This document shows positions 1 through 64,000 of a DNA stretch of 64,000 bases, piece by piece. The stretch is taken from NCBI GenBank assembly GCA_002269645.1, contig NIVC01002435.1:17149-81148 (forward strand), given 5' to 3'. Numbering within the stretch: the first letter of the stretch is position 1; each line of letters starts with the position of its first letter. The notes under the pieces were generated by a model that was not told the origin of the DNA, did not search any database, and saw nothing but the letters and a program-made list of their open reading frames with translations. This DNA is from Macrostomum lignano (Eukaryota). Made by a program: the position numbers and the translations under genes.

Positions 1-311
1 AAAAAGGCCTAAACGGAAATAATTAAGACTATTTCTGCCTCAGAAGCTCCAACTGGCGCCTCTTCTCTGAAGAAGTGTCTGTACTACGAACTAACTGCCC
101 GGCCGCAAGGTTTGGGTTAGGCAATGCTGTAAGTGACCTTGGATTTCTAAAACGTTAAAATAAAATAAAACGTGATGTCATGACTACACTATCCTTCAAC
201 CAACGAGAAACAGATAGAGTAAGAAAACTTCTCGATATAGATTTAATGAATTCAAATTCAAACTATAAAAACTTTTTTTCGAAATTTTGGAAAGGGGTTA
301 CAATATCTCAC

Positions 312-1030
312 GGATGCCACACTGCCAGAGTCGGCTACTAAAAGGCCAACCCTGGCCCATCGGTACCGCAGCAGCAGCTGCACAGTGAGCTCCGCGTACT
401 GGCTCTCGGTGTAACACAGGCGGAAGAAGTACGGATAGGCCCTCTTGTTGCTGAGATCCGAGGCCGGAGCTGACGTGCCGATCTGAAATTTAGTTTAAGA
501 AACTTTCATGCATTTCATCATGTATTTTCATTTTACTTTCATCACGCATCCCTGCCGCTCAATCCCACCTGGGCAGCATAGTAGTACTTGGCCAAGTCGG
601 CCACTGACTGCGCCTGCTGAATGAGGACGGGGCCGATGACCAGGGCTTTCGGAGGCGGCGACAAATAGCCGTCTATGAACTCCTTGACTGCACTGCCGGT
701 GTCACTCTGAGGAAAATTACAATGAGGCATGAGGCGGACTACCGTTTTCATTGAGGTATTTTTGCACTGTTGCACTTTCAAGTTAAGAATTGATGAATCA
801 CTCACCATCACAGGAAACCGGTTCTCATACTCGAGTCGGAAACTGGGAAACAGGTGGGTCAGGTTGTTAATGTATCCAACCGAGAACTCATTGTAATAGA
901 CTGCTGTTTCTTGACTGCTGGTTGACTCGTAGTCCAGAACTAGAAGGTGAAAGGTGCTTCTGTTTTCCGAGGCAGCTGCAAGAACGGCTGCGTCGTGCAT
1001 ACAAAAAGCTAAAAGCAGCAGGAGCAGCAT
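312..1030 (-). CDS. GABA-B-receptor-like class C GPCR, paralog 1, 5' part only (exons 806-1030, 569-706, 312-482; rest lies beyond the left edge)
   Basis: Signal peptide MLLLLLLAFC..; ANF-receptor-type motifs KALVIGP and DLSNKRAYPYFFRL..YRWARVGLL. GT/AG sites give phase-0 exons of 225, 138 and 171 nt, matching the first three exons of paralog 2 (219, 141, 171 nt). Confidence 0.8.
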
Positions 1031-3171
1031 GCTTTCTCGCAGTCACAGCCTCGAGCTCATTAGGAGCTTCAAGTTCAGGAAAGCAGATTAGGGCTAGTTG
1101 GATCAGACGTTAAGTATAGGATGGATAAAATTCAAATTTGATCTCATTGGCTAGAATGGTCACCGTGGATGCACGAATTTTACTTGGCTCTTTGACTGCT
1201 ACGAGCTGGTTGAATTTTAGTCCAGAATGAAGAAAAACGGCAAACTTAGATAAAATGCTCAACTGAGAGGTCTGTCACTGATACCACTATGCCAAGGTTA
1301 ATGAGATGTCAAGGCTCCCGGGATTTTTTGAGATGGGATCAAGAAAAATATTGAAATTTCGATTGCCTACTGATGCAACTGTGCGTTTGACTGCTCCTGT
1401 TTACGTCCCCTTGCTCTGCCCCTGCGTATTTACTGTTCATTTATTATTTTCTCATGATTTCCTCATGTTCAAATACTGTTGATACATGGTCAAAGATGCA
1501 TCTGATTTGCGTCAACGCTTCAGTTCCTCGCTTTCCAAGGCTGCTGCTTGGGGCAGCTCTTGGTTTGCTTAGTTTAGTTGGTTGTCGAGCCATCTTCCTG
1601 TCCTGCGATTTGCTTGAGTACAGCTTCCGATTCTGGAAAGGCGTGGTCGCGCTTCAGCTCATGACATTCATAAGAAACAAATCGATATTGAGTTCGATTG
1701 CACCAGAGAAATGTGCCGCGCGATCTTTGAACGCCTCTTGGTGAAGCTCGTTCACAACTCAGCGAAATGAGTCATCAAATTACACGAATACACGCTTCAC
1801 GGATTCGTGTAAAATTCGAGTGATGGCAGCCGCATGAATTCGCATTTTTGATGAAAGAGACAGAAAGTATTTCCTAAAGTGCTGCACATCCAACTCCTAG
1901 TGGTGCTGGTGTCCGCAGTAAAAATTCCGTGAACTTACACAAAGTGACTTTTTCGTCCTTAAAACTGATACTCAGTCATGTTAAATGAATAAAATTCTGT
2001 TTTGACAACAGAAGATGAAATCTACTACGAGTACAGTCCGTTATTCGTTACTTGCTCCGGGACTGTGAAGTGATTCCGATAAATGTAAAACTAATAAAAT
2101 GTAAAACGTTTGCTATGCATCTGCTTTCAAAAAATGTTCTGCAATAAATATCTCGAAAATTCTTAAACAGTTTTTAAACGGTTTTTCCAAACTTTTGGTG
2201 TTAGAGCGAAATTTCCCTAAAATGACATGAAGACTTGAAACCTTTGTCGAAGGATTTTTGAGTCAATTAACTGGCTGCTGCTGCTAGTTGCTCCATACTT
2301 ACAAGTTTAGACTGCTGATGTAATCCAGGTGGGTTAGAAGTTATATTCTGACGCTTTGTTAAAATATATGTAATTTATTTCATTTTCCAAACGGAGACCT
2401 CTTTGTTTTATAGAAACACCTGTCAAACTTGCTCTCTTTGACCAATTAATTATGTCAACCGCCCCGGCAATTAAAATTATTCACAGGTTTTGACCTCGGA
2501 CCAGGCTGTGGAAAACTCAAGATTGAGACAGTGAAGCGATAGAATATGTAATTCGCGGGAATAACAGATAATTTTGTGAGCCACTGTAACCTGCTTTTTG
2601 CCTGCTAAATCATTAACCGCTTGAGACCAGTAATCACTGGCAACAATAGCTGAATATAGGAATAATTAGCAAGCTTTTCTCTGAACAACTCTAAGGAGAC
2701 AAGCTGCAAGTCTCTCAACTCTCGGTGCAAAAACAGTTGCGCCAGCTTGTGAAAACGTCGTGTATTTCTAATTTTTTCGGGTGAAAAAGCAAACAGAGCT
2801 TTTGATTGCTCGATCGAAATTTTGAGTGCTGAGGACCCTGAGAAGTGCATTGGGTTAGGGTTTCACGAAACGATTCCAGATCGATAACTAGCAGCTAGTC
2901 GTGAGAATAAGAAGTGAAACTTACTCAATGTCATATTTTTCCAGTAAAATCTTTGAGTAAGTATTTCTCCAGACAAAGTCAACTTTGCAAAATGGATGCA
3001 TGTTAAAACCAGAATCCACTATATGGAAATCTGTTACACTAAGGATATTTTGCTTTCTAACTCTACGATCTGAGTCGAAGTTTCTACGATTGTGTTTTGC
3101 TCGAGTTTCAATGTTTGTTTCGAAAACACTCGCTCGCACTGTCGTTGCTTATAAGCCTTGACGCTGCTCAG

Positions 3172-6100
3172 TTAAGCAGTCGAGGTCTGGTTTTGATTCA
3201 TTGTGGACCCGTTGCCAGGCAGTGTGTTGTTGAGATCGTCCACCTTTGACGGGCCGTGTTTGATGATGGTGAAGATCTGGAGTGTGAATCATGGCTTGAT
3301 TTTCGTAAGCCCTCTAAAAGCCCTAGGACAGAGCGGCTTACCTTACTACCGAAGACGATAATAACCACAGTGGTGCAGCAGAGAAAGATGCAGCCATTGA
3401 TGAGGAGAAAACGCACGTTGACCTCGCTATTCGGCAGCACGAACGCCATGGTCACGCCAATAGCGCCCATTACCAAGGTGTTGTACACGCAAACGCCAAT
3501 TTTCTTGGAATCGTTGAGGCTCTCAACGTGCACCATGCGGGTCTCCCAGGCAAAGAATATGCCAAAGATGAGAAGCAGGCCTGCCCATTCAGAATAATGT
3601 ACTTAAAGGTAACGATTATGCAAAAATAAAACTTTATTGGCGTACTCATGTGCACAAGACATTAAAAAGGCTGCAAGTTCGACCAGTTTTCTCACGGTCT
3701 CCACCGCACCTGCAGATATATCAATAATTGAGGCTATTGAAATCTGTGAGGTTATGTGGACCTTGAGCCCCCTATTGAGCCGACAGTATGCCTGTGGAGT
3801 TCACCGAGCATAATCTATCGTTTCTTACTCGACTGAACAACAGACATTTATGACTCAACAAAAACCTGACGCTTGCCTTTGATCCCGAGAAAAATTCCGG
3901 TCCACATGACCGAATTGTTGCAGTCACACTCCTGAATTTCCTGGGATTCGATTGTTCCAGAGCTGAGCCACTCCTGGGTGAGCAGGGTGACGGAAATTCG
4001 ATACGAATGGACAGCGGATATTCGATGGAACAGGAAAGTGGCACAAAATACCTACTCACCACAACGGCTAACTGAGTGATGTTGACTTTGATGGGGTCCT
4101 TGACAGCCCAGACTATGAAGACGATGATGTCAGCCAAGACGATTGCCAGAACCATGGCCACCAGGTGCATATCCTTGATTGACTGCAATCAAATATTATG
4201 ATTTGGCATGCACATTGAGCTTGGAAAACTATTAAGTGTGTGATGCTCGGTTATACTGAATGAATCAAAGTTGAGCATGATTGTCCTAAAAAACTCAGCT
4301 TACCACTCGGCGCAAATTTTTTGTCGTGAAGATGACGTGCACCCGCCAAGTCTTGGACAGCATGGCTCCATAAGCCACCGAGTAGCCAATGCACAGGCAA
4401 ATCGTCTGCAGCCAGCAGTAGACTGCAGAGTTGCTCCAGTGTCCGGAGATGGCGCTGAAGATGCTGGACATGTAGCACATGATGCATCCGACAGCCATTA
4501 GGTTGTTGATATTCGGCGAGGACATCTTGATGAAGCGAAGATGGCGGAAAGCTAAGTTTACGCCAATCGAAGAGATGGTGAGAGCCACGCCGACAGAGCA
4601 AAGAAAAATTATGACGATGGCGTTGCCCCTTGGAACCGAGATGCGATACGTGACTCTCTTGGGCATGTCGCTGGGTGGCTGTCCACCTGTGCATGGTTTT
4701 AGCTTAATCAAGTATCCAACAGCAGAGTAAAACGAGTTGCATAACTTGAAATTCAGTAAGCCTAGCTTTTTAAAAGCGAGTTTTTTGATGCCATGCTCGA
4801 CAGTTCTTTTTTTATGAAAAAGACTCACCAGCGAACACCAAATCCTCGTACCACTCAAGCTTATCCGCGTAGGTGTCAATAAGGGCAACCGGTACGCCCT
4901 TAAAGCCTAAAATTTCGGTTATAAAACACTATATTGCAGTTACATGGAGCGATAGTGTGAATTAGGCTTGTAAAAATCACATCGACTCTCACTTCGAATC
5001 TGGTAAGCGATCGCGTTAGCCAGGCGATCTCCATTCTGGTCCAGCTTTACGCGACCCTGCGAATACGATTTTTAAAATACCAAATCTTCAGCTCAGATCA
5101 TCAATAATTCTTCAGGTCTTGCACTTTGTCACTTACAGTTAGTCCATTAAAATCGACAGCTCTGACATTCTCCAACAGTTCAGTTTTGAATGGACTGCTG
5201 TCCAGATCCAAAGCCGTTGAGTAGGCGTGCTTCATCAGCGTTTTGTTAAGCGCAATGGCCGCAACAGTCATTGCGTCCAAACGTGTAGCAAGGCCTCTGA
5301 TCGAGACCACACTTTCGTTAACCAGGTGGGGGTACCGTCGTAGGAAGCTGGCGAACAGGCTGCTGATGGGCTGACGTTTGGGGTTGCAAAGAAGGGTTGG
5401 CGTATTAGTAAACTGAATTACAGCTGCATTGTAATAAGTAGTTAAGTATTGATCAGTCAGACGCTCTTCAATCAGTCGCTGTGAAGCGCGAACTCACCAC
5501 CTGGCCGATTCCAGTTTCATTGTCAAAGATTTCAAAATGAGACATAAAATAGAGCGAGCCCTCTGCTCCATCGGCTAGCATCTGGCTGCTGCAGGTGTCC
5601 TGCAGATTGTGTGAGAAGGTTCGCGTAAATCCCAGTTGGATCCAGAAGTAGCGAGGTCCAACCGCGTTGTTCATCTTAAGCTGTTTAGAAAAAAATGGAG
5701 AATTTTTTCTGAAATCGCATGTCGATATCTATTCTTATTTAATATGTGCACTATAACGGTGCAACGGCGCTCACCAGACATTCGAACTTTGTCCCAGTTT
5801 CGATATTTCCAGCTCGAACGACGATAAAAATTCGAATGTTCTTGTTCTGGAAGTGTTTGGTCAATTCAAGATAAAATCTATTGTAGCTAATTTATGCTCT
5901 TGAAAGTTTGAAAATTCTTTGCGATACAAAAGCGTACCAGCAATTGTTTCAGACTGTCTTCCGGATTATGTTGATAAACAGCTTTGCTCAAAACAGTAAT
6001 CTTATTCTCAGCTAGCAAAACCTCCAACTGTTGTGTAATCTAAAATCGGTTTTGGATGATAGTGAAGTTATATCCATATTTTCCGAAGAAAGAGAAAATC

Positions 6101-8069
6101 TCATGAAAAAAATTCTGAGAAAAAACGTAGAAGTGACTTGTATAGACCACGAAACTCGAAACTCGAAGCGTCGACGACCTGGTTAGAGCTCAGTGAACAA
6201 AGTGAGTTCTACCAATGAGACATTGATGGCTAAGAACATCGGTCAGGACTGGTGCGTTCTGACTTGGATTGCACCATTGGCGATTAATTTATGCGCCCAT
6301 ATCGAATAAAATACGTGCGGGCTAAATGACAGACGGGCTAAATAGCTAAAAGCAGCTGTTGAGATATCAAGACAAAACATGGAGTCTCAATCAGCTATTA
6401 AAGTGCAAGCTAAACGATGGAAAAATCGATATACGAACCGCCTTAAAGTTCGAAAAAACACCTCTTCGGTCAATGGAAATCGACATGGGACGGCTTCGAG
6501 GTGCTCTAAAGATTGGCGGCAATGAAGGATGAAACAGGAATAAGAAGTTTTGCCTCCACGCCCTGCGGTACAGCTTCAGTCTGAAAACATTTAAGCTGGT
6601 AGAAAACTTGCCAAGCCTGAAAAAAGAAGACCCCAGTAAGATTATTGATACCATAAGAATTTCGTCACAGGAGAGATGAAGAGACTTTCAACAGACTCAA
6701 ATTCTGGTTGAGATGTCAGCGCGTTGATGATGATGATGATTCATGACCGTCAAGAAGTTGGCGAGCAGGTGCATTACTCTAAATGCTGCATGCAGTGCGG
6801 GGAACTTCTGCTGTGCGATAAAACCGTCACTGGATTCCACGACACAAGCGCCATGGAGAAGCCAAAATTCATTTGCGAATCTGCAGAATTCAGACTATAA
6901 GAATTAGGGCTCGGACAATGAATTTGTAGATATCAGGCAGGGTATTGGGGCACTGGTACCTTGACGTCTGTCGATATCAGCCAGGGTATTGGGGCACTGG
7001 TACCTTGACGTCTGTCGATATCAGCCAGGGTATTGGGGCACTGGTACCTTGACGTCTGTCGATATCAGCCAGGGTATTGGGGCACTGGTACCTTGACGTC
7101 TGTCGATATCAGCCAGGGTATTGGGGCACTGGTACCTTGACGTCTGTCGACATCAGCCAGAGTATTGGGGCACTGGTACCTTGACGTCTGTCGATATCAG
7201 CCAGGGTATTAGGGCACTGGTACCTTGACATCTGCAGATATCAGCCTCAGGGTATTGGGGTACTGGTACCTTGACATCTGCAGATATCAGCCAGGGTATT
7301 GGGGTACTGGGACACTGACGTCTGAGAGTTTTTTTCGAGGCTTTTTAGACTCACCGCGGAAACTCCGTCATAGTCACTAGCGAGAAGGCCCACATTTTTC
7401 CAGTTGTATCGCTTCAAAATTTGTATCATACCCACCAGATAAAGGCTGTTAGACGTGGTGGTTCGTGAGAAGTACGGATAGACGGACTTGTCCGCCAAAG
7501 CGGGGGTAGTGGCTGTGGCGCTAATCTGGAATAAGGATAAGCGTATGTGGAATTCTATATTAGAGTCAAACTCAAACACGGAAATGAACCTTGGAATGGC
7601 CCAAGAATGAAAGAGCATAAAATTGAACGACTAATCATACCTGGGGCAGGTAGTAGTAGCCCCCGGCCAGCTCGGACAGAACCACCGCCTGGTTTGAGTA
7701 GGCAGGCCCGAACAGAAGAGCTTTGTTCGGTTCGTTCACGTAGCCGTCAATGAACTTGCGAAGCGCGCTCCCCTGCAGCTCCTATGGCAACGAAAGAAAG
7801 GATTTTGACTGCGAACATCATTTCAGGTTGCCAATCTCATCAAAACTCACCTTTTCGGCGCAGAAGAAAGAGGCATCAATGCGAAACGTATAGTTAAACT
7901 CTGGCTGCGCAGTCACATTGTTAATGTAGTCGAGGGCGAAGGAGTAGTATTCGACATCGAACCGGAGTGTGGCGTTCTTTGAGCAGATCACCAGGGTGTG
8001 CACAGTTGTGCGGTTGTCCGATTGAGCTCTTACTGTCGCTATTAACAGCAACAGAAGCAGATATCGCAT
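3172..8069 (-). CDS. GABA-B-receptor-like class C GPCR, paralog 2, complete, about 736 aa. Exons 7851-8069, 7641-7781, 7355-7525, 5938-6039, 5775-5846, 5498-5680, 5137-5370, 4993-5056, 4829-4906, 4304-4686, 4060-4182, 3877-3973, 3342-3580, 3172-3276
   Basis: Signal peptide; Venus-flytrap motifs (LADKSVYPYFSRT, RYNWKNVGLL, DFNGLTGRVKLDQNGDR); GGQPPSD linker; 7TM motifs typical of GABA-B receptors (IKMSSPNINNL, GAMLSKTWRVH, KGLLLIFGIFFAWETR, LNDSKKIGVCVYN). All 14 exons are phase-consistent and sum to 2211 nt ending in TAA. Confidence 0.88.
6929..7325. repeat. 44-bp minisatellite, about 9 copies, in intron 3 of GPCR paralog 2
   Basis: Unit gatatcagccagggtattggggcactggtaccttgacgtctgtc; period of 44 read directly (ttgacg at 6961 and 7005). 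Confidence 0.95.
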
Positions 8070-8140
8070 CTTGGCGCAGCTCTTGTAAGTCAGGTATAAG
8101 TTCTGTTGTAGGCTTTCTCATCTTGTCACTTCAACTCCCC

Positions 8141-8148
8141 TTTATATA
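8141..8148 (-). promoter_or_regulatory. Candidate TATA box of GPCR paralog 2
   Basis: TATATAAA on the minus strand about 70 nt upstream of the ATG at 8069. Confidence 0.4.
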
Positions 8149-8489
8149 GAAAGTCGAGCCTTCACCGTTTATCCAACAGCAAAAAAGGGTTTTGCGAAAA
8201 TTTAGACAATGGCGTGACTAGCATTGCTCTAATTCGATACTTCAGGAAAGACACCTGCCTTTCTGTTCTCATCCTTCAGCTAACGGCTGATGAGCAAGTC
8301 ATGCGAAGGGTGTTGAAGCTTTGAGAACCGTTTTTTCAACATATTTCGAATCAGCGCCGACAATTTAGAACTCTCGAGCACATTTGGAAAGACAGCTTAA
8401 ACCAAAAATTATCTGTGTTTTAAAAAATTTTACAGTTGGCGCTGAAGAAGTGCTTTGGTGAGCAGCACAGCTTTATCCATTATTTAATC

Positions 8490-8519
8490 TATAACCATAG
8501 ATACTCATCTATGGTTATA
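8490..8519. repeat. Perfect 13-bp-arm palindrome
   Basis: tataaccatagat-actc-atctatggttata. Confidence 0.8.
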
Positions 8520-9879
8520 TACCATCAGGGTTCTAACAAGGTTATTGATTTTCGGCTAGAGTTAGAAATAGGGATAGAACTAGTGAATGAAGAATGAGTG
8601 AATGAGTGAGCTTTTATTCCATGTAGTATCGCTCGATATTATCGCTCGAGCTCATTGCCCATTGCTCACGCTCTGTACACGTTTCTGCTCTACCGTAACT
8701 TTAATGTACACTTGCTGGTGTTTTAGCCCTTGGGTTGGGGTGGCTGCTATTGATCAGCTTATATATATTCGTCTCGCATATTTTCTGCTCTTGACTTGCT
8801 TCTTTAACGGAAAGAGCTAGGGTAAGTATTGCGGTTAATGATTCGGACTACTAGTTACGGGAATTGGGGGAAACGGAAACCGTACGGGCAAACTTAGGGC
8901 GGCCCACTGGACTAGCCACACAACGCGATCCCGCGCGGTCGTTTCGAAGCCACAGTCTCGTCAGCAGACTGACACATATGTAAACTAATGAAAATGCAAT
9001 GCTCTTAATAGCTTGTGCAAGGATCGCTGTAGCATAATATACAGGAGCGTAAAACTCAAAGGGCCTTTTCATATTGCTTGCTCTGGTTCCAGAACCAGAA
9101 CCAATTTGTGAAGTATAACTTTTTGTCTCCATAACTAGAGGGAAATACGTGCTATAAAGTTTTTATTATTGAATGACAATCGCCAAGAAGAAAGTGAAAA
9201 ATTGTGCTAAGTTAGGTTGTTAAGGCAGTCAAATATTAACAGAGTTTAATAGTTATACTGCTGTTTTTCTTGGAATTCCGAACCGATTCTGGTTCTGGAA
9301 TTGGTAATATTGTGGTAGCGGGGACTACCATCTGGTGAACGACTTGCGAAATTTTGACTGGTTTAACTTACGTCACTGCCTCCCGGTGCCCCAGCCGTTG
9401 TCCCCACCCGTTGCCCCTTCTGCTGGTCCTGCGTTCCCGCCTTTGGCCCCTCCCGTTGGTGTCTTTTTACCCTTGCGTGGCCCTTTGTTTTTCTTACCTG
9501 AACCCGTTGGTCTTTTCTTTCCACTGTTTGCCCCATCGTTTGCCCCACCGGTTGCCCCATCGACTGCCCGGTTGTCCCATCCCCTGCCCCACTTGATGTA
9601 CGCTACTATTTAAATAATCATTCTATGCGACGCTCATGCTAAATTTTTCCTCCCTGCTCCTTTCTCCGTGCCACGCTCGCTCTCCTTTTTGTGTTTTGTT
9701 AAATTAGTCCGTGTCACTTGAGTGCTAGCTAGTTCATCTATTTTAGTTTCTTATCTACACCCCCGGCACTAAGCGCATCATCTTATCATTATAGTAATAC
9801 CCATCGGCTCGACTTAACAACTTAGTTTTAAAATTGTGAATGCGCTCAAATTAACTTGTGTGCAAATATTAAAGTGACA

Positions 9880-11835
9880 ACAATAATTTTCTTAAGTGTT
9901 ATTTGACCGAAGCCTTCGCAAGGACTTCTAGACTTCTAGTCTAGAAGTCCTTGAGCCTTCGTAGTTTTATCTTGAGTAATTTGCCCGTGGGGCGTAAAAC
10001 AACCGATCATCTCAACTCCAAACGAGCTCTGAGATCTTAACGTTCCGTAATACGACCAAATTACGGTGGTGGCAGCAACTACCCTACTAACAGTAATCAG
10101 CTCTGCAAATCGACACATTACTTTCGGTGTCAGAATCTCCGGTGTCTACTAACTGAACGACCGTGCCGCTCTAACGACCGCTCTGCTACGATTACAACTA
10201 CCCTCCCCCCGGACTTGAGAACCCGGCTGTCGGAGTAAAACAGGAGAAAATTCGTTGTGATTCGTCTGCGCGACTTTCCGGATTTAATTCGCGCGAACTC
10301 AACGTCGTTCGGTTTCGAAGAAACCCAATTTTTCAAACCACACGCAACCAATATATTTTATTTTCTCCGCCCCACCTCAATATGAAAAGGCCCAAAGGTC
10401 GTGTAATTTCTTTGAGGTTAATTTCCTGGAAATATACCAACCTACACTATTGAGATAGGAAAAAATCATTTTTTTCATCACAAAATCTATAATTGCATTT
10501 GATCTGAGGCAGTGAAGATTAGGCCTACCATTTTTTTATTTAGCTTTTACAGCATGTTACTCTGCTCAGTCTGCTGCATTTTTTGCAGTGAAAGTTTCAT
10601 CACATTGACACATTGTTTATTTTATTTTATAAGCCCAAGGCCAAGGCAAACTCTCAGTCTTCTTAAATCTCAAGTGGCATTAGCTGAAATTTTTGCTTTG
10701 TTCCTTCTTGAATAAAGCATATTTGTGCCACAGAAGATGCCAGACCTAATCATTGAATGTTAATTTAGACATAGGCATAGGGGCCTATCTCTTATAATAG
10801 AATTATTAAAAAAGAAAAAACTAGGCTGTCATTGTCTGGCAAGTGGCAATCAAAGCCAAAGGGCATGCTTGGAGGGCCTCAACTGAAAAAATTGATGATA
10901 TGATAAACAAAAAAATGTTTTTGTTCTAATTGGGGTTTTAAAAAGACACAGCTATATATTTATAATCTTAACTAGGCCCTCAATTTTTTTAAATTGCTTG
11001 TCTTTATCCTATATTTGTTTAAGTTAGCATAATTAACTATAACTAGGCCAGCAACTAGACAATAGTTTTATCTAGAAAGCATATTTGTTGCCCAATATAT
11101 AATAATTAAAAAAAGATATATTTTTATTGGCTTATTATTTTATTTAATTAATTAAAATAGGGTATAGGGCCTAGGGCCTAATGTATATTTTTATATTGTT
11201 TGCTATTCAATCAATAAAATAAGTTATATATTTTTTATTTCAATTTTCCATGTTTTCTTTGTTTTATTTATTTTATTACCTTATATTACTGAAGTAGGGG
11301 TGAAAAAAAAGTTTTCTTGGAATGGTTGGTTTTGAAGTTGGCTGACACCAGTGGGGTAGGGCTGGGGCAGATTCCATGTTTTGCTGATGTCGAGTTCACA
11401 CGAATAAAACCAGAAAAAATTGCACAGTTGAATCTCAACGGGAAAACTTTCTCCTTTTACTCCAACAGCCAGGTTCTCAAGTCCAGTGAGAGGGTAGTCT
11501 TAATCATAGCAAAGCAGTCGTGTAGCGGCGCGGTCATTCAAAGCAATGAAACACCATAGATTTTGACACCATAGTTACATTGCGTTGATTTGCTGAGCTT
11601 GTTATTGTCAGTAGGGTAGTTGCTGCCACCACCGTAATTTATGTATTATGGAACAAATAAGTCTCAGAGCTTTCTTTGAAATGAGAACTTTGGTTAGGCC
11701 TATTTTATGTCCCATGGGCAAAAGACTCAAAAAGATACTATGGCTTATAGATCAACAAAAAATAGGGATTCAAAGTTTATTAAGCGTTGTTACTTATTTA
11801 TTGATAAGCAGGCTAAAATTATTTGATGTTACTTT
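9880..11835. repeat. Diverged inverted pair of about 0.5 kb (about 9880-10390 vs about 11285-11835), probably transposon-derived
   Basis: The reverse complement of the left arm aligns with the right arm, including the identical block gtagggtagttgctgccaccaccgtaattt and the pair gggttctcaagtcc/aggttctcaagtcc. Boundaries are approximate. Confidence 0.8.
9919..9953. repeat. Perfect 16-bp-arm hairpin with a 3-nt loop
   Basis: caaggacttctagact-tct-agtctagaagtccttg. Confidence 0.85.
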
Positions 11836-12861
11836 TGACGACAATGAAATTCGCAGGCGGCGCCTAGGTTCTGGAAAAAATAGAAATTAGATACGCTGAG
11901 TTTAAGGAGCAAACAGCAACAGAAAGGGAAAGGAAAACGAAACAAAAAACGCAAATAAAACATTTTCACGAAAATAAAAGGGGTTTGTATAGTGGAGAAA
12001 ACAGGTCCACATATAGGAGCATCTAGTGGACAAAGCATTGGATATACATGGTTCACAAATTGGGTTGCATGCAAAAACCATTAGGAGAAACGCATTTCAA
12101 CAAAACTTCCAGCATGAGGGCACGCATGTGCACTGCATGGACTAACTGTTGGAAAAACCTGTTGGACAAAGTCCAAACCAAGGAAAATAAAATGTAATTT
12201 TTTGTACATTGCGTGGACAGTCTTAGTGGAAATAGTTTTAGTTAGTCAGCGATACTTGTTCAATCAAAGTGGCATCCACCTGCCACATTACACATATATA
12301 ATTACATTTATGCCTAATACCTGACCAAGGTAAGTTGCAAAAATGCCAAACCACAAAATAGTAAATGTAAAAAAGTGGAAAAGAAAAAGGGCAGAAAAGG
12401 AAAGAAAAAAAGAAACAAAAAGGAAAAAATAAAGAAAAATATAGGGAAAGAAGCAAAAACATACCATGTTATAGCTAGAGCCGGAGGCAACTAAATTGCA
12501 TTTTTTGGCAAAACTAAATTGCATTAGCTAGGTAAAATTTTGAAGTTTGGCATGCTTGTCTTTTTACATTCTCATTGTTTGTTCTTGGTTAATTTTTGTG
12601 ATATACTTACATTGACGAAACCTTAAGTAACATATTATTCATATATAGTATAGGGTAGAGCCTAGATTTAACTCAAACAGGGCATAATATTATCAAGTAT
12701 TTTTGGTAACTTGTCATATATCTACTTGTTTTTTTAGCAAAATATTATATAATAAAGTAGGCCTATATATAGGAAGATAAATTATTAGGATTAAGATATT
12801 AATAATAATTAACAATACAAAACTCTTATATGTAAATAAATTCCTAGACAATTATACTATA

Positions 12862-13716
12862 TATTTGAGTGAGCCAAAAGTTTCTAAAATCTTTTTGAAT
12901 CCAACCTCAGTTAACTTTTGTATATGGAAAAGCTTAAAAGCAGCAACCATCTACTATGTTGTTGGATAGCCTAATCATCATTCTTTAGCTTAGCATTGCT
13001 CAGTTTCACTTGACTTAGCTGCAAGGAGGCTCCGTGCATCCAGAAACAGCGAGGAGGCATTGCTGCCCATTTTGCTAACCCCTGGCGACCACGGGCAGCT
13101 AGTGCTATGGTGTCGCGCAGGGAGTTCTGGTGGCGCTGGCATCCTCAGCATGGTCCCCCTCCGGAGAGTCCAGGAGGTGGATTGTCACTCGCCCAGTAGC
13201 TGTCTGGCCCTATTTTCTGGTAGGTCATCCCACATGGCATGGCTGTAAACACAGAGGTCATCTGCATGCAGCAAACCGGAGTAGGTTGCCCATTTGCTGA
13301 AATCTGTGTACCCGGGGCTCTGTGACAAGGTGTTTCTGTTTGACAATGCACAACCTCACAAAGCAAGACTCACCTAGGCCAAGCTGGCAAGCATGGGCTT
13401 CAGTGTTTTATCCCACCCACTATACTTGCTAGACCTCTTGCCATGTGACTACCACGTGTTTAGGTCCCTCTAGAGCTTTTGCAATAGACAGTGGTTCACC
13501 AACAAGCAACATGTAGAGCAGGCAGTGTAGAAATGGATAGATTCAAGGCCTGCAAGCTTCTAAAGGGAGGGGATTGAGGCATTGCCAGCAAGATGGGAAA
13601 GGGCCAGGGCCTTGAATGGCAACTACATCACATCACTGTAAACTGTTTTTTTTCTTGAGACTATTTGTTACAGTTTTCAAATGTTTAAATCCTAGAAACT
13701 TTTGGCTCACCTAATA
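12862..13716 (+). mobile_element. Old internally deleted mariner element with a degenerate transposase C-terminus (about 13225-13641)
   Basis: Terminal inverted repeats tatttgagtgagccaaaagtttcta (12862) and tagaaacttttggctcacctaata (to 13716), flanked by TA. Translation VFLFDNAQPH..HPLYLLDLLPCDYHVFRSL*..GIEALPARW..NGNYI is a decayed DDD-transposase end. Confidence 0.8.
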
Positions 13717-13728
13717 TAATATGTAGTA

Positions 13729-15059
13729 CAAGGGGTGCGCAAAAAGTTTTGGCAACTGGGTTCCCAATTGCAGATAAATTGTTAGTAAATCTTAAAACGT
13801 TATTTAAGTCCTTCTATGTAATCTCCGCCACGTTCTATGCATTTCTGGTGACGGCAGATCCATGCCTCAAAGGCAGCGCAGTACTCTGAAGCTGGCATGG
13901 TGTTCAGCTCTGAATTAATGTGGCGAGCCAGGTCTTGGGGCCGCTGAAAATGGCATCCAGCCATGCGTTCGGTCAGCTTTGGGAATGCCCAGAAGTCGCA
14001 GGGTGGCAAATCAGGACTGTACGGAGGGTGCGGTATCATTTTGAGCTTGTTATCGGCCAAAAAGCTCGTTGTCATGGCCGCAGTGTGGCTGGAGGCATTG
14101 TCATGGTGCAAGTGATTTCTGCCACTTTGGAGGCGGGTTGGCTGCTTTTCCATGACTGAAGCCACGACTTTAGGCAAAACCTCGCCAGTATAGAACGTGG
14201 CATTGACGTTCTGTCCATTTGGCACCATAACAACTGTCTCTGGCCCATTGATGCTGAAAAAGACGACAAACATCTGCTTCCTTGAGTGAAACCCTGGGTG
14301 CAGAACAGTTGGACGGTCTTCATCGGAACCAATCCAAACCTTGTTTTGGTTCTTGTGAGGCACTTGGAAGTAGTAGAACCACTTCTCATCACCAGTCACG
14401 ACATCAGTAAGTCATTTAGTGCCACCTTCGCCAAAGCATCACAGAAATTCTTGGCTGCATCAAACCCTCTCCTGCTTCTGCTCTGCTGTCAGTGCATGAG
14501 GTACCCAACGGGCCATGACCTTGTGGAGGCCAAGATAGTCATGCAAGATGGTTCAGACACTGCCATCAGAAATGCCGATTGTCTGGCTAAGTAGTGCAAC
14601 AGTGATATTGCGATCTTCGTCCACCAGCTGTCGCACAGCAACAATGTTCTGCTCAGTCACGGATGTCATTGGCCTCCCAGAATGAGGGCTGTTGGTCATG
14701 GAGCATCGACCAGCACTGACCAATTCAATCCAACGGGCGACGGTGTGGTACGAAGGGGCTTGATCTGCTACAACTTGGACTAGCTCGGCATGAATTTTGG
14801 TAGCATTTTCTCCAAGCTGCGATCGCATGAAAACATAAAATCTCCACTGATCAGCAGTGATATTTTCCATTTGAAGGCTGAAAACGAGACTATATGTTAA
14901 TCAAAATGCTCTAGGAAGCGAAAAAATCAATGCAATGAGCTGAAAATTTATGAACAAATGCAAAATATGGTCATATTTATGAAATTAAAAAATGACTACG
15001 TTTAAAGTTTTATTTAAAAAGTTATGAGCCAGTTGCCAAGACTTTTTGCACACCCCTTG
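13729..15059 (-). mobile_element. Full-length (1331 bp) Tc1/mariner DNA transposon, DD34D type
   Basis: TIRs caaggggtgcgcaaaaagttttggcaactgg and ccagttgccaagactttttgcacaccccttg; TA target duplications at 13727-13728 and 15060-15061. Confidence 0.95.
13800..14870 (-). pseudogene. Mariner transposase (356 codons), no frameshifts but four in-frame TGA stops
   Basis: HTH N-terminus; motifs ARWVPHALT, VTGDEKW, HHDNASSH and HPPYSPDLPPCDF with D-34-D spacing. TGA codons at 14553-14555, 14460-14462, 14439-14441 and 14412-14414. Confidence 0.93.
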
Positions 15060-16131
15060 TATGAAGCCAGCTATAAATATTATTGTTAATGCCATTGTGC
15101 TATGCATATAATTCTCAATCCTTTAGTCTGTTCACTAGACTTCCTCCCTAGTTTATCTAATAGACACCCCCTTAAAATATTAGTATAATATATAATGTAT
15201 GTATGATCTGCATCCATAGAACAATAGAACATAGTGGGGACTATATATTAGAGGTAGGCCTATGATTTTGATTCTGAATCTATAATTTCTAGATTTTTAA
15301 TTCCTAACATCCTAAAAAATCCTAGGATTATTAGGATCCCAATCTTATCCAATCCCAAAATATTTGACATTGTCTCATCTATATATTAATTCATAGATAA
15401 ATATTCTAATCTCATTCTTATATTTTCAAAAAATGATCAATCTAACCTCTATAAGATATTGTCCTATCCCTAGCTAAGGAATGCAAAATTAATTATATAA
15501 GCTGTTGATCTGCCTTGAAGTATAGCAAACAATTTGTATTATAATTATCTAAAGAACAACATCTTTGTAGTTTATTTTAATAAGAAATACCTTTCAGTTA
15601 AAAAGAAATATCTTATCTTTTATCCCTACTAATTTAGAGCTATTTTAAGTGGTCTCTTTTATGATATAGTGTTTACATTGACATAAAATCTAATTTTAGA
15701 TTATCACAAGATTTAAATCATGGAATATTTTATTAATGTGTTAAATATCATTAAATGTCATAAGATATGCTTTAAAACTCAAACTATAAATTTACATAGT
15801 GTTACTATTATTGGCATTTTAAATTTCAGACCATGATGCCAATGACATTATAATTTAATGGCAATCTATAAAGGGGATATGATTTATGAATTTCAGTCAT
15901 AGCCAATAAAAAATCTAGTTAAAGGTGCGCTAAGGACAAATACACCACCTTTAAAATGCATGAGCAAAAATGCAAACCTGACAGCCAAATAGTAAAGTCT
16001 CAAACTGTAATTATAGTGAATGCAAATATCAAGCAATACAATCTGTAAAGTCAAACATTTTGTCATTTGTCATTTCATGTAAATCACTGAGCCTGCTTCA
16101 GAAAATACAAAATTATTTACCATCAGTGGAG

Positions 16132-16762
16132 ATGCTAATTGTAAGTGCTATTCCATATTTACATATAATTTACAATATTGCCATTGTGAACCTGCTTTGC
16201 ACCAGAAATCTCAAACAAAAGCATATTGAGCTACTTATAGTAGTTCTCGTTAAGTTGAGCCAGCCCTAGCCTAGACTCCAATTCTCCAAAAACTGGCATT
16301 GCAATTCGCAGAAAAACCTCAGCCCGAATCCGGCCAACCCAGTCTACCTGGTGGAGTTCTGCAGCACCCGCCTGCTGCTGGACTGCCCGCTGGACTTTGG
16401 CCCCCTGCTGCGCTGCTGCCCCCGGCATCCGCTGCTTGTCGGCGAGGCATCGCATCAGCCAGCCGCCGAGGCGGAGGGCAAGGCGTGGCCAGGGGATTCC
16501 GCCAGGCCCGACGGTCTGGTGAGTTTGTGGAGCTTTGACTGTCAGGCTTAAATGCAGCTATAGAGCTGATGGTTTCCTTAATGGTAAAAATGCTATGCAA
16601 GTATTTAGCTTTTTTGTCAGAACATCGTGGGTGCCAGTTGGTAACCAGAGTAAGCAGTGGCGATAAAAATGTAGCGGTAGTAGTAGTAGTAGTGGTAGTA
16701 GTAGCAGCAGTAGTAGTAGTAGCAGTAGTAGTAGTAGCAGTAGTAGTAGCAGCAGTAGTAGC

Positions 16763-16802
<40 letters not shown>

Positions 16803-16868
16803 AGTAGTAGTAGTAGTGGTAGTAGTAGTTGTAGTAGCAGTAGTAGTAGTAGCAGTAGTAGTTGTAGC

Positions 16869-16933
<65 letters not shown>

Positions 16934-16934
16934 C

Positions 16935-16966
<32 letters not shown>

Positions 16967-16997
16967 CAGTAGTAGTAGTAGTAGTAGTAGTAGTAGC

Positions 16998-17032
<35 letters not shown>

Positions 17033-17033
17033 C

Positions 17034-17066
<33 letters not shown>

Positions 17067-17231
17067 TGTAGTAGTATTATTAGTGGTAGTAGTAGTTTTA
17101 GTAGCAGTAGTAGTAGTAGTAGCAGCAGTAGTAGTGGTAGTAGTAGTATTATTAGTGGTAGTAGTAGTTTTAGTAGCAGTAGTAGTAGTAGCAGTAGTAG
17201 TAGTAGCAGTAGTAGTAGCAGCAGTAGTAGC

Positions 17232-17277
<46 letters not shown>

Positions 17278-17343
17278 AGTAGTAGTAGTAGTGGTAGTAG
17301 TAGTTGTAGTAGCAGTAGTAGTAGTAGCAGTAGTAGTTGTAGC

Positions 17344-17413
<70 letters not shown>

Positions 17414-20400
17414 AGTAGTAGTAGTAGTGGTAGTAGTAGTTGTAGTAGCAGTAGTAGTAGTAGCAGTAGTAGTTGTAGCAGTAGTAGTAGTAGTAGTAGT
17501 AGTAGCAGTAGTGGTAGTAGTAGCAGTAGTGGTAGTAGTAGCAGTAGTAGTAGTAGTAGTAGTAGCAGTAGTAGCAGTAGTAGAAGTAGTATTAGTAGTA
17601 GTATTAGTGGTAGTAGTAGCAGTAGTAGCAGTAGTAGAAGTAGTATTAGTAGTAGTATTAGTGGTAGTAGTAGTTGTAGTAGTGTTATAATGTATCACTT
17701 ATTTATGATGTAATCTAGCTCAGGTCTCTCTAATAATTTTATCCGTAATTAATTGTCCCCTTCAATTTTAACTCCAAGTCCCACCTGCGGCTTTGTTACA
17801 GCCATTCAAAACCGTGGAAGGCGTGGAGCTCCTCGACGCACCACCCTGCGTGTCGATGCCCTTCAGCACCAAGGTGAGTCCAACTGAGGCCATTATTCAT
17901 GGCCTCTGCTTCTGTGTCGATCGCACTTTTACAAGCTAGTAGAATTTGTGCCAAACCCTTGCAGCACTGCCCTGTGGTGTGGAGCACCGTTGACGCCGTG
18001 CTCATTTCCAGCTACCACGCCATCCTGGGCATCCCCTACCTGACCGGCTGCACCGATTTTGCTGGCAGAATTTTTGCCACCGAGCCGTCTATCGAGTTTG
18101 GCAGGTGATTTTGCTTCTGCTGTCAATTCGTGACCCGTGTCTGAGGTGTTCTCAAGTCTGCACTTAGTTATTGCTCTGCTTGTTAACTTGTTTTTATAGG
18201 CAGATTCTGGAGGATTTGGCCAACTCGGTGGACCAGCTGCCTCACTGCGGCAAATTGGAGGACGTGGTGAAGCGACTCAGGTAGGCTATGAGCATATTTC
18301 TAATCGGATATGAGGCTTTAGAGCAATTGGCATTTTAACTGACTGCCAGTGAGATGGTATACCGACAGGCAGATATTGACATGGCTTGGCTACTGATACG
18401 GCTGACAGACATGTTGGCAGCTACTGACAAAGGAACTGAGAGCTTACTGTAACTGTCAGAACCCATCTGACACAGAATAGTATCTGTCAGAACCCATCTG
18501 ACCAGAAGAGTATCTGTCAGAACCCATCTGACACAGAAGAGTATCTGTCAGAACCCATCTGACACAGAAGAGTATCTGTCAGAACCCATCTGACACAGAA
18601 GAGTATCTGTCAGAACCCATCTGACACAGAAGAGTATCTGTCAGAAGCCATCTGACACAGAAGAGTATCTGTCAGAACCCATCTGACACAGAAGAGTATC
18701 TGTCAGAAGCCATCTGACACAGAAGAGTATCTGTCAGAACCCATCTGACACAGAAGAGTATCTGTCAGAACCCATCTGACGCAGAAGAGTATCTGTCAGA
18801 ACCCATCTGACACAGAGGAGTATCTGTCAGAACCCATCTGACACAGAAGAGTATCTGTCAGAACCCATCTGACGCAGAAGAGTATCTGTCAGAACCCATC
18901 TGACACAGAATAGTATCTGTCAGAACCCATCTGACACAGAAGAGTATCTGTCAGAACCCATCTGACACAGAAGAGTATCTGTCAGAACCCATCTGACACA
19001 GAAGAGTATCTGTCAGAACCCATCTGACACAGAAGAGTATCTGTCAGAACCCATCTGACACAGAAGAGTATCTGTCAGAACCCATCTGACACAGAAGAGT
19101 ATCTGTCAGAACCCATCTGACACAGAAGAGTATCTGTCAGAACCCATCTGACACAGAAGAGTACATGTATCTGTCAGAACCCATCGCCCCATCCTCCCTA
19201 GAGAGGCGGGCCACCCGCTGGCGGACCAGGCCGAGAACTGGATGCCGGTGTTCACGGCAGCTCAGGTGCAGTCAGCATTCGACAGCGTCCAGCGAGTATC
19301 GTTCAACCAGCGAGTCCAGCTGCTCAACGACCTGCTGCTCACCCCAGTCAGCTCGGGCTTCTGCATCGGCGGCTGCAACTGGCTGATCGAGAGCGACTTC
19401 CACAGAATGGCCTACATGTCCGCCTCTTCGCAGTGGACCTGCCACCCCCTGCCCATGAGCTGGCAGGCTCTGGTCGGCTGCGACCTGCTGCTGTTTAACG
19501 GGGCGTGCCTGCTGCCGGGCCAGACTCCCGACCGATCAGTGGAGGACATCTGCTCAGCTCTAGTGACCGTGCTCAGCCAGGTGAGTCCTGCTTTTGGCTG
19601 TGATGCTGAAATTGGCTGCTCAGACTGATTGGGGCTGCTCATTGACTGATTGGGGCTGCTCATGAATGATTGAGGCTGCCATGACTGATTGGGGCTGCTC
19701 ATTGACTGATTGGGGCTGCTCATGAATGATTGAGGCTGCTCAGACTGATTGGGGCTGCTCATTGACTGATTGGGGCTGCTCATGAATGATTGAGGCTGCC
19801 ATGACTGATTGGGGCTGCTCATTGACTGATTGGGGCTGCTCATGACTGATTGGGGCTGCTCATGACTGATTGGGGCTGCTCATTGACTGATTGGGGCTGC
19901 TCATGAATGATTGAGGCTGCCATGACTGATTGGGGCTGCTCATGACTGATTGGGGCTGCTCATGACTGATTGGGGCTGCTCATGACTGATTGGGGCTGCT
20001 CATGACTGATTGGGGCTGCTCATGACTGATTGGGGCTGCTCATGACTGTTTGGGGCTGCTCATGACTGATTGGGGCTGCTTATGACTGATTGGGGCTGCT
20101 TATGACTGATTGGGGCTGCTCATGACTGATTGGGGCTGCTCATGACTGATTGGGGCTGCTCATGACTGATTGGGGCTACTCATGAATGATTGGGGCTGGA
20201 ACTGACTGCTCATGATGCTTAGGCCCCTCACCCTAAATACTAACTGTCGCATCCCCATCCCGCTCGCGTCGGCACTGCAGGGCGGCAGCGCTCTGTTTCC
20301 CTGCCGGCCGTGCGGCGTGCTGTTCGACCTGCTGGAGTCCATCTCCAACCACCTGGACGCCAAGGGCATGCGCCGCTACCCCATGTACCTGGTCTCTGCC

Positions 20401-23400
20401 CGGGCCAAGAACAGCCTCAGCTTTGCGGACATCTGCGGCGAGTGGCTGTCAGCTGAGCGGCAGAAGCGGCTGTACACGGCTGATGTGCCGTTCGGGCACG
20501 CCGAAGTGAGACCCGCTTAGGGGCTGGCCTCTCTTCCGTTGCCTAATTAGGTCTATCTCTCCCAGTCTCCTCTCTTCCCCATCCCTTCCAATCTTATATT
20601 TTCCCATGCCTTCCAGTCCCCTCTCTTCCCCATCTCCTCCAGTCTCCTCTCTTACCCATCTCTTCCCATCTTTCAGTTCCCCTTTCACCTTATCTATCAA
20701 AATTTTTGCCCTCTACATCACCCAGTAAGTCTCTATGGACCTTAATATTTTATTCTCTACTCTCCTTCCCAGTCTCTAATGTTTTCCCATCCCTCTTGTT
20801 TTTACTTTATGTCTGCCTCGTGACTCACGCCTTTGCCCCACCTCCCCCCTCACCCAGATGCTTCAGCAGAACCAGCTCCAGCAGTTTTCCAGCCTGGGCA
20901 GCGACTTCGGCCGGCAGTGCAGCCAGCCCTGCATCGTGTTCGCCACCGACCCCTGCCTGCGCCTTGGCGAGGCCGTTCACCTGGCCGCCGCCTGGGGCCG
21001 CGACCGGCCCAACGCCCTGTTCCTCACCGATCCGCAGTTCGCCGACGTGCAGACCCTGGCGCCGTTCCAGCCGCTGGCGATGCCCGTGAGGATTCCCTGA
21101 CTACAGCTGCTTAATGTACAGTGTGTGCCCTCTGCCCCGCACTGTGCACTGCATACTATCACTTATCCCCAGTTTTATCGCAGTTTTATATCAGGGCCCG
21201 AGTGCCGAAAAATACCCTGGCTTACACTGTATATCCTCAGATGTCAGGGTCCCAGTGCCCCAATACCCTGGCTTATTCCTCAGATTTCGGGGTCCCAGTG
21301 CCCCAATGCCCTGGCTTATACCCTCAGATGTCAGGCCCCAGTGCCCCAATACCCTGGCGTATATCCTCAGATTTCGGGGTCCCAGTGCCCCAATGCCCTG
21401 GCTTATACCCTCAGATGTCAGGGTCCCAGTGCCCCAATGCCCTGGCTTATACCCTCAGATGTCAGGGTCCCAGTGCCCCAATACCCTGGCTTATACCCTC
21501 AGATGTCAGGGTCCCAGTGCCCCAATGCCCTGGCTTATACCCTCAGATGTCAGGGTCCCAGTGCCCCAATACCCTGGCTTATACCCTCAGATGTCAGGGT
21601 CCCAGTGCCCCAATGCCCTGGCTTATATCCTCAGATGTCAGGGTCCCAGTGCCCCAATACCCTGGCTTATACCCTCAGATGTCAGGGTCCCAGTGCCCCA
21701 ATGCCCTGGCTTATATCCTCAGATGTCAGGGTCCCAGTGCCCCAATACCCTGGCTTATTCCTCAGATGTCAGGGTCCCAGTGCCCGAATGCCCTGGCTTA
21801 TATCCTCAGATGTCAGGCCCCAGTGCCCCAATACCCTGGCTTATATCCTCAGATGTCAGGCCCCAGTGCCCCAATACCCTGGCTTATATCCTCAGATGTC
21901 AGGGTCCCAGTGCCCCAATACCCTGGCTTATACCCTCAGATGTCAGGGTCCCAGTGCCCCAATGCCCTGGCTTATACCCTCAGATGTCAGGGTCCCAGTG
22001 CCCCAATGCCCTGGCTTATACCCTCAGATGTCAGGGTCCCAGTGCCCCAATACCCTGGCTTATATCCTCAGATGTCAGGGTCCCAGTGCCCCAATGCCCT
22101 GGCTTATATCCTCAGATTTCAGGGTCCCAGTGCCTCAATGCCCTGGCTTATACCCTCAGATGTCAGGGTCCCAGTGCCCCAATGCCCTGGCTTATACCCT
22201 CAGATGTCAGGGTCCCAGTGCCCCAATACCCTGGCTTATATCCTCAGATGCTAATGCATCGCTAATTAGGAAGCTCCCTGTGCCCCTGACTTATATCCTC
22301 AGACGTTCACAGACCCTGGAGGTCATGCATCGCACAGAAATCCCCGGGGTCAATTTTCGGTCACGAGGCTAAGCCCCAAATTCAGGATCGTGTACTGGCC
22401 GTTTTGAACTGCAGGTTCACCGCTTCACTATGGACATGCGGATGCAGCCGTCTCAGGCTGCTGATGTGCTCAGCCTGCTCAGGTGCGGTCGCCTGGTGAT
22501 GCCGGAGGCCTATCGCCGCCTCGACTGCCATGGCGGCTGTCCCGTGAGCTACTCGCAGTACCTGTCAGTCATGCAGTTCCCTCTGGATTCGTCCGACCAG
22601 CTACTGGAGCTGAGCCCCGCTCTGGCCAGGACTGTCCGGCCTGTCCGGGTCGGAGACAGGCAGCTCGCACTGCTGGTATGTTGAGATACTGATTGTGACA
22701 CTGGTTGTGGCACTGGTTGTGGCACTGGTTGTGGCACTAACTGTTGCACTGACTATGACACTGGTTGTGATACTGACTGTGGCACTGGTTGTGGCACTGG
22801 TTGTGGCACTGGTTGTGGCACTGGTTGTGGCACTGGTTGTGGCACTGGTTGTGGCACTGGTTGTGGCACTGGTTGTGGTACTGACTGTGACACTGGTTGT
22901 GGCACTGGTTGTGGCACTGGTTGTGGCACTGGTTGTGGCACTGGTTGTGGTACTGACTGTGGCACTGGTTGTGGCACTGGTTGTGGCACTGGTTGTGGCA
23001 CTGGTTGTGGCACTGGTTGTGGCACTGGTTGTGGCACTGGTTGTGGCACTGTGGTCCATTAACTGTGGTACTTATTGTGGCACTGGTTGCGGCACTGATT
23101 GTAACTTTCCTCCTGCTGCTAGGAGGGCGAGGTGACCATGGGTCGCAGCGGTCGGCGCCGTCTGGAGCCGCTCTCCGAGGCGGCCAAGTCGTCCGGCTCC
23201 ACCGGCGGGGCTGTCGGCTTCGGCAGCGGCAGCGAGCTGAAGCCCCTGCTGGCCGCGGTGGAGAGCTCCCAGACGGCCAAGCCGCTGCTGACTGGCCAGC
23301 TGCGGCCGGAGGAGCTGGTGCGCCAGCTGCGCGCCAGGAACTTCCCCAGCGCCAAGCACGAGCTGGCAGAGGACGGCTCCTGGAGCATCTTCCTGGAGGT

Positions 23401-23518
23401 CGGGCACCAGGAGGCGCTGATCACGGGGTCGGCCGTGGCCACGCATGTCTACTGCGATGACGAGAAAATCCGGCTGGTTGTGCGCGAGTCGCTGCTGGCC
23501 TGTCTGGTGCTGGTTTGA
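16132..23518 (+). CDS. INTS9: Integrator complex subunit 9, about 665 aa. Exons 16132-16140, 16312-16518, 17802-17873, 17965-18104, 18200-18280, 19202-19580, 20281-20505, 20858-21085, 22415-22675, 23123-23518
   Basis: Colinear similarity to remembered INTS9: LLLDCPLD, STVDAVLISSYH..PYLT..ATEP, PVSSGFCIGGCNWLIES, FPCRPCGVLFDLLE, QPCIVF, LAPFQPLAM, KPLLTGQL, THVYCDDE.IR. Exons are phase-consistent and sum to 1998 nt. Confidence 0.93.
16676..17684. repeat. About 1-kb (TAG)n/(CAG)-interrupted trinucleotide microsatellite in INTS9 intron 2
   Basis: Continuous tagtagtag/cagtag run; source of the poly-V/S/T/L/Y pseudo-ORFs. Confidence 0.97.
18452..19184. repeat. 31-bp minisatellite, about 23 copies, INTS9 intron 5
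   Basis: Unit gtatctgtcagaacccatctgacacagaaga, with an internal inverted tgtcaga/tctgaca; the last unit merges into the 3' splice site at 19201. Confidence 0.95.
19623..20192. repeat. 20-bp minisatellite, about 28 copies, INTS9 intron 6
   Basis: Unit catgactgattggggctgct with a higher-order 60-bp variant pattern at the 5' end. Confidence 0.95.
21185..22250. repeat. 44-bp minisatellite, about 24 copies, INTS9 intron 8
   Basis: Unit ctcagatgtcagggtcccagtgccccaat(a/g)ccctggcttata(t/c)c. Confidence 0.95.
22694..23098. repeat. 12-bp minisatellite, INTS9 intron 9
   Basis: Unit ggttgtggcact, about 33 copies. Confidence 0.95.
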
Positions 23519-23673
23519 CACTACTGATAGTAGCTTGAATTTGGCGGCGCTAGAAATTAAACAAGTGCATTTGTTAATTTGAAATATATTTGTCAGATAT
23601 GCATTACTGATATGTATTATTGTTTCTTATTTATTGCTTGTAAAGGTATTTTTATATGTTGTAATTAGTGGAA

Positions 23674-24470
23674 ATAGATAAATAAGACAGCGGCACTGTG
23701 CAGTCATCAGTGTACATAGATAGATAAGACAGCGGCACTGTGCAGTCATCAGTGTACATAGATAGATAAGACAGCGGCACTGTGCAGTCATCAGTGTACA
23801 TAGATAGAAAAGACAGCGGCACTGTGCAGTCATCAGTGTACATAGATAGATAAGACAGCGGCACTGTGCAGTCATCAGTGTACATAGATAGATAAGACAG
23901 CGGCACTGTGCAGTCATCAGTGTACATAGATAGATAAGACAGCGGCACTGTGCAGTCATCAGTGTACATAGATAGAAAAGACAGCGGCACTGTGCAGTCA
24001 TCAGTGTACATAGATAAGACAGCGGCACTGTGCAGTCATCAGTGTACATAGATAGAAAAGACAGCGGCACTGTGCAGTCATCAGTGTACATAGATAGATA
24101 AGACAGCGGCACTGTGCAGTCATCAGTGTACATAGATAGATAAGACAGCGGCACTGTGCAGTCATCAGTGTACATAGATAGATAAGACAGCGGCACTGTG
24201 CAGTCATCAGTGTACATAGATAGATAAGACAGCGGCACTGTGCAGTCATCAGTGTACATAGATAGATAAGACAGCGGCACTGTGCAGTCATCAGTGTACA
24301 TAGATAGATAAGACAGCGGCACTGTGCAGTCATCAGTGTACATAGATAGATAAGACAGCGGCACTGTGCAGTCATCAGTGTACATAGATAGATAAGACAG
24401 CGGCACTGTGCAGTCATCAGTGTACATAGATAGATAAGACAGCGGCATTGTGCAGTCATCAGTGTACATA
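23674..24470. repeat. 42-bp minisatellite, about 19 copies, between INTS9 and SNX4
   Basis: Unit gacagcggcactgtgcagtcatcagtgtacatagatagataa. Confidence 0.95.
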
Positions 24471-24528
24471 CAGGTCGATAGTTGGGTCAGCATTAATTTT
24501 ACAAGCCTGGAACTTCCACAACCGCAGC

Positions 24529-27500
24529 ATGGCTGAGCCGGCAGCTCCCGAAGATCCGCAGCAGCAGCTGCAGGCCCAGTCTGAGCAGCAGCAGCCGGTG
24601 CAGTTGTCGCTGCCGAAGCCCAGCGGCCGCTACCTTCGAGTCCGAATCGCTGACCAATAGCGCTCGCCTGACGACCGAGTCGCCTACGTGGTGGAGACGC
24701 GCGTGCTCGACCAGGAGGCGACGCCGCAGGAGCTGCGCGACCTGCTGGGCAGCCACGCCCTGCAGACGTGCCGCTACTACTCGGACTTCGATCTGCTGCG
24801 CGGCTTCCTGGAGCTGAAATATCCCGACTGCCTGATCCCGCCGCTGCCGGACAAGCTTTCCTCCTACGCGCCCTGGAAGATTGCGGGACAGAAGTTTGAC
24901 CAGGTCTGCTGACTCTGCTGGTTTGCATTCTTGTCCCTAATCCACCTTTCAGAATCTCTGATAATCCGCCTTTCAGAATCTCCGATAATCCACCTTTGAG
25001 AATCTCCGATAATCCACCTTTGAGAATCTCTGATAATCCACCTTTGAGAATCTCTGATAATCCACCTTTGACATTATTCGCCAGGCTCAAACAGCGCAGT
25101 CCATTCAAGCCAACCCCATCTTCCGTCCCGCAGGACTTCCTCGACAACCGCCGCTTCGGCCTGGAGCTGTTCATCAACCGGGTGCTGTGCCATCGCCGCC
25201 TGAGCTTGTGCCAGCAGGTGGTGTCCTTCCTTCGTCACGACTCTGAATGGCGCCTGCGCGTCTTCACGCCGGCCATTGGCCAGCAGCTGGACGCCGCAAT
25301 TTCCGCGCGAAGCGCCGCATTTCGCTTGCGCTCGCCGCTGCCCGCCGTAGCGACGATGCGGACCAACGCGGCCGCGGTTCGGGCGGCTGTTCAGGTGAAC
25401 CTGTGGGACATCTGGGGGCTTATCAGTGAGCTGACTGGCTTATCAGTGAGCTGACTGGCTTATCAGTGAGCTGACTGGCTTATCAGTGAGCTGACTGGCT
25501 TATCAGTGAGCTGACTGGCTTATCAGTGAGCTGACTGGCTTATCAGTGAGCTGACTGGCTTATCAGTGAGCTGACTGGCTTATCAGAGAGCTGACTGGCT
25601 TATCAGTGAGCTGACTGGCTTATCAGTGAGCTGACTGGCTTATCAGTGAGCTGACTGGCTTATCAGTGAGCTGACTGGCTTATCAGTGAGCTGACTGGCT
25701 TATCAGTGAGCTGACTGGCTTATCAGTGAGCTGACTGGCTTATCAGAGAGCTGACTGGCTTATCAGTGAGCTGACTGGCTTATCAGTGAGCTGACTGGCT
25801 TATCAGTGAGCTGACTGGCTTATCAGTGAGCTGACTGGCTTATCAGTGAGCTGACTGGCTTATCAGAGAGCTGACTGGCTTATCAGTGAGCTGACTGGCT
25901 TATCAGAGAGCTGACTGGCTTATCAGTGAGCTGACTGGCTTATCAGAGAGCTGACTGGCTTATCAGTGAGCTGACTGGCTTATCAGTGGAGGATCAGGAT
26001 CAATCAAGCAGGCTTAGCTCAGAGCCAAAGTCCCCATCCCGCATGCCCTCAGGCGGTGGCCAAGGCCTACGAGCAGCTGGTGGCCCGGCACTACCGCATT
26101 CACCGGCTCCATTCAACCCTCGGCGGCATCCTCAGCGACTGGTGCGGCCTGGAGGAGGACCCGGCATTTGCTGACGCCCTGCAGACGGCCGGCCACTACA
26201 TGGACGTCTATGCTAGCGGAGCCGATTCCGCGGTTGGCGAAGACGACGAGCTGCTGAATCGGCTGCGCGAGGCCGCCGGCTTCTGCGACTCCGTGGCTGG
26301 CCTCTGCCGGCGCCTGGAGCTCAAGGTGAGCCGCTGCTGGTCTTCTTATTAGCTTTTATGTGGTTGAACTGGCATGGGGATTCCGCCTGAAAAATTGCCC
26401 AAGAATCGCCACTCCAAAACCAGATGAGAATTCTCCTGTCCCACCAGATGAGAATTCTCCTGTCCCACCAGATGAGAATTCCCTTGCCCACCCAGGTCAG
26501 AATTCCCCTGCCTACCCAGATAGGAATGTCCCCTGCTAACTCAGGTGAGAATTTCCCTGCCCATCCTGGTGAGAATTTCCCTGCCCATCCTGGTGAGAAT
26601 TTCCCTGCCCATCCTGGTGATAATTCCCCTGCCCATCCTGGTGAGAATTTCCCTGCCCATCCTGGTGAGAATTTCCCTGCCCATCCTGGTGATAATTCCC
26701 CTGCCCATCCTGGTGAGAATTTCCCTGCCCATCCTGGTGAGAATTTCCCTGCCCATCCTGGTGAGAATTTCCCTGCCCATCCTGGTGAGAATTTCCCTGC
26801 CCAGCCTGGTAAGAATTCCCCTGCCCACCCAGGTGAGAATTCCCCTGCCCACCCAGGTGAGAATTCCCCTGCCCACCCAGGTGAGAATTCCCCTGCCCAC
26901 CCAGGTGAGAATTCTCCTGCCCACCCAGGTGAGAATTCCCCTGCCCACCCAGGTGAGAATTCCCCTGCCCACCCAGGTGAGAATTCCCCTGCCCACCCAG
27001 GTGAGAATTCTCCTGCCCACCCAGGTGAGAATTCCCCTGCCCACCCAGGTGAGAATTCCCCTGCCAACTCAGGTGAGAATTCCCCTGCCAACTCAAGTGA
27101 GAATTCCCCTGCCAACTCAGGTGAGAATTCTCCTGCCAACTCAGGTGAGAATTCCCCTGCCCATCCTGGTGAGAATTTCCCTGCCCACCCTGGTAAGAAT
27201 TCCCCTGCCCACCCAGGTGAGAATTCCCCTGCCCACCCAGGTGAGAATTCCCCTGCCAACTCAGGTGAGAATTCTCCTGCCAACTCAGGTGAGAATTCCC
27301 CTGCCAACTCAGGTGAGAATTCCCCTGCCAACTCAGGTGAGAATTCCCCTGCCCATCCTGGTGAGAATTTCCCTGCCCACCCTGGTAAGAATTCCCCTGC
27401 CCACCCAGGTGAGAATCGTCTTCCCCAACTTATAGCACGATGTAAGTGAACAGTGACTTTTACAATTTAATCTATTTTTAGCGCGGGGCTACACGGGTTG

Positions 27501-28491
27501 TAGCCTAGTGGTTAGAGCGCCGGAGTCACGACTTGAAGGTCGAGAGTTCGTTTCCTCACCCACTTGTCATGCCGCAGCCTTGTACTCACTTGTTGTTGTT
27601 AAATGGGGTGCCTAGCAGTGCGGGGTGCTCGCTCACTGTACTCACTTATTGTACTCTGCACCCCCCGGCTTACCCCTCCCCTGTTATGCCTTTTATGGCA
27701 ACGTGGCCGCATATGATTGGTTGAGGCCTGAAGGCCCAAATAGATATAGGCGCTCTCGCCCTACTTGGAGGGCCAAGCGTTTTCGCACTGCCAAAATCGA
27801 TACTGACTCCTGAGTCATTATACCACTTGGAACAATTTGAGTCCTTAAGCAAGACACTTGTAACTCTGCATGGCTTCAGTTCACCCAGCTGTAAAATGGG
27901 TGCCAGCATTAGCTGGGGTAATTGAGGGTGTGTGTGGCGACCCCCCAGTCCTTGACTGAACAGCCGTACGCAGCCTTCAGATGCGCCGCGCAATAGCTGC
28001 GGCTGAGCTGTCGGTTGCACAACTGTCCATTTGGGCAGGTGTGATCAATGATTATTATCGTGCTATCAACAGTAGTCTGTATCGCAGGCATATTCTGCAT
28101 TTGTTTATCGCAGGTTCTCAAAGCCGAGCAGCTGGAAGACGCCATCGCGGCCAAGCGGGACGAGAAGCGCCGGGTGGAGACGGACAGCTACGGCTTGTCA
28201 CTGCGCGGCCTCCGCACGCGCCTGTTTGGCGCCCAGGACGCGGAGCAGAAGCGAGCGGCCCTGTATCAGCTGGAGACGGACATCTCCCAGCTGGAGGCCG
28301 GCCTGGCCACCGCCCGCCGGAGCCTGGACGCCGGCAGCGCCTCCGTGGACTCGGAGATGGCCGACTTTCAGGCGCAGCGCCGCGTTGACCTCGGCCGCCT
28401 GGTGGCGCTGCTGTGCGAAATGCGCGCCGAGAAGCTGCACCGCGCCTGCCGCATCTGGGCGCACAGCCGGGACACGTTTGCCCGCGTGTGA
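24529..28491 (+). CDS. SNX4: Sorting nexin 4 (PX-BAR), about 428 codons with an in-frame TAG at 24658-24660. Exons 24529-24903, 25134-25394, 26053-26325, 28114-28491
   Basis: PX motifs AYVVETR, RYYSDFDLLR, LIPPLPDK and RRFGLELFINRV; BAR motifs ALQTAGHYMDVYAS, SLRGLRTRLFG and IWAHSRDTFARV*, which match remembered SNX4 (GLQSAGHHMDVYAS, SLKGMTTKLFG, VWTNAKECFSKM*). Functional status is uncertain because of the TAG. Confidence 0.88.
24937..25070. repeat. 24-bp minisatellite, 5-6 copies, SNX4 intron 1
   Basis: Unit taatccacctttgagaatctctga. Confidence 0.9.
25420..25988. repeat. 20-bp minisatellite, about 28 copies, SNX4 intron 2
   Basis: Unit tatcagtgagctgactggct (variant tatcagagag). Confidence 0.95.
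26420..27420. repeat. 24-bp minisatellite, about 41 copies, SNX4 intron 3
   Basis: Unit ggtgagaattcccctgcccaccca, with variants arranged in blocks. Confidence 0.95.
27495..28060 (+). mobile_element. tRNA-derived, CORE-type SINE-like element in SNX4 intron 3 (3' end uncertain)
   Basis: A box TAGCCTAGTGG (27501-27511); B-box-like agttcgtttcc (27545-27555); CORE-like block ccttaagcaagacactt...ttcagttcacccagctgtaaaatggg (about 27844-27900), resembling the MIR CORE ccttgggcaagtcactt...ctgtaaaatggg. Confidence 0.55.
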
Positions 28492-28877
28492 GAGGGCTGG
28501 GGCTGCTAAGCCTGCTTTAAAGTCTGTGGGATCATCACGACTTTACTAAAATAAGTTTTATGACTTGAAGGGTCCTGTTCGGTCGTGAACTGTTGCAAAA
28601 TTCTCACCTGTATATTTAGCGCGAGGCACGTGATTGGCCTTTGCTTGCAGACCAGATGCTTTAATTGTATAATATTGCAGTGCGATCTTGTTATCTACCA
28701 ATGTCAAGTTCTGCGCGTGGTTTTGCGCTACAGGCTTTCTGTAATTCAATTTCTGAATGCGTTATGATAATGATTTAAACTTCTCTAAATCAATGTCAGC
28801 ATTGTGTACGAATTTCTCGAATAACCTCATCATTGCATTGTAAATTTATCTGTGTATAATGATCACGTTGTTCAGGT

Positions 28878-29312
28878 CCGCAGTTGCTGGGCCAGCCACC
28901 CAGATCCTCAGTTGCAGGGGCCAGCCTCCCAGATCCTCGTTGCTAAGCCAGCCTCCCAGATCCTCAGTTGCTATGCTAGCCTCCCAGATCCTCAGTTGCT
29001 GGGCCAGCCTCCCAGATCCTCAGTTGCTATGCCAGCCTCTCAGATCCGCAGTTGCTATGCTAGCCTCCCAGATCCTCGGTTACTTTGCCAGCCTCCCAGA
29101 GTGTCAGTTGCTAAGCCAGCCTCCCAGATCCTCAGTTGCAGGGGCCAGCCTCCCAGATCCTCGGTTACTTTGCCAGCCTTCCAGAGTGTCAGTTGCTAAG
29201 CCAGCCTCCCAGATCCTCAGTTGCAGGGGCCAGCCTCCCAGATCCTCGGTTACTTTGCCAGCCTCCCAGAGTGTCAGTTGCTAAGCCAGCCTCCCAGATC
29301 CTCAGTTGCTAG
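28878..29312. repeat. Degenerate minisatellite of about 27-28 bp, downstream of SNX4
   Basis: Recurring agcctcccagatcctcagttgc core with higher-order blocks. Confidence 0.9.
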
Positions 29313-29968
29313 GGGCCGTCTGCAGTGCCGGATTGCAGTCGTATTAGTTAAGTCTTCGCTTTCTTGAGTTTGTATAAATTTATGCGGCAATTTAAATTCG
29401 TACAGATAAATTTATTTTCCGAATTCGACTGCTTCTAATTCGATTCGAAATACACAGACAGATATGATTGCTGGTTTCTCAGTTCAGAAGTCTGCTCTGG
29501 TTCACGGCATTTATCTTTGGGAATTAAAACTTAAGTGCAGGGGATTTTTTCCGATGAGAAAATGCTTACCTTGGATTCTGGCAGTACAGTGGCAGCCGTG
29601 CGCCTATTGGATGCGATTTATTGTTGCCATGGGAACCTGCCCGGGTAGAAGATGCGCTGATTTTTAACTATGAAAATAGAGTCGTTGAGCACTGTTGTCC
29701 TGCTCAACTTTTTGATAGCTGTTCCAACCACGTAAGGACCGCCATTATGCCGAGGCTAGCAAGTGAGTTACTAATAGGTTTAGTTTTTGTAATTCTAAAC
29801 ATGTAGTATAGGTTGTTAAATTTAACTGTACTTAAAAGTCGTGCAACTTACGCACTTTGCTCATGTAAAAAAGAAACTGTTAAGCAAAACTCTAATCTAA
29901 AGAACTAATTGTGTTTATTTTGACTCCACCCTCCGGTGAGAAAGCGTTATGTGTAAGATCTGTTTAAG

Positions 29969-29969
<1 letters not shown>

Positions 29970-30021
<52 letters not shown>
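29970..30021. repeat. (TG)n microsatellite
   Basis: Pure tg run upstream of the PAN/LamG ORF. Confidence 0.97.
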
Positions 30022-30022
<1 letters not shown>

Positions 30023-30097
30023 CACTAAGATGTTGTGTAAGACAGCGTGTAAGGTAGTGTGTAAGACGGATATGGTGTGTGTAAGACAGTTTGTAAG

Positions 30098-31150
30098 ATG
30101 ACACTAAGATGGTGTGCTCGATTGCCGCCGCAATTCTCAGGATGGTTTCTGCTCGTCTTTCTTCTACTGAACTGCTGGTGGTCTGCCAGCTACGGCTGCC
30201 GCTCTCCGTGGCACCGCCTGGAGACGCAAAGCTGCCTGAGCGGCTCGCTGGCGCTGTGGACGAGACCGTCGGGCTCAGTCCTCGACTGCGTGCTCGAAGC
30301 CGAGCGCTCGAGCGGCCTGCAGGTGGCCCAGTTCGACTCGGACACTCGCCAGTGCTCGCTCTTCCAATACACCGCAGTGTGCCACCTTATCGATGGACTC
30401 GCTGCTGCAGAGAGCTCGCAGCCCCGCCGCTGTGCCGCATTCGCCAATGCCAGAGCCGCCAAGTTCCTCACCTTGAGCAGGAAGCTCATGCTGGGTGTGG
30501 GCTCGAAGCTGAGGGCCGCCTGGGTGATGAGCGACGATGCGGACGCCAGCAGGAGCAACTTGGTGTGCGGCCAGACGCAGCAGTGGATGTCGGAGAATGT
30601 GGAGTGGAGCAGCGAGGGAGCCAAGCTCGACGGAGCGTCGTCCAAGATGTGGCTGGAGAACGTGGAGTTCGCGAGCGTGCAGCAGTGTCTCACGTGGCTG
30701 CTCAGGCTCAAGCGGACTGTCCGAGTGGAGGCAACGCTGCTCGAATCCTACAACTGCGACTCCCCGGGGGATCGGGGCGCGGCGTTTTGGGACGGCTGGA
30801 CAGGCGGATGGGGCCTGTACTTCTTCAGGGTCGCTTCATCTTACTTTGAGTAGTTCACACCTTCTGCCACGAACTCGTTTGACCCAAATGAATTCGTTGA
30901 GGTCGGCGTCACTTCGGCGTCTCCGTCAAGCCGCGACTTCTTGTCCAACTCCGGGTTTGTGCCGCGGTCTGCTGTGAACACCGGTACTCAGCGTACCGCT
31001 GCCGTGTCGACATACCGCTGCATCCGCTTGGGATTTCGACCTGGCGACTCGCGAATGCTGAACGGCACGGTGCAGGCGGTGGCCGTCATGAACGACACGA
31101 TGACGGAGGCTGAGATTAACAGCTTCTTCAGTCTGGTGCGCTTGCCCTGA
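30098..31150 (+). CDS. Putative secreted PAN/apple-like plus LamG/concanavalin-A-like protein, single exon, with an in-frame TAG at 30851-30853
   Basis: Hydrophobic leader WFLLVFLLLNCWW; PAN-like SVLDC..FDSDTRQCSL; LamG-like LDGASSKMW..TWLLR and EVGVT..IRLG..LNGTVQAVAVMNDTMTEAEI. The ORFs 30077-30853 and 30941-31150 are in the same frame, separated only by one TAG. Confidence 0.6.
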
Positions 31151-31776
31151 TATGCTGCTGCTGAGTTTTCAGTTTTCTGACACTTGAGTTGACCATTTTT
31201 CGCCTTTTGGATTTCTAATTGGGCTCTGTCCGAGATTGACTCCCACAAACTTCTTAAGCTAATGTTATAGATTCTGCCGGAACCGTTAAGCAGGCAGTCG
31301 TCTCTTGTGTTATTTTTTAAGCGGATTTTCTCGGATGCGCAAAGTTTTTCAATGGCAATACCCAATTCCGTTTAAATCCGTTTAAAGAACATAACTGTAT
31401 ATTTGCGATCTTGGCCCCATTATTAGCATTTCCCAAGCCAATTGTCTATGGCCCGAAATGGGTCTGTGGAGCAACCAGTTTGAGAATCTGGGTGCGCAAT
31501 CCATCATCCAAAATATATCCTTCTTGTATTCGCTAAGACCGCGTCATCTTATCCTCGTCACCGGTGTTGGCTTTCTGGTTTTCTGTTTTTTTGCCTCCGC
31601 CGTTCGCGATGGGCTTGACTCTCTCGACAGCTTTTTATTCTCGTATTTCATACCATAGTAATGGCGTTTGTTCTGTCTATGGACAAATCTTGCTATGAAA
31701 CTATTACAAAACTGAATATAAAAATAAACAGCAAGCCTTCGATAGCCTGGCCAAGGAGCTCTATAATTAGCAACAT

Positions 31777-31917
31777 GGAGTGGAAACGAGTTTTTCAGTT
31801 TTATCTCATGAGGCCAGACTAGCATAGACAGAGTCAGACAGAGCCATAGACATTCAGTGCTGGCTCCTTATCTTTAAAATAGGCGTGGCCTCATGAGGTA
31901 AAACTTGCTTCCACTCC
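31777..31917. repeat. Small inverted-repeat (MITE-like) element
   Basis: ggagtggaaacgagtttt..tctcatgaggcc versus ggcctcatgaggtaaaacttgcttccactcc. Confidence 0.5.
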
Positions 31918-34900
31918 AGATCCAGATTGCTATGGTTATTGTCCATCTTACATGTAAGTGCCTACGGTAGATAGATGTCTTTTAACTTTGGCAATTGTGG
32001 CCGGTCACAGAGAGGGACAGTAGTGTCTGGCAGTGGCACCCCGTGCTTGCGTTATACACCATTTTACCCTCGATTTTGAACAAGGAGAACTTCGAAACCG
32101 ACAAACTCCTCTTCAATATTGACACAATGGTCGGGCACTCAAAATCTACAATCAATATTGACAGATCAAGCTTCAATTTTGACAAACTCTAATTCAATTT
32201 TGACAATACACGTTTAGTCAACTTCTCCTGGGAGAATTCTGTAACAAAGTAATCCAATGAAAGCCTGAACGGGGCTGAAGTGAGCTGTGCAAAATCAGCT
32301 CATTCTGACTTTGTTTTTGGGGTCAACAAGTTATTAATAAAAAAAAAATTTCCATCCTTTTACACGCACAGACTAAAATAGCCTGACTGGTTGGGCCGCA
32401 AAGTCCGATTCTATTTTGACAGAGTTGCTTCAAAACTGACACTCCATGGTTTGTGTACCCCAAAAAGTCTGAACTGAGTTTACAATCAATTTTGCCTAAG
32501 ATTTAGACAATTCTAACTAAGAATCGTTAAGCTTGGAAATTTCGAGGCGGTCTTTTGTCTATGGCAGTTTGTTTTTTATCCATGTCTTAAGGCAGCCTGC
32601 GCCTCGAATCTAATTGGCTACTGCTTCAGTTTACCATCGATGGTTGGTCAGACCAACGTATGCACATCTTGTCACGGAGGAATTCAAAAGAGCAGAAAAG
32701 AAGTTCTCGCTCTGCTCGTGTTTGTCACTTTTAATCGCTAATCTGAAGCACTAATTTAGCCAGGCTGATTGATAGCGATGCCACTGAAGCTTTTTTGAAG
32801 AGGAGCAGAAACAGCCTGGCCGCCGCAAAAATCGGTCTGTGTCCTTCCAGGACCGACAGCGCCTGATTTCTGCTCATGAGAACCGAGACGACTTTGTGCA
32901 TCTGGCGAATCAGTTGGGGATAAAGAGGAGGAGGACCACGGCACATGAAATCGTGCAGGCGGTGCCGCAACTCCCGCTGCCCATGTCCAGATACCTAACC
33001 TAACCTAGAAATCTGACAAATGCGTGTTATTTAAAAATACGAAGTATGTAAAGCCCTAAACAAACTGCTCAAATATGCGAGCTATCGCAGTTTCATTTCC
33101 CGCTCTCTCACTTCTGCTCGCAAGCTTTTGCAAATTCGCAAAAAAATTAACGTAGTTTTTTTTTCTTTCTACGGCTCAAAATTCAAATCAATAATGGGCA
33201 TTTTAATAACTCAGTCATTTATTCGCAAAAAATATAATATTTATATATATAAGACTAAACCGCTCTTCAGCTCATAAATCATGAACACTGGAGCAACTGA
33301 GCTCACAGGATAAGCCCACAGCAGCCCCGCCAGGATTCAGTTTGAGTTATTATACTTGTCAAAAAAGCACAAGTGGAAGTGGGGAGCAGTGCTGGCTACA
33401 GTTGCTGCCCAGCAGCTCTCCGTGGGCCAATTTTAATTGACTGGCTGCCAACCCTGAGGCCAGCAGCTGCGCGGAGCCGCGCCTGCTGCAGCCGCGGTGC
33501 CTGCAGGCTGACGGGGATTTATTGGAATTTATAAATTTATAAAAAGCTGTCGTTGAGAATCTTCCCCAAGTGCCCTGGTTAGGGCCAGGGTTGTTGGGGC
33601 CGGGGGCGTGTTGTGAAGCTGAGAGACTGCAGAGGATTGAGACTGGCTCGTAGAGGGCAGAATAGCATACATGTACTTTTGACACGTTTTGGCATAAGCA
33701 CGCTGTCATTGATTTGACTCAACTGCTCTGGCTTGGGGGCTTGGCTTGACTCAACTGCTCTGCAACTAGAATCTCAGTCTCAGTTGGTGTTTGAAGGTGG
33801 TGAAAATTCATGGACACATGGATCGGATCAATAATTTATGCCCACGACTGTTTATCGTAGAGACAGCGCTAGAAATGGGGCCGTCAGTTGCCGTTGCACG
33901 ATAAAAACTGTTTCGGCCGCACCGCTGTGCTGAGATTCTTCAACACTCATCGACGGTGGTTTAGAGGAGCAGCTGCGAGCCAAGTTGAAGCGAAGGCCGG
34001 CGAGAGCTGCTCATTTTCTCTTTTATCTCCCCCAAACCACCCAGTGGACTGTTAGCATGAAATCCCCATTTATCCCTTTTATCCCTCTATGGACCCCTGA
34101 CTGGAATATTTCGGTATATCAAGTCAGCTGTTCCGACCAGTTGTCGGTTCCACTCGGTCACGTCCGTGGCTGAACTTCAGGTTCCATCCCTGGTTCTTGA
34201 GTCGGTACGTCAATGCCAGAGAACAGAGAAGACACTCAAGAGACTTGCCCCCAAGTCTCCAATGCTTCCTTTCAGCTGACATCTTTTGACCCAATGTCGC
34301 TATTGAGTCATTGAAGCCTATTAAAAAATTGAATGAACAAGAAAATCTTTTCGATTAAAACCTACCTAAACAGTAGCAGTGGGCTGAATTCAGTTGGCCG
34401 GGTAGCAGACAGACTTTTTGTTTGTTCGGGAACCTAGCAGGATGAAGAATCTGTCTGCACGTCACCAATTCCATGGGGTAGTCTCTTCCATCGTCTTCCA
34501 CTGCAGCGAAGCCAGCAGGAATTCTGTTCCTCAATGCCTGCAGGCCGCGGAAGTTCAGGAGGAACCGCAAACCGTCAGGACGAAGGCCGCTCGGAGTGAA
34601 AATTTGATCCTCAGGTACAGATTTAACCCGATTCTGCCTCAACTTACGTTTATCTACGAGCTACTTACGAGCTACAGCATCTACTCGTACGAGCATTTTA
34701 ATGCTAATCGCAAATACAAACCAAAGGCTGGTAGTGAATGTACCGTTTCTTCTACAAGATATAGGAAAATAATGTGTAGCATTTTTAAGAACGCGTATCT
34801 CATTTTCGATTCTCATAAATTGCTTGACACGATGGCGTGTTGTATTTTTTTGACTCGATGAGAGAAGATAAAAAGAGCAAAAACGCAAGGCGGCAGAGCA

Positions 34901-37578
34901 GATCAGTGGTTCACACGTCTGACCCGTGTCCTGGGCCGAAATACCCAGGTCCTCACGCACATGAAGGCCGATTACCATGGTATACCGTACACTGATTCAC
35001 AATGAGAAAGTCAGGGTCACTGTACACCTCTGTGTGAGTGCATTCCTGCGTTCGTATGTGTGTGTGTGTGCTCAGGGGTTCGAATCAAGTCTACTGCCAC
35101 CTTGATTTGCGGCGGTGCTCTCAAAAGCCCCTTGACAAACTGACTCGTGAGGCTGAGTTGTTAATTAGTCTTTATCCAGTAGAATTCCCACCCCAAGTAG
35201 GAGACGGAAGCGGCCTGGTGAAAGAACTCCTCAGAGAAGTCAGCGTCCACTGCTCACCGGAACTACTGCTGAACTCCGAGGAAGAGTGCTGGATGAAAGT
35301 ATATCGTTTTATTGATATATTGATTTCTTAACTTTTTTAAATAGCTCTGTGATCTACAATCAAAAATTAACCCAGCCGGCCTCTTCTGCGCCAAGCTTTC
35401 TCGAGTGCCTGCGTTTTTCTGAGGTATTCCCGTCATGTTGTCCAATTTAAAATCCCCTTTTTCTCCGGCGTGATGACTTCTCTGTTTGTTGTTTCGCCTA
35501 GCGAAATTGATCCCATTCTACTTCTCTAGTTGTACGTCGGAAGCCTTACAATCGAGATCGCTGTTGGCACACTCCGATTCCTTCTACTCGGTAGAATCTT
35601 CCGCTTCTAGCTCGTATAGTCCTTAAAAATTATGAATAACAGGACTCGAGTATTGCAAAGCTCTATGAATTTGCGAGATGCGCTGCCGCTGGGGTAGGAG
35701 TTCCTGCGTGGTCAGCAAGAGCAGGTGATTTAAACAGACAATCATGCAGAACGCATTTCCGGCATTATACGCTCGTAAATTAAACTAGCCTGTTACTACG
35801 GGGCCGAGGGTGGATTTGTTGGTGTTCGTAGCTTTGCCTTGGTTGAGTTCCAGCGATTGGGTTGAGACCAGTCTTTGAGTCATTTTCCCGCTCTTTCGTG
35901 CGCGTCGGTCCGCAGGCACTCGCTGCGCTCATTAATCTTCGGCTAGCTGTCAACGCATCGCCCTAACTCGCCGTCTCGCCTTTGTCTTCTGTCTGGAATG
36001 AATGGTGGCTGCTGCAAGCTTGTCACGCTTCGGTTGCTTTCCATTGTAGGCCTTCCATTGTATTTAATTTTTTCGCTCTTGCTTCTTATGCCTCTTTATG
36101 CTTTTAATCTGCCCTCGCCTCACTCGACGCTCCCCGGCTGGTACGGCTGTTAGGTAGAGCGGTGATGCAAAACAATTTTACGCAGGGACAAATGCACAAT
36201 CAGCAGGTAAAAGCTTCTCAGTGCATAAAATCGTCAGTTGAAAAGCTGAGAGAATGAGAAGGCGAGGCAGTAAAATGCAAAATGCACACAATGACAGCTG
36301 CAAATAGCCAGACTGAGCCTTGACAAAGATCTATGCTGAAAAAATTATAACAGGATTATAACAGGCAGACATGAATATTGAAGGACGACTGCGCAAAACA
36401 GGACATTGGATAGAATATGCCAGTGGCTACAGAACAGCTCCAGGCTTAATTTGTGCGGCTAAAATCCGTGATGCAGCTCTCACCTGCATTAGGGATCCTC
36501 GGTATTTTTCAAATGAAAAAAAATTGAGTTTAAAGTCTTTCAACCTATACGTAAATTAATTGACTTTTAAGGTACGATCGCATTACGATAGCTCAATCAG
36601 TACAGCAGTTGTTTCGGCACCAGGTTAAGCATGTTCGGCATTCTATAAATTATCAATATCATTCTCAATTTCAACCGGTCGTGTGCTGTCAAGAAGCCAT
36701 AATTGTTATTGCAAAAGATTTCTCTTGTGTGTATTAATTATAAATTACACTAGTAAAGAATTTCCAATTGACTGATTTTAGATTTTCAACCGCAAAATAG
36801 ATGACCAATAAAATCCACAAGGACTGATCTCTGAATGTCTGTTAAAGCTGTCTTGTCCGCAATTTTACTAAAAGATTCAACGCACATCAGATTACATCTT
36901 CAGGAGTACACGATTGTCTTGCTAATTTGAGGGTCTCGCCGCACCCTGCTGCACCCCGATGCCAGTCTGCAAGCAACTGTGTTAGTCAGTTTCGTAGCTT
37001 GATCTTCAACTGCGACTTGGCATAGCGAACGCCGCTATATTGTTTCAAACAATAGGCACAGAAGACACCCCAGTTGGAAACTGAAGCGTCTTGTCTATCT
37101 GGCTGAGGACTTGTGCGCTAGCGCCTGAAGGCCTAAATAAGTGCATGCATAAATAAATGCGGACTCTTTCCTATCATTGCAGCCGTGTGCGGCTGGGGCC
37201 CTTGGCGTGGGGAGATGGGCAGGAATGACAATATTGATCTCAGTTAAGCTGCTGAATAGCGGCAGACAATGGCTTGCTTGCTTGAGGCTTAAAATAAGCT
37301 CGCTCAGTTAGCTGATTCTTGGTGTCAGGCTCGATGAGTAGAGAGAATATCTAAGCATGAAGTACTACGCATATGCCACTCTTCTCCGAGACCCTTGATG
37401 TGGGCCTCTCCTCCGGGTGCGAATGCTCTAACAACGCTCTAAAAGCACCGAACAACAGAGCCAGCGCTAGATAGAAACTTTAAATAAACAGTTAAAGCAG
37501 TTAAAGCTGCCGCTATTTTATTTAGAATCAAGGATAGAGCACTGCGGATACTGCATCAAAATAATCTTCTGCCACCTC

Positions 37579-37586
37579 TATAAATA
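37579..37586 (+). promoter_or_regulatory. Candidate TATA box (same motif in the duplicate at 43329-43336)
   Basis: TATAAATA conserved about 75 nt upstream of the ATG in both copies. Confidence 0.45.
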
Positions 37587-37654
37587 TTTGAAGTAATTTC
37601 TCAAACACCTGGCTTCATAGATTGATGCCAAGCTCACTAGCGCCATAGGCTACC

Positions 37655-40600
37655 ATGGCGACCAAAGAAATGTTCGAAGAGCTGGAATACTACAAAAACT
37701 ACCAGCTGGATGAAGGCGAGATCGACCTGCGCTCCTACCTGCTCGACGTGGAGCACCTGGAGGAGAAGATCCGGTCGGGAGAGTACCCCACCCCTGCCGT
37801 GCTCTCCACCCGGCAGCGAGAGAAAGGACAGCCGCCCAGAGACCCGAGCGCTACGAACGAGCCGCCGTTCCCGCCGCGCCGCCGCAAGGAGGAGATTTTC
37901 GATGCCGCCGCGTACACAGAGAAGGACGCGTACGTCAGGTCGCTGCTGCCGGAGCCTGCAGAGACGGAGGAGAACTTTGCGGCGCGGCTGTTCCAGCAGT
38001 GCAGCTCGAATCTGGACAAGGTCCGAGCTGCCTTCGTCTTTGTGAGCTCCGCCAAGGTGGATGAGCTGGCAGAGGCGAAGAGTGCTTCGAAGCTGTACAG
38101 GCTGGCTCGTGGACTTCGAGTTAACGAGAAGTTCAGTGATTTATTCAAAAAGCTCATGAAGTAAGTTGGCTTTTCGCTTTCAAATCTGATCTTTGATCTA
38201 ATGAATTTGTTTAGCAACCTTCCGATCTGTTTTTGGTATCTAAAGCGAAAAGACGATTTAAATAAGCAGCATGCAGACATCTCAACTACATGATTTTGGG
38301 ATCAAAATTTCCAATGCCTCTAGTTCAAAAGCTTTCTCTTCCTTCTCATATGAACAATAAAACTGTCATCAACGCGCTATATTCTCTAAACCTTAAGCTT
38401 AAGGCCGGCCTTACCTGCTTCAGTCTCGCTGGAGTTCCTATCAAGTGCATCACCGGCCACAAAAAAGGAGCCAGGTTCAAGATCGGCCACGAGGTCACTC
38501 AGTGGACTGCCTGCTGGTTCGCTTGTTACGTTGAAGGAGAGTGGCGCTTTGTTGACCCACACTGGGGTTCCAGAAGTGTTGTGGGTTACAGTCGCGGAGA
38601 TTTCGCTAAAATCGACGATGCCGGAAACGTGCACAGTGCGCAGAAGTCCGACGGGCAAACCAAATATTCTGCTAGGGAGTTTTACTTCTTGCCTGATCCA
38701 GACCAGCTGATCCTTTCGCACTGCCCGAAAGACCCGATTGACGACGAGTGGCAACTCCTGGTCTGCCCACTCAGTGTGGCTCAGTTTGTGAGGATGCCCC
38801 GCTATTTTTCTGGAAGTCCTGAGTTGGCGGAAGACTTCATTACAAAAGTGAAATCCGTCAGTCATCCGTGGAATGTGATCGTGGCAGATCCAGGAAAGCT
38901 TGAATTATTTTTCCACGAATGTGACTGTGAAATCAAGATTTCATCCACCGTCAGCATTCACACCAAGAACGTTACCGAGGACAACCAAGCCGTGATCAAG
39001 GCTACCATCGATCGAATTGGATCCTTATCGAGACCTGCGAAAATGGGAAAAGGGATATTCAAGTTCATATTCGTGCCGCCATGCTCAGGAATGTTTTTGC
39101 TAACGATTTCTCTGCAAATGAAAGCTCCCAGAAAAAGATATTTGGCTGATTTTGTCTCGTACGTCATCCACTGCCCACGTGCGGCGGAAATCCCGGTCCC
39201 TCAAGCCAGAGGCGTTGACCAGCCGTCCTATTTTGGTCCCGGCATCGATCTGGAAAACGCGGGCCTATATACCGATGCCCCTGGAGAAATAAAGGCTAAA
39301 GGTGGCGAGAACTTACTGACTATTGAATGTCCAGACCGGATAAACTTTGTTCCTAGGTGCGAGCTGCTGGATGCTACTAATGAGAGCTTACCGACGAGAA
39401 ATTTACTTATCTGGTCCGTTGGTTCAAAGGTTTTCATATTGCTTCTATCGCCCGACTCCGGCTCGTTCGCTTTGGTGATTTACGATGACGATAGGCCGGT
39501 ATGTCAGTTTCTCATCGACTCTCCGTCAGAGTTTCGGGACGCCAATGAATTCCCGATGCCCGACTTCGACAAGCTGGGCGGTCTGGGCTTCCTTGACAGA
39601 GAGCTGAGCAAAGAACTCCAGCCCCAAAGCCACACCAACCCACACGTTCTCTGCGATGAGTCGACGCTGAATCTGTCGTTCAGGATCAGCGAAATCCAAG
39701 CCGAGATCCAAGCGGAGCTGCTGCACATCGTCTCAGATGGTCGGGGCGAGGTCTCGCGGGGCTACTCTCTTGTCAGCTCCCCATCCAGAGAGCAGTCGAA
39801 AGTGAGCATGAGATTTCCCATCGCTGGTCACTACGTTTTGAGAGTGAACGGTAGACGCAACAGGTCGGAGTCTTGGCGGCCCTTCTGCAACTACTTCATC
39901 CGGGCTGTGGGCGAGCTCAACGGTGAAGCAGAGCAGTTTCCTCAGGCGATGGAAGCCTGGAGCAGTAGAAACCAGCTAGTGCTGCCAACGCAGGGAAGTT
40001 TGCCGCTAAACGAGACAATCCTTTTTGCGGTTCGAGTGAGCGACCCGAGCGTGAACTCCGTAGCACTCGTCACTTCAACTAATTATCGCATTCGAATGCG
40101 CAAGAGCACGAGTGGTCTGTGGAAGGGCAAGCTCACGAGCACTAAAAACCAGGCCGGACAACCTCTCAGAATTGAAAGTGAGACGGCGTCAAATTCAAAC
40201 TCGTGCGGAACTCTTCTCAATTACCAGTTCGAGTCGAACGAGGACAAGAAGATCAGGAACATCAATATCGAGGCTGCAGCTGACCTGAACCAGCGTCGTA
40301 GGAGGAGCGAAAATCTGCGCCAAAGAAAGCAGGAAAACCATGAGCGGGTGGAGAAGGCCTTGGAGCTACTGCCCACCGATCCTGGCGAGCCGGACAGTCA
40401 AACGGTGAGTTGCGCTCATCTAATCCGGCTCAACAACTAGCTCAGAGTGATCCGGCTGTTTGCGCTTATGCCATTCGATATTGGAGTGCCTGTTTCTTGT
40501 TTTCCAGGAACAGAAGAGACTGGAGAGACAGGAACAGCTGGAGAGCAGCTTGCAAGAGTTGAGCCACCCTGACAACAAAAGCACATTCAAGCTGCAGCAT

Positions 40601-41924
40601 AAGACGGTTCAGGCAGCGCTGCTACTGCTTGGTTTCTGTGAAGACGAGACTGAGGTAAATCCTGACTGATTCTTTAGCTCGTACTACGAGTAAAAACATT
40701 TTGTTTTCAAATGGAATAAAGCTGCAAAACATTTTTATCGATTCGCGATCCATCAAGGACTGGGACCGCTGCCGGGCCGCCATGCGGAGGTGCAAGCGGG
40801 AGCAAAAGATGTCAAATCTGGACAAGATAAACCCGAGCATCGCCGCAAGGACGCAGGAGATCCTGAGAAATGTGGACGATAACTATATCAGTCACGGAAC
40901 GACCAAGTATCTTCGCACGTGGGTGAGTGATTGGCACAGTTGAATGACTACCAGATTGTTGCTACTGTCTTATTGCTATGCCGTCTGGCGTAAACAGTGC
41001 TTTAGACAAAGCCCCAATATTCTTTGCTGACTGTTTTATGATTTTATGATTAAGTCTTAAGGCAGTTGTCTCAATATAGGTTACAGAGTCTCTAGATATT
41101 TATGTGTAACAAAAAACCAAAGCCACTGTAACGGGACACCAGAGCTACTGTAACAGGGCACCAGAGCTACTGTAACGGATAGCCAAAGCTACTATAACGA
41201 GTAGCCAAAGCTACTGTAACGGGTAGCCAAAGCTACTATAACGGGTAGCCAAATCTACTATAACAGGTAGCCAAATCTACTATAACGGGTAGCCAAATCT
41301 ACTATAACGGGTAGCCAAATCTACTATAACGGGTAGCCAAATCTACTATAACGGGTAGCCAAATCTACTATAACGGGTAGCCAAATCTACTATAACGGGT
41401 AGCCAAATCTACTATAACGGGTAGCCAAATCTACTATAACGGGTAGCCAAATCTACTATAACGGGTAGCCAAATCTACTATAACGGGTAGCCAAAGCTAC
41501 TGTAACGGGTAGCCAAAGCTACTGTAACGGGTAGCCAAAGCTACTGTAACGGGTAGCCAAAGCTACTGTAACGGGTAGCCAAAGCTACTGTAACGGGTAG
41601 CCAAAGCTACTGTAACGGGTAGCCAAAGCTACTGTAACGGGTAGCCAAAGCTACTGTAACGGGTAGCCAAAGCTACTATAACGGGTAGCCGGGGCGCCAT
41701 AAATTGGCCAGTCGATTGTGGGAAGTCGCCGGCTCTTGCCCCCACCCCTGGTTACCCCTCAAAGAAGCGCGACAACCCCAACTGACCCGAACACGCATCC
41801 GCAGGCGGATGAGACGTCCTCGTCTGCGCTGAAGAAGAGCAGCAAAGCGGAACCCGCCAATAAGGCCAAACAGCGATCAATATTGCGCGTTTCTAACGAC
41901 CTGTTCGAAGCCTGGAAGAAGTAG
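37655..41924 (+). CDS. Hillarin/kyphoscoliosis-peptidase (KY)-like transglutaminase-fold protein, copy 1, about 972 aa. Exons 37655-38160, 38424-40404, 40508-40654, 40758-40922, 41805-41924
   Basis: LAGVPIKCITGHKKG, WFACYVEGEWRFVDPHWG and FYFLPDPDQLILSHCP..WQLL..PLSVAQF are KY/hillarin-type motifs; repeated Ig-like SMRFPIAGHYVLRV blocks; hillarin-like C-terminus VQAALLLLG.CEDET/DW. Exons are phase-consistent (2919 nt). Confidence 0.8.
41122..41690. repeat. 22-bp minisatellite, about 25 copies, last intron of KY-like copy 1
   Basis: Unit aacgggtagccaaa(g/t)ctact(g/a)t; the equivalent intron in copy 2 is only 77 nt. Confidence 0.95.
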
Positions 41925-43407
41925 CGCAGAGTAAATGTGAGCAGCTGAGGCCCGGGCGTAATGAAAATATTTTTCCTTCAAAATTTCCAACTTTAAATTC
42001 AAAATGTTTGTTTTAGATGAATAATGGCTGTTCACCAGACTTTGTTCTTTGTTATTTGAATTTTAACTTTTCCAACCAAAATCAATTATGACTCAATGAA
42101 AAGAACATGGGTGCCTGATAAATGCGGTAGTTTAAGATATTCTGATTGCATTAAATGTCTCAGTACGACAGTGCTTGCGGAACCAGGTAAGCAGGTGCAT
42201 GAAAACTTGCATAACTTGGAAAAGTAGCAGTTGGTGTTGTTCTATTAATGCACTCAGAACTTCTGCTGGACTGAAGACTAGCAGATATAAATCTCAATAT
42301 TTGTTGGTATTATTAATTTTTAACTAATTTATGAGTATATGTATTCGAAAGTTCCCGAATAACCGTACGTTTGATTGCATGTCGGCATCGGCACTCTTCC
42401 ACCGTGCGCGTCATTTTCTGTCACTCCTAATTTTTCTCTTCGAGTTTCTGTTTGGATTGTTGTGTTGTCCGAATGCAGCATAGTTGTACTTGTAATTGCA
42501 AAAGATTTCTATTTTGTCTCAGAATTATAAATGAACGTTAATAAAGAATTTTAAACCGGTCGATTTTCAACCGCAATAAAATCCACGAGGACAGGTCTCT
42601 GAACATGTGGACAGCAATTCTTGTCGAAGTTGTATTGTCCATAATTTTTCCGGAGATCTTAACGCTCATCAGAAAACATTTTAAATAACGCATGGTTGAC
42701 TTGCTAATTCAGGGGTCTCCGTTGCACCCACCGATGCCGTCTGTAAGCAACTGTTTTAGTCAGTTCATGTCCCGATCTTCAATTTGCGGCTTGGCATTGT
42801 GAAGGCCGCTATTGTCTGAGACCTCTCGCAGAGTAGGAGTCGCTGCCACCAGTAACCCCCCACCCCCAGTTTGAAACTGAGGCGCTTTGTCTCTCTGGCT
42901 GAGTACTCATAAATAAAATAAATAAAATCTGAACTCTTTCCTAGCATTATGACTGAAGAATTCGTAGCCGTATGCGGCAGGGGCCCTTGGCGTGGGGAGA
43001 CGGGCAGGAATGACAATTATGTCTTAGTTAAGCTGCCGAATTGCGGCAGACAATGGCTTGCTTGTTTCAGGCTTAAAAAATAAGCTCGATAAGTAGAGAG
43101 AATAGCTAAGCATGAAGTAGAATGCATATGCCACTCTGCTCCGAGACCCTTGATGTGGGCCTCTCCTCCGGGTGCGAATGCTCTAAAATTGATCTAAAAG
43201 CACCGAACAGCAGATCCAGCGCTAGATAGAAATATTAAACAAACCAGCAGTTAAAGCTGCTGCTATTAACTTTAAAATCCGGGATAGAGCATTGCGGATA
43301 CTGCATCAATAGAAAGTTTTGCCATCTCTATAAATATTTAAGGTAATTTTTTCTAGCACAGCTGGCTTCATAGATAGATACCGAGCTCACTAGTGACATA
43401 GGCAACC

Positions 43408-46400
43408 ATGGCGACCAAAGAAATGTTCGAAGAGCTGGAATACTACAAAAACTACCAGCTGGATGAAGGCGAGATCGACCTGCGCTCCTACCTGCTCGAC
43501 GTGGAGCACCTGGAGGAGAAGATCCGGTCGGGAGAGTACCCCACCCCTGCCGTGCTCTCCACCCGGCAGCGAGAGAAAGGACAGCCGCCCAGAGACCCGA
43601 GCGCTACGAACGAGCCGCCGTTCCCGCCGCGCCGCCGCAAGGAGGAGATTTTCGATGCCGCCGCGTACACAGAGAAGGACGCGTACGTCAGGTCGCTGCT
43701 GCCGGAGCCTGCAGAGACGGAGGAGAGCTTTGCGGCGCGGCTGTTCGAGCAGTGCAGCTCGAATCTGGACAAGGTCCGGGCTGCCTTCGTCTTCGTGAGC
43801 TCCGCCAAGGTGGACCAGCTGACAGAGGCGGAGAGCGCTTCGGAGCTGTACAGGCTGGCTCAGAAGCTGCGTACAGTTAACTCTTTCGTCGATTTGTTTG
43901 AGAAACTCCTGAAGTAAGTGGCTTTTAAATGCTTTTATTATCCCAAACGATAAACCATAGGCGTATATACATGTTTTATAAGACATTTTTGTATCATCTG
44001 CACTAATGTGTCTTCATGAAGCTGTAAAGGGAGCGGTGTGGTGTGCTGAACCACGGGGCGCCATTGGAGTTTTAAGACGTCAGCATTGGTGGCGCCAAAG
44101 TATCTGGATAGTTGCTGGGGTACTGCTATAAAGCCAAGTCAGCGGTAAGCGGGAATGGCCATTATTTTCGCGGCCTGATTCGGCTGGCTACGTCTGTGTT
44201 GAGCAGGGTCAAACAAGTCAATTATGCCAGCTCTACAGTGATTGACCAGATGTGTCTGACTGCGGTGGATGGATGGTGGATTTTGCCCATTTGTTTAATG
44301 AAGCTTAGAGGTTTAATGCCTCAAGAGATCTGTAACCAATGGTCAAGTGTTCCGTTAGTCTCCGAATTTACGAGCTACAACAGCAAAACTACCATCTGAG
44401 TTAGTGTTATGGTAAGCCTTCGAGGGACGCATTGCTTCCTCAAGCAGTTCGTTAAGTCCTTGTGTGTACTGACGAAAATCTCATCTGACGATAAGGCGTT
44501 AGGAAAATTCCCTTTTAAAGTGTAGTGGTAAAATAGCAGATTTTATTTATAAATTTTTTGTCTTACGTGCACTTTCTATAGTTCACGAATGTTTCTGTGG
44601 ATTTCAATTACAGCTGTTTCGAAAGTGCTGCAATCAAAAATTACACTATGTATTCTCTTCCTCTCGCAATGCAGGCTTGGACAGGTCCCATATAAACGCA
44701 TCGAAGGTTACAAAAAGGTGGACAGAGTCGGCTATGAGCCCATAAATAGAGACTTTTGGTTTGCCTGCTATGTTGAAGGTGAGTGGCGGTTCGTGGACCC
44801 CAGGCGAGGCTCCGTCGGTATTTTCGGATTCAGCCGCGGAGACTTCCAGGAAATTAGCAACGATGGAAGTGTGAAGGACGCCGAAAAGTCCGAGGGCAAA
44901 ACTGTTTATGATACCAGAGAGTTTTTCTTCTTGACTGATCCCGACAAGCTCATTCAAACTCATTGCCCGCGTGAGGCTTTTCACATCGACTGGCAGCTCC
45001 TGGTGCGCCCGCTCAGCGTCACTGAGTTCAAAAGGATGCCCAGGTTTTTCATCGGGTCTACGGAATCCATCTGCGAATTCATAAATAAACTGAAGCCACT
45101 CAGTCACCCGTGGGAGGTCATTGCGGCTGCTCCTGGTACTACAAAAATTGACTTTCTCAAAGAAGACGACAATATTCTGATCTCATCAAGTGTCGCAATT
45201 CACAAAAAGGACGTTAATGAAAAAAGCAAAACTGCTATTAAGAAAGAATTCGAAAGAAAGGGGAATGAGTGCTTATCAAAGCAGATAAATAAAAAGAATG
45301 GTCGAACTAGAATAAGATTCAAGCCTCCCTGTGCAGGAAAGTTTAAGTTTAACGTTCATCTGCAGCGGAGCGGCTCCAGCCCTAGACCGTTGCTATATGT
45401 CTCGTACGTCATCCACTGTCCAAAGGCTGCCAAAAAGAATCAACGGTTGCCTCAAGGCAAAAGCGAGCTTCCATACTTTGGCCCAGGCGAAGAGATGGAA
45501 AATGCCGGGCTCAACACAAGCGAGGAGGGAGAGATCTACGCAAGCAATGGAGAGCACCTGCTTACGATTACGCGCGTCGATCAGAGACGCCAAGTTCCCA
45601 GGTGTGAGCTGATGAGTGCAACAAACGAGCAGCTGCCGACAAGAAACGTGCTGGTCTGGACTGTCGATTCGAACATTTTCATCCTGTTCCTTTCGCCCGA
45701 CTCAGGCTCGTACGCCCTGGTGATGTATAACGGAGCAGTACCGGTGTGCCAGTTCCTGGTTGACGCTCCCTCTGAGTTCAGAGACGCTTCCGAGTTCCCG
45801 CCGCCCAATTTCAATGAGCTTGGCGGGCTGGGCTTCTTCAACAGCGATCTGAGCCACGCTGTTCAGCCAGAGAGTCACAGCGATCCCCATATTCTATGCG
45901 AAGAGTCGACGCTGAATCTGTCGTTCAGGATCAGCGAAATCCAAGCTGAGATCCAAGCGGAGCTGCTGCACATCGTCTCGGGTGGTCGGGGCGAGGTCTC
46001 GCAAGGCTACGCGCTTGTCAGCTCCCCATCCAGAGAGCAGTCGAACGTGAGCATGAGATTTCCCATCGCTGGTCACTATGTTGTGAGAGTGAACGGAAGA
46101 CGCAACAGGTCGGAGTCTTGGCGGCCCTTCAGCAACTACTTCATCCGGGCTGTGGGCGAGCTCAACGGTGAAGCAGAGCAGTTTCCTCAGGCGATGGAAG
46201 CCTGGAGCAGCAGAGATCAGGTGTTACTGCCAAGACAGAGCGTTCTTCCTGTAGAAGAAACGGTCCACTTTGCTCTCCGAATGAGCAACCCCAACGTGAA
46301 CTCGGTATCGCTTATTGTCAATGAATCAAAGGATACTCGAATCGAGCTGAAAAAGCATGAAAATGGCATGTGGAAAGGTTCAGTAAAGGCGCTTCAAAGT

Positions 46401-47499
46401 GCGTCCGGACAATCAGCTCGAGTCGTCAGCAGCGAGTCTTCAGGAAGCTCCAATGTGTGTGGAAATTTGTTAAACTACCGGTTCGAGTCCGCGGAGGACA
46501 CAAAAATTCGAAATTCTAACAGAAAATCAGCTTCGGAGCTGAACAAGCGACGAAAAATCAGCGAACGGCGGCGAAAGCGGAAGCAAGAAAACTTTGAGTT
46601 GGATGAGATGGCCATGGATCTGCTGCCTGAAGATCCGGGAGAGGAAACTGGGGTCAGTTAGTATTTAATTTTTTAATGGTTATTCGTTGACAACAGTCCA
46701 ATAGTCTTGGCACTGCTGCATTTAGTCTGTTGTGTATGCCGCATAAGCGAGTAGTAGAGACAGTGCAATTTAAAACTTTGAAGACTCTGCTGCATCCAAA
46801 TATTCAGTCTTACCGCCATCTGCTTACGTCTTCCAATCATTGACTGTACAGTCACCTGAATTTTTTCATTTACTCAGAACCAGAATCCGGACAAGACAGC
46901 TCAGCGGGAGCAAACGATGAGGTACTGCTTCAGAACACTGAGTGGGCCCGACTACATCATCGCCTCCGCAGATCAGCACAGGAGTGTTCAGGCTGCACTG
47001 CTTCTGCTAAATCATTGCGAACAGGAAACCCAGGTAACTTCATAAATATATTTTCAACTATTTGCTGCGTAGAAGACAGCAGAAGCAGCTTCAAGAAAAA
47101 TTATTGCAACCATCCACCGAAGGACTGGAGTCGATGTCGCGCCGTGATGAGGTGCATTCTCAGGGAGCAAATTCACCCGGATGTGGACCGAATTCACCCC
47201 AAAATCGCAGAGAAGTCGCTTTCCATTCTGGACAGTTTGCAAGAACTTCGATATAAGGAAACCCTTCAACGACCTGCAGAAACCAATCTCAGGAAGTGGG
47301 TAAGTTTGAAAAGGCATCGAATGAAAAATTCGCAGACACTTATCTGAAACTTCGCTTCGTTCTCTCCAAATTGCAGACAAGGGTACTGGCAAAGGAAGTT
47401 TTACCCAAGGATCCGAATGAAAAACATCCTGCTGCCTCTAGAGCGGATCAGGTGCGAATTATGGAAGTTGATTCCGAAATTATCGAGGCCTGGAAGTAA
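43408..47499 (+). CDS. Hillarin/KY-like protein, copy 2, about 979 aa. Exons 43408-43913, 44675-46652, 46878-47033, 47123-47299, 47377-47499
   Basis: Same motifs (FWFACYVEGEWRFVDPRRG, FFFLTDPDKLIQTHCP) and the same exon phases as copy 1 (2940 nt). Confidence 0.8.
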
Positions 47500-48099
47500 G
47501 AAAAAACTGAATTAACGAATTACGAGCACTTAATTACTAACGAAAAACTCCATAGTCGAAGATTTTTAGCATAGCAGTTTATTTTTTTAGGATAAAACAT
47601 AAAGTCACAGTTGAAACAGTACATTGGTGATATATAATGTTCACCCCATTATCAGGAGTCAGCCGAATGGGAGAACCCTCCGCAACCCGCCACAAGCCTT
47701 TTATGATTAGTAATGAAATTCCCCAAGTAGTTTTTATTATTAGTATTGAAAAAAAGCGCTGTTCACACCGAAAAATTCGGGTCAGGTGTGCATTTTCTCT
47801 CTGTTTTTGAAACACATTCTAGAGCCCTCCTGTACTTCTATCAACACTGCGCTCACTTTTTTGCTTGAGGGTCACATCATACTTATCGCCCAATGATAAC
47901 CTCTACATCTGAGTTTTGCTATATGTTTTAGTTAAACGTAGATATGACAGCTTCAAAGGAAAAATTACCCAGGATTTGATTTACCGTAGTAATATTCTTT
48001 TTTATCCCAGAAAATCCTTATACCTGCGATTTATATAAGACGAAGCATGCCTTTCTTGGAAGCTACGATTATAAAGACTCGGAACTTGGGCCTCGACAG

Positions 48100-48358
48100 G
48101 GGTTGACATTGGGGTTGGTGGTGTGTGCGGGGCAGGGGTTGGCAGTGGGATGAGTGGTGGGTGCGAGGTAGGGGTTGGCAGTGGGGTTGGTGGTGTGTGC
48201 GAGGTAGGGGTTGGCAGTAGGGTTGGTGGTGTGTGCGAGGTAGGGGTTGGCAGTGGGTTTGGTGGTGTGTGCGAGGTAGGGGTTGGCAGTGGGGTGCGGG
48301 GAGGGTGCGGGGCAGGGGTTGACAGTGAGGCTGGTGGTGGGTGCACTGTAGGGGTTGG
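48100..48358. repeat. 36-bp G-rich minisatellite, about 7 copies
   Basis: Unit ggggttggcagtggggttggtggtgtgtgcgaggta. Confidence 0.9.
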
Positions 48359-49093
48359 CTCTTACTCGTATTCCAGCGTCCTGTGCTTCACAGGCTTATC
48401 CTCTTGCTATTTCGCTCGCCTATTTTTCAAGTTTTTCCATCCTACGAGTACAAGCGTCACTTTTAATCAGAAAGATACACTCTCGCAACTCTCGATACGT
48501 TGCTGCCCAGCGAGAGCAGTAGGTTGAATTTCTGTTGACCATCCGCTAGTTTACTTTAAACGAGTGGGAAAGAAAACGAGTATAGGGATAATGCTTGAAT
48601 CTTTGTTTCGGACCGTCAAGTATCGCCGATCCTATACGAGTAAGAGTTGTCGGTATCTGAGAATCTCTTCGGCTCAACATTTATTTAAAAATTCAGAAAA
48701 TTTTTTTAGACCATTCACGCTGCTTAATACGGGTCGGGCACCGCACAGTTTGCGCGCTCTCTGTTGCTTCGTGCACTTTGCACGGCCTTGTGTACTTTCT
48801 CCCTCACTCGACGTTGCTCTGCCCCGCGCGCACCCACCTCCCCCGATCTGGGTTTGTCTGTTTCCGCGGAGTCGATTTTTAATTACTTTTTTGTGGCCTC
48901 ATCTATCCTTGTTAATAATTGCTACTTTTTTCCCTTAATTCTTGTTGATCGCTTTTTTATTTGTTTGCGTCGAAATAAATTCGCTTTAACTGTCCAAGTT
49001 TTTTATCGCTTGCGCTCTTCGCCCCGTGCCGCTGGGAATGATAAAAGTCGGATTTGCGGCACGAAGTCTTGGTTCGATTGAGTATATTTGATT

Positions 49094-49527
49094 TCAATCT
49101 AAGCCGAGTCTCAAGCTTCCGTGAGTTGACGGAGAGTTTAACTGAATACGAACAGCCGAGTGACTCATGTTGTAGTCTTCGTGCTGTTCTTCTCGCAAAG
49201 ACTGGCCCGTCTTTCGGTACGAATAGTAAAGTGTGGAGCCCCAAAAATTGTTTCGAGTTTTAATCAACGCCCCGATCATGTTGACCCTTTTGCAGTCCCT
49301 GAACAGAATTAGGCAGTTGTAGAAGAGCCTCGCTGTGGCCTTGGAAGACTCCGAGTATTTTTGGAGTCTTTTGGCTCTGGCCTTTGACATCAGGTTGTCC
49401 AGGCACCAGTAGCCGCTCCAGTCCCAGCTGTTCACGCCAATCGTGATGATGATGTTGCTGGGTTGGCACGGTAGAACTCGAAGCCGCGGCACGGAGCGAA
49501 GTACGTGGTGGTGTATTGTTGGGGAAC
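49094..49527 (-). CDS. Probable terminal exon of an unidentified gene, with a likely single-base frameshift at 49460-49462
   Basis: Acceptor ttcgccag at 49528. VPQQYTTTYFAPCRGFEFYRAN joins PSNIIITIGVNSWDWSGYW..LRLGLD* if one C is added in a CCC run. Weak SGNH/PC-esterase-like look (P..IIITIGVN). Confidence 0.35.
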
Positions 49528-50583
49528 CTGGCGAAAATTTCTTCGTAGAGAATCTGCGTCATTTTAATCTAGAAAAATGCAAAAGGTTCTCAGGAACGAA
49601 GGAGTAGGAATTGGCTTTTAACTTGGTACCTGCATGCACTGAAATTCTAAACTGATACAAGCTTATTTTGCTTCAGGTGGTAGCTTTAGAATTCTGTTGT
49701 CAGCGGCTGAATATCGAATAGCAAAGTATATCTACTTGATGAATTCGTTTGTGGCTGTTTTACATCGCGCCCCTTGTCCAGAATGACGTCATCCAGGTTG
49801 GTCCGTCTGACGGGTCCAAAAAGTCCATTGAAGCCACCTGACAACTGACGCTGAACTGTTTAACCTCCTAGGACCCAGCAACGTACGAGTAGACCGCGCC
49901 GCCGACAGAATCCAGGGCACTGGTGTCAGCCAATGATCCTCCTGTCCTCACCGGTAGGCTGTCTGGCGGCAGCACCTCCGGCATTGGCTGTGGGCAGTGC
50001 GACTCAGAGCAGCTGCTGATGAGGCCTACAAGCTGGGGTCGCCGACAACGCAACAGGTCGCTTGGACGGACTGGATCGGCTCGGCAATGTAGAGCGTCGC
50101 CTTGGCTACTCAGTCGTCGCTGATCTTGAAAGCGCAGCGCAACATTCTGTTCGAGCAAGTATGAATGGGATGGTTTTATCAAAGTTCTAAGGTCTGGGAG
50201 ACCCAGAAGGCTTGTGCTGGCTTCCGGCGTTTCCCCCTCCGGCGATTCCCTTTCGACGTTTCCATTCCCTTCCGAAGAAACGCCGGTAGGGAAACGCCGG
50301 AGGGAAGTGCCGGAGAGAAAATGTCCTTAAGCGTCCTTTTGCAAACGATTTGACACGAATGGGAGGCTTTAATATTGAATGGCGTGCGTACTGGGCGTGC
50401 AGCCCTGAAGAGCCTTTTTAGCTAACTGCAAAATTTAACTTATACGAGAATGTTGCAGCCTTTTTATCCTCCAACCAGTAGATATAGTAGCCCTACTGTA
50501 GGACTCTAGGCTCAGGATGTTGGCTTAGAAAGCTGCAGTTGAAATTTATTGAATTTTCTAGCCGAAAATTGATAAAATTCCAC

Positions 50584-51756
50584 CAGTGTTGGGCAAGTTA
50601 CTCAAAAAAAGTAACTTGCGTTACTGTAACTTAAGTTACCACTTTTTAAAAAGTAACTTACGTTAGCCTAGTAACTTTGAACAAAAACCCGGTAACTTTT
50701 AAGTTACTTCCGTTACTTACTTCCGTTACCTATGTTATAAACAAAATTTTCTGCTTTTTTAACATTGCAAATGTGCTGGAACAGCACAAATGATCGCGAA
50801 AGCCAGAAGGAAAAATACAACAAAATTAATTTCAGTAACTGTATTAAATTTTAATCACTTTAGGCCCTTTCCGTAAAAAGAAGAGAAGCTGAAGGTCAGA
50901 AACGTTAAAGGCAAAACGCAATTTAATTTTTAATAACATTATAAGTTATAATACACAAGGACAACTTAACGTAACTTCAGTTGTCCTTGATAATACATCG
51001 CTCGTAATAAGTACCTGGCTTTACTCCACTCTACAGTCTGCTTTACTAGTCTTTTTATTTTCAATTATTTGAAATTTTTTTCAATTTTTTCAATTATTTT
51101 TCAATTCATTAATATTAAATTATTGTGCAGTGCAGTGCAGTGCCAGTGGACTTTAGTGGTGTAGCCAGGGAGGCCGCCTTAACAATCGTTGGGGCGGCAA
51201 CTTCACCCCACCTGCAAGACACCCCACCAGGGGGGGGTGGGGTTGGGCGTGGCGGGTGCATGAGGCATGGCCAGCCAGGTCAACCCGCCCCCCCCCAATT
51301 AAAATTCCTGGCTACGTCGATCACTGAGTGGATTTGTGGAGACTACAGATGAATTTCTTTCTTTGGTTGTTTGTTTCTAAGAACTAAACAAAATATTTTT
51401 ATTAACTTAAAAACGAAAAGCAAAAATATTTTACCGAAAATAACAAAGTAAAAACATGTTTCAAGTATTTCTTTATTAATTACAGCGTAATACCGTATGA
51501 TATTATTCACTTAGTTTTGAATTTAAGTATGAAAAATGCTAAAAATGTGACAACTGGCGTAATAGCTAAGCATATCAGTTTTAAATTTAAATATTGCGAT
51601 TGTTGCAAAGTAACTGTAACGGACTTCCGAAATTTGAGTAACTTACCGTTACTCCGTTACCAAAATAGGAAAGTAACTTGCGTAAGGAACGCTTTACGAA
51701 AAAGTAACTTGCGTTACCATTTACAAGTTACTCGGTAACGGAAGTGCCCAACACTG
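50584..51756. mobile_element. Non-autonomous hAT-type DNA transposon (1173 bp)
   Basis: Perfect 12-bp TIR cagtgttgggca/tgcccaacactg; exact 8-bp TSD aattccac (50576-50583, 51757-51764); dense subterminal gtaac/gttac motifs; no ORF. Confidence 0.92.
51154..51326. mobile_element. Small GC-rich MITE nested in the hAT element
   Basis: Imperfect TIR tagtggtgtagccaggg / cctggctacg..cactg; flanking agtggactt and agtggattt (one mismatch). Confidence 0.55.
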
Positions 51757-52503
51757 AATTCCACCTTGCCGAAAATTATTGTTGAGGAATAATTGTGGGC
51801 TACTGAAAAAGCTGAATAGATAGCATTATGAAGCTGATAATAAAGTTTGAATTTTACACAAAATTTTGCGTCTATATTTTTTATATTTGGCACCTGGCTT
51901 AATAAACGCTTTCGATACTACTGGGTGATTTTACATCAATAATGAGTGGGACTAAGTGATGATGTTCGGAATGATGGGAATGATCAGGGTATTGGACTTT
52001 GAGGGGATGCTCAGTTAAAACGGTTTTGAGATGCAGCAATGCTGAAGGGAGTGAGATACAGAATGATGCTAAGCGGGAATGATGCTAATGGGGGATGATG
52101 TTGAGTGGGAATGACTCTAAGGGGGGGGGGTGATGCTGAGAGGAAGTTGCCCAATTGTGTGGAGTTTTTATCGTTTTATGGAAATTAATAGCAAAGCGCT
52201 TTTCACTTACATGGACATTGTTGAATGGGATTCCAGTGAGGTGAGGGATTCTACAAACTGAGATTTTACCTTGTTTAAATTACTTTGATTCAGTGCGTGT
52301 AATCTTTGCAGACCACAGTGAAAACACTGAAGGATCAAAAAAGCATAGTATACAAAAATTTAGAGGCTGACATCTTCAAAAAATTGCCATAAGTTTTGTG
52401 TAACAACGTACATTGTCACAAACAGAAAAAAACTATAGTCACCATCTGGAAAATTCCGCAGCTAAAGGGTTTATGCATGGAAAAGCATGTCTGATTTCGT
52501 AGA

Positions 52504-55500
52504 TCAAGAAGTGTTGGATGACCCGGTTTCCTTTTCCGAACTCGGCGATCCAGCGGCAATGCTATCGATTGAGCAAGGCCTCCCATACCAGTCCCGGACT
52601 GCATCCAGCAGCCAACCTCGCAGCACAGCCGTCCTATCGATAACCTTTTGAATTCTTTCTTTCAGTCGTCGTTTCAACTCGACATCATGGCAGTACAGCG
52701 CCGCTGTGACCAGCTCCTGGGCGTCTGCGTCCGCTCGCACAGCCACGTCTCTGATCCAGCCATGAGCTTCCTCGATGCCCACTTTCAGCTCAATTCGGAG
52801 ACACTGGAGAAGTGCGTCAAAGTTCACAGAAAAATTTGTGTAATAATTCTCCAGTTGAAAAATTACGCATTCAGACATCCGTCTGGAAATGAAGGAATAC
52901 GTTGGGCGCTGATGCAGTGTGAAGCAAAACTTCCAAGCCGAGTCGGAGTTACAGAGATGTTGCCAAACTAGCTCCGTCGCCGAGCTCGAGACTGGCTTCT
53001 CAGTCGGCCAAGAGAAACCTCGCCTAACTTTGTGCAATCTGCACCCGATGAGAATATCGGCTGCCGCATCCTGGAGGCCAAATTTCAGACACGCAAGGAC
53101 TCTCAGCGATTCGCGAGCGGTTCGAGCGCAATCGGGCAGTTTTCCTATCAAATCCAGGAGTCCCAGATGCGATTTGGAGCTGCAGTCGTAGTCAGACAGG
53201 AACATTAGCGCTTCGCGAACAACATCGTAGATCTCGTGGTACTCGATTTTATTTGACTTTGGCGATGGGTTTTGTGCATGCATGTATGGCAGCACAACAA
53301 ATGGATGAAAGTAGAACATGTCGCCATCGTTGATTGATCGCAGAGTGCTCATAAACTGTATTACTAGCTCGTCAAAGTTTTCTGTCAAGTGAGTCAGTGC
53401 TCTAGCAATGGTTTCAAGAAAAGCCTTCATCTCCTCTGCTGCTTTCGGTTCCACACCCTTCAGGTACAGAGCCGTGTCGCAGAGAAAGAAATGGTCTAAA
53501 ATTTTTCCTTCTCCGTTATTATGCCCGGCGTTTTTCTCAACTGAGTCCCGAAGAATCTTGAGCGACTTCTTTGTGAGGCTGATAAGATTTTCTGGCCGCC
53601 ATCGCTCGCGTGGTGTTGTCTCAAGCATTCGGAATGTGGTAGTCTTGACGTGGTATGCCTTCAGTCCTTGAATACGAGTATTGTAGGAATCTTTGCTGCT
53701 GATAACCTTCTTCACCAGATACTTGAGAATGATAAACAGCTGCCCTTGGACAGTGTTTAGACTTCTCAGAAGAAGCTTCTCCAGAAATGTTGTGCTGACT
53801 CGAAGCTGTCTTCCTGCCTGATTTTGAGGTGCTGCGTGCACCACATGGCAGTGTGTAGAGGCGAGCGCCTGTTCCAGGGACAGAAGCAGGGACTCTGGAA
53901 TTTCGGAGTCTACGACTCTGTCCGGCAGCAGCGGCGCAATCGGGGGTAGCAGCAGACCCGACGCGCGTCCACCAGGTCTACGGCGGGCTTCAACACGGAT
54001 CCCAACAGCGGTTCGGCAGGATTCGATGCTGTGGGATGGATTTAATTTACAGTTGCATCTCGTAATTGGGAAACAGAGTATAAAAGCTTTAGTATATGGG
54101 TATTTAAAGCAAGCCAATTACCGAAACCAGGGCAAAAAATGTGACCATTGGTGTACTCCACTTGTTCGTCTTCCACCAAATCGCATCGGCATACGCCCCT
54201 AATGTGGTAATCTCTTCCAGAGATAAGCCTCATCACATCAATGTCGGACTCAATGTCTGTCGTGCCATCCAGGGCGGACAGATTGTTGCCCCAGCTTTCG
54301 GAATAGCTTCCCACGACAAATACTTCATTGTCACGCAGGCGCCTTCGCAGAATATCCTGCAAAACGTCTGCGACCGCGGCTTGAGCTTTGGCTCGAGATT
54401 CCGTAAACCCGGACTGCGATAGGCGCCTGTGTAGAAGCACGCTGAGCTCATTTTCTTTTTGCAGCACCCTGAAATGCAACATTTTACTGCCTATAGTCTC
54501 AAATAATTCAAAACAATCTAGTAGAATAGTAAAAAAGTATAAATGAAAATATTAGCTTCTTCTTGTTGTTTCAATTCGAAACGACTTTAATTAGAGGTGA
54601 AATTACGGATTGCAACTGTTTAAAACAACTTTATGCTGGAGATCTCTTATAGTTAGCATTTAGCCATGCAGGGTAGCTTCGAGCGATCGTAAGCCAGATG
54701 TCTCATTGTCGCAATACTGGCTAATTTTCAATTTTGCAAATCACTTAATATATATTCCACACAGGACTAAAATGTTCTTACGCTTTTTCATCTGACGTCA
54801 AATCGTTGGAGTCAACTTGAGGTTGACTCGTGGGTGAATCTGGCATCCATTTCTCATCCGGTAAGTTGTTTTGTTGAGCCACCGCCACGGCACCTGAATT
54901 AGCGGCTTCTTGGCCACTTTGCTTGTCTTCGACTAATCGCACGAGAGTAGTACTTCTTGACCCTGCTGAAGACTGCTTTCGGCACCGGCTTCCATTAAGG
55001 ACTTGACCACCCTTTCGTGACCCTGTACAGCTGCAAAAACCAGTGGAGTTATTCCATTGGCCTGGGTCACATCAACGTCTGCTTGTGCATCGATTAATTC
55101 CGTCACCACCTCCGCACTTCCTTGGTACGAAGCCAAATGTAGAGGAGTTAATCCATCGGCTGACTTGATATCGACATTGGCTTGAGCTCTAATCAGCTGT
55201 TTTGTGACTCTTAACTCATTCACTTGAGCAGTAGCGTGCAAAGCTGACATCCAATTGCCTCCTATCAAGTCCACGTCAGCCGGAGCTTTGATGAGTAAAT
55301 CAACAGCTTTAGTGTGACCTTGATGCGAAGCGATGAACAATGGAGACTCACCGTCGTTTGACATTGTGTCAATGTCTGCTTGAGCTTTGATGAGAGAGTC
55401 TGCCACTCTGTCGTGCCCGTTTGCACAGGCAATAAACAGTGGCGTTGCGCCACTAGCTGTCTGGGTGTCCACATGGGCTCCTTCCCTTATGAGAAGATTT

Positions 55501-56749
55501 ACAACCTTTAGATGCCCTTGCTGAGCTGCAATAAAAAGAGGCGTAGCGCCCTCCCGTTGCTGAACGTTCAATTCAGCCTTAGCATCAACAAGAGCCTGAG
55601 CAATTTTGAAATGACCAATTTGGCAAGCGACGTACAGTGGTGATTCGTTGTCAACTTGCCTCAAGTTTACATCTGCTCTCGATTGGATGAGCAGACTCAC
55701 CACTTCACTATGTCCGCGGTGAGTGGCAGCTAGCATGCAGGAAACTCCAGAGTTGTCTTGGCTGTTAAAACATTTGCTTGGGCCTCAACGAGTGCTTTCA
55801 CAACTCTATGGTGACCCCGAAACGATGCAATATGAAGCGGTGAAGTACCTGTGCACTCTTGAGTATCGAAGTCCGCTAGCGCTTTTATTAACACATTCAA
55901 AACTTCGTGATGGCCATTTTGTGATGCAACGTAAGACGGCGACATGCCATTGTGCTTGGAAAGATTAACATCAGCGCTTGCAGCAACCAGAGCCTGTACA
56001 ACACGCCGATGTCCATTCTGAGATGCGAGATACAGTGGCGAGCAGCCTTTGGCATCTTGACAGCTCAAATTAATTTGAGCTGTCAAAAGTAGCTCCACAA
56101 CTTTCAAGTGACCCTCCTGCGATGCAATATAGAGAGGTGAAATTCCGACAAGATTAGCCACATTTGCGTTCGCTTCCGCCTTGACGAGCGCCCGGACGAC
56201 CTCGTGATGCTGGCCGAATGAAGCAGCGTGCAGCGGAGAAACAAGAACTTCCCTATTGATGCAACGGTCGATGTCAGCTTGAGCTTCGATGAGGAGTTGA
56301 ACGATTCCAATATGGCCTTCCTGCGACGCGATATACAGCGGTGATGCGTGAATGCCTTCAAATTTATTCACATCGGCTTGAGCTTTGATTAGCAAGTCTG
56401 CTAGGAAGTAATAACCATTCTGAGAAGCAAGGTACAAAGGTGTGCAGCCGTCTGAGTCCAATAAATCAATGTCAGCTTGAGCTTCAATCAGTCGTTTTAG
56501 AACTTCAAGCCTACCTATAATGCATGTGAGGTGCAAAGGTGAAAACTGCTCGCCTAGAACGGGTAATTCGACGTCAAGGTTGTTCCGAGCTTCCAGATAG
56601 CGGTCCACAACGGTAAGATTGCCTTCCAAGATCGACCGCATGAATTGCTCGTCCGTCGGATAGGGAACATCAGCCTCGGGTTGGTCAGGCTCAGAGGCAA
56701 TCATGAGAACAGTGGCTATCCATTTGATCACTTCTTGTATTAGCGACAT
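52504..56749 (-). CDS. Ankyrin-repeat (about 17) plus Mab-21/cGAS-like nucleotidyltransferase (cGLR) fusion, about 1,280 aa. Exons 54782-56749, 54122-54468, 52504-54028; three frameshifts in the assembled sequence
   Basis: 33-aa ANK repeats (SPLYIASQEGH). The linker ends ..DEK-GC|gtaag (phase 2) and matches acceptor tttcag|G-GTG. NTase motif VGSYSE..DIESDIDVM, third acid in VDLV, and Mab-21 motifs LRVSTTFLEKLLL, LKYLVK, LKAYHVKT and DHFF. Confidence 0.8.
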
Positions 56750-58956
56750 GGCCGCTTTTTTAGTTCAAACAGAAACCAAGCCTTTCAGTAGTTAATTCTA
56801 TCAGCATAAGCGCGTTTCTCTGACTCTGTTAGTCGTCGCGAGCTAGTCTGTTAACAATCTTTTGCGCGTCAAATGCAGCTTAGTCCTATTTTTATTGCAG
56901 AGTTGAAGCTACAGTGTGTACTGAAGTTTCTACCCCCAAGCATAAGCGCGTAATAATGGCCTCATAAATCTGCCTGGAAATTCGTAGCATCTAGAAAAGA
57001 TCAGAATTAAACAGACCCGTCGGGCAAGCCTGCTTCAGTTCACTCGCGTACATTCTTGTGCGCAGCCGGGCGCCTCCATTGGCTACGAGTTTTGATTCTA
57101 TGCCAGAATTTGCTAGCTCATTACAAATTTGCATGCTACACACGACCGGTAGTACACCACTATAGCAGCCAGCCAGCATGGAAGCATACAGTGCGATGAT
57201 CTTTAAACCATAGGCAGACGGATGCCGTTTTCATCCACTCTGTCTACGTCCAAGCCAGACGGCATAAAATCAATCTCTATGGGCCAGATTCGTTAGATTT
57301 TTCACCACAGCCGTTCCCGACGACTAGAAGCCGAAAACGGCCATATAGATCTTATTTACAAGGACTACTGACTACTATATATAACCATATTTATAATGAA
57401 TAGAACTTCTATTACTTCATCTATATGTATCTAACACACCAATAAGGCAACAATATGTTTTGAAGTGAAACGAAACCGTCGTTAGCAAGAGGATGGGAGA
57501 AATCATCCAGCCTTGGCAGCAACACCCAGATGCACAAGATCTGCATGCCTAAAAATAAGCCCTGATGATCGGCAAGCGAGAAGCCCAGCCATGCGACCCT
57601 CGCGTGATGCATGAATCTCCTCTGGCCGACGGCTCCTATTGGGCCTTCCACTTTCTTCCCCTATTCCTCGTTGCTCGCGTACAGTCTGTTAACTTATAAA
57701 ATATACTGATTGAAGAGGAAAGATCCTCGCCTGAAGTTTGAGAATGTGACTCTAGAGATCACACAGAGAAAGTACCATCGAGTCCATTGTTCGTTGTCTT
57801 CCTGAACTGTTGGCAGAAGTAACGATTATGTGGGAAAAACCCTTATAAATTGTCGTTTCAGTTTCTCACAGTGAATGATAAAGTACATGCACAGAGTAGA
57901 TAGTTTACAGTCGATTAACAGCCACCACGAAACAAGAGCCAGGAGACTGTTCTAGACTGAAAAAATGTTTTCTGTGGCTGCTAGACTGAACGAGTGTGTA
58001 TTTTACTGAATTTAATGCAGAAAAACAATGCAGTTAATGTGAACTGAGGTTGACTATAATAGTATAGTAGTCAAAAGTAGTCAACTAGTCAAAACTAAAC
58101 TAAAAGTAAAATTCTCGTATAAAGCAGTCCGTATAAATGAATTAAATTAGCAAACAGACACTAAATCTAAGCGAGACTACTATCCGTCGGGAACGCGGTT
58201 ATAAGCGCCTAAAACTGCAGTCAAATAGAGATTTCAAGCCGCAAATTGAGCTTCGGCAAACATTGAGCCGTTGAAAATCGAAAAAGATCGATAAGAAATT
58301 AACGAATTTAAGCTCCGCTAAGGATCAAAATACTTTGTACCGGTCTGTCAATTACCTTACTGCAAGAGTTACGCTTATGCGTTACACATAGCTAAGTCTT
58401 GAGCTACCGAAGTCTGAGGATCTACATATAAATACAGTAAATAATTAGTCTTTCCAGGTAAACCGTGCATGTCTAAGGCCGCTGAAAAGCTGAGGCATAA
58501 GCAATGAGCAATAAGCAACACGCAAATCGTACTGATGCAACAGGGACAACCGCTTTGCGTTGCAAAAGGTATTGGCCAGATGGGAAGTTTTCAGGATTTT
58601 TGGCACAATACGACGCTCGGATAGCGTTATAAGCTTTATAAGCTTTTATAAGCTTTTATAAGCTATAAGCTATCATAGTACATCCGATATGTGAATATCG
58701 TCCGAAATGCAGAAGAAGAATAAAAAATATTTCTCTTCCAGGTTGGTTCACAGTTTTTTTCAACAAAATGTTTGAAAACCGTTCAAAATACAGTGGTTGC
58801 AAAGATCCACTTTCAACATAGCACTGAATAGGGCTTTCACCAATATGTGTCCGGTAACATTTCAAGATAAATTAGCTCGGAAAACTTACACGATTCGCGA
58901 GCGTAGAGCCCTTCTATTCTAGATTTCTACGCAAATTTACTCAACAATCGCTGAAA

Positions 58957-61420
58957 TTATTCAGAGTGCCTGGCATTTGTCCCATCAAGTCTGGGCGTCC
59001 CAGCCCCACTCGGGGTGAATGCGGTAGTGCCCGGGCTTGCTGGCTGCAGCTCTCGCAGACGGGCAGGCGCTGGCGTCGGCGCCGTTGCCTTCGCTGCTCT
59101 TGACTCCTGCGGCTTCGTGCCGTGCCAGCTGGTGAACTGCCAGCGGTTTGCCCGGCTGCCGGGGCTGAGCTGCCTGATGTACTTCAGTGTTGTTGTCGCT
59201 GGAGTTGTTTCTGAAGAGTTTCTGAAATAGCACACCAGCACATCTAGAATTATCGTCTCACATTCGCGACTTTATACAGTTATAACTACTGAGTAACTAT
59301 GGAAGCCGAGTCATAGATAATGACTATGGTTTTTATGTGAAAAATACGCACTAAATAAATCCCGACGAGCTTTAAATGAATGTGCTTAAGTTTTTTAATT
59401 CTTTTTGCGTGATCTGTTTTTTTGCCTTTCGATTTGACGGCGCAAATTCCTTCTATTTTAGTTATCTACGTTAACGATTGCAGCAACACACTTAGCACTC
59501 ACTCTGAAGTTCGTGAAAGCAGCTTCGCGGTTGTCTCACCGCCTGGACGCCGCTCTTCAGCGCTATCAGCATCGCGCGATCCCTTGGCTTGACTGTCTGG
59601 CATCAGCCTGAGCGCTCGCCGCACAACTCTGAGCTCTGCTGGCGAGGCATTTTTGGTCAGCTGTTGGGCTCGAGTCAGCGCGTGCGAGCTGGCGCTGCTG
59701 CTACCTGCCTGTTGAATGAGGGGTTGTCGCGTGGTTCACACCTATGAGGGCTACCTGCAAACTCACAGACTGTACATTTCATTCCTGACGATTACAAAGT
59801 CTGTGTACACCCTGTGTGAGCGTGTGTATGAGAGCCTGTCTGCGTTCGGTATCCGCCTGATTGTATGTGGTCAGGAGTCAGTGGAATGTGTAAAACTGTC
59901 TCAACCGCTGGTTGTGGGTGATGTCGCAAGGTTGCCCACAACTGCTTCCTCAGGACAATGTCTTTCTGTTTTTAAACTCTCATCATTAGCTTTAATATCT
60001 CCTAAAGTCTGCGGTGTCCTATACTATCCAATTACAATCAGAGACACCCTTGTAACCAGGGACGTCTCCATCGGGGGGGGGGGGGGAGACATGTCCCCCG
60101 AGTAAAAGCTATGGGGACATGACAAGGCTTTGTCCCCCCACCCCACCTTGCGATCTGTGATGGAAATCAATAATTTTGCTTCGGGTGACAAAACATAGCG
60201 CCTGCGGCGCCAAAATGATTGCCTGAGGTGCCAAAATGAGCGCTGCAGACAACACCGATTCTGAAAATAATGTACATGTAGGAGTTTGTTGTTAAACGAG
60301 GGTGGGAAGCCAGGGGCCCCCGCGGATCAGCCCAAGTAGGGCTCTGCCGCTGGATCTGTCTGTGGGCGATACTACCAGGGGCATATAGCCCGAGAGCCCA
60401 CGGTTGGGACCAGGTCTCAAGGCCTGGTGAGATATTGGGGCTGCTAGCTCAAACCTATGGACTAAGACACCGCTGAACAACAGTGGAATCAGGGACGTTG
60501 CTAAGACTGAGTCCACCCAAGCCACCCCCAGCAGACAAGTCCCAGGAGTCGCGCAAAAAGATTGGAGTTTAGAAGCGGTTCGAGAGCGGGGAGACCACGA
60601 AGTCTACGGAAAAGGCTTTAGATTGGAGCGAGTCTGGGCAACTTATTTACCAAGGGCGAGTCTCCTAACAGGTAGCCCCCGTACTAAGCCTCCCATAGGG
60701 CTGCGAGCCATACTTGTACATGTAGAATTCTTGGCTTTGTCCTCCACACCATAAAATCCATGGCGACGCCCCTATTTGTAACATCAGAACCTGTTGCATT
60801 GTCGGCGACTCCAGCTGACAGGCCACATCATCCGCGAGGACTCACCCTAATGGAGAGAACCTGGGCGTTTCGTCGACTGCCTACTGGCTGACGCCGGCAC
60901 CCCTGACTCGTTGTTGGCATTGCGTACGTTTGCGCCCAGGTCCAGAGGCGAGCCCTGTGACGCTGCTCTCTTTTAGCGCTAACTGACAGTGTATAAATTT
61001 TTGTTTGAAGTCTTGCATGTACGATAATGTTGCTTACCGTGGTGCCCGGTAGTTCTGGAAATCGTTGCGTTGCCAGAGCAACTTTTAATGACGATTTGCC
61101 TTCGACTTTGGCAGTTGCCTTTGACTGCGGCTTCTGCTCCGCTTTTTTGTCAGAATTTTCAGCTAAAAGTTTCCGGGATTATGGTTATTTTGGTCTGTAA
61201 TGGCCTTATTGAATACGATCTTTGAGTAAACATTGGCTCGCTACTCAGTTGTAATGTTTTTTTTACCGGCGCGTCTTCCGGCCGTCTCGGGTCCAAAGTT
61301 GCTCCGAAATTCCTCCTTCAGCTGTTGCCGACGCGCGTTCGGTACGGGGGCGTCGAACTCCGGTGGCAGCTGCCATTTCACGAATGCAGCGGCACCTGTT
61401 GCGGAGGATTGGCTGGCCAT
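58957..61420 (-). CDS. Putative small orphan gene, about 206 aa (exons 61267-61420, 59503-59704, 58957-59221)
   Basis: Three GC-rich segments joined by GT/AG sites with compatible phases (1 then 2): MASQSSATGAAAFVKWQLPPEFD.. / ..LTKNASPAELRVVRRAL.. / ..LKYIRQLSPGSRANRWQF..*. No family recognised. Confidence 0.4.
60057..60774. mobile_element. hAT-type MITE carrying a nested insertion
   Basis: TIR cagggacgtctccat / atggcgacgccccta; 8-bp TSD cttgtaac (60049-60056) and tttgtaac (60775-60782). Confidence 0.7.
60282..60714 (-). mobile_element. 433-bp insertion, probably a SINE or 5'-truncated non-LTR retroelement
   Basis: Flanked by the 11-bp direct repeat tgtacatgtag (60271-60281, 60715-60725); ends on the minus strand in an (AAC)-like tail taacaacaaac. 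Confidence 0.5.
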
Positions 61421-64000
61421 TTGTGCAGCTGAAAGGCGCCTGCTGCCGGTCTGGGTGAGCTGTTTCTCGGGTATTCTACACTCGCAAGCTTCGTTTTTTC
61501 AGCTTATTTAAAATGCATACACTGTAGGGTCTATTGATGATGTACATTAATTCAAGTTTTCATTTCGTAGCCTTTGGACCGAGAGAACGATGTAGATCTT
61601 CTGCCCGCTGCAACTAAATTTGAAATGAAGTGGTGGTACGCGCATTGAGCTGCAAGTGTGGGCTTTAGTCTGCAAATATAATGTTTATCAGCTACCCCAT
61701 TGCTCGGGTTGGCTACTAAAGTCTGAGGGATTGCTGTATTGATTTATGCAGAACTATTCGCTGTTGCCTGTACATGTACATGCGCATGTAGTAAAGATCG
61801 GCAAAATAAATAAGCGTAGACCTGCTGTCCTTGTGGAAGTGTTGAGACCATGAGGGTGCATTTTGGGTGACATATCCATTAAATGGCACCAAAAAAGTTT
61901 TCTGAAGTGATGGGTTTCGACCTTCGGGCTCCTTGTTAGGGAAGCCTGCGGGCCTCAGGCTCAGAAATAAATCAATTAGAGACCTGGCCCCCCACTCCTG
62001 TCAGATGGTCAGCCCCATGGTAGCTTGATCGTGTGGCGAGCAGTCTAGGTCCTATAGCTAAGAGAGGGACAGCGAGAGACGAGCAGGGAGAATTTTGAAA
62101 GTAGAAATTAGCTAATCCGCAGATCAACTAACTTGCTGCCACCAGCCCGTGCGCCCTGGCTCACCACACCGGGACTCTCGAAATCGGGCTTCCGACTAGA
62201 AGGGGCTTTGCACTTACCTGCCAACTAGTGTCTTTTTGCTGTCAATCTCGAAGTCATAGCCGATGATAAGGGACACTGCTGGGACTAGATCGCGTTGGCC
62301 ATGCAGGTACAGAGGGGACTTGTGCAGGGGATTCTTGCGGTGGCGAGTCTATGGGTAGCTACATGTACTATTACATTGCTAAATACGAAGATATGTACTT
62401 TTAGCCTTCAACGCGCCAACTAGCCTCTCATAGCGCTGATGATAGGCTAACTCGAACTTCAGAGACCGCATGATTCATTTACCCGAGCCGCTTGGCTACC
62501 CTGAGTGCACAAAGTACATCTCTGGCGCCGATTCTGCACTTCTGGCAGTTTTGCTCACTGATTTGTTAGATTGGTCGACTGAGAACTGCCTTGCCATTGG
62601 TCCACTGTGACCGGCGCCTACTAGCTTAGCTACTCATCTGAGCCATCGGCGAACAAAGAAATAAAGCCGACAAAGATAACTGTTAGATTTAACCTTCTCC
62701 TTAGTTCACTTCACACTTTAGATTGAATTGGAGTCTTAGACTACTAGCAGTATTATTGAATGATTCCTGCCTCAGCAACAGCACTACTGAACAAAATGAG
62801 CAAAGTGTGCGCCTAATTCAGCTACTGCAACAGGGGACAGAAAAGGGATCACCCAATCAAGCAAGTCTAGGTAGCCTCTCACCCAACCAACAGAAACTCA
62901 ACAGCCGGAGACCAGGTATTCCACAGTGACCGAATCGGCTCGATGCTCTGCAGCTGTAGACTCGGGATGATGCTGTCACAATCTTCGCTGTTAGCTAGCA
63001 GGTGATGCTCTTAACTGGATGTTCGCTGCTGTCGACCGGGGGACTCGTCCTTGATGATGATGGGGAAGTTGCAATCCGGGGATCAAGAAACGACGGTCGT
63101 GCTCCGGGAACCAGAAGTTGCGCGCTGGGCCCGAGCCAAAGTAAGAAGAAGTTGCGTCGAGCGGGCCAAAAACTCCGGTTTAAATAGCCGCCAACTGGAC
63201 CGCAGTTTGTTATAACGGAACACGTCGATTCTGATTGGCTGAGCCGTTTTGTTAAAATGAGCGCCGAATTTTCTGATTGGCTAAGCTCGTTGCTACCCAG
63301 AATCACGTGACCGAGAGATCCTATCAGTTCCCACAGGGTCGTAAAAAGATGACAGGTGCGGCCATAAATCACTCAAAATCGCAACAAAATGATTTATGAC
63401 TTTTCGCGTAGGATTGACAGAAATTAATGAAAAAATATACATTAGAAAGCTCTTATTAAATAGAAAGTGAAGATAATGAAGAGAAATCGCTAATCGCTAA
63501 TCCCAAGGTACTTTTAGGGTAAAACGCATAGCTGTCAAAGCTGTCACACGCTTGAGTGAATCCGAACAATAGGCTCTGACCTCATAAATCTTGATGGCCT
63601 GTCAAAATGATGAGAAAAAAGCTACCGCCCGCATCCTCTCAGACCATCTGGCGCCCGCTTCAACACTGAGTGAGGCGCAGGTGGCTGTCAGATCAGCTTC
63701 GAAAGCGATGATTTATGACCCAAAAAGCTGCGCCTATGTTATTATGACTACTAGTATGGCCAGACATTATATCTAGTATAGATTCATGAAAATTCGCAGA
63801 AAAAGGATAAAAATGCCCACTGCCCACTGTTAGTAGGCAAGTAAGTTTAGAGCCCATGTGCTAGCGCGGGATTTGGGAAAAAGTGCGTCCTCATCAGAAG
63901 CTTCATTTCCATCGTACAGGGGTTGTGTCCAATTGCAGTGTTATTTCCCCTAAATTACATGTAACAGTATACATATACATGTACACGTACGTAACTGAAA

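Follow-up and report, generated by a model that had tools for sequence, protein, structure and literature searches.

CpG decay of a mariner transposon upstream of INTS9 in Macrostomum lignano, a possible reporter of germline methylation

How does a transposase gene come to hold four TGA stop codons within 144 bp in a reading frame without any frameshift? The question is raised by a mariner copy in the genome of Macrostomum lignano, within a stretch of 64,000 nucleotides that we analysed as a whole and refer to as the window (contig NIVC01002435.1, positions 17,149 to 81,148 of the forward strand, assembly GCA_002269645.1). The original prediction for this locus was that the gene had been killed only by these stops, that all of them derived from CGA arginine codons, and that the transposon had therefore been CpG-methylated in the germline, a surprising situation if the host was a flatworm.

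The mariner copy and its stop codons

The element (positions 13,727 to 15,061, minus strand; 1335 bp, terminal TAs included) is a full-length, dead copy of a DD34D mariner belonging to a family that we call A. Its ends are 33-nt inverted arms with TA on both sides, the 5′ repeat at 15,029–15,061 on the minus strand and the 3′ repeat at 13,727–13,759 on the plus strand, and the flanks differ from locus to locus. The transposase frame (14,870 to 13,800, minus strand; 356 codons, 1071 nt) matches Pfam Transposase_1 above the cut-off and keeps an intact D,D(34)D catalytic triad formed by D161, D257 and D292, with 34 residues separating the last two. It also carries WVPHAL, and YSPDLPPCDF where the intact copy L002 reads YSPDLAPCDF; we take these to be the WVPH-L and YSPDLAP-D motifs of mariners, and the family presumably resembles the irritans subfamily, a placement for which our literature search gave no paper. 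In its size, TA ends, short inverted repeats, WVPHAL and YSPD motifs and triad, family A is like other DD34D mariners, a standard member with no peculiarity of its own. Its nearest named relative is a transposase of Portunus trituberculatus (B3CK23, 52% identity), and the best relative without a name is 74% identical. At least 64 matches to family A occur in the genome, at least 21 of them full-length (40 of 110 candidates were scored). Four copies, L002 to L005, show an open transposase frame and zero private non-CpG changes; the family was active very recently. L002 and L003 have equal counts at separate sites, and L003 is inserted into the coding region of an ABC transporter.

The four stops, all on the minus strand, are codons 106 (14,553–14,555), 137 (14,460–14,462), 144 (14,439–14,441) and 153 (14,412–14,414). 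A family consensus was obtained as the majority of 15 independent loci, for which the window copy, the same-site L011/L012 and three duplicates were set aside, the loci classed as duplicates being L007, L012, L018 and L019; L022 to L030 (partial or 78–87% identical) were also kept out. Because this consensus reads CGA at the four codons (in 11, 13, 9 and 13 of the 15 loci, respectively), the stops are CGA>TGA changes, and arginine at these positions had been correctly anticipated. The remaining variants are CAA (a CpG hit on the opposite strand), TGA once and CGC once, and none of the 15 loci has TGG at any of the four codons, so that neither TGG nor TGA, either of which would have spoken against the proposal, is the family state. 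Codon 144 is also TGA in L008 and in L011/L012, and the natural copy L002 encodes arginine at all four. Recoding of TGA was rejected, since intact copies carry CGA. As for the clustering of the stops, it follows from where the seven CGA codons of the family lie, four of them at 106–153, and a special event was rejected: changing at least four of the seven has a probability of 0.06 at the CpG rate of this copy versus 6e-7 at its non-CpG rate.

The stops are part of a broader decay. The window copy differs from the consensus at 42 positions, 28 of which are CpG transitions (17 CG>TG and 11 CG>CA), so that 28 of 142 CpG positions changed versus 6 of 511 other C/G positions (Fisher p=1e-14), the dominance of CpG transitions expected by the original prediction; a few of the other 14 differences are subfamily variants. 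Within the reading frame, 23 CpG transitions comprise 8 silent, 11 missense and 4 nonsense changes, and besides these there are an A>P substitution within YSPDLAPCD and the loss of the stop codon; a gene killed only by four TGA codons is thus too narrow a description. The inverted repeats do differ by the reported CG>TG change, located at 15,050, plus one family-wide T/C difference, and two further CpG transitions, at 15,058 and 13,730, affect both ends alike.

Decay and the site of insertion

The surroundings of the copy are themselves depleted. It lies in a CpG-poor, AT-rich patch of about 6 kb (10,400–16,300) with a sharp left edge, and CpG-poor patches at the sampled loci are 1–8 kb wide. 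Those stretches of the window patch without a match in any other sampled locus hold 0–2 CpG per 200 bases, with GpC persisting at 2–11. Adjoining the element there is an internally deleted mariner of a second family, B (12,863–13,716, plus strand), with transitions at 25 of 51 aligned CpG positions; its deletion is filled by about 185 bases (13,016–13,200) matching the flank of another family B copy on contig C1, a pattern such as abortive gap repair would give. A third repeat has one copy inside the patch (11,386–11,730, minus strand; 9 CpG, with 19 CpGs of its sister reading TG or CA) and the sister copy just outside (9,972–10,306, plus strand; 29 CpG), a built-in control in which the relative ages of the two are not established. 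Perfectly matching contigs of low depth from two runs at 11,715–12,344 were not counted as evidence of transcription.

Elsewhere in the window, a class C GPCR gene (7tm_3; about 2,700–8,050, minus strand) reads away from the patch within a region of CpG observed/expected ratio (o/e) near 0.9, and has spliced contigs from runs that we took, by guess, as RNA (RNA-type from here on), none of the runs listed as containing the stretch being recorded as RNA. Two units in tandem, each with two ORFs (171 aa and about 700 aa) and each duplicated with divergence, occupy 37,649–46,661.

The relation between element and surroundings was examined over the independent loci of both families. In family A, with tandem repeats masked in the flanks, flank o/e is 0.63 or less at 10 loci, each of which carries 10–56 CpG transitions, and 0.78 or more at 5 loci, which carry 0–3 apiece, although four of these five are simply young; over the 15 loci, decay correlates with flank o/e at rho −0.69 (p=0.005). 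The fifth, L016, is old and dead, with 25 private non-CpG changes, two stops and a frameshift, yet shows CpG transitions at only 3 of 142 positions (p=6e-6 against L014), and it is the sole old full-length family A copy that is undecayed.

Family B loci were collected from the best hits and with an end motif free of CpG, two routes that favour younger copies. Five duplicates and L162 (no 400-base alignment) were dropped, L052 to L055, L057 and L061 were skipped, and C892, C655 and C483 were re-included later. Among the resulting 25 independent loci, 122 of 416 CpG positions (29%) changed in the five with flank o/e below 0.6, versus 114 of 2406 (4.7%) in the other 20, a split that was chosen post hoc; the two oldest loci belong to the low-flank five. 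No relation was seen between private transversions and flank o/e (rho −0.06). There are exceptions in both directions: L156 (25%) and L161 (14%) are decayed at mean flank o/e of 0.69 and 0.88, with one flank poor in each case, and L159 has only 4 of 54 CpG changed in flanks of o/e 0.19. What is new here is that decay follows the site, as seen in two mariner families, and it is very probably the position of the insertion, not the element, that decides decay.

Flanks are often more depleted than the elements that they surround, as in L006, where 14 transitions in 71 CpG pairs stand beside flanks of o/e 0.07, and therefore the patches are likely to be older than the insertions. The mariner would thus have landed in DNA already methylated in the germline, on account of its position upstream of INTS9 and not of its own sequence. 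Spontaneous deamination of the methylated cytosines would then have written the CGA>TGA stops, the CGA codons making the loss lethal.

The best-surviving alternative is a host defence in which transposons, singly or in clusters, are the target of methylation that spreads to the flanks, the patches being old transposon graveyards that happen to collect 5′ of housekeeping genes. In this regard, at least three repeat copies lie in the window patch, CpG-poor flanks surround most of the old family A copies, tandem repeats are poor in CpG beside both of the gene classes compared below (o/e 0.39 and 0.20), so that some repeats may be targets, and in the annelid Owenia methylation is increased by transposons lying in introns (PMC11292947). 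A mark of this kind should reach copies wherever they are. However, 18 of the 20 family B loci in normal flanks show less than 9% decay, including L146 and L172, which are nested in LTR or LINE sequence, L016 grew old without decaying, and repeats cover 15% of CpG-poor upstream bins versus 9% of other bins (p=0.23, with a library made of the sampled loci); the depletion of flanks beyond that of the elements runs the same way. We consider this explanation unlikely. If the original prediction meant the transposon itself as the target, that part is not supported, since the excess of CpG changes is small or absent in sister copies whose surroundings are CpG-normal.

Patches upstream of housekeeping genes

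If the site matters and methylation came first, the genes nearby deserve a closer view. To the right of the window element begins the gene for Integrator subunit 9 (INTS9), on the plus strand, with exon 1 at 16,080–16,140 (ATG at 16,132), a GT-AG intron at 16,141–16,311, exon 2 at 16,312–16,518 (a loose contig end was matched here by eye) and a coding exon at 19,200–19,580 (E 1.5e-22). In three runs, RNA-type contigs extend ahead of exon 1 into a loose end at 16,072 that is absent from the window; two papers, both on M. lignano, give it as part of the 35-nt spliced leader of this species, a match that also settles the supposed flatworm host. The mariner lies 1.0–2.4 kb upstream of this trans-splice site, and the patch ends at exon 1.

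The leader junction (16,072–16,080) has no AG in the window copy or in L012 and a canonical acceptor in L011. The contigs that carry the leader may therefore derive from the latter copy and not from that of the window; INTS9 of the window and L012 may be impaired, or may be spliced at another acceptor some 20 bases further along. The element may also lie upstream of the INTS9 promoter rather than inside the transcription unit; RAMPAGE data are reported to be available (PMC5730564). Close behind INTS9 on the same strand follows a PX-domain (sorting-nexin-like) gene, both within 16,080–29,300, and the two possibly form an operon. Along this interval the CpG o/e of unique sequence climbs from 0.62 to about 1. 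The introns of both genes (16,677–29,317) are full of tandem arrays of 0.4–1 kb, most with CpG o/e of 0–0.14, which we had considered as a sign of gene-body methylation; that idea was dropped, arrays being equally poor beside ion-channel genes, and the CpG-poor arrays may represent a separate, repeat-directed methylation.

Beyond INTS9, a conserved gene (by Pfam or PDB match) reads away within 6 kb at 7 of the 11 decayed family A loci, the other six genes encoding a protein kinase, flotillin, a Bax inhibitor, Josephin/ataxin-3, Mst1/Hippo and Bcl-2. At the remaining four loci there are gene candidates at 6–9 kb, with presumptive names. In the case of ataxin-3, RNA-type contigs of four runs join exons on either side of the element, with the ATG exon 2.1 kb to one side, and therefore that family A copy sits in intron 1.

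These neighbours led to a comparison in which genes were chosen by family, regardless of transposons, and scored for any 1-kb bin with CpG o/e below 0.35 in the 4 kb that precede the first matched exon. In a first set, with the threshold picked after looking, a poor bin was found at 7 of 14 proteasome versus 1 of 24 ion-channel loci. In a second set, with the rule fixed beforehand, the counts were 10 of 24 for CCT/Hsp60 and Sm/LSm versus 0 of 16 for GPCR loci (p=0.003; 16 of 30 planned controls). Preference for housekeeping genes, a canonical trait of gene-body methylation, is thus present as a footprint, with an upstream patch at 17 of 38 housekeeping versus 1 of 40 receptor loci, half of them under the pre-set rule and with control sets that contain paralogues and are not independent. 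Mean upstream o/e does not differ significantly between housekeeping genes and controls (p=0.11 and 0.09), and more than half of the housekeeping genes have no patch: the effect is all-or-none. Operons have been described (PMC8629364), and a gene that lacks a patch may occupy an internal place in one.

Other canonical traits of gene-body methylation fare differently. A position inside the transcription unit holds for the intron of ataxin-3 and may hold at INTS9, where the leader junction is what is seen. Occupation of coding exons and of the middle of the gene was not found: poor bins are absent between +4 and +8 kb at all 14 proteasome loci, and the exons of these genes show no loss of CpG at synonymous junctions (o/e 1.0 versus 0.98). 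Moreover, the family B copies L149, L155 and L166 are undecayed in mid-gene introns of conserved genes, whose names we presume; L149 is young, and private non-CpG changes number 10 in L155 and 20 in L166. L151 is likewise undecayed 0.6–2 kb upstream of a nuclear-receptor-like gene. The intact exons and these three undecayed intronic copies conflict with ordinary whole-gene-body methylation. Such a methylation could nevertheless be as in Ciona intestinalis and cover all that is transcribed from housekeeping genes, with exon CpG restored by selection or by GC-biased conversion and the loss visible only in unconstrained 5′ DNA. A high GC3 of exons (0.68–0.79) and the somewhat depleted first exons beside two patches (0.68 and 0.43) would agree with it, as would the Ciona repeats described in PMC3827831, whose methylation is passive and limited to copies within methylated genes. 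We regard this as improbable given the undepleted synonymous junctions, the absence of poor bins farther into the genes and the mid-gene copies just described.

The likeness to Ciona goes further than this, as far as PMC3827831 describes it: repeat copies are likewise methylated by location, the element is not the target, and the domains go with broadly expressed genes. Where the two part is in position, the Ciona domain being central in the gene and dropping at its ends, whereas in Macrostomum we find 1–8 kb of 5′ non-coding DNA with undepleted exons; moreover, a methylome stands there and a mutational footprint here. With Owenia fusiformis there is a bias to introns in common, according to the relevant part of PMC11292947, although Owenia also methylates some intergenic transposons, whereas Macrostomum copies outside patches are mostly without a footprint and the bias is 5′.

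The preferred reading, methylation by position, can now be stated more fully. The patch would be the transcribed and discarded 5′ leader (outron) of INTS9, under a transcription-linked methylation restricted to the 5′ end; that the patch is a transcribed leader is a reading we favour by a modest margin. As a whole, the explanation, in which non-coding 5′ stretches (outrons and first introns) are methylated in the germline and the element reports this passively, is probably correct as judged from mutational footprints. More tentatively, Macrostomum could have rerouted gene-body methylation to the first kilobases of housekeeping units, mostly outrons and first introns, largely sparing coding exons and free-standing transposons, in such a way that leaders trap incoming DNA transposons and kill them rapidly and irreversibly via their CGA codons.

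Probable deamination, methylating enzymes and significance

Deamination of 5-methylcytosine is the established chemistry for a CG>TG/CA pattern. Over 17 family A loci, transitions affect 358 of 2409 CpG positions (14.9%), 89 of 3596 CpA (2.5%), 28 of 2477 CpC (1.1%) and 37 of 2591 CpT (1.4%), with CpG changes balanced between strands (193 C>T versus 165 G>A) and mostly private to each insertion. A view of the process is offered by L011, the same insertion as the window copy on another contig with common flanks: 63 of 1335 sites differ between the two, 41 of them of CpG type, in a region where nearby DNA outside the element diverges by 1–4%. Decay therefore continued in the germline after insertion, independently in the two copies, which makes both a methylating donor as the source of the decay and a single-strand deaminase less likely. 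The CpA rate stands above those of CpC and CpT, for which non-CpG methylation is a possible source, and private non-CpG changes are rich in transitions in decayed copies and not in L016.

Altogether, 5-methylcytosine is almost certainly the cause of the CpG decay, as judged from this spectrum. A process other than 5mC (an APOBEC/AID-type deaminase, a RIP-like mechanism, decay in a methylating donor before transfer, or assembly error) might account for the raised non-CpG C transitions of decayed copies, CpA most of all, but it is scarcely credible in the face of a 6- to 13-fold preference for the CpG context, of hits on both strands within single copies such as that of the window, of changes mostly private to each insertion, and of four copies with an open frame and at most one CpG change each.

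Is the host equipped for such a methylation? Both enzymes whose presence was to be checked are in the genome, as catalytic-domain exons and not as assembled whole genes: DNMT1 exons at three places (E 2e-64) and DNMT3 exons at three places (E 9e-21). Exons of DNMT2 also occur at three places. SRA domains are found at six, corresponding to two distinct genes with three places each (C2851, C446 and C3241; C876, C1156 and C2935), a UHRF1-type protein being among those encoded. In the proposed mechanism, DNMT3 would lay the mark, and DNMT1 together with a UHRF1-type protein would keep it. The germline methylation of this copy proposed in the original prediction thus stands as the best reading of the CGA>TGA changes, the dominance of CpG transitions and the presence of DNMT1 and DNMT3, with 5mC itself deduced from its footprint. 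The element of surprise does not stand. For M. lignano, DNMT1/3 and/or low 5mC are already in print in parts of three works (PMC9246332, PMC11292947, PMC10658182), so methylation in this host is not in itself news. These reports concern the same organism group and the same enzymes, and small patches fit a low genome-wide level. As to where Macrostomum places its 5mC, a passage of the 2022 review (PMC9246332) calls it unknown.

CpG decay of a dead transposon is textbook matter and the two enzymes were known in Macrostomum. In the literature searched, which left most subscription journals outside its scope, we found neither a Macrostomum methylome nor a link between outrons and 5mC; the 2015 genome paper of M. 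lignano or its supplement (Wasik 2015) may already describe a 5mC distribution. What the mariner copies provide is a set of naturally inserted, identical reporters of germline methylation, which point to short 5′ non-coding patches at housekeeping genes, and not to transposons as such or to coding exons. The patches would offer a sequence-only way of locating outrons. If a methylome confirms them, they would reveal an unusual form of gene-body methylation tied to spliced-leader trans-splicing, in an organism that serves as a model for stem cells and regeneration.

Follow-up and report, generated by a model that had tools for sequence, protein, structure and literature searches.

A probably inactivated new member of the ankyrin–cGAS-like receptor family in Macrostomum lignano

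Does an interrupted coding stretch in the genome of Macrostomum lignano represent a single gene that joins an ankyrin (ANK) array to a cGAS-like enzyme, and can this copy still make its protein? The original prediction had read it as one gene and left open whether its architecture had been functionally described. Within the window, that is, the whole stretch of 64,000 nucleotides (64 kb) that was analysed, we find that the locus is probably a dead new member of a known family of fusions between ANK arrays and cGAS-like receptors (cGLRs). The architecture itself is not new: leaving the function of the ANK array aside, ANK–cGLR fusions have been listed as a minor architecture class, and M. lignano members are already catalogued, with PAA accessions carrying Ank_2 matches in Table S2 of that study (Li et al., 2023; 10.1101/2023.02.22.529553). 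Beyond its tables, a literature search on Macrostomum together with Mab-21, cGAS or STING returned nothing specific, and no papers on STING in Macrostomum were found.

Layout of the gene

The gene lies on the minus strand (56749-52504) and comprises three exons. Its conceptual product, as translated from the DNA, is a protein of about 1280 residues, predicted to consist of an N-terminal cap, 16 ankyrin repeats, a linker, a nucleotidyltransferase (NTase) of the cGAS/Mab-21 type and a family-specific C-terminal domain. From the start codon to the stop codon, its features are the following, in window positions:

55769-56749, minus strand: exon 1, segment A, with the start codon, a short hydrophobic N-terminus, the N-terminal capping repeat and ANK repeats 1-8 (327 aa; codon starts = 1 mod 3)
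55733-55784, minus strand: frameshift 1 (net -1 nt), between ANK repeats 8 and 9
54963-55766, minus strand: exon 1, segment B, ANK repeats 9-16 (268 aa; codon starts = 2 mod 3)
54936-55071, minus strand: frameshift 2 (net -1 nt), at the ANK/linker junction
54782-54963, minus strand: exon 1, segment C, acidic linker ...SRSTTLVRLVEDKQSG...DLTSDEK (codon starts = 0 mod 3)
54469-54781, minus strand: intron 1, 313 nt, GTAAGA...TTTCAG, phase 2
54122-54468, minus strand: exon 2, 347 nt with 115 whole codons, N-terminal helix and NTase core strands with GS and DxD
54029-54121, minus strand: intron 2, 93 nt, GTAATT...CCACAG, phase 1
53943-54028, minus strand: exon 3, segment E, ASNPAEPLLGSVLKPAVDLVDARRVCCYP, bearing the third catalytic Asp (64-68% identical to homologs)
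53942-53946, minus strand: frameshift 3 (net -1), C5 run inside the CCYPPIAP motif, shortly past the third catalytic Asp
53335-53943, minus strand: exon 3, segment F1, the remaining cGAS-like domain with the helical C-lobe (Mab-21_C region ~53736-53428)
52507-53334, minus strand: exon 3, segment F2, family-specific C-terminal domain, 276 aa, alpha/beta
52504-52506, minus strand: stop codon TGA

The tandem 33-residue ankyrin repeats (Pfam PF00023/PF12796, E 1e-49 to 1e-52) span 56749-54963. Counted by hand, they amount to 16 plus the N-terminal cap, compared with about 17 in the original prediction. Pfam recovers them in both halves of the array: segment A, which lies inside the open reading frame (ORF) 55730-56749 and is 50% identical to M. 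lignano P0039, matches Ank/Ank_2 with E 3e-50, and segment B, 46-47% identical to P0032/P0030, matches Ank with E 3e-52. Their variability profile is typical, with a conserved framework and variable residues at helix-1 positions 8-9 and 12 and in the loop.

The linker terminates in a split codon, with GC on the exon side, and its proposed splicing from a phase-2 donor at 54781 to an acceptor at 54469 is supported: the exon ends at 54782 and is followed by GT at 54781-54780, while AG at 54470-54469 precedes the exon start at 54468. This intron and the phase-1 intron at 54121-54029 have the same position and phase in the annotated M. lignano paralogs P0001 (L001) and P0006 (L002), in which exon 2 also has the same length (115 codons). 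Exon 2 is 62% identical to P0028/P0042. All six pieces of the window gene are collinear with homologs, P0002 included in the alignment, and their matches to M. lignano ANK + Mab-21 proteins of 890-1400 aa range from E 4e-132, the value for the C-terminal ORF, to E 5.7e-232. The predicted succession of ANK array, linker and cGAS-like NTase is supported.

Frameshifts and the state of this gene copy

The claim that the sequence reads as one gene fails in a different respect. Three-frame translation and tblastn frame switches place three net -1 frameshifts within the exons, so that the locus as assembled yields no continuous protein. There are five frame changes in total, only two of which are accounted for by splicing, and the ORF continuity across the three exons that is expected of a functional family member is lost.

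Frameshift 1 falls in 55784-55733, the sole interval in which both ANK frames are open; two surplus nucleotides (55768-55767, in GTTTTAAC) separate ...EAQANV from NSQDNSGVSCML..., and the repeat register carries on across the shift. Splicing can be rejected at this point, as the sole GT..AG pair encloses 10 nt, an impossible intron size. At frameshift 2, where the ANK and linker frames are both open, the most likely site is the GGG run at 54963-54961. A 29-nt GT..AG stretch (54961-54933) would restore the frame, but we judge it unlikely to be an intron, because it is far shorter than the 93- and 313-nt introns and the M. lignano paralogs have none there. Frameshift 3 interrupts a motif that reads CCYPPIAPL in the homologs; the window is one base shorter here, with CCYP and PIAPL in successive frames and base 53943 used twice, in the final codon of segment E and again in the opening codon of segment F. 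Here, tblastn with P0001 changes frame between 53937 and 53922, and an intron is ruled out because the conserved motif is contiguous. Owing to this frameshift, the Asp of VDLV is out of frame with the 537-aa ORF.

Three frameshifts, including one within the catalytic core, leave the assembled locus unable to make the protein. This copy is most likely a young, recently inactivated pseudogene, which we regard as probable and as likelier than an assembly error. The competing possibility, to which we give a distinctly lower though still appreciable weight, is an intact gene that works in the animal, with the frameshifts introduced at short homopolymers by errors of assembly or consensus, in a region that is hard to polish owing to the many paralogs and the internally repetitive ANK DNA. 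Indeed, all three shifts are net -1 and lie at or near homopolymers (C5, T4/A2 and, for the third, probably a G3 run), which is the signature of long-read consensus error, and in a multi-copy family, reads from paralogs could spoil polishing at this locus alone. The catalytic residues are all intact, none of the pieces contains an in-frame stop, and among columns conserved at >=90%, 2 of 35 deviate, which equals the family median and resembles a typical intact paralog; this absence of decay at conserved positions fits a functional gene equally well. Against this stands the surrounding sequence. Two neighbouring genes with ~5.2 kb of coding sequence align to their homolog without any frameshift (one of them being 41% identical to its M. 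lignano homolog), although their coding sequence contains more homopolymer runs of at least 4 nt than this gene (71 vs 45). A uniform error rate that gives 3 errors in 4 kb would therefore be expected to hit the neighbours too; assuming uniform errors per run, the chance of all three landing in this gene is ~0.06. It is for this reason that we favour a pseudogene, and given the lack of in-frame stops and the conserved columns at the family median, a young rather than an old one.

Very improbable, by comparison, is a pair of unspliced neighbouring transcription units, namely an ANK-only gene (56749 to ~54934) and a Mab-21/cGLR gene starting from an ATG at 54482: this ATG is in frame with exon 2, and several M. 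lignano database entries are Mab-21-only (540-650 aa, many of which look like partial models), but it sits within the polypyrimidine tract/acceptor region, the linker frame leads to a GTAAGA donor that conforms to the consensus and agrees in phase with the acceptor, an intron at the identical position joins ANK to Mab-21 in the M. lignano paralogs, and the frameshifts would remain in both putative units.

Fold, active site and C-terminal domain of the family

The fold was assessed on the homolog P0002, which is ~50% identical to the window, and not on the window's own interrupted product. In a Foldseek search of its AF2 model (pLDDT 79, pTM 0.80) against the PDB, the top 50 matches were all cGAS, MB21D2 or MAB21L1 (best E 2.9e-8), so that the suggested structural comparison with cGAS and cGLRs came out in favour of the prediction. 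On the sequence level, a profile search of PDB sequences with full-length homologs was swamped by ankyrin matches; repeated with Mab-21-only segments, the family profile matched cGAS-like receptor 1 (8gjy) with E 4.4e-9, and its region corresponding to segment F1 aligned with cGLR1 8gjy and cGAS. These models and profiles point to a bilobed cGAS/Mab-21 fold in the family, with a Pol-beta-like NTase core and a helical C-lobe. Of the proposed HMM searches, the one for ankyrin repeats was clearly positive, as described above, whereas the Pfam Mab-21 NTase family PF03281 matched neither the window, NTase exon included, nor any of eight homologs, and the family assignment therefore rests on the fold and profile evidence. 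The Pfam C-lobe family PF20266 (Mab-21_C) scores E 1.9e-4 and 21.9 bits for the window, below its cut-off of 24.1, but reaches 25-32 bits in the homologs P0009, P0018, P0049 and P0065.

The active-site set GS / DxD / D, which had been predicted to be intact, is indeed present in full: exon 2 encodes GSYSESWGN...SDIDVM and exon 3 encodes KPAVDLV. The counterparts in P0002 (G41, S42, D63, D65 and D121) do not vary among 16 members that share 31-63% identity, and they fall on predicted strands of the AF2 model (37-41, 63-77 and 119-128). GS and DxD are separated by a loop of 20 residues, an unusual length, which is modelled poorly in P0002. The predicted pI is near-neutral to acidic, with a value of 6.7 when the Mab-21 part and the C-terminal domain are taken together and of 5.0 for the N-lobe exon.

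Conceivably, the family could constitute a non-enzymatic Mab-21-like scaffold, as proposed for MAB21L1/2, such that even its intact members would produce no second messenger. The missing PF03281 match and the long, poorly modelled loop would be in line with this view, as would the outcome of an activity screen of 140 proteins, for which five M. lignano family members were cloned as constructs lacking the ANK array (Table S3 of Li et al., 2023); the main text names none of the five as active, nor is enzymatic activity reported for other members of the family. We nevertheless consider a scaffold improbable, as members with no more than 31-63% identity all retain the G, the S and the three acidic residues, which would be difficult to account for in the absence of catalysis, and as Mab21L1-3 themselves are predicted to have no functional active site (Li et al., 2023; 10.1101/2023.02.22.529553).

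The most useful by-product of this analysis is the C-terminal domain of ~275 residues, which is conserved across the family, confidently modelled (AF2 pLDDT 80.7, pTM 0.81) and without a known fold relative. A Foldseek search against the PDB gave nothing significant for it; the best match, to the TRIF N-terminal domain with E 0.24, was treated as noise.

Proposed role and comparison with known systems

In the databases searched, the family appears as a large expansion in Macrostomum lignano, some gene models of which also bear caspase or RING domains; in the 64-kb window itself, tblastn with family proteins found no other copies. In intact members, an NTase with invariant GS/DxD/D residues would make a nucleotide second messenger, while the binding of a ligand, be it a protein or some other non-nucleic-acid molecule, would fall to the acidic ANK solenoid, possibly aided by the C-terminal domain; alternatively, these parts would keep the enzyme inactive. 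Tentatively, and with rather more doubt than confidence, we propose that macrostomids may possess an extensive set of receptors, specific to their lineage, in which control over a cGAS-like synthase lies not with nucleic-acid binding but with a variable array of ankyrin repeats and a C-terminal domain of novel structure. To our knowledge, neither a ligand nor a product has been reported for any ANK–cGLR fusion. The locus itself adds little beyond an example of gene turnover, being a probable pseudogene. Should the proposal be true, the window's copy would be a single member, either dying or mis-assembled, of a family that evolves by birth and death, and the family as a whole would serve in pattern recognition of proteins or other ligands that are not nucleic acids, although cGLRs are said to have been mostly lost from this phylum. 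A flatworm genus amenable to experiments would then offer a cGAS-like enzyme that is gated by a repeat-protein sensor and not by DNA or RNA.

The closest relatives are the M. lignano ANK + Mab-21 proteins, such as PAA61028.1 (P0027, 1146 aa), PAA54193.1 (P0028, 1378 aa) and BOX15_Mlig031899g1 (P0001). They share with the window gene the order of ANK array, linker, NTase and C-terminal domain as well as the signatures GS[YF]SEGWGN..L.G.T...SDIDV and KPAVD.V...CCYPPIAP, and are 50-62% identical over the Mab-21 part. The number of ANK repeats varies among these paralogs, and unlike them, the window copy bears three frameshifts.

With other animal cGLRs as defined by Li et al. (2023), including the ANK-fused minority (e.g. 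the ANK–cGLRs of Stylophora pistillata), the family shares the cGAS/Mab-21 fold and the GS/DxD/D residues, and the sequence of its C-lobe can be aligned with those of cGLR1 8gjy and cGAS. What it adds is the C-terminal domain of ~275 residues and the long 20-residue loop between GS and DxD. Furthermore, while a high pI has been linked to nucleic-acid sensing in cGLRs (Li et al., 2023; 10.1101/2023.02.22.529553), the window gene is near-neutral to acidic (6.7; 5.0).

Vertebrate cGAS is the best structural match (4k97_A, E 2.9e-8, TM 0.57 on the target), at ~15% identity. It possesses neither the ANK array nor the C-terminal domain; conversely, the window family has no basic N-terminus and offers no evidence of a DNA-binding surface.

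A parallel of another kind is RNase L, an innate-immune enzyme of an OAS/cGAS-related pathway, whose N-terminal ankyrin array is a ligand-binding, activity-gating module: it senses a nucleotide signal and gates a nuclease. The sequence relationship to the window family is presumably limited to the ANK repeats, and the analogy is one of mechanism only, with the ANK array being fused in the window family to a putative signal synthase instead.

Gene structure and reading frame of the ankyrin–cGLR locus

Between 56749 and 52504, the minus strand of the window carries five open stretches, arranged head to tail. The first two are ankyrin (ANK) ORFs, which together hold 16 canonical 33-residue repeats and an N-terminal capping repeat by manual count, in line with the 'about 17' repeats of the original prediction.

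Features of the ankyrin–cGLR locus (all minus strand)
Stretches 1 and 2: ankyrin ORFs, 339 aa and 267 aa; Pfam Ank E 3e-50 and 3e-52
Stretch 3: non-conserved linker
Stretch 4: carries GSYSESWGNNLSALDGTTDIESDIDVM
Stretch 5: 537-aa ORF; weak Mab-21_C match, 21.9 bits against a cut-off of 24.1
54781-54469: intron 1, GTAAGA...TTTCAG, phase 2; joins linker to NTase exon
54121-54029: intron 2, GTAATT...CCACAG, phase 1; interrupts ...CPGF-A-SNPA...
Shift 1: ANK ORF 1 to ANK ORF 2, within repeat 8/9; net -1; both frames open only in 55784-55733
Shift 2: ANK ORF 2 to linker; net -1; both frames open in 55071-54936
Shift 3: exon 3, C5 run 53946-53942; net -1
54330-54180 and 54000-53940: conserved His/Cys residues (H76, C83, H97 and C129 of the homolog P0002)
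53334-52507: conserved C-terminal segment of ~275 aa, after the cGAS-like domain

Both introns had been anticipated from the sequence. For two M. lignano paralogs we retrieved the genomic loci and aligned each protein to its DNA; both genes contain two introns and no more, which match those of the window in residue position and phase and likewise enclose a 115-codon exon. Splicing accounts for two of the five frame changes at the locus, whereas the other three are net -1 shifts within exons, which break the reading frame of what had been proposed as one intact gene. Shift 2 probably lies at GGG 54963-54961. At shift 3, the homolog motif KPAVD.V.A.RLCCYPPIAPL is divided in the window between two successive frames, the first giving KPAVDLVDARRVCCYP and the second PIAPLLPDR, and base 53943 belongs to both codons at the join. 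Because of this shift, the predicted third catalytic Asp, although present, does not share the frame of the long ORF. Judged by its sequence as assembled, the locus cannot encode the putative fusion protein.

The predicted N-terminus (56749-56690, minus strand) contains a short hydrophobic stretch, IKWIATVLMIAS, and the M. lignano homolog P0003 begins with a similar one that also has a Cys pair, LFSAVAACCLRVF. These stretches may be signals for membrane association or lipidation.

Fold, active site and a possible mechanism

The Pfam NTase model PF03281 matched neither the window nor any homolog searched, and the fold was therefore tested by structure prediction. The modelled protein was the homolog P0002 (598 aa, 20-sequence alignment), which is ~50% identical to the window, whose pieces were searched separately. 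Its AlphaFold2 model (pLDDT 79, pTM 0.80) retrieved only cGAS, MB21D2 and MAB21L1 among the top 50 Foldseek matches in the PDB, the best being 4k97_A (E 2.9e-8, TM 0.57 on the target). Likewise, a profile of 16 Mab-21-only segments matched the sequences of cGAS-like receptor 1 (8gjy; E 4.4e-9) and of mouse or human cGAS (E ~1e-7), in each case over the C-lobe. In the alignment of these segments, which are 31-63% identical, G41, S42, D63, D65 and D121 are invariant; in the P0002 model each falls on a predicted strand, and their succession is the one that a Pol-beta-type NTase should show. The window retains all five. The original prediction had made its claim hang on such modelling, and the P0002 model is indeed of NTase type, its acidic residues lying where expected.

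The loop from GS to DxD comprises 20 residues, one of them an invariant Trp, and its model is of poor quality. On either side of the DxD strand and after the third Asp lie invariant or near-invariant His and Cys residues (YH..G.C.C ... NGH ... CCYP); they could constitute a structural metal site, placed differently from the zinc thumb of cGAS. For the C-terminal domain, prediction from the window's own sequence and the family alignment yielded a fold (pLDDT 80.7, pTM 0.81) with no significant match in the PDB (best E 0.24).

For intact members of the family, the analysis shows the gene structure, the order of the domains, the fold and the conservation of the active-site residues. Their NTase would make a nucleotide signal, while the acidic ANK solenoid might bind a protein or other ligand, or autoinhibit the enzyme, and the orphan C-terminal domain may contribute regulation or output. 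The ANK parts have a predicted pI of 5.1-5.2, the NTase exon one of 5.0, and the Mab-21 part and C-terminal domain jointly one of 6.7. These values argue weakly against DNA or RNA sensing, because nucleic-acid-sensing cGLRs are associated with high pI (Li et al., 2023; 10.1101/2023.02.22.529553).

Genomic surroundings and origin of the frameshifts

Other features of the window
37655-40440 and 43408-46661, plus strand: two tandem copies of a gene with two exons (169 aa + 716/690 aa), both intact; KY-like Ig domain (PF23265); sole database relative an M. lignano protein (41% identity) annotated as calponin-homology-domain-containing
16300-29300: G+C-rich 13-kb block (50-57% GC vs ~45% elsewhere), almost wholly micro- and minisatellite arrays, at least nine different, of 15-335 copies each (periods 3, 12, 20, 20, 24, 28/85, 31, 42, 44); its long 'ORFs' are repeat artefacts
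13800-14399, minus strand: mariner/Tc1-type DDE transposase remnant (Pfam Transposase_1 E 1e-5, DDE_3 E 3e-5)
542-4888, minus strand: class C GPCR exons (7tm_3 E 1.4e-22 for ORF 4295-4888); the gene probably extends past the start of the window

We lean towards regarding the ankyrin–cGLR locus as a young pseudogene. A consensus error specific to this locus, with the real gene intact, can be entertained only tentatively: all three shifts are net -1 and lie at or beside short homopolymers, the pieces are free of internal stops, and the window deviates at just two of 35 columns conserved to at least 90% (G to S in SEGWGN, P to Q in AAPPG), which equals the median of intact members. However, the neighbouring tandem genes (37655-40440, 43408-46661) can each be aligned with their homolog over two exons without any frameshift, even though they contain 71 homopolymer runs of at least four, compared with 45 in the ankyrin–cGLR gene; were errors equally likely at every run, all three would fall in the latter with a probability of ~0.06. 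Finally, two separate genes are highly improbable, and the comparison with paralogs gives good support to one spliced gene.

The family and known cGLRs

With the 537-aa ORF as query, 25 proteins in a 5.8-billion-protein database matched at 35-61% identity; the named ones are from Macrostomum lignano, many with ANK domains. An exhaustive HMMER scan yielded 78 clusters (50% identity level) at E < 1e-10, many of them 1100-1400 aa long. Every cluster looked up was from M. lignano, and a weak tail of matches came from other lophotrochozoans, e.g. Lingula and Mercenaria. Together with the 41% identity of a neighbouring gene to its sole relative, these matches were taken to place the window in a relative of M. 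lignano and not in that species. Three M. lignano gene models have extra domains: P0097 combines ANK, Mab-21, ANK and a C-terminal caspase domain (E 3e-27), P0083 combines WSC, ANK, Mab-21 and RING, and P0026 has a tandem pair of NTase signatures. They may be genuine fusions or the product of merged models; in the first case, the caspase and RING domains hint at cell-death or ubiquitin output.

cGLRs have been defined across animals by Li et al. (2023; 10.1101/2023.02.22.529553), who found 87% of them to be stand-alone enzymes and some to be fused to TPR or ankyrin modules. Their domain table includes M. lignano PAA accessions with Ank_2 matches, and according to their Table S3, five M. lignano family proteins (numbers 89-93, signature GS.AE.WGN...SD.D) were cloned, as constructs that begin just before the NTase and hence lack ANK; none of the five is among the active enzymes in those passages of the text that name them. 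Since these tables list M. lignano ANK fusions, the ANK–cGLR architecture is already catalogued. The original prediction was thus largely correct in its description, but over-read the intactness of the locus, given the frameshifts, and overrated its novelty. The locus is a real, though probably dead, copy from an ANK–cGLR family that is already known and has expanded in its lineage. The interest lies with this family rather than with the locus, namely in the putative ANK gating, in the orphan C-terminal domain and in its expansion in a cGLR-poor phylum, 'most' platyhelminths having no cGLRs besides Mab21-like proteins (10.1101/2023.02.22.529553).
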